64,000 bases of DNA from a virus: IMG/VR virus record IMGVR_UViG_3300025318_000007, positions 1 to 64,000 of that record; one strand, given 5' to 3'. The notes under the pieces were generated by a model, which was given only the letters and a program-made list of their open reading frames with translations, made no database searches and was not told where the DNA came from. Made by a program: the position numbers and the translations under genes. Shown piece after piece: positions 1 to 64,000 of the stretch. Numbering within the stretch: position 1 is the first letter of the stretch; every line of letters begins with the position of its first letter.

Positions 1-201
1 CGATGAGGTCGGATAAAGCTCATTGGTCCCCACCGTCTCGATATTCCGCATTTGCTCGAAGTGCTGTTTTTGCCACATACGCCGACCCCCCGTCTCGCCC
101 CGTATCGACTTTCTCATCGTACCCTTGACTGGCCTGGTCCGGCGAAAGTTCACCGTGTCTTTAGCCTCAGCCTGAATTTCCTCGATTTTGAAAGTTTGCA
201 T
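1..201 (-). CDS. hypothetical protein (5' part; gene runs off left edge)
   Basis: ATG at 201-199 preceded by AAGGAG 9 nt upstream on minus strand; frame stays open to position 1; not in ORF track because no stop inside window. Confidence 0.4.
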   Translation of the reverse strand, partial: MQTFKIEEIQAEAKDTVNFRRTRPVKGTMRKSIRGETGGRRMWQKQHFEQMRNIETVGTNELYPTSS

Positions 202-228
202 TGCCCTGTCTCCTTTTCCTTTTCGGCG

Positions 229-576
229 TTATAGCCCGAATTCGATGGCCTCTGCCTCTACCTGCGTCAGTACCTTTTTCGGCCGCCCCACCATCGTCAT
301 TTTGCCCACCCCGTTGAATCTGGGCAACCCCATTTTGTTAACGACGGTGACCACCCGCGAATAAGCCTGCGTGCGATCTTTAACCGTTGGGAACTTGGCC
401 ATTACCTCTTTGGCGAGATCGGCCATATAGATCGCCTCGCCCTCTGGCAACTGAGTTAGGGTTGCCCTGATATAGGCAGTTATGCCCTCGCCCTTTATGG
501 CCTTTATTTCAAGGCCTTCAATTTTTGTGGTTTCCATCGATATCTCCCTTCGATTATTAATGGCCAATGATCTCAT
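229..576 (-). CDS. hypothetical protein
   Basis: ORF track; internal Met (METTKIEG, about 537) has AAGGGAG RBS 7 nt upstream and is the more likely start. Confidence 0.5.
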   Translation of the reverse strand: MRSLAINNRREISMETTKIEGLEIKAIKGEGITAYIRATLTQLPEGEAIYMADLAKEVMAKFPTVKDRTQAYSRVVTVVNKMGLPRFNGVGKMTMVGRPKKVLTQVEAEAIEFGL

Positions 577-597
577 CCCCTGCCCGCCCCCCGCCCT

Positions 598-764
598 TAG
601 AACTTCGGTGGTGTGTAACGCTTAATAAAAGCCGCCCACTCAGTGGGGCTTAAATTTGAGAACACGGTTATCTCGCCCTTTTCCCCCTCCTTGAGAATCA
701 AGAATTTGCCCCTCGCGATTTCTTCACTCGCCGCCTTTATAGTCAGTGGGTGATTCTTCTTCAT
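598..764 (-). CDS. small hypothetical protein (55 aa)
   Basis: Hand-translated minus-strand ORF MKKNHPLTIKAASEEIARGKFLILKEGEKGEITVFSNLSPTEWAAFIKRYTPPKF with GAGGG RBS 5 nt upstream; below 60-aa track cutoff. Confidence 0.35.
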
Positions 765-814
765 TTTTCCCTCACTTTCAAATTCATTATATCATGGGGG
801 CCTTAATCCCCCCG

Positions 815-862
815 CAACCTTTAGAACGATCCATCGATCTTAAGCAACCTTTTAGCGATCTT
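815..862. repeat. imperfect direct repeat caacctttagaacgatc / caaccttttagcgatc in 420-bp non-coding region
   Basis: seen directly in sequence 815-832 and 845-861; region 765-1181 lacks credible ORFs. Confidence 0.35.
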
Positions 863-1181
863 TAACCTTTGTCCTTTATATTGTTTTATCTATATGCTTA
901 CCCTTATTCGATGTACCTCTAGAAGGACTACTATTCACATTCTCTTTATTTATTGTGCTTATTATAGGATAAAACGATGGATTGATCGAGCAAAAAGGCG
1001 ATTATTTTTTCTCTAAAATTGTGAGATAGGGGTTGATGGAATCCCTCGATATTTCCCTTTGCTTCTGTGAGGGTAGGGAGGGGGTAAGAGATACGAGACT
1101 ATGTAACTAGTAAAGCTGCAGGGATGCACGTCGAAAGCTCTCCGCTATTTTTCTGCTAGTGATATGGCGAGGTGACGTGAT

Positions 1182-1382
1182 CTACTGAATCGATGTATGA
1201 TCAGGTGTACAACACTGCTTTCTCGTCCAGCAGCTGATGCAGTAGCTCTTGTTGCAGCTCAGGCAACTGTAGAAAGGGAGAGGTCTCTTGTGTCTTTGTT
1301 GGATTAGACCGATGGGGTATAGCGCTATCCAATCACACGTTTCTACTTCTGGTAGACCTTTGAAGCATCTAGCGCATTTCAC
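1182..1382 (-). CDS. Cys-rich small protein (possible zinc ribbon)
   Basis: ORF track; start codon abuts stop of upstream gene (TAGTGTGAAATG); 10 Cys in 66 aa. Confidence 0.3.
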   Translation of the reverse strand: MKCARCFKGLPEVETCDWIALYPIGLIQQRHKRPLPFYSCLSCNKSYCISCWTRKQCCTPDHTSIQ

Positions 1383-1383
1383 A

Positions 1384-1947
1384 CTAATAGGTCCTGGTAC
1401 CGTCCATCGCTGCTTTGCCTCCGTCGCCCCAAACTCCTACTCTGCCAGTCTCTTGGAGTAGTCGAAAGGTTTTCACAACAGCAAAGTCAGTGATCGCGAC
1501 AAACTCGAACTCCATACCCGCACCGAAGTCTCGCAAGCCCTTTAACACGATATCGCGTAGCTCTGTAACCGTTACCTCCTGTAAGGTTTTGGCTAATATG
1601 TATTCAGTGATGAGCGTCATAGCATAAGCGCTAATCGTGTTATTTGGTTCTTGCATCCGCATAAACGAATCCAGTGGACTACTAACGCGAAATCCTATCG
1701 ATGCAGCGAGTGATATTGCATGCCGATCTCTGGTGGAAATGGTTTGAAGGGTAGTAGTTGCGATGCGCATCCGAGTATTGACGATTATAAATTCATCGAG
1801 ATACGGAAAGCGAAGATGTAGTCCAGGGCCGAGCGGTCTGGTGAACTTCCCTAGCCGAATACGAATAGCAACTTCCCAGGGGACTACGATTACCCATGGG
1901 ATTACACCGCGCAAGAACTCAACGAGCCATTGAAAGAATGTATTCAT
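1384..1947 (-). CDS. SPFH/band-7 (stomatin/prohibitin-like) domain membrane protein
   Basis: N-terminal hydrophobic segment WVIVVPW then pattern VAIRIRLGKFTRPLGPGLHLRFPYLDEFIIVNTRMRIATTTLQTISTRDRHAISL typical of SPFH fold. Confidence 0.5.
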   Translation of the reverse strand: MNTFFQWLVEFLRGVIPWVIVVPWEVAIRIRLGKFTRPLGPGLHLRFPYLDEFIIVNTRMRIATTTLQTISTRDRHAISLAASIGFRVSSPLDSFMRMQEPNNTISAYAMTLITEYILAKTLQEVTVTELRDIVLKGLRDFGAGMEFEFVAITDFAVVKTFRLLQETGRVGVWGDGGKAAMDGTRTY

Positions 1948-1959
1948 TTGACTATATGC

Positions 1960-2346
1960 CTACAGCACTCTTTGTAGTTCTGGGTGTGGTTCCTCGTATC
2001 GAACTCCATTTATCTTGAACCACTCTTTTGATTCATGTAGCTCAAACTCTTGTATCATTTGAAAGACGAAGGCGATTAGCTTGTCCCTGCTCAGGTTGGG
2101 TGGCGTCTCTCTCCTAAGGTATACGGTTGTACGCTTGGAGTTATCGTCTACATCGATTACTGATACCTCTAATTCTATGGACAGACTGCCGAACACATTG
2201 GCTGTCCTGAGCGCGTGCCCCCGCTTGTAGCTAATGCTACTTAGGACGTCTCTGATCTCGTTTACGTGCATGTTCGCTTTTACGATGAATAATGATGGTT
2301 GCCCGGTGATGTCCCACTGCCAGTAGATCTTCGAGCTCAGGAGCAT
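1960..2346 (-). CDS. hypothetical protein
   Basis: ORF track, operon context; possible internal start at MHVNEIRD. Confidence 0.4.
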   Translation of the reverse strand: MLLSSKIYWQWDITGQPSLFIVKANMHVNEIRDVLSSISYKRGHALRTANVFGSLSIELEVSVIDVDDNSKRTTVYLRRETPPNLSRDKLIAFVFQMIQEFELHESKEWFKINGVRYEEPHPELQRVL

Positions 2347-2427
2347 TTTCGAGGTCTTCTAATACTACTCCCCGACCACAGGGACGTATGTAAATGATTC
2401 CCTTGTACTCGAATTCATTTTCCATAT

Positions 2428-2712
2428 TCAGTACCACTTGCTGGAGGGTGTCGGTCGTAGTACCACCGATGCCCCATTCAAGAGGTCTTTGTAGTAGGGA
2501 GATCGCGCTAGCTCTACCCAATCCATCGGTGGTGGTGCAAAGCTCATTGCTACAAGATAGACTGGTAAGTGCTGGCTGAACAGTAATGTACCTCGAAGGT
2601 CCCCCAGAGTACTAATCCTTTTGTACTCTCTCGGATCGAGACCAGCATCTCTGCAGAAGTCATGAAAGATTCGTTCTTTGGGGGCTACGATGAAACCTTT
2701 CATTCCTTCCAA
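2428..2712 (-). CDS. hypothetical protein
   Basis: ORF track; overlaps alternative-frame ORF 2237..2521, gene boundaries here uncertain. Confidence 0.35.
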   Translation of the reverse strand: MEGMKGFIVAPKERIFHDFCRDAGLDPREYKRISTLGDLRGTLLFSQHLPVYLVAMSFAPPPMDWVELARSPYYKDLLNGASVVLRPTPSSKWY

Positions 2713-2969
2713 TGCTCCTTATCATATCTGAGCGCGAATACTGTTGCTTCAGTTCGAGTGGGCGCGGGGTGCCAGTGACCCCTCCCTACAGCTATCCAAC
2801 CCATATAGCTCTCCATAACAACGATGGAGTTATATTCGATGTGGCCTGGGTCTACTGAACTCCGCTCTGGTTTGATTTGTACCCGCGTACCATCGATGTA
2901 TCCGTAGTCAAAGACCACCTCGTTTGTTTCCACCGCACTTAATGCAGATCGTTCCTCCCCAATACACAT
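2700..2969 (-). CDS. hypothetical protein
   Basis: ORF track, operon context. Confidence 0.4.
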   Translation of the reverse strand: MCIGEERSALSAVETNEVVFDYGYIDGTRVQIKPERSSVDPGHIEYNSIVVMESYMGWIAVGRGHWHPAPTRTEATVFALRYDKEHWKE

Positions 2970-3117
2970 CGCTTACCTGTAGTGCTGGTGGATGCGTGCA
3001 TCCCGCGAGCTTCTGCTCTTTAGCACGTTTGAGGTAAGGTTTGACTACGGCGAACCAGAGCACTACAAGAAGTATAAAAACATACCAACCAACGATGATA
3101 GCAATCATCGAATTCAT
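2908..3117 (-). CDS. small membrane protein
   Basis: strong TM helix IAIIVGWYVFILLVVLWFAVV. Confidence 0.4.
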   Translation of the reverse strand: MNSMIAIIVGWYVFILLVVLWFAVVKPYLKRAKEQKLAGCTHPPALQVSDVYWGGTICIKCGGNKRGGL

Positions 3118-3133
3118 TTCTTAACTCCTATTC

Positions 3134-3334
3134 CTACGGAGCGATTAATGTCTTATTGATCAACCTCTGCAGTGACTTCTCGAACTTGTATGCATCACAA
3201 TGCATCGGTAACCAAATTGTTCCCTCGATGATGCAATTCTCTGCATGGCCCCCGTACTCGATACGGTACATCCTCCAATTATCCATATCCCTCGGAGGAC
3301 GTTGCACCATTTGCTCGACGAGTGAAACTCTCAT
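3134..3334 (-). CDS. hypothetical protein
   Basis: ORF track. Confidence 0.4.
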   Translation of the reverse strand: MRVSLVEQMVQRPPRDMDNWRMYRIEYGGHAENCIIEGTIWLPMHCDAYKFEKSLQRLINKTLIAP

Positions 3335-3552
3335 ACAAACCTTCCGCCTTTTTGTCGACGAAAGCCATGTTCACTTCGAAGGGCATCAGTCCGCATCATC
3401 GCGCAAGCGTGCACGTTATCAACAAAGCCTCGATCAGAAACTTGCGCGATATGATAGCTCTCAGCGAGTAGTCTGAAACCCTGTGCGGCCAGCTCGTTAA
3501 CTTTCTTCTCGAACTCGGTTAAGTTCGAGTCTGAAACAAATCGGTACTCCAT
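3331..3552 (-). CDS. hypothetical protein
   Basis: ORF track, 4-nt overlap coupling. Confidence 0.4.
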   Translation of the reverse strand: MEYRFVSDSNLTEFEKKVNELAAQGFRLLAESYHIAQVSDRGFVDNVHACAMMRTDALRSEHGFRRQKGGRFV

Positions 3553-3818
3553 TACTTCTTCTTTCTTCTAACTCGTATGGCCTTTGTTGCGAGCACCTTG
3601 TAACTATGGAGTTCTTCGAGGAAATTCTCTTTGATTTCCCCCACATCGATTTCCATATACTCCTCGCTATTCCAAACCTCAAATGGACCTATTCGGATTT
3701 CTTGATAATTTGGACTCCATCGAAAATGCACACATGGGATAGTGCTCAAATCACTTGTATGCTCTATCCAATAAGTGAGATTCTCGACAACTTCTACCAA
3801 CTGATCAACTGTGACCAT
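3552..3818 (-). CDS. hypothetical protein
   Basis: ORF track. Confidence 0.4.
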   Translation of the reverse strand: MVTVDQLVEVVENLTYWIEHTSDLSTIPCVHFRWSPNYQEIRIGPFEVWNSEEYMEIDVGEIKENFLEELHSYKVLATKAIRVRRKKK

Positions 3819-3838
3819 CGGTCACCTCCTGTAACTCT

Positions 3839-4060
3839 TCAGTATTGGAAGGTTCGCTCTTTATTTGTTAATGGAGGATTAGAAGCTGCTTCTACCTCCG
3901 TTACGCAAGTCCAACTACCTGGGGCGTATGCTTTGATAATCCGCCTAGATGATGCTACTGGGCCTGTTAAGAACAGCAATGTTCCATCTCTGATAATAAT
4001 TTCATCAGCAGTAACCTCGATTGGACAGGAGATCGAACTCACTACATTATACTTTTTCAT
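3839..4060 (-). CDS. hypothetical protein
   Basis: ORF track. Confidence 0.4.
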   Translation of the reverse strand: MKKYNVVSSISCPIEVTADEIIIRDGTLLFLTGPVASSRRIIKAYAPGSWTCVTEVEAASNPPLTNKERTFQY

Positions 4061-4406
4061 CCTGATCCCCTATCTGCTCTCCAATTTGCTCTAACTCTTT
4101 CTCCAATTGTTCTTTCTGCGCGAGAATTGCAGCTACAGTGGAGATCTTCGCTTGGTTCTCCTTGCTAGCATATTCAACAGTTGGTATCCATCGAAGCTGA
4201 TAGCCACTCTCGTATGCTCTCATGTCAAAACAATCGACGCAGAGAGGGGCTCCATCTTCCCACACTGAACGATCGCTGAGCATATACCATAACGATGGGG
4301 GTGATTGCCATACCTGTCTTACCTGTCTACCGCAATCATGGCAGTACTCGTGGAGTAGAAAGTGCCGAGAGAAAAAGTTCTTAAGCCTTAGCCTTAATTT
4401 TTTCAT
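4047..4406 (-). CDS. zinc-ribbon plus coiled-coil protein
   Basis: CHDC....CVDC pair then QKEQLEKELEQIGEQIG helix. Confidence 0.45.
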   Translation of the reverse strand: MKKLRLRLKNFFSRHFLLHEYCHDCGRQVRQVWQSPPSLWYMLSDRSVWEDGAPLCVDCFDMRAYESGYQLRWIPTVEYASKENQAKISTVAAILAQKEQLEKELEQIGEQIGDQDEKV

Positions 4407-4647
4407 CGGGGCACTGTGGTGGATATCCTGCTGTCAGGGTAACCCATGCGCCATCGACAATCTTGTCAATCGCTTCATGCAACGTCTGCCTGAATTCAGT
4501 ATCCATAAAGTAATTCGCGATAACCTCTTGCTTATCTAGTGGAGATTCTTTTTCGAGGGGAAGAGGAGAACATCTACCCTTACCACCAGCATAGCCGCAG
4601 TAATGAATATGACACTCTCTATCAGGTTGTTCAACGCACTTGCTCAT
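4381..4647 (-). CDS. hypothetical protein
   Basis: ORF track. Confidence 0.4.
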   Translation of the reverse strand: MSKCVEQPDRECHIHYCGYAGGKGRCSPLPLEKESPLDKQEVIANYFMDTEFRQTLHEAIDKIVDGAWVTLTAGYPPQCPDEKIKAKA

Positions 4648-4892
4648 TTTCTCAATGGTTCGATCTTTCTAGCTACTGCAAGGAAGCATTTAGTTAGAGG
4701 TTCATGCAGCTCATCTAATCCAACGCTCCTAGCAATCCAGCGAGCTTCGATAATGCAATCTTTGATCTTGATCAGCCTTTCCCTTTCGAGCAGCAGTTCA
4801 AACTCAGGATCCTTATTTACGACTTCATTGTTCTCATCAACTCGCAAAATTCCCTTTAACGCCATTTCGCGCTTTAATGCAGGTAAACTCAT
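4644..4892 (-). CDS. hypothetical protein
   Basis: ORF track. Confidence 0.4.
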   Translation of the reverse strand: MSLPALKREMALKGILRVDENNEVVNKDPEFELLLERERLIKIKDCIIEARWIARSVGLDELHEPLTKCFLAVARKIEPLRK

Positions 4893-4913
4893 TAGTACTC
4901 CCCTTCATGAAAT

Positions 4914-5225
4914 TTATCCTTTTTGCACGCTCATGAACTTCCAGTGCTTTGGGTTGATGCATCGAGCTGTCTTTATGTCTAAGTGAGAACCATCGAAAAG
5001 ACATCCATTATAAGTACTCACTACCCGATCGTGTACTTTCTTGAAGTTGTTCATCGTGAGCTGATCAGCATCTTCCTTTACTAATGCGAGCCCGCGCATA
5101 TCAAGCTCACCCTCTTCGCTGATAGCATCGCGGTAACCCGCTTGTTTAAGTTTATGTTTGATTTCGTTATAGGCGAGCTCGCTTAATGCGAGTAAAGCAT
5201 AGGTATATGTGTGTGTACGGCTCAT
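4914..5225 (-). CDS. hypothetical protein
   Basis: ORF track. Confidence 0.4.
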   Translation of the reverse strand: MSRTHTYTYALLALSELAYNEIKHKLKQAGYRDAISEEGELDMRGLALVKEDADQLTMNNFKKVHDRVVSTYNGCLFDGSHLDIKTARCINPKHWKFMSVQKG

Positions 5226-5331
5226 TGGTAATTCTTAAATCCTCCTGCGGGTCTAATGTCTTCCATCTTGTTGTAGAGATTAACAGCAAAACTCCAGATG
5301 GAATCGCCAAATTGACGTAGGAACAGTACTT

Positions 5332-5520
5332 TTATTTGACGAAGTCGATCTCGAATCCACGTTTTTTGCACCAAGAAATGAGATTGTCGATGGATTGTCC
5401 CTTGAATGCTGCTAAGATTGGGGCAGCTTCTACAATGGTGTGAGAGAGCCCAACACCCACGGCAGCAACAAACGATGGACTTACCACTCTCAACCATACA
5501 ATAGCGTCTCGCATCTCCAT
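5332..5520 (-). CDS. hypothetical protein
   Basis: protein-like composition unlike the overlapping 214-aa Cys-rich ORF; GAGGAA upstream. Confidence 0.35.
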   Translation of the reverse strand: MEMRDAIVWLRVVSPSFVAAVGVGLSHTIVEAAPILAAFKGQSIDNLISWCKKRGFEIDFVK

Positions 5521-5554
5521 GACTTATAATATTCCTCGAAGGGAGATGATTTAA

Positions 5555-5902
5555 ATGATAAAGAACGTTAATGACACACTGACTCAGGGGATAAATACTC
5601 TTGTACCCCCCATTGCAGTGAAACATCGAGAAATAAATGTTACAGATGTAGGTGTTGGACTCACAACGGGAGTACAATTTACCTTCATCGACGTTAACAA
5701 CGATGACAACAAGGATGACGTGTTTGTCGTTGTTGGACTCACTGTTCCTTCTACGGACGTGAACAACGGAGCCATTCGGTTGAAGCCGAAAGAGTCTCTG
5801 GAACTTGTTCGCAATCAAATACCCGACAACACAAAAGCACTCGCATTTCAAACTGTAGTGGGTCAAGCGGCTGTTGTTCGTGTGTTATGGGGAGAAGAAT
5901 AA
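5555..5902 (+). CDS. hypothetical protein (only credible plus-strand gene in window)
   Basis: AAGGGAG RBS 9 nt upstream, TATAAT at 5525-5530; protein-like composition; opposing minus ORFs 5222..5866 and 5584..5814 look spurious. Confidence 0.45.
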   Translation: MIKNVNDTLTQGINTLVPPIAVKHREINVTDVGVGLTTGVQFTFIDVNNDDNKDDVFVVVGLTVPSTDVNNGAIRLKPKESLELVRNQIPDNTKALAFQTVVGQAAVVRVLWGEE

Positions 5903-5905
5903 CCA

Positions 5906-6187
5906 TCAGATCTGTCCAGTCTTAACTCCCTCTTCATAGAACTCTTTACGAATCTGGAACTCATGATTGATCGCTATCATTTGATCGAACATGGGTTCTG
6001 GCTTCCCTGCGGTACCTTGAAAGAGATCGTTCATCTCCTTGAGCTGCTCTTCACACTTACCCTCTTTCCAGAAAGCTAAGTGATGAATGCGGTCATAGAA
6101 CTCCAACATCTTTTCACGCAGGTCATCAACCTTCACGCGCATTTCTTCTTTTACTTGTTCCAAAGTCATATGTAACTCCTTGGGCAT
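5906..6187 (-). CDS. hypothetical protein
   Basis: ORF track. Confidence 0.45.
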   Translation of the reverse strand: MPKELHMTLEQVKEEMRVKVDDLREKMLEFYDRIHHLAFWKEGKCEEQLKEMNDLFQGTAGKPEPMFDQMIAINHEFQIRKEFYEEGVKTGQI

Positions 6188-6204
6188 CTGAATTGAATTG
6201 ATGT

Positions 6205-6915
6205 TCAGGAAGGCTCATTGAAGTTTTCCTTATGGTAATCAGCATAGCTGGTAGTTTTAGTATGCATTATTTGATGCAGGTCATCGATGCACACTGGGGT
6301 TAAATCGTTGTTATCAACTCCAACATCCCATCTCTTACCCGGAGCTCTACAACTACCATGCGAATGTCCGTGCAAGTGCCAACTACCGTAATGACTTTGA
6401 TTCCAAACCAACATCGGATAATGCAAAAGAGTAATACGAGGAGTACCTTGAGGTTTAAGTTCTAGGTAGGGTATCATGGCATCGAACCGAAGCTTTGCTG
6501 CGCGGGGGAAGTTCTTCCCATGATGGTCGTGGTTGCCGTAGATGAGTGTGATGTGTCCCTTAAGTGCAGCTAAAATCTCATCAGTACGTTGCTTATTCGC
6601 AAATGAGAAGTCTCCGAGATGATAGATTATGTCTTTGGGACCCACAACTGAATTCCACTTCTGAATCAACTCCTGATCCATCTCATCAATAGTAGCGAAC
6701 TGTGGCCGATACCTCTCCAAGCGGATCATCAGTCGATGTCCAAAATGCGTATCAGCTGTAAAGAAGATATTACCCACCGAACTTCTCTTTGACATCGCAC
6801 GTCTGACACATGATGGCGTCAGAGTCTTTGAATGTCTCATACGATTCACCACATTCGGTGCAGTCTCGAACTTCAAACTTCCGAGAGTACTTAGCAAGCA
6901 AGTCCGGCCAATCAC
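6205..6915 (-). CDS. metallophosphoesterase (calcineurin-like)
   Basis: motifs TADTHFGH, HLGDFSF, YGNHDHH, HLHGHSHG; likely true start MSKRSSVGN about 6795. Confidence 0.75.
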   Translation of the reverse strand: MIGRTCLLSTLGSLKFETAPNVVNRMRHSKTLTPSCVRRAMSKRSSVGNIFFTADTHFGHRLMIRLERYRPQFATIDEMDQELIQKWNSVVGPKDIIYHLGDFSFANKQRTDEILAALKGHITLIYGNHDHHGKNFPRAAKLRFDAMIPYLELKPQGTPRITLLHYPMLVWNQSHYGSWHLHGHSHGSCRAPGKRWDVGVDNNDLTPVCIDDLHQIMHTKTTSYADYHKENFNEPS

Positions 6916-7273
6916 CTCTTATGATGTAGCCTTCTTCTTTCTTTGGAAGGAAAGAAGAGCCCTTAGCCCAAAACGGAACAACGACACCACGAATGCGCTT
7001 AAGGTCCTCAAGAAACGATTTTTGAATGATTAGAAGATCGCCGCGCTCAGGAACGATTCCATGAGCTAACTTTAAACTGTCGAAGAAGTTTGTGGGTGCT
7101 CGAAGTTGCTCTAAGATGTTTAGCAACTTCTGTGAGGTGAAATTATCATAATCACCCTTCGATGTAGTTGCAGTCATTGTTAATAGCGATGTCATTAAAA
7201 CTCCTTCCCATGCATGTATGGTCTTCCGAGATTGTATTCCATCTTTGCGAGAACAGCTTCGGGGACTTTCCAA
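6770..7273 (-). CDS. hypothetical protein with C-terminal CxxC...CxxC zinc ribbon
   Basis: DCTECGESYETFKDSDAIMCQTCD; likely true start MTSLLTM about 7195 abutting MazG stop. Confidence 0.45.
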   Translation of the reverse strand: MESPRSCSRKDGIQSRKTIHAWEGVLMTSLLTMTATTSKGDYDNFTSQKLLNILEQLRAPTNFFDSLKLAHGIVPERGDLLIIQKSFLEDLKRIRGVVVPFWAKGSSFLPKKEEGYIIRGDWPDLLAKYSRKFEVRDCTECGESYETFKDSDAIMCQTCDVKEKFGG

Positions 7274-7650
7274 CCTCTAGCGTACGCGATGTCCATCATA
7301 CGAATAATGACATCCGCAAACTCAACCTCAACTCCTTTGAATTCTGGACAATGACTATCGGGAGGAAACTTATGACGGATGTTTTCTAGAGCCTCTGACA
7401 GCTCAGAATGTATTAATGCAATCATTTCACCGTCGTTGCGATCTTCTCCTTCTTTCCAGAAGCCCTTTTCGATAGCGTTCTCGTGAATGTCCTTAGCCAG
7501 TCTATAAAAACTGTGAACAAAAGAATCATCACTGACAATGGTAGTGAATTTCTTTTCAGTTTCCCATTTACTGTAAAGTATGGTACCAATAACAATCCCA
7601 ATTATAACACCAGCACACAACAGCACAAGGAAAGTAAGTGGAGTAATCAT
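7195..7650 (-). CDS. mazG: MazG-like nucleoside triphosphate pyrophosphohydrolase with N-terminal TM segment
   Basis: GEMIALIHSELSEALEN and EFADVIIRMMDIAYARGW helices match MazG/NTP-PPase all-alpha fold; N-terminal LTFLVLLCAGVIIGIVIGTIL hydrophobic. Confidence 0.7.
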   Translation of the reverse strand: MITPLTFLVLLCAGVIIGIVIGTILYSKWETEKKFTTIVSDDSFVHSFYRLAKDIHENAIEKGFWKEGEDRNDGEMIALIHSELSEALENIRHKFPPDSHCPEFKGVEVEFADVIIRMMDIAYARGWKVPEAVLAKMEYNLGRPYMHGKEF

Positions 7651-7874
7651 TGCTTATCCTTTTTCTCTTTTTGTTCGTCGATCGCTTTTGTAATAGTGGT
7701 GAGCACCGCGCGGTATTCAGTTACTACCCTGAGGATAGTTCCATTCTTCAAAAGCACTTTTGTGTTTGGATATGTATCTTCTAAACCAGCGATCTCTGAT
7801 AACCGGAAAGCACCAAAATGATCCCCCCGACCGTCGCTGTTCATAATCCGAAACTGAATGAAGTAGTTGTCCAT
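7647..7874 (-). CDS. hypothetical protein
   Basis: ORF track; ATGA overlap with downstream gene. Confidence 0.4.
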   Translation of the reverse strand: MDNYFIQFRIMNSDGRGDHFGAFRLSEIAGLEDTYPNTKVLLKNGTILRVVTEYRAVLTTITKAIDEQKEKKDKQ

Positions 7875-8129
7875 TACTTCTTCAGTTTACTGCTATTTTG
7901 CTTGTCGATGAAGACGTCCACGCAAATGCATCTCCGATCGAACTTATTGATTGGTCTCCGAAGACCCCTGTACCTCGGATGTAACGGACATTTTTTCAAG
8001 CTCATATTCTACTCTCCTTATTTCGTCCATAACTTGGACGTGATTTCCGGGTCAAAGTGCAGCTTCCAGAGCATACAAACTGAGGAGTGACATTTCTAGT
8101 TCTTTTGCTCTAGAAGCTTGCATGTTTAA

Positions 8130-8519
8130 TTACTCAGATACTATAACAGTACCCGTAGGTGCGTTCGGAACCGTCCCTGCACGGAAGTTAACTTCATTTG
8201 AAGGTCCCGACTCACCAAACTCATTCGCCGCGAAAGCAGCGCAAAACCAAGTACCAGATCCATCAATTGCTTCTTTAACCGGCATCCGTCTTGGCTTTGT
8301 CAAATCCCATACCGTTACTTTAGTGTAAGTCCCTGTTGCAGCACCGCACTTCATTCTGAACTCAGCAACATCACCGTCGTTGACTCCTGGTTCAGTACCC
8401 CTGCTCCAGTCCCAAGTCAAGACAGCTTTGTTGATATCTAAACTTAACACAGTCTGAGCTTGAGCTGCCCCCGTCAAGAAAAAGCCCAAGCATAGCGCTA
8501 ACAATAACTTCTTCAACAT
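8130..8519 (-). CDS. secreted protein (signal peptide, beta-rich)
   Basis: MLKKLLLALCLGFFLTGAAQAQ signal peptide. Confidence 0.5.
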   Translation of the reverse strand: MLKKLLLALCLGFFLTGAAQAQTVLSLDINKAVLTWDWSRGTEPGVNDGDVAEFRMKCGAATGTYTKVTVWDLTKPRRMPVKEAIDGSGTWFCAAFAANEFGESGPSNEVNFRAGTVPNAPTGTVIVSE

Positions 8520-8559
8520 TAAATGCTCCCTTCAATTTCATGAGTTTTGTCACTCCTGT

Positions 8560-9129
8560 CTATTTTAAAACGCCTTCGCGTTCCGATGGTATCTCCCACT
8601 GCCCCTCGTAGAATCTCTTATAGAATTCTGCGGGTGAGAGTCCCGATTCATCTCTCATTTTATAAATATCTTCCCTCCTACCATCAAATCTCGGCAATGT
8701 AAACGTTCGATAAAAGCATTGCCGTGCCCCAACTGAGTTATTAATGTAGATGCGATGCTCCATGACGATGGGCTCTGGGAGTTCACCTGCTGCAAAGAAA
8801 TCTGCGTCAATGGTTTCTTCTGTTTCTTTTAATAACCTTCCATTTATAACAGCACACCTGAAGATCATTGCCAAAGTACCGCTCATCCAATTAGGCTTAT
8901 ACGAAATGCCCACTACGTCATTGACGTGAACTCGCAATCCTGTTTCCTCAAACACCTCCCGGAGCACCGCTCCTTTTGGATCTTCTTTCTCCATCATACC
9001 CTGCTTGAGAAGTCGAAGCTTACTATCCACCATACCGCCTGGAAGACACCACACTTCAAAGTCTCTTCGTTTTGTTAAGAGAATTCGCCCAAAGGGATCT
9101 TCAACGATTGCGGCTACGGCGACTTTCAT
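8560..9129 (-). CDS. NUDIX hydrolase
   Basis: Nudix box GGMVD...EDPKGAVLREVFEETGL. Confidence 0.75.
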   Translation of the reverse strand: MKVAVAAIVEDPFGRILLTKRRDFEVWCLPGGMVDSKLRLLKQGMMEKEDPKGAVLREVFEETGLRVHVNDVVGISYKPNWMSGTLAMIFRCAVINGRLLKETEETIDADFFAAGELPEPIVMEHRIYINNSVGARQCFYRTFTLPRFDGRREDIYKMRDESGLSPAEFYKRFYEGQWEIPSEREGVLK

Positions 9130-9322
9130 TTTTCTTTACCTCAATTTCGTCTGGTCGATGCTTGCAAAATTCACAATCTAAATCGCCACACTTGGACTCA
9201 ACCCAATCATCATGATTCTCACACCAAAAGGCATCAAATTCCTGATAATAAACAAGGATACAAGATTTATGGCCAGTTGTCCGACTAGCACTAGGACTTA
9301 TGTGGTAAAGTTTTGCCACCAT
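9101..9322 (-). CDS. Cys-rich small protein
   Basis: ORF track; CENHDDWVESKCGDLDCEFCKH. Confidence 0.35.
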   Translation of the reverse strand: MVAKLYHISPSASRTTGHKSCILVYYQEFDAFWCENHDDWVESKCGDLDCEFCKHRPDEIEVKKNESRRSRNR

Positions 9323-9731
9323 TCACCATACTGGGTTTCACGTAGAAGACGCAAATAATGGTATCTTTTGTCGGGGGAAGTACAGCTCCCCAAGTACAAA
9401 AGTAACTCTTTCCGTTCTTTGAAGGATAAACTCTACTAGCGTTCATTCGGAAGGGTTTGAAGTCTGCGATAGCAACTTCAACTGTTTCTTTATCAATAAA
9501 AGAAACAGTTAAGGGTGCTTCGCGGCAATCGTTCTCATGGCAGCAGCTGTTCCAAATTTCTTTAGTTGTTGGAAGCTTGTCCGGATGGTAGTGCTCGGAC
9601 ACGGCCGCAGCATTTCTATAATATCGCCACGGTACTCTTGCTTGTCCGAAGACATAGTTCCCTGAGAGAACAATAGCAAACAAGACAGCCCAACGAGCCA
9701 TCCATCCAAGCATTCCTGTTCGAATCTTCAT
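9291..9731 (-). CDS. exported protein
   Basis: N-terminal MLGWMARWAVLFAIVLSGNYVFG signal/TM. Confidence 0.45.
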   Translation of the reverse strand: MKIRTGMLGWMARWAVLFAIVLSGNYVFGQARVPWRYYRNAAAVSEHYHPDKLPTTKEIWNSCCHENDCREAPLTVSFIDKETVEVAIADFKPFRMNASRVYPSKNGKSYFCTWGAVLPPTKDTIICVFYVKPSMVNGGKTLPHKS

Positions 9732-10423
9732 CTTCCTAATCCCAGATTCTCTTTCTGAGTCCGCATCGGAACAATATCCTCATACAGAATTGGAATATGT
9801 TTTTGAAAAGTTTCAAGAAGTGGAACAGTTACCTCGAGCATCTGCGGGTGAGTGTTCTTCGTTGTACGCATCAAGAAGAAATGTCTCCATTGCCGAAGAT
9901 TGAAAGTAACTACAATCTTCGAAGCAAGAGCATTTGGAAATACAGAGCGAGCGATCTGTGGAGCGTGTCCTCGATCAATTAACTTGCGATATGCATCCTC
10001 ACAAGTCTTGATAGCATGAAGCCAAATTTCAAAGCTATCTGGATCAGTCATGACGCCGGCAGGACAAATGAAGGTTGGCTTCATCTTCTTCTTGTAGTTC
10101 ACAAACCGAGTTGACTCTTGAGTGTAAGCTGCTATGCGATGTCTTACCAACTCGTGAGTGATGCCCCGATCAACAACGAGCTCCACAGTAACCGAGCAAT
10201 GTTCAGTCACAGACCAATCACCGTGTTCAAGAACTACACTTCGAAGAAAACGATCGTATGAAGTTTCAGTTACGTAGGGAGAGTCTTCACTGCGGTGGCT
10301 GATGCGCGCGATGGCCTCAATCGTCTTGAGCATCCGAACCCCGTTGAGGGGATCATCGCTATGCGCTTTGTAGAATTTACTTACGACGCCGCTTGATAAA
10401 ACGTTTGTGTCGTTGTCGGACAT
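9728..10423 (-). CDS. thyX: flavin-dependent thymidylate synthase ThyX
   Basis: ThyX signature RHR-x7-S: ELVRHRIAAYTQESTRF; size 231 aa. Confidence 0.85.
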   Translation of the reverse strand: MSDNDTNVLSSGVVSKFYKAHSDDPLNGVRMLKTIEAIARISHRSEDSPYVTETSYDRFLRSVVLEHGDWSVTEHCSVTVELVVDRGITHELVRHRIAAYTQESTRFVNYKKKMKPTFICPAGVMTDPDSFEIWLHAIKTCEDAYRKLIDRGHAPQIARSVFPNALASKIVVTFNLRQWRHFFLMRTTKNTHPQMLEVTVPLLETFQKHIPILYEDIVPMRTQKENLGLGR

Positions 10424-10814
10424 TTTTCCTCGTTTCTTGTAAAAATTTCTTCATGAACGCTGGGGGTAAGTCGTCAAATTTATCCCCATACACCGCTTCA
10501 AATTCCATTATAGCACCACAGCCCCACATAGTCTTAGCGATATGATCTTCCGATCGATCACCGGAGAGGAAGAGACAGAAGTGATTGAAGATATGATTGA
10601 CAATGTTACTGTAAGGCATTCCTTTACGCCAGTTACAGTAACCGTAGCGGGTATCACCTTCAAAGTGAATCATCGCTAAGCGTCGGAGTGCATGTGGAGA
10701 GATTGAATGGAAGTTAAACTGAAAGCCTCTCTCGTCTCTCTGTGCTCCGGTGGAGAAGACTTTATTCTTTTTGTTTGACGTGTCGCCGTCCTTGACACCT
10801 ATTCTCTTTTGCAT
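10377..10814 (-). CDS. putative all-alpha dNTP pyrophosphohydrolase-like protein (weak)
   Basis: FSTGAQRD...HFEGDTRYGYCNWRKG...EDHIAKTMWGCGAIMEFE recalls phage dATP/dGTP pyrophosphohydrolase N-domain; overlaps thyX by 47 nt. Confidence 0.3.
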   Translation of the reverse strand: MQKRIGVKDGDTSNKKNKVFSTGAQRDERGFQFNFHSISPHALRRLAMIHFEGDTRYGYCNWRKGMPYSNIVNHIFNHFCLFLSGDRSEDHIAKTMWGCGAIMEFEAVYGDKFDDLPPAFMKKFLQETRKNVRQRHKRFIKRRRK

Positions 10815-10995
10815 TTGTCTTCTCCTTATACTGCGCTACAAAACGTTCCACCAGTGGAAACCACTTATCGGAACGACGATGGCCTTTTACTATAAAGGGA
10901 ACACTTATCTGTTGATTGTTTATGTAAGCGATAACTTCGTAATCCGATATCTCAGCCAAATTAGATACATTACGAAAAGCAACAACCAATGCCAT
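10762..10995 (-). CDS. hypothetical protein
   Basis: ORF track. Confidence 0.35.
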   Translation of the reverse strand: MALVVAFRNVSNLAEISDYEVIAYINNQQISVPFIVKGHRRSDKWFPLVERFVAQYKEKTNAKENRCQGRRHVKQKE

Positions 10996-11192
10996 TAGAT
11001 TAAATCCCTATCCTCAGCCAACCATTCAGGGATAGTAAGTTCGACAATATCGCCCACTTTAAAGTCGTAAGGTTCTTTTTCTTCAATTTGACTCTTTGGA
11101 AGAGTTGTTCTGACGCGACCATCTCTAACTGTAATAGAAAGATCATTGATCGAAACTATCTCAACTTCAATTTCGACCAAGTCATCTTCCAT
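10995..11192 (-). CDS. hypothetical protein
   Basis: ORF track. Confidence 0.35.
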   Translation of the reverse strand: MEDDLVEIEVEIVSINDLSITVRDGRVRTTLPKSQIEEKEPYDFKVGDIVELTIPEWLAEDRDLI

Positions 11193-11309
11193 ATCAAGTC
11201 AACCAGTTAATCAAGCCCGCCAGTGCAAAGAGTAGCACAGCGATAACGAACTTGGTCTTCTGTACCTTCGCGTAAAACTTAGGGTCGTATAAATTGCTCA
11301 TGTTTTCTT

Positions 11310-11585
11310 TTATACAGTAGGGTGAACAATCTTTTCAAGCACACGGAGAAGTCTATCCTCCTGCGAGGATATTGAAGGTATGTCTTCTACCTCTCCGGCA
11401 ATCAAAATCTTCTTGTTCTCGTCATAGAGGGTGTAAGTGATCTTCAAATGACTATCTGAAGAACCCAATTCGTTTAAAAGGAGAGTTCTTATTGTTTTTC
11501 TCCTCTTCAAGTCACCGCCCGGAATGTCTTCTACGTTGATCATTTGCATTGAAGTTTGTCCTCTCTCAATCCCCATCGTCTTCAT
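11310..11585 (-). CDS. hypothetical protein
   Basis: ORF track. Confidence 0.4.
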   Translation of the reverse strand: MKTMGIERGQTSMQMINVEDIPGGDLKRRKTIRTLLLNELGSSDSHLKITYTLYDENKKILIAGEVEDIPSISSQEDRLLRVLEKIVHPTV

Positions 11586-11964
11586 CTACAGCGGGTAGGT
11601 CTGACAGAATCTCAAATTGATTAACGTAATGTGCTCCGTCTTGCTCATCTCCATGAAAGCGGATATGAAACTTACCGCTCCTTAACATCCGCTTTGCTTT
11701 CTCAAGAACTTCAATTTGTCGATTAATGAGAGCTACGAAGGCGACATCCCACGGACCCGTAACCCGATCTTCGTCCCATAACTCATTGCGAGCTGCAGCA
11801 AAGAGTTTATTCTTTTCAGAATGACTTTCTGGTAATCCCGGATATAGATCTGCAAGGGTGACGTATCCAAGGCCTGTAATCTGAGATCGAAAGGGAACTT
11901 GAGCCATTGTTTCCTCGAAGTTTAGATTTCCATCACTCGGTTGGTCTGCATGATTGCGATGCAT
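11566..11964 (-). CDS. hypothetical protein
   Basis: ORF track. Confidence 0.4.
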   Translation of the reverse strand: MHRNHADQPSDGNLNFEETMAQVPFRSQITGLGYVTLADLYPGLPESHSEKNKLFAAARNELWDEDRVTGPWDVAFVALINRQIEVLEKAKRMLRSGKFHIRFHGDEQDGAHYVNQFEILSDLPAVDEDDGD

Positions 11965-12137
11965 GTATCAAAGAAAAGCTTACTTACCCGGAGCTGTCCA
12001 TTCAAGTGCCAAAATCCTAAAGCAAAAACGAGCAAACTCCCGTGTATTATTCCAACCCAGTAAACTTTGTCCTTATAGAAAGCTTTTTGGGTCTTGGAAG
12101 CCTGTTTCCGGACTTTCCTTTTGTTCTTTTGCGGCAT
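11922..12137 (-). CDS. small membrane protein (basic N-terminus, one TM)
   Basis: VYWVGIIHGSLLVFALGFW hydrophobic helix. Confidence 0.4.
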   Translation of the reverse strand: MPQKNKRKVRKQASKTQKAFYKDKVYWVGIIHGSLLVFALGFWHLNGQLRVSKLFFDTCIAIMQTNRVMEI

Positions 12138-12495
12138 GATTCCCTCTTATGGCTAGTAAGATCTTACGTAAAACAAGATTCGCTTGAGTAACGTACTTTT
12201 GTGCTTCCTCGAATTTACCTTCTGCGAGGAGACTCTCTGCTTTGCGGATATAGATGTACCGAATGCTATCAAGCTCATTGAGGATCTTACCAAACTCCTC
12301 ATCGACTTGCAGCTGTTGCACGAGTCTGTTTACAACGCTAGTAGCGTAATCGTGCTTCGTAGCATCCTGAAAGACAGAGTTCTTTTGAATCTGTTCGAGA
12401 GTTGGAATCGCTGGTTGGGATTTAAATGTCGGAAGTGTACATCCGGCTGAGAAGAAAACAAAAACAAAAACGAGTTTAAGGTTTCGGTACAACAT
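12073..12495 (-). CDS. lipoprotein (alpha-helical)
   Basis: signal + lipobox VFVFFSAGC. Confidence 0.5.
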   Translation of the reverse strand: MLYRNLKLVFVFVFFSAGCTLPTFKSQPAIPTLEQIQKNSVFQDATKHDYATSVVNRLVQQLQVDEEFGKILNELDSIRYIYIRKAESLLAEGKFEEAQKYVTQANLVLRKILLAIRGNHAAKEQKESPETGFQDPKSFL

Positions 12496-12859
12496 GTCCC
12501 ATCGCTGATGCTATCATCTTAAGCCAGTCAAATGCCCGGGTCAACAAGATAGCAACTAGCGTGGTATAGAGAACCCAAAAGTGCTTCTTGCGGTTTTCAC
12601 GATCTTTCTGAACGGTGCGGAGTTGAGGAATAATTCCCTCTTTCTTTATATCATTCGGATCCCCGAGCAGGATAATTGTCATCTGACTTTGGTAGGCTAA
12701 ATCATCTTTTATGTGTTCCTGAAACGATAACAGATTCGCGTTGACAGTTTGATGTAATTCCTCATGGCGATGCGCTAGATGTTTTATTTCCACCATCAAC
12801 TCGGAATTCGTTACCCGAGTGTTACTATCGCGGCCCATATTAAACACACCCCCCGCCAA
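12476..12859 (-). CDS. membrane protein (C-terminal TM)
   Basis: HFWVLYTTLVAILLTRAF hydrophobic segment. Confidence 0.4.
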   Translation of the reverse strand: MAGGVFNMGRDSNTRVTNSELMVEIKHLAHRHEELHQTVNANLLSFQEHIKDDLAYQSQMTIILLGDPNDIKKEGIIPQLRTVQKDRENRKKHFWVLYTTLVAILLTRAFDWLKMIASAMGHVVPKP

Positions 12860-13676
12860 CTCCCAAAAGATTCATATTAGTACAAGGAACGGTATCCGCT
12901 GCTCCAGCTACTTCCTTAAATGCGCCTAACACTGAAGCATTATCTCTACTACCCGACCACGTTGGATCACTTGGATTCGAAGTACCAGTAAAGATATCAA
13001 ACTCACCAGTAACAGCCATATTCGATGCAGCCCCCGCTCCGGTGGTGCCCGCGCAGCAGAGTGTACGGTCATAAGCGGCTGTTTTTGAATAGGTGGTTGC
13101 GTCCTCAGGACCCTCATGAGCAATACATCGCACCCACAAATGCTCTTCATTGAGCGTAGTTAAATCCAACGAACCTGGATCAGCGCCATCGTCTTGACGA
13201 GAAGTCGTATTCGGTGCAGTTACGGTGGGAGAGACTGAAGCATTTGCTTCGAAAATAACTATAGCCTTAGCAGCAACATTGTCAGAAAAGTTTGCCGTTA
13301 CAACATCACCGACTTCATAAAAAGTATCCAGCTTAGAATACCAGAGAGATACTGCGGCGCCGTTGCCGGCGGATCCCTGACTATTAGTGAACTCAATAGC
13401 CTTATTCCACGTATTCCCTCGAGGGTCTGTAATCGAAGTGTGGGTATTCGTAGCCCCGTCTGTAGCTGAAATGTTATTCGACGCCACACATAAAAACATT
13501 ACCGGATCATCACCAAGAGTGTCAGTCCATAAAACACCTATGCTATTAGACGATGTTTTATCAAAATTCAAATTAACATGTCCGATAGTATGACTCCAGG
13601 CTCCGAACCCAGGACTAACAGTTGCGAGTAGAAAGAAGAGAGTCAGTAAAAAGCTACCTATTTTTTTCATAATCAC
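12840..13676 (-). CDS. secreted protein
   Basis: MIMKKIGSFLLTLFFLLATVSPGFGA signal peptide. Confidence 0.5.
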   Translation of the reverse strand: MIMKKIGSFLLTLFFLLATVSPGFGAWSHTIGHVNLNFDKTSSNSIGVLWTDTLGDDPVMFLCVASNNISATDGATNTHTSITDPRGNTWNKAIEFTNSQGSAGNGAAVSLWYSKLDTFYEVGDVVTANFSDNVAAKAIVIFEANASVSPTVTAPNTTSRQDDGADPGSLDLTTLNEEHLWVRCIAHEGPEDATTYSKTAAYDRTLCCAGTTGAGAASNMAVTGEFDIFTGTSNPSDPTWSGSRDNASVLGAFKEVAGAADTVPCTNMNLLGVGGGCV

Positions 13677-13686
13677 CTCCGCTAAA

Positions 13687-14934
13687 TTATTGAGTTACAT
13701 AACTAAAACCACCAGAAACCTGACCACTACTGCTTTGAAGCAGACATAAATTATCTTGGTTTACAGTGGTTGCGGCGATCGCCCATCCACCAGTCCCAAA
13801 AGCAATACCAGCGTTCTTTCCAAAATTCCACCCCTCATCTGCAGTTGCACCACCACTGAGACCGGGCACCGCAACTGTAGTCGTACCGCATGTCGTGCCG
13901 GTACCTGCAACAAAGACAACATTTTGTGAAGTTGCTGTTACCAACTGAACTGAACAAATATAAATCTTTTTAGCAGCAACTCCCGTAACGAGCTGAGTAC
14001 TTGTCACCTGATCAATACCAACGAACGTCTTCGCATTAATTCTGCAAGGATCGCCTAAACGAGTATTGATATCAGCTAAATTGCCACCGGTCTCTTTCGC
14101 GATGGTAGCCGTTGAATCTTGACGAACGTATCCGCCACCACCGGATGCTACAAGAGGATCAGTATTCGTTTTAACAGTAGCAAGATTCCCACCAGTCTCT
14201 TTCGCGATGGTATCTGTCGAATCCTGCCTGACGTACCCACCGGCGCCGGAAGCCACAAGAGGATCGGTATTCGTCTTAACAGTAGCTAAGTTACCACCTG
14301 TTTCTTGTGCTGCGTTCGAAGGTAGTGGTAAAGTGGCTGCACTAACCGGCTGTGTAACGCCTGAACCATCGACGTGAAGTCGACCACTACTAACATTAGC
14401 TTCAGTGGTATCCCCGGCACCGTCTTTAACTATGCCATCACTGCTTCCAGATCCGGCACAAGATTCAAAATCATCATTTGCGGCGGTGACGCACCGCACA
14501 GCAACTGACTCACCCACTACAGCTCCATTACCGGTGACAGTTGCTTTCAAATTTCCGATAGTGGATTGAACGGCTGTTACTGTACCACTGACCGGCTGCG
14601 TAACCCCAGAACCATCGACATGAAGTCGACCGCTGCTAACATTCGCTTCAGTTGTATCCCCAGTTCCGTCCTTGACTATGCCATCGCTGCTTCCACTGCC
14701 ACCGCAAGCCTCAAATGTGGTGCCATCAGTACTAACGCACCGCACCGCAACAGCTTCATCCGGAGCCGTATTTCGAATTAGAGTACGGCCGGGGATAGGT
14801 TGAGAAAAAGCGATAGTTGGATAAAGAAGAAATAATAGAACTAAAAGCTTCTTCATGATTACCCTTTCTTTACTAAAGCCCGCAATGCACTGTAGCCAAA
14901 GGCGAGTGCTGCAGCTGTTGCAGCGTAGTACCAA
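13687..14934 (-). CDS. secreted repeat-containing protein (adhesin / fibre-like)
   Basis: probable start MKKLLVLLFLLYPTIAFSQ (about 14856); two ~82-aa repeats and 2.4 copies of a 35-aa repeat ETGGNLATVKTNTDPLVASG.GGYVRQDST.TIAK. Confidence 0.55.
   Translation of the reverse strand: MVLRCNSCSTRLWLQCIAGFSKERVIMKKLLVLLFLLYPTIAFSQPIPGRTLIRNTAPDEAVAVRCVSTDGTTFEACGGSGSSDGIVKDGTGDTTEANVSSGRLHVDGSGVTQPVSGTVTAVQSTIGNLKATVTGNGAVVGESVAVRCVTAANDDFESCAGSGSSDGIVKDGAGDTTEANVSSGRLHVDGSGVTQPVSAATLPLPSNAAQETGGNLATVKTNTDPLVASGAGGYVRQDSTDTIAKETGGNLATVKTNTDPLVASGGGGYVRQDSTATIAKETGGNLADINTRLGDPCRINAKTFVGIDQVTSTQLVTGVAAKKIYICSVQLVTATSQNVVFVAGTGTTCGTTTVAVPGLSGGATADEGWNFGKNAGIAFGTGGWAIAATTVNQDNLCLLQSSSGQVSGGFSYVTQ
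14062..14310. repeat. intragenic tandem repeat, period 105 bp, about 2.4 copies
   Basis: seen directly in DNA 14062-14160, 14161-14266, 14267-14310. Confidence 0.6.
14335..14790. repeat. intragenic tandem repeat, period about 246 bp, about 1.8 copies
   Basis: actaaccggctgtgtaacgcctgaaccatcgacgtgaagtcgacc at 14341 repeated with about 85% identity from 14588. Confidence 0.55.
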
Positions 14935-15098
14935 TTTCCAGTGGCTACATCTTGCCCGATGAGATAACTGACTACGACTCCAACCACGCCAAACTCGGTT
15001 GTTTTATAACCTTCTTTGGGAGCTGTAGTCGATTTTACTTGAGTGATAATCTCAGCAGCCGCCTGTGCGATCGATTCTTTGACATCCATACTCTTCAC
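14859..15098 (-). CDS. small two-TM membrane protein (holin-like topology)
   Basis: FGVVGVVVSYLIG and YYAATAAALAFGYSAL hydrophobic helices, 79 aa. Confidence 0.4.
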   Translation of the reverse strand: MKSMDVKESIAQAAAEIITQVKSTTAPKEGYKTTEFGVVGVVVSYLIGQDVATGNWYYAATAAALAFGYSALRALVKKG

Positions 15099-15105
15099 CT
15101 CTCTC

Positions 15106-15546
15106 TTATGCTAATCCAATACCTAAACGAGCAACAGCTGTTTTGCCGGGCAGTGTAGTTAAAACCAATTCACTAGTATTACTCACTAAACGTTGACCAC
15201 TGATATCAAGCCCTTCTCCGGGTTTAACCTTGAAAGCTAATACCGTATTGGTTGAAGCGACTACGCTTCCAAGTCGAAGATAGATGTCATCCGCACTGTC
15301 ATCGTTGATCATGTTGAACCAAACGATCGAACTACCGAAGGTTACCGCTGTACCCGTATCAACTGCGGTGACTTCATGAGGTTCGATCGAAGCAACTCTG
15401 CCGAAGTCCGTTTCAACTAGAAGTCTGCCATCGCTTTTACGAACACGTATGTTAACTAGCTGTTCGATGTCATCGGGATCTACGCCACCAGCTGCGTTAC
15501 GAAAGTTTTTATCAATAGCAAAGGTTTCACTATCGGGTGCTGACAT
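15106..15546 (-). CDS. hypothetical protein
   Basis: ORF track. Confidence 0.45.
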   Translation of the reverse strand: MSAPDSETFAIDKNFRNAAGGVDPDDIEQLVNIRVRKSDGRLLVETDFGRVASIEPHEVTAVDTGTAVTFGSSIVWFNMINDDSADDIYLRLGSVVASTNTVLAFKVKPGEGLDISGQRLVSNTSELVLTTLPGKTAVARLGIGLA

Positions 15547-15869
15547 TAGGGAGATTCCTCCTCTACTGCTTCACCTTCTCCTTGATCAACAAGAATACCA
15601 TCAACAGATGAACCTTCAGGACCACACTTTACTTCGGCACCTTCACGAGCTGTACGAGCAACTGAAATAGTTCCCGAGCCCCAACCACCGGCTGCGGGGA
15701 CGCCCGGAACACCGCCTCCGGCACCCCCCTGTCCAGTGATATAAACGCAACCGGAACCTGGACGCTCAATAACTAATCGCGTCAGATCCCGATCTTCCTT
15801 TGTAAGGAAATAGCAGCTTGAAGTGAACAGGGGGACGAGTAGTCCCCCTATCAACATGAGGTATTTCAT
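15546..15869 (-). CDS. Gly-rich lipoprotein
   Basis: signal + lipobox LFTSSC. Confidence 0.45.
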   Translation of the reverse strand: MKYLMLIGGLLVPLFTSSCYFLTKEDRDLTRLVIERPGSGCVYITGQGGAGGGVPGVPAAGGWGSGTISVARTAREGAEVKCGPEGSSVDGILVDQGEGEAVEEESP

Positions 15870-15872
15870 GAG

Positions 15873-16340
15873 TTACCTCGGTATTGTTGCAGCTAGATCA
15901 GCAGCTTCCTCGGCTGACTGAAGTAACTTAACGATCAACGTTCGCTGTTCAGGATTCAATACGCCGTTGCCGACGTGTTTCTCGACCTCTAGTTTTACGA
16001 GAGCGAGTACATCTTCGATGAGCACTTTATCTGCGGGAGAAAGATTGTCCCACTTAATAGCGCTTCGAAGTGCTTCGACGGCGAGAGCGACGGTTGCATC
16101 GAGATCACCACTAACCACTGCTCGAGCTTGTGCTATGATTTGTTTAGCACGAACAGCTCGATCGGGCTTGTTGGCGAGTGCTCGAACAACTGCCTGACGA
16201 ACGACCAAATTCAGGATAACTTCCTCGCGCGGACCGATGCTGACACCAGATGAGTCTCCGGGGGCCGATGACTGGGCTCCGCATCCAAAAAGTGCGAATG
16301 AAATCAAGGAAATAAACAGGAAACGAGTAAGTTTCTTCAT
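15873..16340 (-). CDS. lipoprotein (alpha-helical)
   Basis: MKKLTRFLFISLISFALFGC lipobox; TAGGAGG RBS. Confidence 0.5.
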   Translation of the reverse strand: MKKLTRFLFISLISFALFGCGAQSSAPGDSSGVSIGPREEVILNLVVRQAVVRALANKPDRAVRAKQIIAQARAVVSGDLDATVALAVEALRSAIKWDNLSPADKVLIEDVLALVKLEVEKHVGNGVLNPEQRTLIVKLLQSAEEAADLAATIPR

Positions 16341-16360
16341 ATAGAAATCCTCCTAAGACT

Positions 16361-16389
16361 ATTTTAAGGTAAAAGGTGACGTGTTACAA
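16361..16389 (-). promoter_or_regulatory. putative sigma70-like promoter TTGTAA-17-TAAAAT upstream of lipoprotein gene
   Basis: read from reverse complement of 16361-16389. Confidence 0.3.
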
Positions 16390-16393
16390 GAAG

Positions 16394-16618
16394 TTAGAAC
16401 TTGAAATACCACTTGATCAAGACAGTAGCACTAACACCTACCCAATAGAGCACGAGTGTTCTAAAGGGTAGGTTCTGACACCATCCGATTGTGGTAGCGA
16501 AGAAAAGAGCTTCTCCCCACGTCAGCTTAAGTAGTTGGAGCAACAATGCCCCCGAAGTGAGGATTAAGACCGGACATGTTCGTGAGTATCCAGGGGAGCT
16601 TCTCGACCACATCATCAA
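16394..16618 (-). CDS. small membrane protein
   Basis: ORF track; hydrophobic. Confidence 0.35.
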   Translation of the reverse strand: MMMWSRSSPGYSRTCPVLILTSGALLLQLLKLTWGEALFFATTIGWCQNLPFRTLVLYWVGVSATVLIKWYFKF

Positions 16619-17129
16619 TGCTGTAGAAAACGATAGCGCTATTTTTCTCGATAAAGGGATGAAGCTTGAAGAGCGCCTTATTGTCGTGTCCGGTGTATCC
16701 CGGATCGATGATCGAGTAACGAAGACATCCAGATCGTCCAGTCGATCGTCCGAACTCGATCAAACTTCCGATGGTTGGATACTTAACTGACAGTGACGTG
16801 AAATTGCAAAGAAGAATATCTGCGTGATCGACGCACCAAAAGTCCTGCTGAACGATCAAGTCAGCTCCCGGAACCAGCCCGTGAAGACTCCAGGCTTTCG
16901 TTTCTGGGTTGAAAGTCTTTCCTCCAAGTGGATTAAGGAATACCGCGAGATCTCCGCACGCGTCTATCACGCGTTCGCGCCACTCTACATCTTCTTTGAT
17001 GTAGTCATCCCGAATCGACCCCACAAGATAAATTGACGGCTTTCTCGAAGCCACTCCTTGAAAGTCACTTGATCTCATCATAACCAACATCTCCATTCTC
17101 TTGAATTTTTTTGTCTTCGTAACGAGCAA
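16527..17129 (-). CDS. nucleoside 2-deoxyribosyltransferase-like protein
   Basis: SIYLVGSI near N-terminus and DHADILLCNF...GSLIEFGRS with conserved Glu, as in NDT-fold enzymes; likely start MEMLVMM. Confidence 0.45.
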   Translation of the reverse strand: MLVTKTKKFKRMEMLVMMRSSDFQGVASRKPSIYLVGSIRDDYIKEDVEWRERVIDACGDLAVFLNPLGGKTFNPETKAWSLHGLVPGADLIVQQDFWCVDHADILLCNFTSLSVKYPTIGSLIEFGRSTGRSGCLRYSIIDPGYTGHDNKALFKLHPFIEKNSAIVFYSIDDVVEKLPWILTNMSGLNPHFGGIVAPTT

Positions 17130-17388
17130 TTACTCTGCGGTAAAATTCGAAAGCCACCATGAACAATGTACCGATAACGAGCACGAAAGAGGCATAGCGT
17201 TTCGATGGACATGTCAAAATCAACAAGCGTGTGATCGCGTAATTTAGAGGTCCGAGTTGTCCAAGGGATGATATCGGAGTCTTCTTCCCCTGAAACTTTA
17301 TCTCATTAGCAAGTGGTTCAAGAAGCTTATCAATCGGAGGTCGATCTTCCTGTTCAATGTAAGGCATCAATCCTCCCCCGATTCCCAC
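17065..17388 (-). CDS. membrane protein
   Basis: ORF track; ITRLLILTCPSKRYASFVLVIGTLFMVAFEFY hydrophobic. Confidence 0.4.
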   Translation of the reverse strand: MGIGGGLMPYIEQEDRPPIDKLLEPLANEIKFQGKKTPISSLGQLGPLNYAITRLLILTCPSKRYASFVLVIGTLFMVAFEFYRRVIARYEDKKIQENGDVGYDEIK

Positions 17389-17801
17389 GGAAACACTAAA
17401 TAGTTCGTTGTATCAATCCTTCTTCCAATTAACACCTTATCGGGAGGTACATTGTGCTTTGCATAGACGAAAGCATAGTTAACAAAGCCGTACCACTGAA
17501 GTAGATCGTAATAGGTTTCACCCGTGTCGTACAAACTATCAATGATAAAGTCATGAGCACTTAACCTTGAACGAGCATGATCTACTGGTACCATGCGCAC
17601 GTTTTTAATTTTGAGCTCATATGCAAGCACAGCTGCGGGAGTCAATCCTCCTCGGGGTATGCAGTAAAAGTTCGAGTAATTAACATCAAAGAGGTGATGT
17701 TTAGCAATCTTATTTGCTAATCTGAGACAGTCTGACTGAAACTCATCCCAGTTGATAACTTGATTAGTCGAAGGTAATTTGTGAGAACTTCTTGATGACA
17801 T
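17367..17801 (-). CDS. gpt: xanthine-guanine phosphoribosyltransferase-like (type I PRTase)
   Basis: INWDEF, IPRGGLTPAAVLAYELKIKNVRMV and PRPP motif FIIDSLYDTGETY parallel E. coli Gpt ([41 protein letters not shown]). Confidence 0.65.
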   Translation of the reverse strand: MSSRSSHKLPSTNQVINWDEFQSDCLRLANKIAKHHLFDVNYSNFYCIPRGGLTPAAVLAYELKIKNVRMVPVDHARSRLSAHDFIIDSLYDTGETYYDLLQWYGFVNYAFVYAKHNVPPDKVLIGRRIDTTNYLVFPWESGED

Positions 17802-18330
17802 GATTAATTACGCCATACGACAATGCTGCTCTTGCTGGTAAGAATAAACTAGTTTTAGGAGCGGATATATCCTCGCGTATGGGAGAAGTAACCCGATACT
17901 CCACAAGAAGCTTCTTCATCTCATCACTATCAATTGCATCAGCTTCGATATTTTCACGCATCGTATTGATGGTGACATCATCTCCCAGTTCAACTGTAGT
18001 TGGATGAAATAGAAAGGTGGCATCCTCTAAAGCATAGCGCCTATCTGGAGATGCAAGAAGTGGATAAATACCAGCTGAATATACCTTGCCAAAAGCAACT
18101 GTGGTAAGTCTAACATCAAACCCCTTCAGAAGATTCATTAATGAAATAGCTGCATCCCGGTCTCCACCCTGCGAACTGACCATAACGAGCAAATCACTTA
18201 CGCGGCCCTGCGCCGATCCGACAAAGTCTTCAAAGACTCGATCAAGCATCTCCCATTTGATCTCTCCGGCCAACATAATAGAGAAGCAGCCCGAGAAGGG
18301 CAAACCTGAAGGCGCTGGTTTTTCATTCAT
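17764..18330 (-). CDS. ClpP-like serine peptidase (S14 family)
   Basis: VSSQGGDRDAAISLMNLLKGFDVRLTTVAFGKVYSAGIY...FLFHPT matches ClpP core with Ser and His positions. Confidence 0.65.
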   Translation of the reverse strand: MNEKPAPSGLPFSGCFSIMLAGEIKWEMLDRVFEDFVGSAQGRVSDLLVMVSSQGGDRDAAISLMNLLKGFDVRLTTVAFGKVYSAGIYPLLASPDRRYALEDATFLFHPTTVELGDDVTINTMRENIEADAIDSDEMKKLLVEYRVTSPIREDISAPKTSLFLPARAALSYGVINHVIKKFSQITFD

Positions 18331-19715
18331 TAGAGCACCTTTGTAGGTTTAGGAAGTTTCTTTTTGGGTTCAACGAGTTCGATGCCCGGCATCTTGAAAT
18401 CAACGCCAGATGTGTACACTTTGCGGTCAAAGTAAGGATAGGCTTGAGGGACAAATCTTCGAATGGTTCCGTCGGGAGCTAATGACATTCGAACGATCCA
18501 TGCACCGAGTTGAGCTTCGATGTGAAGTTTTCTCATGAAAGTTGTTTGATCTTCCATGCAACCAACTAACATAGTGTGGACGTTTCGAATATTCCAATAC
18601 CCCATCTTGTGATAATGACCTGAGAGGTATACGTGAGGTTTCTCTCCACCCTGCAGCGACTCAACTATCTTCTGTAGGGTGTAGCTGAGAGCGTATGCTG
18701 TTCCGCCACCCGGGTGAGCTAACCTCACGCACGTACCCCCTTCTCGAGTTTTAAATTGAACATCTGCCTCGAGAAAACCCAGATAACGCCAGTCATTACG
18801 GCCAGCGTGCTCCATATCATCTTGAATCTTCTGTCCGATGTTTAAACCAACGCTATGTGCGATCCAGCCTTCGTGATCATCACCTGTAATAAAATAAGTA
18901 GTCACGCCTTCAATCTGCGGGACGTGCTTGATGAAGTATTGGATTTGTCCATCAACACCGTGGGCGAGGAGTTCGTGACGATTGAAATGGATCTCACCAT
19001 CAATCATGTTTCCACAATTGAAAACGATTTCGATTCCTTCTTTTTTGAAGATCTCATACTGAAGTTGGATTAACTCGTGTCTCGAATGAACGTTCCCATA
19101 ATGCAGATCACTGATAACTCCGAAGGCGACTTCACGATTGCTACCAAAGTATTTTTCCACATTGATAACTTCGTGACCTCCTCTCGCTGGATCTGGCGTG
19201 AGGGTGATCTCTTCTCCCTCATTCAGGAGTTGAATGTTATAATGATCACCGCGAAGTTTAGCAACAAGTTTTTGAACTGTGGAAGGTGAACGATCTAAAT
19301 ACTCAGCAGCTTGTAGAACTGAGCGCGGTCCCTTGCGAAGATACGATACGAGCTTCTGTTCGTCTGTCGAACCACGCTCAGCAAGATTCTTTGGACCACG
19401 AAAGACTAGCTGTAACCGAGCAGCACGAATTAAAATAGCATCTCGACTTCTATTTGGAAGTAAATTACGAGCAGTGATTCCTACGCTTCCGAGATTCTCG
19501 TAATGCTGTTTTAGAACTTGATCTTCTTCAGATCTCCAAGAAGCAAATTGTGTTGAACTTGTATCGCCTTTAAACTCAAGTTTAAGTAAACCTGCTTTTC
19601 TTAGAACCGCTCCAACGGTGCGCTTTGGAAATCGCTCAGCTGCATACTTACCTTCTATGGGATAGTACTTCTTGAGCGCTTCCAACTCTTTTTTTGTCCA
19701 ACTCGTTGTTTTCAT
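18330..19715 (-). CDS. DNA-binding (2x Myb/SANT-like + HTH) calcineurin-like metallophosphoesterase
   Basis: WTKKELEALKKYY and WRSEEDQVLKQHYENLG Myb-like repeats; phosphoesterase motifs VISDLHYGN, CGNMIDGE, GDDHEGW, SGHYHKMG. Confidence 0.7.
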   Translation of the reverse strand: MKTTSWTKKELEALKKYYPIEGKYAAERFPKRTVGAVLRKAGLLKLEFKGDTSSTQFASWRSEEDQVLKQHYENLGSVGITARNLLPNRSRDAILIRAARLQLVFRGPKNLAERGSTDEQKLVSYLRKGPRSVLQAAEYLDRSPSTVQKLVAKLRGDHYNIQLLNEGEEITLTPDPARGGHEVINVEKYFGSNREVAFGVISDLHYGNVHSRHELIQLQYEIFKKEGIEIVFNCGNMIDGEIHFNRHELLAHGVDGQIQYFIKHVPQIEGVTTYFITGDDHEGWIAHSVGLNIGQKIQDDMEHAGRNDWRYLGFLEADVQFKTREGGTCVRLAHPGGGTAYALSYTLQKIVESLQGGEKPHVYLSGHYHKMGYWNIRNVHTMLVGCMEDQTTFMRKLHIEAQLGAWIVRMSLAPDGTIRRFVPQAYPYFDRKVYTSGVDFKMPGIELVEPKKKLPKPTKVL

Positions 19716-19749
19716 TTAACGACATTTTATACACAACAGCCTGTGACTT

Positions 19750-20340
19750 CTATAACCGAATTCGATGCTTAGTCCACCCACGAATGAAAGTACGAAGAAG
19801 GTTCAATCTTGGTTTAACCATCTCAATAAACTCTCGCATGTTTCCAGATCCGATTAGAAAATGCACAAACTGAAGACAGTTCAAAAGCTTTACTAAAAAA
19901 TCTCGATCGTGATATTCGTTTAAAGCTTTTGCGGTAACTGGCCCTATCTTAGCATCAAGCTTTAAATGATAACCCGACAACACGCATGCACCCTGAGCTA
20001 TCAACTGAGTAGCATGAATTCCCTGGGGTCCGCCACCCTGGTCAAAAAGTTCAGCTACTACATCAATATTGTTAATAAGATCAAGGTTCATCGGATTCCA
20101 GTAGTTCCAGTAGTACAATTCATCCACTAACCCCTGCAAAAGAGCATCCTGCTCAAGAATTTCAGGAAACTGAGGATGATCTTTAAGACGATCTATTCTA
20201 ATCCAACCAGACCAACCTTCATTATACCTGCGGGCGATGCCCTTATAGGTTTCTGCTCCGGGGTCGTTCGGATGGTTTACCCAACCACCTTCGGTCTGTT
20301 TATGTTTACCAATTATCTTTTGAAAAGTTTCTGAATACAT
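19750..20340 (-). CDS. endolysin: GH108 lysozyme domain + PG_binding_3 domain
   Basis: EGGWVNHPNDPGAETYKGI (GH108 catalytic region) and LDAKIGPVTAKAL (peptidoglycan-binding). Confidence 0.8.
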   Translation of the reverse strand: MYSETFQKIIGKHKQTEGGWVNHPNDPGAETYKGIARRYNEGWSGWIRIDRLKDHPQFPEILEQDALLQGLVDELYYWNYWNPMNLDLINNIDVVAELFDQGGGPQGIHATQLIAQGACVLSGYHLKLDAKIGPVTAKALNEYHDRDFLVKLLNCLQFVHFLIGSGNMREFIEMVKPRLNLLRTFIRGWTKHRIRL

Positions 20341-20698
20341 TGGCGTTCCACGCTTTCTTTACGAGATATCGAACTACAAGCCACCGCCACCATGACATCG
20401 GAGAGAAGATTCCAAATATTGAATTTATTTGGATGTACCAGCGGAGTCGCTTGTCTGCTTCAACTTTCGTGATTGGTTTGCCCAAAGTATCCCGATGTGT
20501 ACGATATGCAATATCATGTTCAAGGCATCCATCGCGGTAAAAATCAATTACCCCGGTGCAGCCGTCTGACTGAAGAGCAGCTGCTTTTTCGCGAACAAGC
20601 TTTCTATATGACGGAAACTGCCACAATGCTTTGTATTTCTTTTTTGTCACACATATCAACCCCTTAACTTGTTGGAAATATCCTTTGTGGCGGTGCAA
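20306..20698 (-). CDS. hypothetical protein with C-terminal TM and C..HD..Y motif (phospholipase A2-like?)
   Basis: DGCTGVIDFYRDGCLEHDIAY; C-terminal IFGIFSPMSWWRWLVV. Confidence 0.35.
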   Translation of the reverse strand: MHRHKGYFQQVKGLICVTKKKYKALWQFPSYRKLVREKAAALQSDGCTGVIDFYRDGCLEHDIAYRTHRDTLGKPITKVEADKRLRWYIQINSIFGIFSPMSWWRWLVVRYLVKKAWNANVFRNFSKDNW

Positions 20699-21422
20699 CT
20701 GGGAACGTCCGTAAATTGGATACCACCGGAAATTGCCTACCTGGGCTTAGAGGTTCTGGTGGAGCGGCTGCTCCCTTAATCGCGAGAGTATGAATAATAA
20801 ACTGCCCACTTGGTCCCGTAAACGTTCCTGGATCTTCCGACACAGCAGTAACTATCTTAGCAGCCGATCCAGCCTGAACATTATCTCCGTTTGACGAAAT
20901 AGTATTTGAATACCCTTCCGGGAAACCACTAATTACAGCAGCTCCCGACCGAACACAAACAATCGCTAAGATGCACGACTCTATTTCATCTCCCCACGAA
21001 GGAGAAATACTAGGAGGGTCATAAGTAGTAGCGGGTCCTCCCGTAGTTGCTGCAGAAACTTCAGGGGCTGTGTTTTCGACATCATGGTCCGCTATCAAAT
21101 AACTTCCATGTGCAGTTTGATGACCGCCCGACGAAGTTACAGTAATAGATGGAGTACCGCTACCGAACCACGATTCTTCTCCAGTAATGACATGGTAGCG
21201 TCCATTAAACCGCATTGGAGCTACACCGTCATTGAGGTAAGAATCAAAAATAACTTCCCATCCCGATGGCCACGTAAAATTAGCCGGATCAGTCATGGGC
21301 ACGCCAACAAGATAAGCTACAACTACTTGACCTATTTCATGATCGACAGGGATTTCGATTACGTGGTTTGCAGTCCCAACCTGCTGCGCGGATTGTTCAG
21401 TTGCAACAACATTGATAGCCAC
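20664..21422 (-). CDS. putative tail fibre-associated protein
   Basis: position next to large fibre-like gene; no motif recognised. Confidence 0.4.
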   Translation of the reverse strand: MAINVVATEQSAQQVGTANHVIEIPVDHEIGQVVVAYLVGVPMTDPANFTWPSGWEVIFDSYLNDGVAPMRFNGRYHVITGEESWFGSGTPSITVTSSGGHQTAHGSYLIADHDVENTAPEVSAATTGGPATTYDPPSISPSWGDEIESCILAIVCVRSGAAVISGFPEGYSNTISSNGDNVQAGSAAKIVTAVSEDPGTFTGPSGQFIIHTLAIKGAAAPPEPLSPGRQFPVVSNLRTFPVAPPQRIFPTS

Positions 21423-23168
21423 TTATGCAAGCCTTTCCAAATCAAATAAGAAATTGAAAGCCTGAGTAACCCCAACAACGTTTTGAATATAAACGTGGAG
21501 CTCTTTGGTGTTGTCAAGATCTTCATGGAACCACATTACATTATCTGTGTAAGGATCAGTAATTTCGCCAGCTTGGTACTCGAGAGTCGAGAAAGAATCA
21601 TCACTGTAAATCGAAAATGTAGCTCCAGCTACACTACCCGAGTTAACAACCAACTTACGAACAATAGCTCTATTTACAAAGTCAGTGAAATCAACTTGCA
21701 AAGTCAATCCAGGACCAACAGATGCAGTGGTCAGCGAAGCCATCATCCGCAATGTATTAGCAGCAAGACCAACTCGAGCACGATCATCAATCCAACTCTC
21801 AATATAATCTGTTCCAGTCTTAACTCTGAACAGTGGAATGTGATCAGGCAAATACTGATTACTCACAGCCTTGACCTGCTCATAAAGAGGATCAACCTGA
21901 ATGTGATTTGTAACCCCTGCGGTCAATCCGAGATAACCAATAAACTCATGCTGCGAAGGGAGGAAAATCGTTTCGTTGAACTTCTTGAACTTGCCTTGAA
22001 AGTAAGTCCAAGATAGACCAGCCATCAAGTTCCACATCGGGGTGAAGTCGTCGTACGCGTCTAATCCCAATGCAACATACGGCCAGGTCGAACATCCACC
22101 AGTTATAACAGAGGTGGCGTCGAACCAACCCATCCAAATACGATCAATGTCGGGTTCGTTTCTATCATTACTGGTTGCAAAATCACCTTCTGCGGTCAAG
22201 TAAACGAAAGTGCGAGTGTTCGCAACAGCGGAGACAGTAGAAGGTCGTTGTTTGTATATACGATTGTTATAAACAAGAGCATTACCGCCACCCACGTAAC
22301 CAACAAGAGTATTCGTAGCTCCTGGAAAAAACTGAAAGGGTCGCGTTTCGACATGGATACGAAAAGTATCACCAGTCGCAAGCCTGTTCCCACCGCCACC
22401 ATCGAGCCAAGCAATCCTAACACCTTCATCATCGCCCCCTGAAGTAAAAACTGTTGTAAAACCGTTTGTTGCGGTTGCTAAGGTATTGTAGTACGAACTA
22501 CCATCATCATCAGACGATCTGTATGTAGCAGCCCCTGGGGTACCGCCAGCAACAATATTGATGAGATAATTCTTATTCTCGATCCCACTATACGCACCAC
22601 CCGACGCTGGAGTAAATGTGTAAGTACCCCCAAGAATTGTAGGGTAAGCTGGAAAGATTTGATTAAATTGCTCCTGAACAACACCGTTACCGAACGCTCT
22701 ATTAAAGAAATAAGGAAGCGGAAAAGAACTTCCACCATGGCCAGCAATCATTTGAACAGTCTGACCAGTCTGGGAAATAGCACTTACAGGAATCCTCAAT
22801 TTAAAGAAGAGATGTCGCCCGCAGTTATTCGGGATATCTCCAATGAGCAAATCCTCAGTATCAGTGAGGGGACGAAAGACAGACTGCTGATCATCAAAGA
22901 AATTAGCAATTGTGTCAGGATTAGTAATACCAGATGCTCTAGCTAATACCCAACCTTCACGAATCAGTCTCTCGGCCTTTGTGCTCAGATAATCAAGAGC
23001 AGAAACGCGAACACCAGTCGCGGTATCAACAGAAACAGCCCCACTTCGATTATTCCAGAGAATAACTTCAGAAACATCAGACTCAGATCCGGCCTCAATT
23101 GCACCAAATCCAAGACCACTGACTGTAACTCCTGCGGTCGTGTAAAATTGCAAGTTTGGTTGAGCCAT
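21423..23168 (-). CDS. putative tail fibre / receptor-binding protein
   Basis: 581 aa, Gly/Thr/Ser-rich, distal end of tail module. Confidence 0.5.
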   Translation of the reverse strand: MAQPNLQFYTTAGVTVSGLGFGAIEAGSESDVSEVILWNNRSGAVSVDTATGVRVSALDYLSTKAERLIREGWVLARASGITNPDTIANFFDDQQSVFRPLTDTEDLLIGDIPNNCGRHLFFKLRIPVSAISQTGQTVQMIAGHGGSSFPLPYFFNRAFGNGVVQEQFNQIFPAYPTILGGTYTFTPASGGAYSGIENKNYLINIVAGGTPGAATYRSSDDDGSSYYNTLATATNGFTTVFTSGGDDEGVRIAWLDGGGGNRLATGDTFRIHVETRPFQFFPGATNTLVGYVGGGNALVYNNRIYKQRPSTVSAVANTRTFVYLTAEGDFATSNDRNEPDIDRIWMGWFDATSVITGGCSTWPYVALGLDAYDDFTPMWNLMAGLSWTYFQGKFKKFNETIFLPSQHEFIGYLGLTAGVTNHIQVDPLYEQVKAVSNQYLPDHIPLFRVKTGTDYIESWIDDRARVGLAANTLRMMASLTTASVGPGLTLQVDFTDFVNRAIVRKLVVNSGSVAGATFSIYSDDSFSTLEYQAGEITDPYTDNVMWFHEDLDNTKELHVYIQNVVGVTQAFNFLFDLERLA

Positions 23169-23188
23169 CGTTTCTGCCTCTCGCTAGA

Positions 23189-23689
23189 TTATACAGTAAT
23201 AAACTTCTCTTTTAACGTCTCTAGTAATTGACGTTCTTTTTCTGTAAACGGTCTTCCCGTCTTTGCCTTAAAAATGAGCTTCATGCCTCGCAGCCATCCA
23301 ATTGACTTTATTGCGTACAAAATCATCTTGCTCATTTTACAACTCGAACATGGCGGTATTCCCAATACCCCTGCACAGAGTTCAATAAAATCAGCTATAT
23401 TCATTCCAAAATGCCGAGCCATATTACCAATTTCATCGGCCCCCTTCATTAGACGACCATCTTGTACCTCAGGAATCAAAATGGAAACATATTCCACTGA
23501 ATCGGGAGTTTCCCCCGCTGGCAATTTAAACCAAACGCCGGGCTCAACAGTGCCTATAATTTCGCCATCCCTCTTTCTTTTTATACCAGTCAATCGCATA
23601 GCTATTCTGCCGGGGCAACAATTACAGTAATGGTGATAACGGCGTCTCCAAGAGTTGCAGTAAGAATAGAATCCCGAGCCAATCCGCAA
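23189..23689 (-). CDS. tail/baseplate-associated hypothetical protein
   Basis: likely true start MRLTGIKRK about 23599 abutting upstream stop. Confidence 0.45.
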   Translation of the reverse strand: MRIGSGFYSYCNSWRRRYHHYCNCCPGRIAMRLTGIKRKRDGEIIGTVEPGVWFKLPAGETPDSVEYVSILIPEVQDGRLMKGADEIGNMARHFGMNIADFIELCAGVLGIPPCSSCKMSKMILYAIKSIGWLRGMKLIFKAKTGRPFTEKERQLLETLKEKFITV

Positions 23690-24645
23690 GGATTACAGCC
23701 ATCATCTTTCATCGATTGAGTCCTAGCATCGCAAAGAGTACCTTCTGGATCGCAAGGTCTGTCAAGAAAACAAGTACCACCAGTACCAAACTCTGGATCA
23801 TTTGTTTCTAATTCAGTATCTTCCGTCTGAGAACCGCCGCAAGCTGGAGTACCACCGTCACCACAGAACGAGCATGTATCTGGATCATACTTATTGCTAT
23901 TGGCAACATTTTTTGAGCAAGTAACTTCAGCTTCGTCATCGCAGCCGTATGAAACAACGTCCATCGCATTAAAACCACCGTTACAAATATGATACTTACC
24001 TACCCGATAAGCAACACCAGCTACGAGAGGATTATTTGTTGGAAACTTTAAACGAGCAATCTGTCCAAATTGACCCGAAGTCTCTACCGTGCCTCCTGGA
24101 AAATTCCATGACCACTGCACCTGGACAGTACCTGTACAAAAAACTTGAACAGGAGCATCGAAGACCTGATCATCCTCTAGATTAGCACAATCAACAACAA
24201 TTTCACTATTACTCGTTCCCCCAGTTACAACTCGAGGCGGACATGCCGGTTGAGAAGTAGGAGAACCAACCCCACCCGACACGGGTCCAGTATAAGTTGC
24301 AGGGGAAGTATTAGTTGGCAAACTCACAACCGGAGTATTAATAGTCGGAGCAACATGATCTCCAGCTCCTAGAATAATCGGATGTTCTCGCTGTTCAGAA
24401 ACATACCCAACAAGAACAGAATCACCGGGAGAAAAAGTTCGAAGGTCAGTCGGCAACAACGACTTTATTCTACGAAGAGCTCTATTAGTATTACTGACTT
24501 GCTGTCCGGTTGGTCCAATTGCAGTAACAACAATATCGTATGTTTGGGTAGCAGCATCGTACGAGACAATGGTAGCTCGCTCTGACCACTGCCGGTAGTT
24601 AGATTGCCGATTGGTGTTCTCTCTATATGTATTAATGATGCCCAT
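23602..24645 (-). CDS. tail/baseplate protein with Cys-rich C-terminal domain
   Basis: about 20 Cys in last 110 aa. Confidence 0.5.
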   Translation of the reverse strand: MGIINTYRENTNRQSNYRQWSERATIVSYDAATQTYDIVVTAIGPTGQQVSNTNRALRRIKSLLPTDLRTFSPGDSVLVGYVSEQREHPIILGAGDHVAPTINTPVVSLPTNTSPATYTGPVSGGVGSPTSQPACPPRVVTGGTSNSEIVVDCANLEDDQVFDAPVQVFCTGTVQVQWSWNFPGGTVETSGQFGQIARLKFPTNNPLVAGVAYRVGKYHICNGGFNAMDVVSYGCDDEAEVTCSKNVANSNKYDPDTCSFCGDGGTPACGGSQTEDTELETNDPEFGTGGTCFLDRPCDPEGTLCDARTQSMKDDGCNPCGLARDSILTATLGDAVITITVIVAPAE

Positions 24646-25695
24646 TTATTCTAACTGCCTCAAATCTAAAACTTCGTCGTGATCGCTTTCCCCAAGTGCA
24701 CTGCGAAAGGTGTATTCAGCTGCTCTGATTTGTACCTGAGTTACAGCAGCCAGCTGTTGTCCGGAAGATTGATCCCCTATCCTGATACCATGCGAAACAT
24801 TTTTAACAATACCCAATATATCAATATTCTTTCTGGCATTACGAACTCGAATAGTATGTCCTCGACGGATGGCTGGATTAAATGGAACCGTGAACTCGGG
24901 ACTTACAACCATCTGTGCCTGCCAGAGAATGTATTCGCCAACACGGACAGCCTGTTTCTGAGTTTCAATGAAGTCTGACTGTTCTTCTTTACCCGGACGA
25001 TACCCATACAATTCGCGACAAACTGAATCCTGTACAACCGCCGATACCTGCTCATCGACGTCTGACTGAGTGTTATCGTTGAGCACATAAGCAGTAACTT
25101 CGTAAGTCAGCTCATATGGATACCAAACAAGAACTGGTTGAAGAAACAACGGTACCTGTCCCCGCCATCCGGGTCTAACAACAGTGCTGATATAGTGAAT
25201 ACTACCGTCAGTCGGGTAACGATACAAATTTCTATTACGAGTTACTTGAGTCAATTGATCTTCCGCAGACGAACCACCACTCACAAAGAGAGAATTACTA
25301 GCATAGGTACCGAGCGGAATACTGCCAATCAAACGCTGTACCTCAGATGTTCCAAACAACACAACAGCTTCAGCAAGTCCGATAAAAGTCCACTGTTGAA
25401 AGAAAAAGTTTGTAACCTTCATCAATTGAAGACCTGGAAGTATCTGTGGCCCTTCCCCCTGTACTGGCGTAGTTGGTCCCAATGAACTCAAATTGTAGGG
25501 TGTTATTTCGGGTTTGGTAAGAGAGAGCACTTTACCCTGAACTGAACCAAGAACTGTCCTCTCAGGCAAAGCAATGTCAATATATTGAATGGGATTAGCT
25601 CTACCCAATTCATTAACATCCAAATACCAAGTGATTGGCGCATCACTTGCGGATGCAGTAGCAGTGCCTACAGATGTACGTTCAATTAATGGCAT
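24646..25695 (-). CDS. tail/baseplate protein
   Basis: module position. Confidence 0.5.
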   Translation of the reverse strand: MPLIERTSVGTATASASDAPITWYLDVNELGRANPIQYIDIALPERTVLGSVQGKVLSLTKPEITPYNLSSLGPTTPVQGEGPQILPGLQLMKVTNFFFQQWTFIGLAEAVVLFGTSEVQRLIGSIPLGTYASNSLFVSGGSSAEDQLTQVTRNRNLYRYPTDGSIHYISTVVRPGWRGQVPLFLQPVLVWYPYELTYEVTAYVLNDNTQSDVDEQVSAVVQDSVCRELYGYRPGKEEQSDFIETQKQAVRVGEYILWQAQMVVSPEFTVPFNPAIRRGHTIRVRNARKNIDILGIVKNVSHGIRIGDQSSGQQLAAVTQVQIRAAEYTFRSALGESDHDEVLDLRQLE

Positions 25696-26882
25696 TAAAA
25701 TTGTCCCGAACTAAAATTATTACCCAATCTCTTAAGAATACCAGCCACTCTAATTTCATTAATGACTGAGTCAATGTCTTTTGTTATCTTTAAACTGCCC
25801 TCAAGGATTATACTTTCATCCATAGTAAAATCCGCGTCGGTCGCAGTCTTAAGTATCTCTCGACGTACAACAAGATCACCCGCCTCACTATACTCCACCT
25901 TCCAAGTCTGCGGGACGACAATCTTTCGAATCAGATCGAGAGGTAGTTCATTGTTGGCTGTAATGTTAACTCCAACGATTTCATCTTCAGAATGACCTTC
26001 ACGCTCTATTCGAACCGTATCGATGCCAGCCAACTCCGCGATAAGACGAATTACTTGTCCCTTCGTGATTTGTGGAATGTTAAACTGCGAAAGTGGAATC
26101 AAATACCGAATGTTATAGTTTGTTCCAGACACTATCAAACCACTGCCAAAAAACGAAATGGTTCTTCGGTCAGGTTCAATTAAAAAATCGCCCGACTCAA
26201 TAAAGTTAGAGCTGAGACCCGTGTCCGACTCAGCCCATATGCCCAATATCGGAGTTGGCTGGTCAACGTCAATATTTTGCGATACAGTCAATTGATTATT
26301 GACAGTACAAGTTTTCTTTTCAGTAATGACCGGATCGACCCCCAAAATTTCTCGATTGAGCCTAGAAGTATCATGAGAAACATCTCTCGACATATCCTGA
26401 CAACTAATGTCAGCCACATCGGTATCGGGATTGTAATCGTACTGTACAATTCTTCCTTTAAATAACCGAACCGTTACCAACTCGTTAGTTGAAGGATCAG
26501 TGAGCGAAGCATATAGATCAAACAAACCTTCAACGTCAACCAGTGCACTTTCTGCAAACGGGTTCTGACTAATCAATCTAAAATTACAGCTACCTCCGCT
26601 TTCATCCGGCCAATCAACTTGAACATTTTGAATAAGATATCTACTTATATCGACGTCATTAATGTAAGCAGTCAATCGAATATATTGAGTTTGGCGGGTG
26701 CTAAGTGTTAAAAAAAGACGACTTACACTAAACCCTATTTGTATTAAAGCCTCTTGCCCATCTTCAACGCTAAACGAACTTCGCATATTTGGAAAACTAG
26801 TATCAACTGCAAAGTAATAGTTAAAGCGGTGGGCTCCATTCACCACAGGCTCAACTGCATAAGGTTGATCACTCGCAATCAT
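25695..26882 (-). CDS. tail/baseplate protein
   Basis: module position. Confidence 0.5.
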   Translation of the reverse strand: MIASDQPYAVEPVVNGAHRFNYYFAVDTSFPNMRSSFSVEDGQEALIQIGFSVSRLFLTLSTRQTQYIRLTAYINDVDISRYLIQNVQVDWPDESGGSCNFRLISQNPFAESALVDVEGLFDLYASLTDPSTNELVTVRLFKGRIVQYDYNPDTDVADISCQDMSRDVSHDTSRLNREILGVDPVITEKKTCTVNNQLTVSQNIDVDQPTPILGIWAESDTGLSSNFIESGDFLIEPDRRTISFFGSGLIVSGTNYNIRYLIPLSQFNIPQITKGQVIRLIAELAGIDTVRIEREGHSEDEIVGVNITANNELPLDLIRKIVVPQTWKVEYSEAGDLVVRREILKTATDADFTMDESIILEGSLKITKDIDSVINEIRVAGILKRLGNNFSSGQF

Positions 26883-27442
26883 TAAGCTTCCTCAAACAAC
26901 AAGTCCCAAGTTTCTTCATCACGGACCCAGTCATAATCTGAAGGCAGATCCACAATCTGTCCTTCAATTATCGGGTAGTAACGAACAACTACTTGATCAT
27001 CGAGAGATGGAGTTGCTCCAGTAAACAATACATGTCCCTGAGTTGCCCCAGCTGGATTTGAAATCGATACGCCAGCAATGACAGTATCTTCAGGACTTTC
27101 AACTACCGCAGCTGCCGCATCGTCATCAATCCTAATTCTGCGGGATGTGAGGAAGAGTCTAGTAGTACCTGGAGCAGTAATGACCTCTTTACGATTAACG
27201 ATCGAATACAAATCAATAAAAGTATCCTGCTGATACTCTTCACGTAGATCTTCAAAAAGATCTTGCGAAAGACCCCTAATGCGAATACTGTACTTCTCGT
27301 AGTTCTTCTGACTGTAGAGCGTGCCGTCCTGAGACCGCTGAAACGATAAAGCCTTTTTAGCACTTGCTGTAAATGCGCTAGCAGGTAGTCTCCGAGTAAC
27401 CGTTATTTCAGTACCCCCAATGATCAGCGTTGGAATACTCAT
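26882..27442 (-). CDS. tail protein immediately downstream of tape measure (distal tail protein candidate)
   Basis: module position. Confidence 0.5.
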   Translation of the reverse strand: MSIPTLIIGGTEITVTRRLPASAFTASAKKALSFQRSQDGTLYSQKNYEKYSIRIRGLSQDLFEDLREEYQQDTFIDLYSIVNRKEVITAPGTTRLFLTSRRIRIDDDAAAAVVESPEDTVIAGVSISNPAGATQGHVLFTGATPSLDDQVVVRYYPIIEGQIVDLPSDYDWVRDEETWDLLFEEA

Positions 27443-30400
27443 TAGAACGAACCCCTCAATAACGGACTTTTATAATCGCCCCTAGTACGCTCCATGTTCT
27501 TAAGAGATTGAGCAAACTTAACTAACGAATCAGCATCCTCTTGAGAAGCTACATTCACCGGAGTTGTTTCTCCGTTATTCAAGCTAATATCCACTCGAAC
27601 AGTCCCACCGGAAGTACCCAACAACGAAGCTCGATTCGCTCTCTGGAATCCGTCTCCAAGATTAGGCTGCATGAACTCAGGTCCAAAAGCCGCTCTAATG
27701 ACACCTGGATTCCAAATGTCCGCCACTACCTTTCCTACATCTTCGAACCTGTGGGGTGACCCTCCCGGGACATCAACAGTCTGTTTCGGCGTAAAGATAA
27801 CAGGTATATTAACCTGTCGCTTCTGCAACTCAGCGATAACCAAATCAACTGCATCAGCTCTCGGAGTAAAGTTAGCAATAATCTCAAAAGGCTGTTCGAG
27901 CTGAGTTCGAATAGTACCAATCTGTTCTTGAATTTCAGTTAACTTTTTCTTAATGATTTCTCCAGTCTGCTCAAACGTAGCCTGTTCCTGCGCGGCGAGC
28001 TGAATACGTTCTTGTTCAATTCGCTTTTGGAGTTCAGCCTGTTCCTTCGTCAACTGAATCTGCTCATCTAGCTTTTGTGCTTCAGCAGTTCTCTGAAGAG
28101 CTGCTTGCAATTGAGCAGCCGCCTGCGCAATAGCAGCCATGTCCTCTGGCCCCGTAGCAAAGAAAGCGGCACTAGACAATTTCTGAAACTCGGCGTTCGA
28201 TGCATGAATAGTACCAGACAGCTCATTGATCTTTTGTTTTGCCGCTTCAACATTCTGAGCGACGCCAACCGCAGCTACCTTTGCAATAGTACTTGTAATG
28301 TCGGGAGCAGCGATCTTTTGAATTAAACCCGTAACACTTTCAGCTAACTGCTGCGCACGTTCAAACTCACCACGTGAAAGAGCTGCCTCAACCTGTGCGC
28401 GTCTAATAGCAATCTGCTGCCGGACAAAATCATTTTGACGGTAAGCTTCAGTCTTCTGGAACTCCAGTTCAAAGATATCTTGTGCAACGCGATCTTCTAT
28501 TGCCTTAATACGATCCCGAGCTTGCCGGATTATATCAACGCGTTGAGAAGCAGCTTGCTGTACAGAGGTGAGCTGTTGTTGAAGCTTACCCCTCAGATCA
28601 GTCAATATATCAAGTTCAGATTGACGGAACTTCTGAACAGTCTCAGCCCGCTTTCGAACACGATCCTCTAGAGACTTCGTATCGTCAGTACGAATCTTAT
28701 CAATAACCGACAACTCAAAATCCCGTTGCTGACGAATCAACTCAATGGTCTTAGATGCTTTAGTTTCCTCTAATCTCAAGATGTCAGCATTCAACTTTGT
28801 ATCAATTTCAAAGATTGCTTGAGCCCGTGAACGCTCATCATCAACAGTCAGTCTAGCAAGATCACGATGAGCTCCAGCAAGCTGCTGTAACGCAACGATT
28901 TGTTCATCCACAGCCGCTGCAGTGTTAGACCGCAGATTGTCCATCGTCTTATTGATAGTTTCAATAACTGCAACGAGGACCTTTAAACTGATCTCAAACT
29001 TGTCAGTTGCTTTAGCAGCTTCTTCTGTAGATTTCTTAACTTCCGCTGCCTTCTTACTGAAGTTAGGCATATCAGTGAACACTAACGTATTCATCCGATC
29101 TGAAGTCTTAACCAACCCCGCAAGAAGACGATCTTCCATTACTTGAGCAGTTTCTTCTGCTCCGGTCACAAAAGAATCGTAAGCTTCAGTTGCTCCGAAT
29201 ACACTAAAGGTCATGAAGTCAAAAACCTTATTTACAAGTCTACCCGCCTGAATCAATCGTAAGAAGATCTGTACAACTCCGAGAGCAGCAACCTGTAAAC
29301 CAGATGCAAATGCTAAAGCAAGTAATTCGATTACCTCACCCAACTTACGCATTGCGATACTGAGAATATCTGACCACTCAAAGTTCGTTCGAAAGAAATC
29401 ATTGATTACTGGAAGTAGTGTTTCCAGAATCTTATATTCCTCATCTAAGAACACAAGTGCTTTCCAAAGAGCAGTCAATGCACCAATCAACACAAATAAC
29501 TGAGTCGGTATCAATAGATGCGGAAGTACTCTCAGTACAGAAATCAAACCTCTCCAAGTAGCAGTCAACAAAGCAACTGGTTTGATAGTAATTGCAATAT
29601 TTGACATCGCCAGGATAGCCCGAGCGGCTGCATTCTCAATACCTCTCCATGCACCTAAGATCACAGCTCCTGCAACTGAAAACAAACTTGAAGCGGACTT
29701 AACTTCGACCTGAATACCCGAGAACTGCGTTACCATCCGGCTCAAAATTTGAGACACGGTACCCATCGTGCCTACCGGAATTGTAAGTGCTGTATTAAAA
29801 ATTCGAGTGGCATTCGTCACCAACGTAACGGTAGCGGCCAGTTTCAAAAACGTACCTGTTAATGTAAACAGTACACCAAGAACGGTAATAGTCTTACCAA
29901 CAACGGCTAAGAATGTGGGCGGTAACTCTTCAATAGCTCGAACCAAACTTGTAATAATCCTATTCAGAGATGATAGTGTATCCTGCGTGAAAGTTCCCAA
30001 CAAACTGTTCAAGTTTGTAACTTGACCGGCTAATCTCTGATTAACCAAAATCAAATTATCACTCGATGCAGCAACTGTATCCAAAATAGGAGCAGCTGCT
30101 TGCGTAATTATATTGAAGATCTCTTGAGTCTGAGCTATCCGTTCAGTTTCATCAGTCAAACCACTCATTGCTTGTGTCTGCAAGGAAAGACTCTTTGCAG
30201 TCAACTCAGCAATCTTCTCTTGCTTGATGCTAGCGCCCAACAATCGCAAAGCGGGTCCAGGAATGCCAACAAAGGCATCTTTAACCGCAGTCAGTGCTTG
30301 ATCAAGATCGCCATACTGCTTACCTACAAGAGCTGTAACTCTAACCAATTCTCGCGTTTGAGCTAAGTTCAATTTAAGAGACGGGGCTAACTGGGTATAA

Positions 30401-31542
30401 ACGAATGCCAACTTAGCAATTTGTTCATTGCTGAAACCTGCTTGGCGGGCAGTCTCTTTAATGAATTTATTCCAAGAGTCAATATTACCAAACGACTGTC
30501 CAGTAGCTTTCGTAGTAGCTTCAACTGATCTGGTTAACTGTCCGAAAGCTAACTCTGTTCTACCAGCTTGTTCAGCCCATTGCGTAGCTACACTGATAAA
30601 CTGATTACCAACAGCGGTCAATGCTACACCGACAGCAATGATAGCCGCATTCATTGCTACAAGAGCAAAGGTAGCAAGGTTTGCAGCATTAGCAAAAAAA
30701 CTTACTCCAGGAACAACGCCGTCAAAAGCAAGACTGGCACTTTTACCCGCAACTGCAGTTGATTCAAGGCCATGACCAAGAGCCTGAGTCCCAGGAACAG
30801 CAGCTGCAGCTCCGGTTTTGATGCTAACAAAAGAATCAGCAATACGTTTAAAGGCCGGGACAGCTTCTTTAGCTCGATCCCATGCTCCTGTTAAAGAATT
30901 CCTTACAGAAGTAAAAGCACTAGTCACACCATTACCGGCAGCAACTACCCCAGGGATACTTTGTATCAGTCCACCAATAGCTTCGTGAGTGGTATCAAAA
31001 GCAGCAACGAAGCTTCCTGCGAAGGATTTGAAACCGGGAGACGTCTTACCTAAGTTATTGAGTGCTTGAGTTAAGAAGTTTGTATTAAGTGCTCCACGCT
31101 GTACTTCACCAAAGAACTGACCCAGAGCAGTCTGGCTACCAACGAACTGTCTACCTAGTCCAGCAGAAGCTGCAATCGTGTTTTGTAACGCACCTTGAAA
31201 CTTAAAGAAGGTACCGGCAGTCTTTTCATTACCAGAAGAGATCTGCTCCATAATGTCGCGGATTGTATTTAGACCTACATACAATCCACCGCCGACGAGA
31301 ACAGTTCTGGCAACACGACCGACAACACTGAGAAAGCTGTCAAACGCTGAAGTAGCTTTTGTAATGGGTGCAGTATCTGAAAGACTCTGGTTAACACCTT
31401 CACCAAGAGCCTTACCTGAAGCTTTGCCTACCCGATCAGCAGTAGCTTGGATTTTTTCAAGATTCGCTGAAGCTTTATCAATAGCTGATACGAATCTTTC
31501 AAGTTGGAGTTCAAGTTCAACACTATGCTGCTCGAGCGCCAA
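27442..31542 (-). CDS. tail tape measure protein
   Basis: 1366 aa, helical/coiled-coil with central multi-TM hydrophobic block; starts with TTG at 31540-31542. Confidence 0.85.
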   Translation of the reverse strand: MALEQHSVELELQLERFVSAIDKASANLEKIQATADRVGKASGKALGEGVNQSLSDTAPITKATSAFDSFLSVVGRVARTVLVGGGLYVGLNTIRDIMEQISSGNEKTAGTFFKFQGALQNTIAASAGLGRQFVGSQTALGQFFGEVQRGALNTNFLTQALNNLGKTSPGFKSFAGSFVAAFDTTHEAIGGLIQSIPGVVAAGNGVTSAFTSVRNSLTGAWDRAKEAVPAFKRIADSFVSIKTGAAAAVPGTQALGHGLESTAVAGKSASLAFDGVVPGVSFFANAANLATFALVAMNAAIIAVGVALTAVGNQFISVATQWAEQAGRTELAFGQLTRSVEATTKATGQSFGNIDSWNKFIKETARQAGFSNEQIAKLAFVYTQLAPSLKLNLAQTRELVRVTALVGKQYGDLDQALTAVKDAFVGIPGPALRLLGASIKQEKIAELTAKSLSLQTQAMSGLTDETERIAQTQEIFNIITQAAAPILDTVAASSDNLILVNQRLAGQVTNLNSLLGTFTQDTLSSLNRIITSLVRAIEELPPTFLAVVGKTITVLGVLFTLTGTFLKLAATVTLVTNATRIFNTALTIPVGTMGTVSQILSRMVTQFSGIQVEVKSASSLFSVAGAVILGAWRGIENAAARAILAMSNIAITIKPVALLTATWRGLISVLRVLPHLLIPTQLFVLIGALTALWKALVFLDEEYKILETLLPVINDFFRTNFEWSDILSIAMRKLGEVIELLALAFASGLQVAALGVVQIFLRLIQAGRLVNKVFDFMTFSVFGATEAYDSFVTGAEETAQVMEDRLLAGLVKTSDRMNTLVFTDMPNFSKKAAEVKKSTEEAAKATDKFEISLKVLVAVIETINKTMDNLRSNTAAAVDEQIVALQQLAGAHRDLARLTVDDERSRAQAIFEIDTKLNADILRLEETKASKTIELIRQQRDFELSVIDKIRTDDTKSLEDRVRKRAETVQKFRQSELDILTDLRGKLQQQLTSVQQAASQRVDIIRQARDRIKAIEDRVAQDIFELEFQKTEAYRQNDFVRQQIAIRRAQVEAALSRGEFERAQQLAESVTGLIQKIAAPDITSTIAKVAAVGVAQNVEAAKQKINELSGTIHASNAEFQKLSSAAFFATGPEDMAAIAQAAAQLQAALQRTAEAQKLDEQIQLTKEQAELQKRIEQERIQLAAQEQATFEQTGEIIKKKLTEIQEQIGTIRTQLEQPFEIIANFTPRADAVDLVIAELQKRQVNIPVIFTPKQTVDVPGGSPHRFEDVGKVVADIWNPGVIRAAFGPEFMQPNLGDGFQRANRASLLGTSGGTVRVDISLNNGETTPVNVASQEDADSLVKFAQSLKNMERTRGDYKSPLLRGSF

Positions 31543-31550
31543 TTAACTCA

Positions 31551-31786
31551 CTACCCTTCAACCGTGTACTCACTAAACAATCCAGATGAGAGTGCATCCT
31601 CCACCTTCATTGCTTTCTTCTTCTTCGTGAAGTTTGGAGGACCTCCCTTGTTACCCGCTGGACTTGATACTGACTTACCTTCGTACCTATGGACCATTGC
31701 GTCTGTGAGCAACTCCAGCTCGTAGGTCGTAAGATCTAAGATGTGATCTCGAGTCCAGTGATACTCGTGAGCAAGTAAATCGATTA
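31551..31786 (-). other. -1 frame extension of tail assembly chaperone (G/GT-type programmed frameshift candidate)
   Basis: hand translation: -1 frame relative to chaperone is open from at least 25 codons before chaperone stop (31784-86) through 31554, ending TAG 31551-53 just before TMP start. Confidence 0.4.
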
Positions 31787-32245
31787 CGACTGCGAGTCGC
31801 TTTTCGATTCGCTTTCGGATGACTTCTGGGCTGTGGTCGTTTTCTCTGTCGGAAACATCACGTTGAACTTTTCGATGACTAATGTTCCCGATGCTATAAT
31901 ACGACCGAAAAAGGGGGAAGCTACAGCCACAAGATCCTCTGGCGTGTACTCATCAAGTATCTGATCCTTTTCAATACCGAGATACTTTGAAAGTACCTCA
32001 GACAACTCCTCAATCACCTGCGGAAGGAGAATAGGGAGTGCTTTAGCTACTTCAAACGCAACTGTTGAGCCTGAAGTATCTGCTGAAAAGACAGCCGGTG
32101 GGAGATGCTCTTTGGCTTTGGTGATGAGATTTGCGACTGACTGCGTCAGCGTTAGAACCTTACGCAAAGTGAGAGGTGGAAGCTTAACCTTCTTACCTGA
32201 GCTAAGCTCCACCTCTTGATCGTGAACGAAAGCTTGTTCTGACAT
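31784..32245 (-). CDS. tail assembly chaperone
   Basis: position between tail tube and tape measure; acidic C-terminus. Confidence 0.55.
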   Translation of the reverse strand: MSEQAFVHDQEVELSSGKKVKLPPLTLRKVLTLTQSVANLITKAKEHLPPAVFSADTSGSTVAFEVAKALPILLPQVIEELSEVLSKYLGIEKDQILDEYTPEDLVAVASPFFGRIIASGTLVIEKFNVMFPTEKTTTAQKSSESESKSDSQS

Positions 32246-32280
32246 GGCCTCTTGGACCTCCTCAATTTTTCAGTTCAAGT

Positions 32281-32832
32281 TTACTGTTTCTGTCGGACGA
32301 TTCGGAAGTACCGCTGACCGACAGCAAGAGCTGAACTGTCCCACGCGACGGTAGCTTCGAGAGCCTTGATACCGAAGGGGAACGAATGCAATTCATCCTG
32401 CTGTAGATTCAACGACCACTCGCCGTTCGGCTGGCAGCGCCAGAAGTAGAACGAAACCGTATGGCCGGTCGGCAACGTGTGCACGATTCGAACCGCGATT
32501 TCATCCGTATCCGGATCCCCACCGAAATCAAACGTGTCTTCACTGGCGGACGACGTAGTGATACCTGCACCTAGCGCGATGGCCAGGTTAAGCAAATTCC
32601 ACTCGAGAGTCTGAACCGACAGCTCGACCGTTTCTCCGATAACGAACTGCTTAATCAACGTGCGAGGCGAGCCTTGAAAAACTTCAAGGAACTCACGATT
32701 AACACTGAGTTCCATGCCGTCTTCATGGATAGCACCGACATCGATCGAAGGAGTCGTTCCAGCCGGACCCACGTACATAACCGCGGGTCCTAAGCTGATG
32801 TTTCCGACATTATAATTCGAAGTGTTAGCCAA
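32281..32832 (-). CDS. major tail tube protein
   Basis: 183 aa, position upstream of chaperone-TMP; TTG start with AGGTGG RBS; strong promoter upstream. Confidence 0.6.
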   Translation of the reverse strand: MANTSNYNVGNISLGPAVMYVGPAGTTPSIDVGAIHEDGMELSVNREFLEVFQGSPRTLIKQFVIGETVELSVQTLEWNLLNLAIALGAGITTSSASEDTFDFGGDPDTDEIAVRIVHTLPTGHTVSFYFWRCQPNGEWSLNLQQDELHSFPFGIKALEATVAWDSSALAVGQRYFRIVRQKQ

Positions 32833-32867
32833 TTTGATCAGCCACCTTTCCTAAAAGGTCAAATTGA

Positions 32868-32896
32868 ATTGTAATATTATTTATGGCTTATGTCAA
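32868..32896 (-). promoter_or_regulatory. consensus sigma70-like promoter TTGACA-17-TACAAT
   Basis: reverse complement of 32868-32896 reads TTGACATAAGCCATAAATAATATTACAAT. Confidence 0.45.
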
Positions 32897-33129
32897 TCTT
32901 TAATATCATGTTCTCGCAATAGTTGCTGCAACGGAACGTTTGTCTGAAAACTATTCTCAGTTTGACACAGCCTACAAATAATTCGAATAGTGCCTTGCAC
33001 AAAGCAAGTTAACGTCTTATACTTGATCGCCATAGTGCCGCCCGGATGAAGTATGCCGATCATTGAGTTACACTGGCGACACTTCCACGCTTTAAGATCT
33101 TTTGATCCTTTTAGAGGTTCTAGCGCCAT
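32893..33129 (-). CDS. zinc-ribbon protein
   Basis: CRQC...CRLC pairs. Confidence 0.45.
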   Translation of the reverse strand: MALEPLKGSKDLKAWKCRQCNSMIGILHPGGTMAIKYKTLTCFVQGTIRIICRLCQTENSFQTNVPLQQLLREHDIKD

Positions 33130-33539
33130 TAGTCTGCCTGTAACCGATGTACTTGAAATCGTTGTCCAGTGGAATACAATCGGGGTTCCTCTTCATATTT
33201 TTCTGTTGGAGTACCAATCGCTCGAATACGAATTAAAGATTCGATGGACTGCTTATTTACACGATCGTAAATCGCAGTAAGAATAGTATGAGCCTCATCG
33301 TGACTGATATTCGAGTAAGCCCAAATGTTTAGAGGAAACTGCTGCAGGATGCCCCAGTGACGCTCAACTCCACTATCCGCCCAAAAACACGCTTTCGGCC
33401 AATCACTCGAACCCGATATATTGTATAGAGTCGCTAATTGAGCACCAATAAACCGCTGTCCAATCAAATTAGTGACACTGGATGAAGCTAAAACATAAGT
33501 TCGAAGTTTAGTTTTAAAATCATTGAAGGACAGTGACAT
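33129..33539 (-). CDS. putative neck/tail terminator protein
   Basis: position. Confidence 0.4.
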   Translation of the reverse strand: MSLSFNDFKTKLRTYVLASSSVTNLIGQRFIGAQLATLYNISGSSDWPKACFWADSGVERHWGILQQFPLNIWAYSNISHDEAHTILTAIYDRVNKQSIESLIRIRAIGTPTEKYEEEPRLYSTGQRFQVHRLQAD

Positions 33540-33557
33540 GTGTCAATTATAGACCAC

Positions 33558-33992
33558 TTAAGCCTCATCGACACCCCGACGCAGTGCTCGTTCCATAATT
33601 TCAGTTAATCGAGCTCTAACTTCATTGTAACTGCCAGTGATAAAGTCACGAGCAATCATTTTTGACGTACCATAAAGTACATGCACGACTTCGGGAGCTT
33701 GGCTTTCATCAACGCCAACATCGATTGCATACTGATTAATCTGGACTTGGCCGACAGCGTTGACTAATCTACCCGATTGAACGTGAACTTGATAATCTGG
33801 GCTGTGGAGGGACTGGGGAGCTCGTCGAGCATATGGATAACCCAACCGAGCTAATTCGTCTGCGGTGTGGTCATCTAAGGAAACATTCTCGACTATTTTC
33901 TCTTCAAGAGCATTAGCACATTCCTTTAGAGCTTCTGTCAGTCGCTTCGTGACAGAAAATCGCAATCCTTGGAGCGGCTGCCGTCTAGCCAT
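33558..33992 (-). CDS. putative head-tail joining protein
   Basis: position. Confidence 0.4.
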   Translation of the reverse strand: MARRQPLQGLRFSVTKRLTEALKECANALEEKIVENVSLDDHTADELARLGYPYARRAPQSLHSPDYQVHVQSGRLVNAVGQVQINQYAIDVGVDESQAPEVVHVLYGTSKMIARDFITGSYNEVRARLTEIMERALRRGVDEA

Positions 33993-34003
33993 ACTCCATT
34001 ATA

Positions 34004-36421
34004 TCACATCTTTTGCTGTTGCTCCAGAGCAGCTAGCTTAATCTTCTCAATCCTCTCTTCCATACTATCGATATGTTCCTTCAACCATTTTGCGGTTTCC
34101 GGGTGGGTATGAAAGTATTGTAAGCAATGACCAGGAGCCCCTGGAATATTGTGAGGACGAATCTTATTTAAAGTCGAGGCATACTGACTAAGTAACTTGC
34201 CATTAGGATGATGTGGTCCGAAAAGCTTACGAGCACGATCCATCCAAAAGAAAGCTTTTTCAATAAAAGTCTTACCCATCTCCATTGCGGCAAGTGGAAA
34301 CTTCGGAGCTAAAGTACAGGCGATCTTAATGAGTCGAAGAGCATCTTCTTGGCAGTTGTCTTCCAACAAATGGATCGCTAAATTGTAATAAGCACGTCCA
34401 TCCATCGGATTATCTTTCATCTGCTTGATATTGATCTCCATGTAACGCTGCATTTTCGTGAACGACTGTTCTGGAGTCATCGTAAGATATCCCAGATGAT
34501 TAATGCCAATTGGACTCTGACTAACTCTCCAATGAGACTGCGCGGAGTAGTTATCGACCGTTTCGTGCAGGTATCCCCAATATGCAACTTTACCGTCGTT
34601 GGTAAACATCCGAATGGTGTCAGTGTTAATCACTTCCCCATTTTTCTGATAGTTGTGTATGGGCACCACCCATGCATCAATGTCGTCAGCGTCGAGCATT
34701 CTACGAATACCGGCCCAACTGGTCACTTCTTCATCGAGATCCAATTGCAGAATAAACTTCTTAGTGCAATGATTGAGCAGAGCATTTCTTGTAGCACTGA
34801 AGTCGTCGGTCATTGTAACTGGTACAATCTTACACCCGTACAATTCAGCAAGAAATTTATCATCTTCACTCATCCCGTTATCACCGAGCACTATTTCATC
34901 GGCCATCGCAGAAGCGACATCAAGCCACTTCGAAAGATAAGTACCGCCATTCTTGAGAGGCGTGTAAATACTAAATGTACTATCTTCTTTCCAAGACAGT
35001 AAATGGAGATACTTTTCACTAGTGAGATAATCCCACCCAGCTTTCGGCATTCCAGGAAGCTTTACATCGAGATTCTTGTAAAAGTTCTTACGGTATTCGC
35101 GTTCTTCGGACTTAGCAAATCCACCATTTAGAATACGAACGCTGCAATCGCGAATACACTCCAATGGTATTGAGGGTCCAAAACCGAACTGTTGAGTTAA
35201 CTTTCCAGGAAGGGTTATCTCTCTGCCTGGAATAACTTTAACGAGTTGAACGCTGCCGGACCGTCCCCATGGCTCATCAAATCGCCAACCCTTACTTGAC
35301 CACTTAAAATAAGTTTGCAGCCGATACCCAAACACCAGTGGATTAACTGGATTGAGAAGTCGAGTCTTAAATTCCGACATCTTTGCTTCAACAATCTCAT
35401 CTTGATCCAAAAAGAGCACCCACAAGTGACCCTCTTTCTCAGCTCGTTTATAAAGTTCATTCAAATCTCTTTTTTGATCAAACGAACGAGAATATTTTAC
35501 GTAGTGAGTTATCTTACTAGCCAAACTTGCTCGGTGTTCCTTCAGATAGGGCATCACCTTAACTTTAGAGTTGTCATCTAAGATGTAAACAGCATCTGCA
35601 AACTCTAACGAACGCTGAATCGAATCAGCCAACAACTCCATCGAGTAATCTGAATTTACTTTTACTCGATAACATACTGCAAGGGTGGGCTTGGCATCCT
35701 TATTGTAAAATGACTTGATATATGAAAGTGGGCCGACATCTTTCTCTGTCAAATCGTAATAGACAATCGTATTGGGAGCAATCACCGGCAAGTACCCCAA
35801 CTGAAGAACCTTGGCAGTGAAAACTTCAATTGCGGCAAATCCAATATCGAAAGTTTCATCAAAACCACCGACTGCATCGAAGACGTGCTTGCCCATAAAC
35901 AGACAAGCCTTACCTAATCCGAGAGCCGGTTGCCAAGCTTTCCGTTCTTGAGTATTATTGCGGTCGATATTTGCTTGAACATCATCGAGATTATCTTGGG
36001 TAATAACAGTGTCAGCAACCGCTTTACTGATGAGGGGTGCACAAATTCCGATCTTACCAACTTTGTAATCTCTCTCAAAAGTATCGTACCCGTAAGAGAG
36101 CTTCACAAGAAGATTAAGAGTAACAATTGCCTTATCACTCAAGAAGAGAACTTGCTGGCCGTTAGCACTTCGGCCGCCGCGATTGTAAAGAGCAACTGTG
36201 GTACTTACGCCGTCAACTGCAATAACATCCCAACGAGCTACCTTTTCTGCGCGGCAGTAGTGGTCAGTGACGGCACCGACTGGATAACTAACCGTGGGAT
36301 GCACGACGATGATTTCTGTGCGGCTGGGATCGATAGCCCTCACCAAACGTGAAATGCATCGAGTAAAAATTTCAAGGCCATGCTCAGCTGCGATGACAAT
36401 AGTCCATTTAATCTCGTTCAT
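34004..36421 (-). CDS. multidomain glycosyltransferase (three GT-A/GT2-like modules + C-terminal helical repeats)
   Basis: N-terminal IVIAAEHGLEIFTRCISRL; DxD-like motifs YILDDNS, FLDQDEI, LDLDEEV. Confidence 0.7.
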   Translation of the reverse strand: MNEIKWTIVIAAEHGLEIFTRCISRLVRAIDPSRTEIIVVHPTVSYPVGAVTDHYCRAEKVARWDVIAVDGVSTTVALYNRGGRSANGQQVLFLSDKAIVTLNLLVKLSYGYDTFERDYKVGKIGICAPLISKAVADTVITQDNLDDVQANIDRNNTQERKAWQPALGLGKACLFMGKHVFDAVGGFDETFDIGFAAIEVFTAKVLQLGYLPVIAPNTIVYYDLTEKDVGPLSYIKSFYNKDAKPTLAVCYRVKVNSDYSMELLADSIQRSLEFADAVYILDDNSKVKVMPYLKEHRASLASKITHYVKYSRSFDQKRDLNELYKRAEKEGHLWVLFLDQDEIVEAKMSEFKTRLLNPVNPLVFGYRLQTYFKWSSKGWRFDEPWGRSGSVQLVKVIPGREITLPGKLTQQFGFGPSIPLECIRDCSVRILNGGFAKSEEREYRKNFYKNLDVKLPGMPKAGWDYLTSEKYLHLLSWKEDSTFSIYTPLKNGGTYLSKWLDVASAMADEIVLGDNGMSEDDKFLAELYGCKIVPVTMTDDFSATRNALLNHCTKKFILQLDLDEEVTSWAGIRRMLDADDIDAWVVPIHNYQKNGEVINTDTIRMFTNDGKVAYWGYLHETVDNYSAQSHWRVSQSPIGINHLGYLTMTPEQSFTKMQRYMEINIKQMKDNPMDGRAYYNLAIHLLEDNCQEDALRLIKIACTLAPKFPLAAMEMGKTFIEKAFFWMDRARKLFGPHHPNGKLLSQYASTLNKIRPHNIPGAPGHCLQYFHTHPETAKWLKEHIDSMEERIEKIKLAALEQQQKM

Positions 36422-36430
36422 AATGTACCC

Positions 36431-37579
36431 CTACAGATATCTAAGAAGGATGTCTGCAATTAGTTTTCCGGCGTTTCCATCTCCAAAGCTCAAACTAGGT
36501 TTAAACTCCGGTGGCTTATCTATGAATGATACTATCTTTTTACCCAAAGTGTCAAAGTCATACCCAACGAGCTCTACACCCGGAAGCTCAAGAGCTTCGG
36601 GACGTTCAGTTTCAGACCTCATTACCAACGTGGGTACTCCCAGTACAGCCGCTTCTTCTAACACACCACCACTATCGGTTACCGCCAATTGACATGCTTT
36701 TAGTAGCCAAACGAAATCGGAGTAGTTGAGTGGTCCATATAATCGAACATTTTGCACACCACCCAATTCATTTGTAACTAAACTTTTGATCGCTGGATTT
36801 GGATGCACCGGCCACACAAAAATATAATCTTCATGCTCTTGCGCCAATTGTTTAACAGTATTACAGAGCTTCAACATTGGTTCTCCCCAAGACTCTCTCC
36901 GATGGCACGTAATAAGAATAACTTCTCGAAGAGGTATCATGGGAAAAACATTATACCCACCCGGTAGCGTAGTATTTAAAGTATGATTAACGGCATCAAC
37001 TACAGTGTTACCCGTAATCCAAATCTTAGTATTTGAAACACCCTCACGACATAGATTAAAGGATGCCTGTGTGGTTGGTGCGAAGTGAAGAGTAGCTAAT
37101 CGGGATATCAACCTACGATTCATCTCTTCAGGAAACGGAGACTCGAATCGAGAAGTTCTTAATCCAGCCTCAACATGAGCAACTGGTATTTGCTCATAAA
37201 ACGCTGCGAGGGAAGAACAAAAGGCGGTGGTGGTATCGCCATGAACTAGAACAATGTCTGGATTGAAAAGCTTAAGCTGCTCGGCGATCTTAGTGACAAG
37301 AAGTCCAGTGAGAGTACTAAGATATGAATCGCTTCTTACAAGAGAGATCTCAAAATCAAACTTCAATTTAAAGAGTTCAAGAATAGGCTGGACAACATGA
37401 ATTTCGTGTTGTCCAGTGAAACCAAAATGGTTCTCTATCTTGGCTTCATTCGATAGTTCTTGAAGAGCGGCAACGACCGGAGCCATCTTTATTACCTCCG
37501 GTCGAGTACCGACGATGGTTAAAACCTTTTTCATGTCTGGGGTCGATCCGGTAGAAGCAGCTCCAAAAGAGTTGTCCAC
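36431..37579 (-). CDS. wecB: UDP-N-acetylglucosamine 2-epimerase (non-hydrolysing, WecB/MnaA family)
   Basis: IVGTRPEVIKMAPV, LVHGDTTT, AHVEAGLRT, FPEEMNRR motifs. Confidence 0.85.
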   Translation of the reverse strand: MDNSFGAASTGSTPDMKKVLTIVGTRPEVIKMAPVVAALQELSNEAKIENHFGFTGQHEIHVVQPILELFKLKFDFEISLVRSDSYLSTLTGLLVTKIAEQLKLFNPDIVLVHGDTTTAFCSSLAAFYEQIPVAHVEAGLRTSRFESPFPEEMNRRLISRLATLHFAPTTQASFNLCREGVSNTKIWITGNTVVDAVNHTLNTTLPGGYNVFPMIPLREVILITCHRRESWGEPMLKLCNTVKQLAQEHEDYIFVWPVHPNPAIKSLVTNELGGVQNVRLYGPLNYSDFVWLLKACQLAVTDSGGVLEEAAVLGVPTLVMRSETERPEALELPGVELVGYDFDTLGKKIVSFIDKPPEFKPSLSFGDGNAGKLIADILLRYL

Positions 37580-38487
37580 TCAGCTGTGTAGGTCTTCTTA
37601 GCATAAATCAGATAGTCACCGCAAAAGTCTTTTAGAGCCGAAGAGGTACACTGAATAGAGCCAGTATCAAAAGCCCGTCGAGGTCCGATTTCAATATCAA
37701 GAGGACCGATTACTTCTCTGAAGTAACCCACCAATTGTAATGTAGTGGTCACTTCACCGGTACCCAAAAAGATCGGACTCTTGTACGCAGGCCACCCCTT
37801 TCCACCCATGCTCTTCCTGATTTCATTGAGAATGAAATCTGCGGTGTTAACTACATTGACGTAATCTCGAGATGGAGTGCCGTCTACGGTATCGTAATCA
37901 TTTCCATTGATGATAAAAGGTACTTTCTTTAGATAGCAATCCAACATCGTAGGTCCGACATGAACTTCTTTCTTTCGGTATTCAGTTAATCCTTTGTAAC
38001 CGCCGGCCTGATTACAAAACATGAAAGGAATAACTTGAGTTACTCCATCCTGGCTAAGTAGCCAGTCCATTCCGTCTTGCTTACTTTTAACGTACGGCGC
38101 ATCTTTGAGCTCCGGATCGAGGGACAATGAAGTCATCGGGAACACGAATGCGGGAACATTGTGATCGCATGCATCCTTGTAGAGAGTTCGTGTCATGTTG
38201 ATGTTCAAATCTACAAGTTCTTCGTAGGGCCGGCTCAAACTTCCCGTACCTGCGGCGAGATGAACCACCGCATCGCAAGGATGATTTGCAAGAAGATCTG
38301 AAATTCCCTCACGACAATCCTTTTTAACAAGTGTCAAATCCGGTTGCCACTTCTTAATTCGATTCAGTCCACGATCTCCATTATCAACGGCAACTACGCA
38401 ATGTCCTTTATCAAGTGCTCGTTGAGTTAGAACCGAACCAATAAAACCCCTTGATCCCGTTACTAATATTCTCATGGTTTTCTCCAT
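37531..38487 (-). CDS. NAD-dependent nucleotide-sugar epimerase/dehydratase (SDR)
   Basis: MRILVTGSRGFIGS Rossmann motif, YxxxK-type region. Confidence 0.75.
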   Translation of the reverse strand: MEKTMRILVTGSRGFIGSVLTQRALDKGHCVVAVDNGDRGLNRIKKWQPDLTLVKKDCREGISDLLANHPCDAVVHLAAGTGSLSRPYEELVDLNINMTRTLYKDACDHNVPAFVFPMTSLSLDPELKDAPYVKSKQDGMDWLLSQDGVTQVIPFMFCNQAGGYKGLTEYRKKEVHVGPTMLDCYLKKVPFIINGNDYDTVDGTPSRDYVNVVNTADFILNEIRKSMGGKGWPAYKSPIFLGTGEVTTTLQLVGYFREVIGPLDIEIGPRRAFDTGSIQCTSSALKDFCGDYLIYAKKTYTAEWTTLLELLLPDRPQT

Positions 38488-39758
38488 CCGGGTTCACCAA
38501 CAATACGATAATCAGCCCCTTCCACTTTAAAAACACTTCGGTAAGTAGACCAGGCACCGTGTGCATCAAGAATGAGCTGTCTCTTATTCCACTTCCATCT
38601 ATTGGGTATTACTTTGTAAGCATCATGTTCCGTTGCCAGGAGAACAACTTCTCGATGATCAAACATCACAACTGAACCTGACGGAACACCCGTAGCTTTC
38701 TCTAACTCTATTGGATCCCACAGAGGATCGTGCAATATAACATCCCAATCTTCATCAAACAGCATACGAGCGATATCTACACCAGGTGAACCACCAATAT
38801 CTTTGAAATTAGGCCGGTATCCAGCACCAAGAACAACAACTCGCTTTGTTCCCTTAAGACCGTTTAAATGCCGACGAATTTCTCGACATACGTATTCACG
38901 CTGCGTAGCTTCCTGTATTATCGCAGCATTGGCTATTGGAAGTAGTCCTTTCGTAGCCTGTAGTAAATACTTTGTTCCAATGGGAACACACCTACCTCCA
39001 GTACCAAACCCGATATGATACTGCGGGAGTCTCCAATGCGTACCAGCTAACCGAAGTGCTTCTCTGACGTTCTTTTGCGGTAGAACACATGCTAATTGAT
39101 GAGCAAACATGACTGGAATATGCAGGAGAGCATTTTCAAGCGCTTTACAAATCTCAGCAGTCTCTCGATCTGTCTTGTGAATCAAATCACGTCGAGTAAC
39201 TGTTGAAATAATTTCGAATGCCATTGCACTTGATTCCCAGTTAACACCCCCGATGATACGTTCAAGATTTGAAACATTCTTTTCAGAGTCTGCAAACCAA
39301 TCTCGACGGGGACAAACCGCCAAGTAACAATAGTTTGGACGCTCTTTAAGAACACCGTCAATCATTCCAGGAGCAAGGGTTGATTCAACTAAGATAACTC
39401 CCAGTCGAGGAATCGTTTTAAACAACTCACGAAGAACGCCGACAACAATTTTCCCATATGGTTGATTAGCTCTTTCCGTGGGAACTGCGATGGTGTGATA
39501 ATGAAGTCGCCGTACGAGTTCAAAGTTTGTGGTAGCTTGAATGCGTCCTTCGAAAACTAGATCACGAATTTGACTATCGAGATATCCCAAAAATTCACCC
39601 GATCGTGGAAACCCCGACATTATACCCGCAACCACGGCTGGATCGGGGTCATAGATAACAATCCTACCCCATGCATCTTTATTCGAAGCATAGTGAACAG
39701 CGGCTGTTAAACCGACGTAACCCCCGCCATGAATAACCATCGTATCAGTAATCAACAT
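38472..39758 (-). CDS. UDP-sugar 6-dehydrogenase family (UDP-ManNAc dehydrogenase candidate, WecC-like)
   Basis: GGGYVGL Rossmann; catalytic-Cys motif GFGTGGRCVPIGTKYL. Confidence 0.7.
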   Translation of the reverse strand: MLITDTMVIHGGGYVGLTAAVHYASNKDAWGRIVIYDPDPAVVAGIMSGFPRSGEFLGYLDSQIRDLVFEGRIQATTNFELVRRLHYHTIAVPTERANQPYGKIVVGVLRELFKTIPRLGVILVESTLAPGMIDGVLKERPNYCYLAVCPRRDWFADSEKNVSNLERIIGGVNWESSAMAFEIISTVTRRDLIHKTDRETAEICKALENALLHIPVMFAHQLACVLPQKNVREALRLAGTHWRLPQYHIGFGTGGRCVPIGTKYLLQATKGLLPIANAAIIQEATQREYVCREIRRHLNGLKGTKRVVVLGAGYRPNFKDIGGSPGVDIARMLFDEDWDVILHDPLWDPIELEKATGVPSGSVVMFDHREVVLLATEHDAYKVIPNRWKWNKRQLILDAHGAWSTYRSVFKVEGADYRIVGEPGWRKP

Positions 39759-40866
39759 GTGAAAGAACTCCCCAAGCAGTTCGGTATTTGCGATGTGCAG
39801 CTTTTGATTGATCTTCTACTTCAATCCATTTTACTAATTTCATATCAGTCAAACTACTCAAAAACTCCCGAGTACGTTCAAGAGTCGGAAAGTTTGTGTC
39901 TTGATTGCAAATAACAAAATACTTAGCTCCACGAAGTAAACTAGCACTCGCCCATCCATGCACAGTACCAAAGATTACTTCTTCCTTTTTCGGCCAGAAT
40001 TCCGTCTTCACCGGTCTCTGCAAGAGGATGCTTGAAAGATCCTCAGTTAACCATCGATAAGGATTCGTTTCAAAACTACCTTTCAGCCATGGCCAAGCAG
40101 GATCTGCGTAAACAAGACTCCCATTGATAAGCTCATCCGTAAATCCGTCTTTAAGAGTAGCAAGAGCATCGCATCCATAAACTTCATGCCCAGGACCGAC
40201 CACTTCACAGTTAGAAGTCGGTTTCTTTTCAAGACGGCTAGCATACAAATACGTTGTCCATGCCGTTCGCATCAAAAAGTTATGAATATATTCCGGAGAA
40301 ACTTCAGAACTGAGGACTCCGAAAGGAGTCATTGGACACCAGCCTAATCCCCGGAATGTAAAAGTACTCCTTATTGCTTTTCCAACACAATAAAGTAAAA
40401 ACGGATGATAACCATAACGAAGACACAAAGCATCGATATACTGACGAGTACTTAAATTGACAGGAGTGTTTGTCACGCCGCCAAAATACCCAGTTAAAAC
40501 CCGATGATACTTAGGTTGAGTTTCATGCCACAATATTTTTAGCCAATCTGAAGGAGCCGCATGATACTTCAAGACAGCAAACATCGCGCAATAAGAATAA
40601 AAACACCTATCGTTTGCTCCAATCAATTTCCCCTTTAAAGCCTGATCATATACAAATCGACCACCACCAGCAGTAACATCAATAAAACTAGAACACTCAT
40701 TTACATAATTCAAAAATTCCTGCGGGAAGATGTTTAAAGCCCGAGTCCCATAATAACGAGCAGTGAACTTCTCCGAAGTCTTCTTGGGGAGCTTCTTTTG
40801 GAAGTCTTCAAAAGTCATTTCTTTAAAGCTCCGGCTATGCGACTCAAGCACATCGCCCAATCCCAA
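39745..40866 (-). CDS. Dam-like (D12 class) N6-adenine DNA methyltransferase
   Basis: ARYYGTRALNIFPQEF, FIDVTAGGGRF (motif I), GANDRCFYSY, C-terminal ADPAWPW (DPPY variant). Confidence 0.55.
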   Translation of the reverse strand: MGLGDVLESHSRSFKEMTFEDFQKKLPKKTSEKFTARYYGTRALNIFPQEFLNYVNECSSFIDVTAGGGRFVYDQALKGKLIGANDRCFYSYCAMFAVLKYHAAPSDWLKILWHETQPKYHRVLTGYFGGVTNTPVNLSTRQYIDALCLRYGYHPFLLYCVGKAIRSTFTFRGLGWCPMTPFGVLSSEVSPEYIHNFLMRTAWTTYLYASRLEKKPTSNCEVVGPGHEVYGCDALATLKDGFTDELINGSLVYADPAWPWLKGSFETNPYRWLTEDLSSILLQRPVKTEFWPKKEEVIFGTVHGWASASLLRGAKYFVICNQDTNFPTLERTREFLSSLTDMKLVKWIEVEDQSKAAHRKYRTAWGVLSHVDY

Positions 40867-41852
40867 TTTTCATATGCCCAAGCTTGACCTGCATCTCCTA
40901 AGCGCTTTCGTGCTTCTGGATGTTCCAAATAATAATCGACCTTCTCTTTTGTTTCAGCTGGAGACGATGAAAACTCAAGATGAGTTCCCTCTACCAATCC
41001 CTCGAGATCTGTTCCAACTGTTCGATGCCAGATAACAGGTATGCCAGATGCTAAAGCTCTTCCAAGCTTGATTCCAAAACCACCGTAACGCCAATTCCAT
41101 GTTATACCCACATAGAGCTCATGCGATGCATATACGTGGGGATACTCAGCGGGGTGATAAAAACCTCGAAAGCTATGTTGCAACTGGGATACGCCACCCC
41201 AGCCGTGCACAGGATCAGCAGAACCGTAAATTGAAACGGAGTAATCCTTAAGAGGTAACGCCATAGTTTCTACGCTAATTCTCTTAGAGTCACCCGCGCA
41301 CTTTTCAAAACAAGCATAATGGGCTGAACCATCAGTTACAATCCTACGACCACTGTACTCGGGTTTAGCAATTAACTTATCAGACCACCGAGCACACCCA
41401 GAAGGAAGATAAATAACATTGTTATCAGGACAAGCTGCCTTGTACGCCAATATATCTTGATAGTTATCAACTGCGATATTGTGGAATCTGCGGGCAGCGT
41501 TGATAGCTTCTTGGATTGTCGGTCCTTGCTCAGAGCACCAAGTTATGGTGGGCACTCTATTTTCGATCGCATGTATTTCAGAAAGACATTCATCCCCGAT
41601 CCAATAAGGATAGCGAAAAACTATCAAATCAGCTGTTTCATCCTTAAGTTTTAAAAGAAGAGAGTGTTGAGCTTCTTTACCGTAAAATTTACCAGCAGAT
41701 GGACCTTCATGCTTTCCTTCTTCCATGGATAAAACATAGGGTGCAACCTGGTAGAGAACCAATTCAATACCTGATTGCCTGCAGGACTCGACAATATCGA
41801 ATTCGCACTCACTTGGATGGGCAACCCAGATGATCTTCATTCTACCACCCAC
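40815..41852 (-). CDS. glycosyltransferase family 1-like
   Basis: C-terminal GT-B motif region GRALASGIPVIWHRTVG...EG. Confidence 0.5.
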   Translation of the reverse strand: MGGRMKIIWVAHPSECEFDIVESCRQSGIELVLYQVAPYVLSMEEGKHEGPSAGKFYGKEAQHSLLLKLKDETADLIVFRYPYWIGDECLSEIHAIENRVPTITWCSEQGPTIQEAINAARRFHNIAVDNYQDILAYKAACPDNNVIYLPSGCARWSDKLIAKPEYSGRRIVTDGSAHYACFEKCAGDSKRISVETMALPLKDYSVSIYGSADPVHGWGGVSQLQHSFRGFYHPAEYPHVYASHELYVGITWNWRYGGFGIKLGRALASGIPVIWHRTVGTDLEGLVEGTHLEFSSSPAETKEKVDYYLEHPEARKRLGDAGQAWAYENWDWAMCLSRIAGALKK

Positions 41853-42382
41853 TGCGGTGCGAGAAATCCTTCCTCGACCTTTATTTGAAACGGATTAGCT
41901 CGAAAGTAAATATGCATACCGGAGACTTGAATGTCTTGATCAGTGCCGTTACCTATCACAATCGAAATATGATCTGTAAATGGAATTTTATGAGTGAACG
42001 CCAGCGTTGCCTGTGCCTTTGGATCAGTAAGTTCTCCGTTCCAAGAAGGACAGTAATTTGGCATTCCAATTCCCGACGGACCCACTAATCCCATCTCACT
42101 CAAACACCCGCCGTTATTTAAAACAACAAAAGGAAAAGCATCAACCTGATACCCTATCCAAGTAGCATATGCTCCGCGAAAACCTATCGCAGTAACTTCA
42201 CCTGCAAGTCGTCCGTTAGCGGGAGAAATCCGAACAATCTTCGTTAACAGAATTCGATGGGCAGGTTCTTTCCAATCCCACGTGTTTTTTGATACTGTAA
42301 AGGGGTCAAACTTAAAGACGCAAAGGGGAATCCACATTACAAAATATTTCCTTCCACTTAGCTGCAGTGGTGTGGCTAGCAT
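41837..42382 (-). CDS. hypothetical protein
   Basis: ORF track. Confidence 0.4.
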   Translation of the reverse strand: MLATPLQLSGRKYFVMWIPLCVFKFDPFTVSKNTWDWKEPAHRILLTKIVRISPANGRLAGEVTAIGFRGAYATWIGYQVDAFPFVVLNNGGCLSEMGLVGPSGIGMPNYCPSWNGELTDPKAQATLAFTHKIPFTDHISIVIGNGTDQDIQVSGMHIYFRANPFQIKVEEGFLAPQWVVE

Positions 42383-42929
42383 TCCACAAAACTGAAAGTT
42401 GTACTTGTACTCTTTTTAAGATAGTCAAATTCAATTCGTTAGTGCAAAATAAACCGGTGTGTGGAAGTACGCCATCAAAAATAATACCATTAACATCCCA
42501 AGTAATACATTCACGATATTCTTTACGTTCAAAATCGTGAATCAGTACTATCGTGTTTTGAGCTACCTTTGAAAACACTGCTTTAATAGTTGCTGCTCGG
42601 TGATGAAGTTCGGTAGAATCATCTATCAAGATAAGATCATACCCAGTCAAATCCATACCGAGTACAATCTCAGACATTAACTGTCCAGGTACATATTTTA
42701 GAGTGTACGGGGGTTGAAGTTCTCCAAAAGCCTGCTTGCATGTTTTAAACCACTCTTCAGGTCCATTTTCGATCGTCGTAAATTCTTCAATCTCTGAAAA
42801 AATCTGACGATCAATAAAGATCGGAGTTGAAATTAATCCAGTGCCCAATTCCAAAACACGTTTCGGCTTAAATAAAAGCGCAACCATCACCAAAATAGGA
42901 ATATGAGATCGCGATGAAACTTCAGGCAT
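42312..42929 (-). CDS. class I SAM-dependent methyltransferase-like
   Basis: VLELGTGLIST motif I-like. Confidence 0.45.
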   Translation of the reverse strand: MPEVSSRSHIPILVMVALLFKPKRVLELGTGLISTPIFIDRQIFSEIEEFTTIENGPEEWFKTCKQAFGELQPPYTLKYVPGQLMSEIVLGMDLTGYDLILIDDSTELHHRAATIKAVFSKVAQNTIVLIHDFERKEYRECITWDVNGIIFDGVLPHTGLFCTNELNLTILKRVQVQLSVLWNASHTTAAKWKEIFCNVDSPLRL

Positions 42930-43656
42930 TATTTTTTACACCTTTATAAGTTCGGAAGAAATCATTGTTGTACACCGCTGTTGAAAGAACTTCGAAGCCG
43001 GCGTCTTCAAGAAGCTTTCTTCCCTCTTGTTCGGTGTATGGAATCGCATATGGAGTTCCAAATCCATCTACCAACCAACAAAAAGCTTCCTCTTTACTTT
43101 TGATCTGAGGATGAGCTTTCATTAGTGGAGTAATCTGCGGGGCGAAATGCATCCCGAGAATCTCGCTGTAGAGCATAACGTAGCAAAAACCTCCCGGTTT
43201 CAGAACGCGGTAGAACTCTTTTACGACTTCGGGGGCGTCGGGGATATGATGCACTACACCATGCGAGTTAACAAGATCAACACATTCGTCCTTCAACTCG
43301 AGTGGATAACTTTCTTTGAGATGCAAAAAGATTGCATTTTCGCAAAGACCAAAGTAGTCAAGATTTTGTCGAGCTTGCGCAAGATTCTCTTTAACAATAT
43401 CGCAAAGAATAACGGAGTTACCTCTCCGAAGATATTCATAGGCATCGGATCCTGCGCCGGAGCCGTACTCCAATACAAGCTTCTCCTTATACAGATCGAA
43501 CTCTTGAATTTTTGTGTGCTCCGGATAGACAGCTGTCTTGTTCAAAACGTAGTTGCCAGCTAACTTCCAAGATTCACGAGCTTGATCCATCAAATCCTTT
43601 TCGGACATGCAATACTCCTTTCGCACAATCCTCGCAACCCACAGAACACTCTTCAT
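42922..43656 (-). CDS. class I SAM-dependent methyltransferase
   Basis: VLEYGSGAGSD motif I, VLKPGGFCYV post-II. Confidence 0.65.
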   Translation of the reverse strand: MKSVLWVARIVRKEYCMSEKDLMDQARESWKLAGNYVLNKTAVYPEHTKIQEFDLYKEKLVLEYGSGAGSDAYEYLRRGNSVILCDIVKENLAQARQNLDYFGLCENAIFLHLKESYPLELKDECVDLVNSHGVVHHIPDAPEVVKEFYRVLKPGGFCYVMLYSEILGMHFAPQITPLMKAHPQIKSKEEAFCWLVDGFGTPYAIPYTEQEGRKLLEDAGFEVLSTAVYNNDFFRTYKGVKNNA

Positions 43657-44293
43657 GTTTTTGAGCTTCTGTTAACTCATAAAAATAACGATCACTGTTT
43701 TCTGTTGCCCACTTTGTTCCATTCTCACAATTCCAAACGTGACTGTTCGTTTTAAAATCTGCTTTTTGTGGAAACGGTTTCGTTATAAAGCTGGCCTCGT
43801 ACCAACGCATGCGATTGTTCGGCTGAGCTGTAAAACATCCATTGTCGAGTTTGACAATGTGAGCTCTCTTAAAACCACCTTCTCCGGGATCTTCCGCGTA
43901 CGGATCACCGTACCATGAAAGGGTAAACATGTACACACCTGGGTACCATTTTCGGTCTTTGAGAAGCACCTCGCAGCGTAAACTTCGGATAGCACCGTAC
44001 TCGTGGGCCTCCACGCAATAGCTAAAGTTGTTCCATAACTCAAGATGATCAAGAGGGAGATTAGGAGCATCCTCTTTATGAACGAGAGCGGATATAGGAA
44101 GTCTTGCAAACATAGCACCGAAGTCAGTGAGTACATCAAAACCAATGGCGCGACCAGAAACAGAATCAACTGCGAAAACGAGTACAGGAATAAATTCTCC
44201 GTGATGACTCTGTAAATCATAAGCATACTCTGCGCGGAGGAGACAGTAAAACTGTGGTATATCTGCGGCAAACCCCATTACGCTTTCAGCCAA
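43574..44293 (-). CDS. hypothetical protein (Cys/His-rich C-terminus)
   Basis: ORF track; preferred over overlapping 43783..44271 frame. Confidence 0.45.
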   Translation of the reverse strand: MAESVMGFAADIPQFYCLLRAEYAYDLQSHHGEFIPVLVFAVDSVSGRAIGFDVLTDFGAMFARLPISALVHKEDAPNLPLDHLELWNNFSYCVEAHEYGAIRSLRCEVLLKDRKWYPGVYMFTLSWYGDPYAEDPGEGGFKRAHIVKLDNGCFTAQPNNRMRWYEASFITKPFPQKADFKTNSHVWNCENGTKWATENSDRYFYELTEAQKHEECSVGCEDCAKGVLHVRKGFDGSSS

Positions 44294-45951
44294 AGCATTT
44301 CTTGTTCGTGTTTTGCAATCAACTGATCAGTTAATGCTCGGTCGCGGGCATAAACTGGACTGTTAGCTGATGACCCATCAAGCGTATTAATATTCCAAAC
44401 CCCATCCGGTATCAGTCCAATCTGTTTAGAATGAACTTTCTTGATCAACTCCTCCTCTGGATTAATTGCAATCGACGGAGGTGATGCTGGTTCGGTTTTA
44501 ACCTGACCCCTGAAAACCCAATTAACCAACTTAGAAATCTTGTAATTGAGTTCAGCATCTTCCATATTCTGGAGTCTGGGATCGCAGTAACACCCCCAAA
44601 TCTTCTTAACGTCTTTGAGAACACGGCAATCAACAGCAACATTGGCCCAACTAGCCGCAAACCCACCTGGCATAGCTAAAAACTCTTTTGCTTTTGCCGG
44701 TGGAATTGGAAGATTACCAATATTCATGAACTTACCGTTGTGGTGATCTGTGAAAGGTCCATAAATAGCACGATGACCTTCGTCAAAGGCTAGCTTATCA
44801 AGCTCCAACTTCTTCGGCATCAACCAATCATCAGACCCCAACCTAACCCAATACTGCGCGGTGTTGACCGCGATATCGCACCCCACTTCGTTCATCGCAA
44901 CACCGCCACGACGTTCCAAGTACTTAGCGTAGAAAATACGAGGATCTTTTTCAACGTACTCGTTTACGACTTGCTCGGTATCGTCTGACGACCCGTCGTC
45001 TAATACGAAACAAATCCACTTGTCATACGTTTGAGCAAGAACAGAATCGAGTGCTCGTCCGAGAGCATATCCGCGGTTGTGTGATGGAATGATGATGCAA
45101 AAGGTTTCTTTGAGTTCCTGAAGGTTTTTAAGCTCATAGATTCTTTTGAGCTGTTCATCACTGAAAGGAGAAGGCTCGGATCCCGTGATGGCGTCAATTC
45201 CTTCAGGTAACAAATCTGACGCCACTGACCGATATTTAGCATCTTTAAGCTGGATGTGCCGGTCAACTCCGCCGAGTCCCCCGTAGTACTGAATGGCTTT
45301 CCAACGCAAATTGACTCCGTAGTTTCCATAATGAATAACCTCGTAAGGTGCTTTTCCGACTTTACCGGATTGCAGTGCGCCATGAATCTGAGTGGGGAAT
45401 TGAGCGTGATGAGTCCCATTAATTACATCGAACATCAACTCTGGCGTGTACCGCCAGAGTTTGATAAACCAGCCATCATCAAAGCCGGAATCAGTTCTAG
45501 CGTACGAAGCATTTCGCCACAGTTGTGTATAGTGCATCGACCACGCCTGCAAATGAGCACTGCTCATCAATTGTTGCTTGCAAAAATCACGAAGTTCTAC
45601 AGTACCCCTGCGGTCAAGAACTTCATCGCCATCCATCCAGAAAATAAACTCCCAAGGACCTTTACGGTGCACAAGCTTAAGAAGTTCTTGTTTCCATTTC
45701 AACTCATCTCTGAAACTTTGTTGTTCCGGCTGAACTCGGAGAATGTGGTCTTCGGGGAGCTGCTCTTTGAGGTATTCGTAAGTACCGTCGTAAGATGCAT
45801 CATCGCAAACAAAAATTTCATCGCAGTACTGACTCATATTATTCAGTACTCGATAAATGTTTCCGCCGCGCATCACCTCGTTACGAACTTTAAGGAAGCC
45901 AGCAATTAGCTTTTCACTCATACCACATCCTTTCAGACTAATGAGAAACAA
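44278..45951 (-). CDS. two-module GT2 glycosyltransferase
   Basis: IFVCDDASYDGT, FWMDGDE; second module IIIPSHNRG...FVLDDGSSDDT, LGSDDW. Confidence 0.75.
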   Translation of the reverse strand: MFLISLKGCGMSEKLIAGFLKVRNEVMRGGNIYRVLNNMSQYCDEIFVCDDASYDGTYEYLKEQLPEDHILRVQPEQQSFRDELKWKQELLKLVHRKGPWEFIFWMDGDEVLDRRGTVELRDFCKQQLMSSAHLQAWSMHYTQLWRNASYARTDSGFDDGWFIKLWRYTPELMFDVINGTHHAQFPTQIHGALQSGKVGKAPYEVIHYGNYGVNLRWKAIQYYGGLGGVDRHIQLKDAKYRSVASDLLPEGIDAITGSEPSPFSDEQLKRIYELKNLQELKETFCIIIPSHNRGYALGRALDSVLAQTYDKWICFVLDDGSSDDTEQVVNEYVEKDPRIFYAKYLERRGGVAMNEVGCDIAVNTAQYWVRLGSDDWLMPKKLELDKLAFDEGHRAIYGPFTDHHNGKFMNIGNLPIPPAKAKEFLAMPGGFAASWANVAVDCRVLKDVKKIWGCYCDPRLQNMEDAELNYKISKLVNWVFRGQVKTEPASPPSIAINPEEELIKKVHSKQIGLIPDGVWNINTLDGSSANSPVYARDRALTDQLIAKHEQEMLWLKA

Positions 45952-45986
45952 ACATTAAACCATTTTACCAGTTAGAGTGGTGTATG

Positions 45987-46322
45987 TCAATGTTTAAAAT
46001 ATTCGAGGTAAATTACATAAGCGAGGGTTCGATTTTTAAACCGGAGAGGATTTGCGGCTACAACCCGATACTGCACGGAGTCGATTTCTAAGACTTGACG
46101 GTCGGTTACAACCTTCTCTGAAAAGGCTACGAAGTCTCCAATACGGACATGGCCTGGATCATAAAACTTAAAAGCTCGAGGTGGATTAGGACCGAAGTAA
46201 ATGGGTATGTTCTTAACAAGAGATAGAGTCTCTATCGGAGCACCTGTCGCAGAAGAAGAGGTAGCGTTCACGATATTGTATTGATTCACTCTCTTATTAA
46301 AGAAAGCACCCAACAATCCCAT
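45987..46322 (-). CDS. hypothetical protein (head-completion region)
   Basis: ORF track. Confidence 0.4.
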   Translation of the reverse strand: MGLLGAFFNKRVNQYNIVNATSSSATGAPIETLSLVKNIPIYFGPNPPRAFKFYDPGHVRIGDFVAFSEKVVTDRQVLEIDSVQYRVVAANPLRFKNRTLAYVIYLEYFKH

Positions 46323-47321
46323 TTACGCAATCTCCGCCTTACGAAATAATTTGAGAGCGTCCCCGATGGTATCATCAAAAAGTTTCCGTTCAAGTGCAAA
46401 AGACAAATCACTCAAACGAATACTTGAAATACCTTCAGAGGTTGAAAGATTAACAAGCTTGCTGGTGAGAGCGAGAGCTGCAGTTCTAACCGGTTCAGGA
46501 ATAGTCTGCATCCCAGCTATGTAAGAAATCGCGAGTAAAATACCGGAATACTCAAAATCAAACCCGGCAACATCTGTGAGTTTGAGAATACCGTTCTGTG
46601 CATCCAAGCGATAGTAGAACGTAGTTGGCGAATTAGCGACCGTTTCGACTTCCACCCCAACACTGCGGGGGATAATTTGAGTAGTTGGAGTGATGCCGAC
46701 TATCTGTTGAATCGGATAGTGTTTCAGCTTCACTCGAGTGGTGCTCTGAATCTCAATTACCTCGTCATATTGCTTAAGACCAAACCGCCGCATGCAGTAA
46801 CCTTCAACGAGTTCCATCGCACACTGCAACATCTGCTTATAGAATTTATCCCGAGTGTGGTCAGTATCGTCAGCTTCGATGTAATTTCGATATTCACGAA
46901 CACTAAGCCAAAATGGCTCTTGAGTATAATCTATGATTTCAAATGGCCACGGTTCACTAAAACTAACAATTGAAGCGCCACCTGTTATTCCACTTGCGAC
47001 TGCAAACCAGTGACCAACTGTCAATCCTGGCTCGACGAAAAGATCATAAGTATATCGACCAACAGTAACTCCGGGCGTAAGAGCTACGTTCGTAAGATAA
47101 ATATTCTTTAAAGGCGTATAGACATTGGCAATTGGACTTGCCATATCCACCCTATCACCATCGTCGTTATAAAAATCGAATTCTAAGGTGTAGGTAAAGC
47201 CTGGTCGATATTGATTGATCATTCTTTTACTTTTGCCACCAATAATCACCCTGAGGGGTTTGTCCCAGGGGATCCAAGATCTTTTCCACTGTTCGCGCCA
47301 AATCTGGACCGACATCGGCAA
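46323..47321 (-). CDS. putative head-tail connector/structural protein
   Basis: position. Confidence 0.4.
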   Translation of the reverse strand: MPMSVQIWREQWKRSWIPWDKPLRVIIGGKSKRMINQYRPGFTYTLEFDFYNDDGDRVDMASPIANVYTPLKNIYLTNVALTPGVTVGRYTYDLFVEPGLTVGHWFAVASGITGGASIVSFSEPWPFEIIDYTQEPFWLSVREYRNYIEADDTDHTRDKFYKQMLQCAMELVEGYCMRRFGLKQYDEVIEIQSTTRVKLKHYPIQQIVGITPTTQIIPRSVGVEVETVANSPTTFYYRLDAQNGILKLTDVAGFDFEYSGILLAISYIAGMQTIPEPVRTAALALTSKLVNLSTSEGISSIRLSDLSFALERKLFDDTIGDALKLFRKAEIA

Positions 47322-47547
47322 CCGGAGCCGCCGTTTCCTCTTCTTTCTTTAATTTCCCCGCAAGAAGAGCTTCAAGCTGACTCGGATGCTCGATCTCGCC
47401 AACTAACTCATATCCGAGCTTGAACATATAGTCCTTCGTCTCAACATGCTGAACAACTGCGATGCCGTTCACGATCTTGATTTCACCTTCCTGATAGGAA
47501 TGTTCGATACAATTACCCGGAAACGTTTCATGCTTAACTACGTACAT
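47227..47547 (-). CDS. hypothetical protein
   Basis: ORF track. Confidence 0.4.
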   Translation of the reverse strand: MYVVKHETFPGNCIEHSYQEGEIKIVNGIAVVQHVETKDYMFKLGYELVGEIEHPSQLEALLAGKLKKEEETAAPVADVGPDLARTVEKILDPLGQTPQGDYWWQK

Positions 47548-47574
47548 AAAGTCCTCCTACAGTGTCACTGATTA

Positions 47575-64000: not shown

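Follow-up and report, generated by a model that had tools for sequence, protein, structure and literature searches.

In Cluster O mycobacteriophages, which are siphoviruses, an O-methyltransferase gene and several glycosyltransferase (GT) genes are located inside the virion structural operon (PMC4351075), a precedent for reading sugar genes among structural genes as a virion-glycosylation system. The mycobacteriophage cassettes used for comparison (Cluster O, Corndog gp35-38, and Cluster F1, Che8-type) encode cytoplasmic enzymes that were not detected in virions, and the Corndog cassette comprises four small single-domain enzymes, without nucleotide-sugar synthesis genes, located between portal and protease. 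Chlorovirus PBCV-1, a eukaryotic giant virus, uses cytoplasmic multi-domain GT (and GT-methyltransferase) enzymes (A064R, A111/114R) to place a methylated, N-linked glycan on its major capsid protein without host machinery. Among bacterial enzymes, the Listeria flagellin GlcNAc transferase GmaR joins a GT domain to TPR (PMC9638930). GmaR and the glycocin S-/O-glycosyltransferases SunS and ThuS are single-module enzymes in which a GT-A catalytic domain is followed by TPR-type helical repeats, and they add one sugar to a protein or peptide side chain in a cytoplasmic reaction. Bacterial flagellin glycosylation islands (L017) combine GT2-TPR enzymes, other GTs, methyltransferases and nucleotide-sugar genes beside a gene encoding a surface protein that polymerises. 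Conversion GTs of the Gtr and TarP types are phage-encoded GT2 enzymes found in lysogeny/moron regions of temperate phages, with Gtr using membrane proteins.

We analyzed a 64,000-nt window (positions 1 to 64,000 of IMG/VR record IMGVR_UViG_3300025318_000007) from an uncultivated tailed phage known only from metagenomes, with a major capsid protein (MCP) of SU10 type. ORF calls between positions 34004 and 45951 yielded 11 co-directional ORFs packed end to end or with overlaps of a few bases, all on the minus strand, as are all features given coordinates below. The contiguous minus-strand run recognized in the preliminary description was thus retrieved, with a count of 11 instead of ten, a 234-aa PurM/ferredoxin-family gene and a 166-aa ORFan having been omitted. 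Its placement between neck and head-completion genes was also correct: on one side, a head-tail adaptor (phrog_442, 46323-47321) and a 111-aa head-completion-like ORF (45987-46322) together form a conserved upstream boundary (45987..47321), and on the other lies the Neck1/tail-completion gene (phrog_5, 33558..33992), with MCP, protease and portal further upstream and tail tube and tape measure downstream. The 805-aa anchor GT, hereafter GT805, is separated from Neck1 by 11 nt, and the operon-like packing of abutting or overlapping genes was counted in favor of virion glycosylation. The GC content of the island is no different from that of its flanks, its ORFs are unbroken in 6 independent metagenome assemblies, and substitutions between population variants across assemblies are mainly synonymous. 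A promoter-like site (TTGACA-17-TAAAAT with TG upstream, 11/12 in a consensus scan, 45962..45990) lies just upstream of GT557, the two-module GT2 enzyme of the island, in the sole sizeable intergenic gap; it is a lead only, the total number of such sites being not above chance.

By gene content and placing, the best reading of the island is a putative virion-protein glycosylation system akin to the mycobacteriophage type with a differing gene set. Instead of the small Corndog enzymes, this phage encodes a single enzyme of ~800 aa with three modules plus TPR, as well as a WecB, a dehydrogenase and an epimerase of its own, it carries them between adaptor and Neck1, and it belongs to an unrelated lineage (SU10-type MCP, 44% GC). 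The likeness to PBCV-1 is one of logic, namely virus-encoded building of a capsid glycan, as the methyltransferases are here separate genes and not fused domains. Flagellin islands show variable content around a conserved core, as do these phages, one of which (L085) carries a Maf/MptE-like gene; they are cellular and flagellar, whereas the neighboring polymerising proteins here are capsid and tail proteins. Neither the lysogeny/moron location nor the membrane proteins of conversion systems were found here, although the second module of GT557 is weakly similar to TarP.

GT805 (34004..36421) comprises three GT-A-like modules, as first proposed, and a TPR-like helical tail. Pfam matches and motif conservation delineate a degenerate GT2 module (aa ~1-240), a Glyco_tranf_2_4 module with LDDNS and DxDE (aa ~245-470) and a GmaR/SunS-type protein-GT module with ADE..G, LDLDE and HET (aa ~480-700). 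The motifs had been assigned one per module; YILDDNS (aa 279-285) and FLDQDEI (aa 337-343) in fact both lie inside a single GT-A module. Catalytic acids are missing from the N-terminal module, namely the UDP-binding Asp, the second Asp of DxD and the family-conserved ED.D motif, while modules 2 and 3 keep their motifs, D561, D563, E564, H619 and E620 being invariant in the family and D341 and E342 nearly so, which we counted as selection. The earlier figure of at least six catalytic GT modules therefore has to be lowered, to about five that are plausibly catalytic.

Searched as a single sequence against the PDB, GT805 matched GmaR (1.1e-10) and SunS (1e-6) through module 3, and it also matched the SunS NCBIfam model (1.5e-7). 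With a profile built from a 53-sequence family, the matches were GmaR (1.2e-42), SunS (2e-29) and 7msk (3e-26), together with TPR/OGT at 1e-20 or better and TPR/OGT/SPINDLY repeats at 1e-12 or better. By these profile matches, module 3 and the TPR tail are homologues of GmaR, a flagellin O-GlcNAc transferase, and of the peptide glycosyltransferases SunS/ThuS, members of a clade that includes protein-acting enzymes, a property that need not hold for every member. Two further GT-A modules are fused upstream in GT805, and the GmaR antirepressor domain is absent. AF2 modelled the full-length protein poorly (pLDDT 47). The nearest cellular relatives (P0004-P0009) are encoded directly after a flagellin gene, along with GT2-TPR, GT41 and methyltransferase genes.

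The ~800-aa architecture represents a sizeable metagenomic family (439 representatives at E<=1e-30), with ~100 of the best 150 matches collinear and full-length; no full-length homologue was found among deposited phage genomes. In every informative contig examined (~17 phage contigs), the GT805-type enzyme is located at the head-tail junction of the structural module: between head-completion/connector and Neck1/tail genes in L008, L019-L022, L024 and L080-L087, with a Neck1 homologue immediately after the GT in L008, L019-L022, L024 and L081-L087, and preceded by HCP/connector genes in L089, L091, L093 and L094. The position was the same in 5 distant members sampled down the match list (21-27% identity), and it holds as far down as 21-23% identity. 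The accessory sugar genes beside it differ between phages, from none (L080, L089, L091) to SDR and WecB (L020, L025, L027), an O-methyltransferase, a pyruvyl transferase and a GT4 (L084), a sulfatase-family gene (L092), or a near-full set (L082). In L080, a homologue of the 111-aa ORF abuts the GT directly. Of the genes described below, L082 carries MT244, the GT-B gene, MT205, dehydrogenase, SDR and WecB in addition to GT805, and L088 carries a GT557 homologue (43% identity) together with MT244, dehydrogenase, SDR and WecB, with no GT805 homologue within 10 kb either side of this sub-cassette.

The sugar-activation genes were largely assigned as in the preliminary description. WecB (36431..37534), a non-hydrolysing UDP-GlcNAc 2-epimerase whose product is UDP-ManNAc, scored 361 bits against TIGR00236 (equivalog cut-off 210), with an alignment starting at residue 18 of the long ORF, and 2e-91 against Pfam Epimerase_2; we set its start at the ATG overlapping the SDR stop codon (ATGA). 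The GalE-like NAD-dependent sugar epimerase (SDR, 37531..38475) has GxxGxxG and YxxxK motifs, a Pfam Epimerase match (5e-19), a best NCBIfam match to galE that is under the model cut-off (1e-22), and relatives at 62-80% identity. The nucleotide-sugar 6-dehydrogenase (38472..39758) has three UDPG_MGDP_dh domains and a GGRC catalytic Cys motif; it scored 171 against TIGR03026, below the cut-off of 189.8, and its best specific matches are UDP-ManNAc dehydrogenase models (8e-26 and 2e-21).

The remaining GT assignments also held. The GT-B enzyme (40815..41840), earlier called GT1-like, is of the CgeB-like Glyco_trans_1_2 type (PF13524, 1e-13) and has a 33% identical homologue in L082. GT557 (44278..45921) has an N-terminal Glyco_tranf_2_4 module with CDDAS and MDGDE and a C-terminal Glycos_transf_2 module with LDDGS and SDD (Pfam, 3e-9 and 1e-23), with PDB matches to chondroitin synthase, GalT1, SpsA and TarP. 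Two class I SAM methyltransferases had been proposed. MT244 (42922..43608) is clearly one, of the Methyltransf_11 type (PF08241, 7e-18), with 46-51% identical homologues in L082 and L088. The second, MT205 (205 aa, 42312..42929), a putative sugar O-methyltransferase with an ELGTG motif I, has weak support in this phage's own copy (E=0.003 against Methyltransf_24, under the cut-off); it has a 33% identical homologue in L082, and small methyltransferases at the matching position in L084 and L085 match Methyltransf_24 at 2e-11 and 4e-10, with secondary matches to TylF and rhamnosyl-O-methyltransferase.

Three genes are probably unrelated to the glycan pathway. The gene described as a Dam-like methyltransferase (39745..40818) had zero Pfam matches, and the designation stands on a distant homologue with PF02086, conserved motif I (FIDVTAGGG) and DPAWPW (within VYADPAWPW), and a class I methyltransferase fold; it is probably a DNA methyltransferase and a passenger. 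The 234-aa protein (43574..44278; phrog_3704, 8e-63) belongs to an aquatic-phage family annotated as PurM/ferredoxin (114 phage records, chiefly cyanophages and pelagiphages), which in Aphanizomenon phage CL131 adjoins the tape measure gene without GTs nearby, and is probably a passenger as well. The 166-aa ORFan (41837..42337) had itself as sole match among 5.8 billion proteins, and no match in Pfam, PHROG and PDB searches. None of the three was found in related cassettes, and homologues of the first two occur in unrelated contexts, so that the island can no longer be treated as one functional unit.

In our judgement, there is a somewhat better than even chance that the island is expressed late and works wholly in the cytoplasm to glycosylate proteins of the phage particle itself. 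WecB would convert host UDP-GlcNAc to UDP-ManNAc, the dehydrogenase would probably oxidise a UDP-sugar to the uronic acid, most likely UDP-ManNAcA, and the SDR would provide a 4-epimer. The TPR tail of GT805 would bind a virion surface protein, with major capsid and tail tube proteins as leading candidates, the third module would put the first sugar on a side chain, the second would lengthen the chain, GT557 and the GT-B enzyme would lengthen it further, and the two small methyltransferases would O-methylate the sugars. The idea that the phage has an autonomous glycan pathway linked to its virion module draws independent support from the GmaR/SunS homology, the flagellin-island relatives, the conserved head-tail position and a scan of the island proteins that detected no membrane segments.

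Soluble GTs can also use lipid-linked intermediates on the inner side of the host membrane, and surface polymers (ECA, teichoic acid linkage units, capsules) are classically made from UDP-ManNAc and UDP-ManNAcA, which counts for a system acting during infection on host O-antigen, ECA-like, capsule or teichoic-acid-like polymers, with receptor masking, a superinfection block or progeny kept off debris as the effect. The likeness of the second GT557 module to polysaccharide GTs and the sub-cassette found with no GT805 homologue within 10 kb point the same way, as do large cyanophages, whose many GT and epimerase genes have been interpreted as cell-surface modification (PMC12801897). We nevertheless consider host envelope remodelling unlikely, if by no means negligible: the island is devoid of any priming GT, flippase, polymerase, ABC exporter or membrane protein, the phage looks lytic (it encodes UvsX, a gp32-like SSB and an RNR, and the part of the ORFs that was scanned includes no integrase), and an anchor of protein-GT type tied to neck genes over deep divergence is unexpected for a conversion moron. 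On balance a protein acceptor is favored, while computation does not decisively separate virion decoration from remodelling of the host surface. Were the acceptor a host protein, a GmaR-like enzyme could modify flagellin, pilin or another surface protein and, for example, block competing flagellotropic or pilus-dependent phages; the closest characterised homologue acts on flagellin and the nearest cellular relatives adjoin a flagellin gene, but the strict linkage to head and neck genes is hard to square with such a target, which makes this quite improbable.

Location inside the structural operon is no proof of function, and this operon tolerates unrelated cargo, since RNR, HNH endonuclease and AAA ATPase genes likewise interrupt it. 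The head-tail junction might thus be a permissive insertion site for auxiliary or defence-evasion genes that are unrelated and share no product, in line with the three passengers, the promoter-like site at the upstream edge and L080, from which RNR and all accessory island genes are absent. This seems improbable, although a shade less so than a host-protein target, as 7/11 genes form a coherent set for sugar activation, transfer and methylation, the sugar genes recur jointly in diverged phages (L082, L088) and the anchor GT is kept in place in ~17 contigs. Phage GT-A/GT-B enzymes, at times with epimerases, make diverse DNA glycans (bioRxiv 10.1101/2023.12.21.572611), and the DNA-type methyltransferase inside the island could belong to a pathway in which the GTs glycosylate hydroxymethylated phage DNA bases; we regard this as very improbable, given that no 5mYOX/TET, C5-methyltransferase or ThyA-type hydroxymethylase was found within the 64-kb window, where the sole candidate is a ThyX 24 kb off, that the anchor GT, with its TPR domain, falls among protein GTs, and that related cassettes do not carry the Dam-like gene.

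Virion-protein glycosylation is therefore our preferred reading. Because the anchor GT stays at the head-tail position over a wide phage clade, members of this clade probably dress their own virions in a variable glycan coat. If the glycan is indeed on the virion, it could benefit the phage by shielding the particle surface or by changing the adhesion or stability of the particle.

The glycosyltransferase island that the preliminary description placed at 34004-45951 is real and lies at that position on the minus strand, but it comprises 11 ORFs rather than ten, the genes missed being a 234-aa member of phrog_3704 (8e-63) and a 166-aa ORFan (41837-42337). Most of the enzyme assignments held when searched against profiles. 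The WecB-type epimerase matches TIGR00236 over its full length (361 bits against an equivalog cut-off of 210.15), the nucleotide-sugar dehydrogenase (38472-39758) carries all three dehydrogenase domains of its family in Pfam and NCBIfam, the SDR epimerase (37531-38475) is GalE-like with intact GxxGxxG and YxxxK motifs, the GT1-like protein is a CgeB-type GT-B enzyme (40815-41840; PF13524 at 1e-13), and Pfam and NCBIfam likewise support the two-module GT2 protein of about 547-557 aa (GT557, 44278-45921). Of the two proposed class I methyltransferases, the Methyltransf_11 enzyme (MT244, 42922-43608) was verified, and the 205-aa protein (MT205, 42312-42929) gave a weak match (Methyltransf_24 at 0.003); MT205 does contain motif I, and a related cassette encodes a homologue with 33% identity. 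The best specific matches of the dehydrogenase are UDP-ManNAc dehydrogenases, yet it scores under every curated cut-off, both for the equivalogs (NF040825, 90.8 against 750; NF008286, 76.4 against 459) and for the NDP-sugar dehydrogenase subfamily (171 against 189.8), and we infer its substrate solely from the neighbouring WecB.

The island genes overlap or abut one another, and 11 nt separate the last of them from Neck1. A promoter-like site at 45962-45990, a consensus match only, lies in the gap upstream of GT557, so that the island genes may be expressed either as part of the late operon or from this site. In every island protein, all 19-residue windows stay below a Kyte-Doolittle hydrophobicity of 1.6, leaving none that could form a membrane helix, and because every enzyme is soluble we read the pathway as cytoplasmic. 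The island genes are not pseudogenes: their ORFs are intact in six independent assemblies with mostly synonymous differences, GT557 showing 10 synonymous and one non-synonymous difference across the six. GC content is the same in the island as in its flanks, and a megablast search of 50,697 deposited phage records returned no DNA match to the island. The phage itself is known only from metagenome assemblies with identical genes and one IMG/VR fragment.

All sizeable ORFs of the window are on the minus strand. Using profile searches, we identified in descending coordinates a gp32-like SSB (62063-63028), UvsX (60969-62039), the large terminase (58364-59824), the portal (56409-57860), a protease/scaffold protein (50586-51707), an SU10-type major capsid protein (MCP, 49573-50538) and a head-tail adaptor (46323-47321), followed by a 111-aa ORF (45987-46322) and the island, and beyond it by Neck1/tail completion (33558-33992), two small ORFs (32893-33539), the tail tube (32281-32832) and the tape measure (27442-31542). 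This structural operon is heavily interspersed with non-structural genes, namely an HNH endonuclease between terminase and portal (57862-58440, profile search), a 746-aa ORF without any match (53902-56142) and a 583-aa AAA-type ATPase between the portal region and the protease (51748-53499, profile search). The MCP gene is immediately followed by one for a 95-aa FmdB-like zinc-ribbon protein (49186-49473), and between MCP and adaptor lies a 530-aa protein resembling the large subunit of ribonucleotide reductase (47575-49167; Ribonuc_red_lgC at 6e-54), which is short for such an enzyme and matched the profile in three pieces. We consider it an insertion into the head module because L080, an IMG/VR contig from a related phage with a 63% identical MCP, has no gene there. 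Further along are an endolysin that combines GH108 and PG_binding_3 domains (19750-20340), an arrangement typical for phages of Gram-negative hosts, a D5-like/metallophosphatase protein (18330-19715) and a ClpP-like protease (17764-18330). The interval 8560-10814 forms a nucleotide-pool cluster composed of a NUDIX hydrolase (8560-9129), ThyX (9728-10423) and a MazZ-like protein (10377-10814) that has the N-terminal domain of dATP/dGTP diphosphohydrolase; MazZ-like enzymes are companions of 2-aminoadenine (Z-base) genomes, and no PurZ-like gene was detected among the window ORFs scanned. The window contains no tRNAs, no integrase was found among its scanned ORFs, and the phage looks lytic.

The largest glycosyltransferase of the island, an 805-aa protein (GT805, 34004-36421), was aligned first with three homologues and then with 52 family members (53 sequences in total), resolving three GT-A-like modules and a helical tail. 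Three modules had been proposed from the sequence, with YILDDNS and FLDQDEI assigned to separate ones. Module 2 (residues ~245-470) contains both LDDNS (D282, D283) and D-x-D-E (D339, D341, E342), so these are the nucleotide-binding and metal-binding motifs of a single module. Module 3 (residues ~480-700) contains ADE..GD, LDLDE and HET, and D561, D563 and E564 of its metal-binding DxD(E) as well as the downstream H619 and E620 are invariant in 53/53 sequences. Module 1 (residues ~1-240) has a GT2 fold by profile, with matches to 6p61 (0.005) and SpsA (0.08) using a four-sequence profile and to chondroitin synthase, GalT1, TarP and SpsA at 1e-14 to 1e-29 using the family profile. Its conserved acids are lost in this phage, where EIIVV-D-NGS-D of the family reads EIIVVHPTVSY, LNDD reads LSDK and GG-ED-ND reads GFAAIEV; judging from these residues, module 1 has most likely lost catalytic activity here and could instead have a structural or glycan-binding role. 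The count of at least six catalytic glycosyltransferase modules in the island consequently drops to about five plausible ones. Comparison of modules 1 and 2 with hhalign gave no signal, and module 2 had no match in the PDB profile search. An AlphaFold model of GT805 built from a 4-sequence alignment had a pLDDT of 47 and was kept out of the fold search.

Among solved structures, the best matches of module 3 were GmaR (1.1e-10) and SunS (1e-6) when a single sequence was used, and the GT805 family profile matched GmaR at 1.2e-42, SunS at 2.3e-29 and 7msk at 3e-26. SunS, the peptide S-glycosyltransferase of SPbeta, also provided the sole NCBIfam match of GT805, which, scoring 30.6 bits where the equivalog cut-off is 350, makes GT805 a relative of SunS and not an equivalog. 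TPR-type repeats lie C-terminal to the glycosyltransferase domain: positions 671-761 of the profile align at E<=1e-12 with consensus TPR proteins and with the repeats of OGT and SPINDLY, and the SunS alignment reaches into this region; Pfam detected no TPR at E<=0.01 in the window GT805 alone. The same arrangement is found in GmaR of Listeria, in which a TPR domain comes after the N-terminal glycosyltransferase domain that attaches GlcNAc to flagellin (PMC9638930). In a word-indexed search, the nearest cellular relatives of module 3 (six proteins, P0004-P0009) were encoded immediately after a flagellin gene, the surrounding island also containing genes for GT2-TPR and GT41 enzymes, a methyltransferase and a nucleotidyltransferase. 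GT805 therefore falls in a clade of enzymes that, where characterised, act in the cytoplasm to glycosylate proteins or peptides.

The word-indexed search yielded 3 full-length GT805 relatives, suggesting extreme rarity, which an exhaustive HMMER search overturned by returning 439 cluster representatives (E<=1e-30); among the top 150, about 100 were collinear matches of ~750-850 aa. For the contig search we used a 14-sequence subset as a query, the 53-sequence alignment being too divergent. The placement of GT805 within the structural operon, between the adaptor/111-aa genes and Neck1, recurs in about 17 related contigs. In ten metagenome contigs (L008 and L019-L027), WecB and SDR genes lie upstream of the glycosyltransferase and a Neck1 homologue (28-57% identity) directly downstream, wherever these positions are visible. 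L080 has the order protease, MCP, adaptor and 111-aa homologue and then directly the glycosyltransferase, with no ribonucleotide reductase and no other island gene. A near-full cassette was found on a 103-kb contig (L081/L082), where the genes encode an MT244 homologue, a DXD glycosyltransferase, a GDP-mannose-dehydratase-like SDR, the homologues of GT-B and MT205, another methyltransferase, the dehydrogenase, SDR (80%), WecB and GT805. Downstream come Neck1, the pair of small ORFs, the tail tube (64%) and the tape measure. The glycosyltransferases of L083-L087 are merely 23-24% identical, yet Neck1 and tail tube again follow. L019-L027 and L080-L087 stem from groundwater and soil. We also sampled six members further down the hit list (21-27% identity); one contig was too short, and the five informative ones (5/5) all carried MCP and/or an HCP-type connector, a ~200-aa ORF, the glycosyltransferase and small neck/tail ORFs, the tape measure being visible as well in two (L093 and L094). 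Thus, across a broad clade of uncultivated phages, the glycosyltransferase keeps its place at the head-tail junction.

No GT805 homologue covering at least 80% of the protein was present in the 50,697 deposited phage records, searches of GenBank phages with MCP and GT805 gave only marginal partial matches, and no relative of GT805 was found in 185,579 species genomes using two patterns. Single-sequence scans of IMG/VR with GT805 and the adaptor returned no relatives, the MCP query only a weak partial match on one short contig (L001, 31% identity), and the terminase query only a fragment of the same phage.

The genes around this anchor glycosyltransferase vary from phage to phage. On a 95-kb contig (L084), it is preceded by MCP and then, at 4946-7408, by an adjoining TylF/rhamnosyl-O-MTase-like O-methyltransferase, a polysaccharide pyruvyl transferase and a GT4 enzyme. 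L085 has in the same place a Methyltransf_24 enzyme and a Maf/MptE-like protein (4393-5145; E=3e-8, just under cut-off), Maf/MptE being the family of flagellin nonulosonic-acid transferases, and in L092 a sulfatase-family gene (5753-6742) lies beside the glycosyltransferase. An IMG/VR contig of a different phage (L088, IMGVR_UViG_3300017605_000706, 97 kb) groups homologues of GT557, MT244, dehydrogenase, SDR and WecB, and the 10 kb to each side contain no GT805 homologue or recognisable structural homologue. The genes for sugar supply and chain extension therefore travel together, independently of the anchor.

Genes for MT244, MT205, GT-B, dehydrogenase, SDR, WecB and GT805 recur together in L082, where the Dam-like, PurM-like and ORFan genes are absent. 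The Dam-like protein (39745-40818) has FIDVTAGGG and DPAWPW as invariant motifs; Pfam gave no match for the window protein, a distant homologue (P0015) carries PF02086, and Foldseek found nothing at E<=0.001. Homologues are encoded in the company of recombination and dUTPase genes or within a QueC/QueD/FolE cluster, as at 3360-4355 of L015 (ERZ650225 NODE_568): there a 33% identical homologue is flanked by QueC and GTP cyclohydrolase I, QueD is close by, and the whole is part of another phage's gene cluster for 7-deazaguanine DNA modification. A fusion of the Dam-like domain to DUF6884 occurs in L013. We read the gene as encoding a probable DNA-type methyltransferase unrelated to the glycan. 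The phrog_3704 family, widespread in aquatic phages, is found in 114 phage records, mostly of cyanophages and pelagiphages (hosts Synechococcus, Prochlorococcus, Pelagibacter, Flavobacterium and Aphanizomenon). The best match of the window member (43574-44278, minus strand) is a 47.5% identical protein of Aphanizomenon phage CL131, where the PurM-like gene adjoins the tape measure gene with no glycosyltransferase nearby. We rejected the label "ferredoxin" for this family, whose records variously say PurM, ferredoxin or hypothetical and which has no Pfam, NCBIfam or PDB match. The island therefore consists of a coherent glycan set of seven or eight genes and three probable passengers.

We counted no WecB match in "phage" records as a phage precedent. 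In two supposed cyanophage records, the surroundings of the WecB gene do not look viral: "Aphanizomenon phage Yong-DA" (ON073792.1) is plasmid-like, with genes for ParA, ParB, polysaccharide export and a replication protein; the matching region of "Microcystis phage MaAM05" (MW495066.1) resembles a cyanobacterial chromosome, with uvrA, topA, psbU and mtnP; and most other such records, being unannotated, bearing bacterial titles, or large with bacterial gene names, were taken as host sequence. The nearest bacterial WecB proteins are at most 44% identical, and matches spread across many phyla, with Planctomycetota frequent.

Our tentative reading, which we hold at somewhat short of an even chance, is that a large, uncultivated siphovirus clade with SU10-type capsid genes universally glycosylates its own particles by means of a dedicated ~800-aa, three-module TPR protein glycosyltransferase whose gene lies at the head-tail junction, and that swaps of accessory genes diversify the glycan; the swapped genes would encode nucleotide-sugar enzymes, extra glycosyltransferases and O-methyl-, pyruvyl- and possibly nonulosonate-transferases. 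The main rival, remodelling of the host envelope, appears unlikely. UDP-ManNAc(A) is a classical precursor of surface polymers, and the many glycosyltransferase and epimerase genes of large cyanophages have been interpreted in this way (PMC12801897), but we found no priming glycosyltransferase and no export machinery, the phage looks lytic, and the anchor is of the protein-glycosyltransferase type and fixed beside neck genes. Gtr-type O-antigen seroconversion, with its membrane GtrA flippase, GtrB bactoprenol glycosyltransferase, serotype-specific membrane glycosyltransferase and temperate phage, differs from what is seen here, and the GtrB-like phrog matches to the GT2 core were weak and partial.

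The insertions of ribonucleotide reductase, HNH and ATPase genes in the operon would suit a mere cargo hot-spot at the head-tail junction, an account that we consider improbable, since the sugar genes recur as a set. Lower still we place glycosylation of a host protein such as flagellin, and DNA glycosylation we regard as very improbable. Sugar hypermodification of DNA has been recognised by glycosyltransferases neighbouring a 5-methylpyrimidine dioxygenase, or a ThyA-like hydroxymethylase with a C5-methyltransferase (bioRxiv 10.1101/2023.12.21.572611). Scanning of ORFs of at least 140 aa found none of these precursor enzymes in the window, ThyX (9728-10423) being the sole candidate, and a TPR-bearing enzyme fits poorly with this role.

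If the phage does glycosylate its own particles, the conserved neighbours of the anchor, namely MCP, connector, Neck1 and tail tube, provide a short list of candidate acceptors. MCP is 18% Ser+Thr, with a dense S/T patch at residues ~237-265 (TSTAIPSTINITSGGTVSSLTGGTSTA) that is a candidate O-glycosylation region; this observation was kept out of the evidence. The lines of computational evidence agree with one another and lead to a clear prediction, a glycan on the virion.

To our knowledge, a few mycobacteriophages are the only phages for which experiments have demonstrated glycosylation of the particle. It blunts antibody recognition of their particles. Their virion-glycosylation cassettes (Cluster O/F1) are the closest known kind, sharing the logic of glycosyltransferases and methyltransferases within a virion structural operon; those of Cluster O comprise an O-methyltransferase, two glycosyltransferases and a GlcNAc-transferase (PMC4351075). 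Unlike them, this phage uses another enzyme family, with three modules fused to a TPR tail, and synthesises its own nucleotide sugars, and the two systems also differ in operon position, phage lineage and breadth of conservation. No mycobacteriophage was among the matches listed in tblastn searches of GT805 and a second protein (P0060) against the 50,697 phage records. Flagellin glycosylation islands resemble this island in function, and the system would be their viral counterpart; the multi-domain capsid glycosyltransferases of chloroviruses resemble it in concept.

Together, the island and its relatives point to a different enzyme system, much larger than that of mycobacteriophages but following the same logic in the genome, one that is kept across a broad clade of environmental phages and makes its own activated sugars. 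The GT805 family represents a compact, soluble, multi-module predicted protein glycosyltransferase that could serve glyco-engineering. If our reading is true, glycan coats on particles would be widespread in environmental phages and no peculiarity of mycobacteriophages. Should a capsid or tail protein prove to be the acceptor, glycans on phage surfaces would be a common, diversifying trait, with a bearing on particle stability, matrix adhesion, host recognition and the immune visibility of therapeutic phages.
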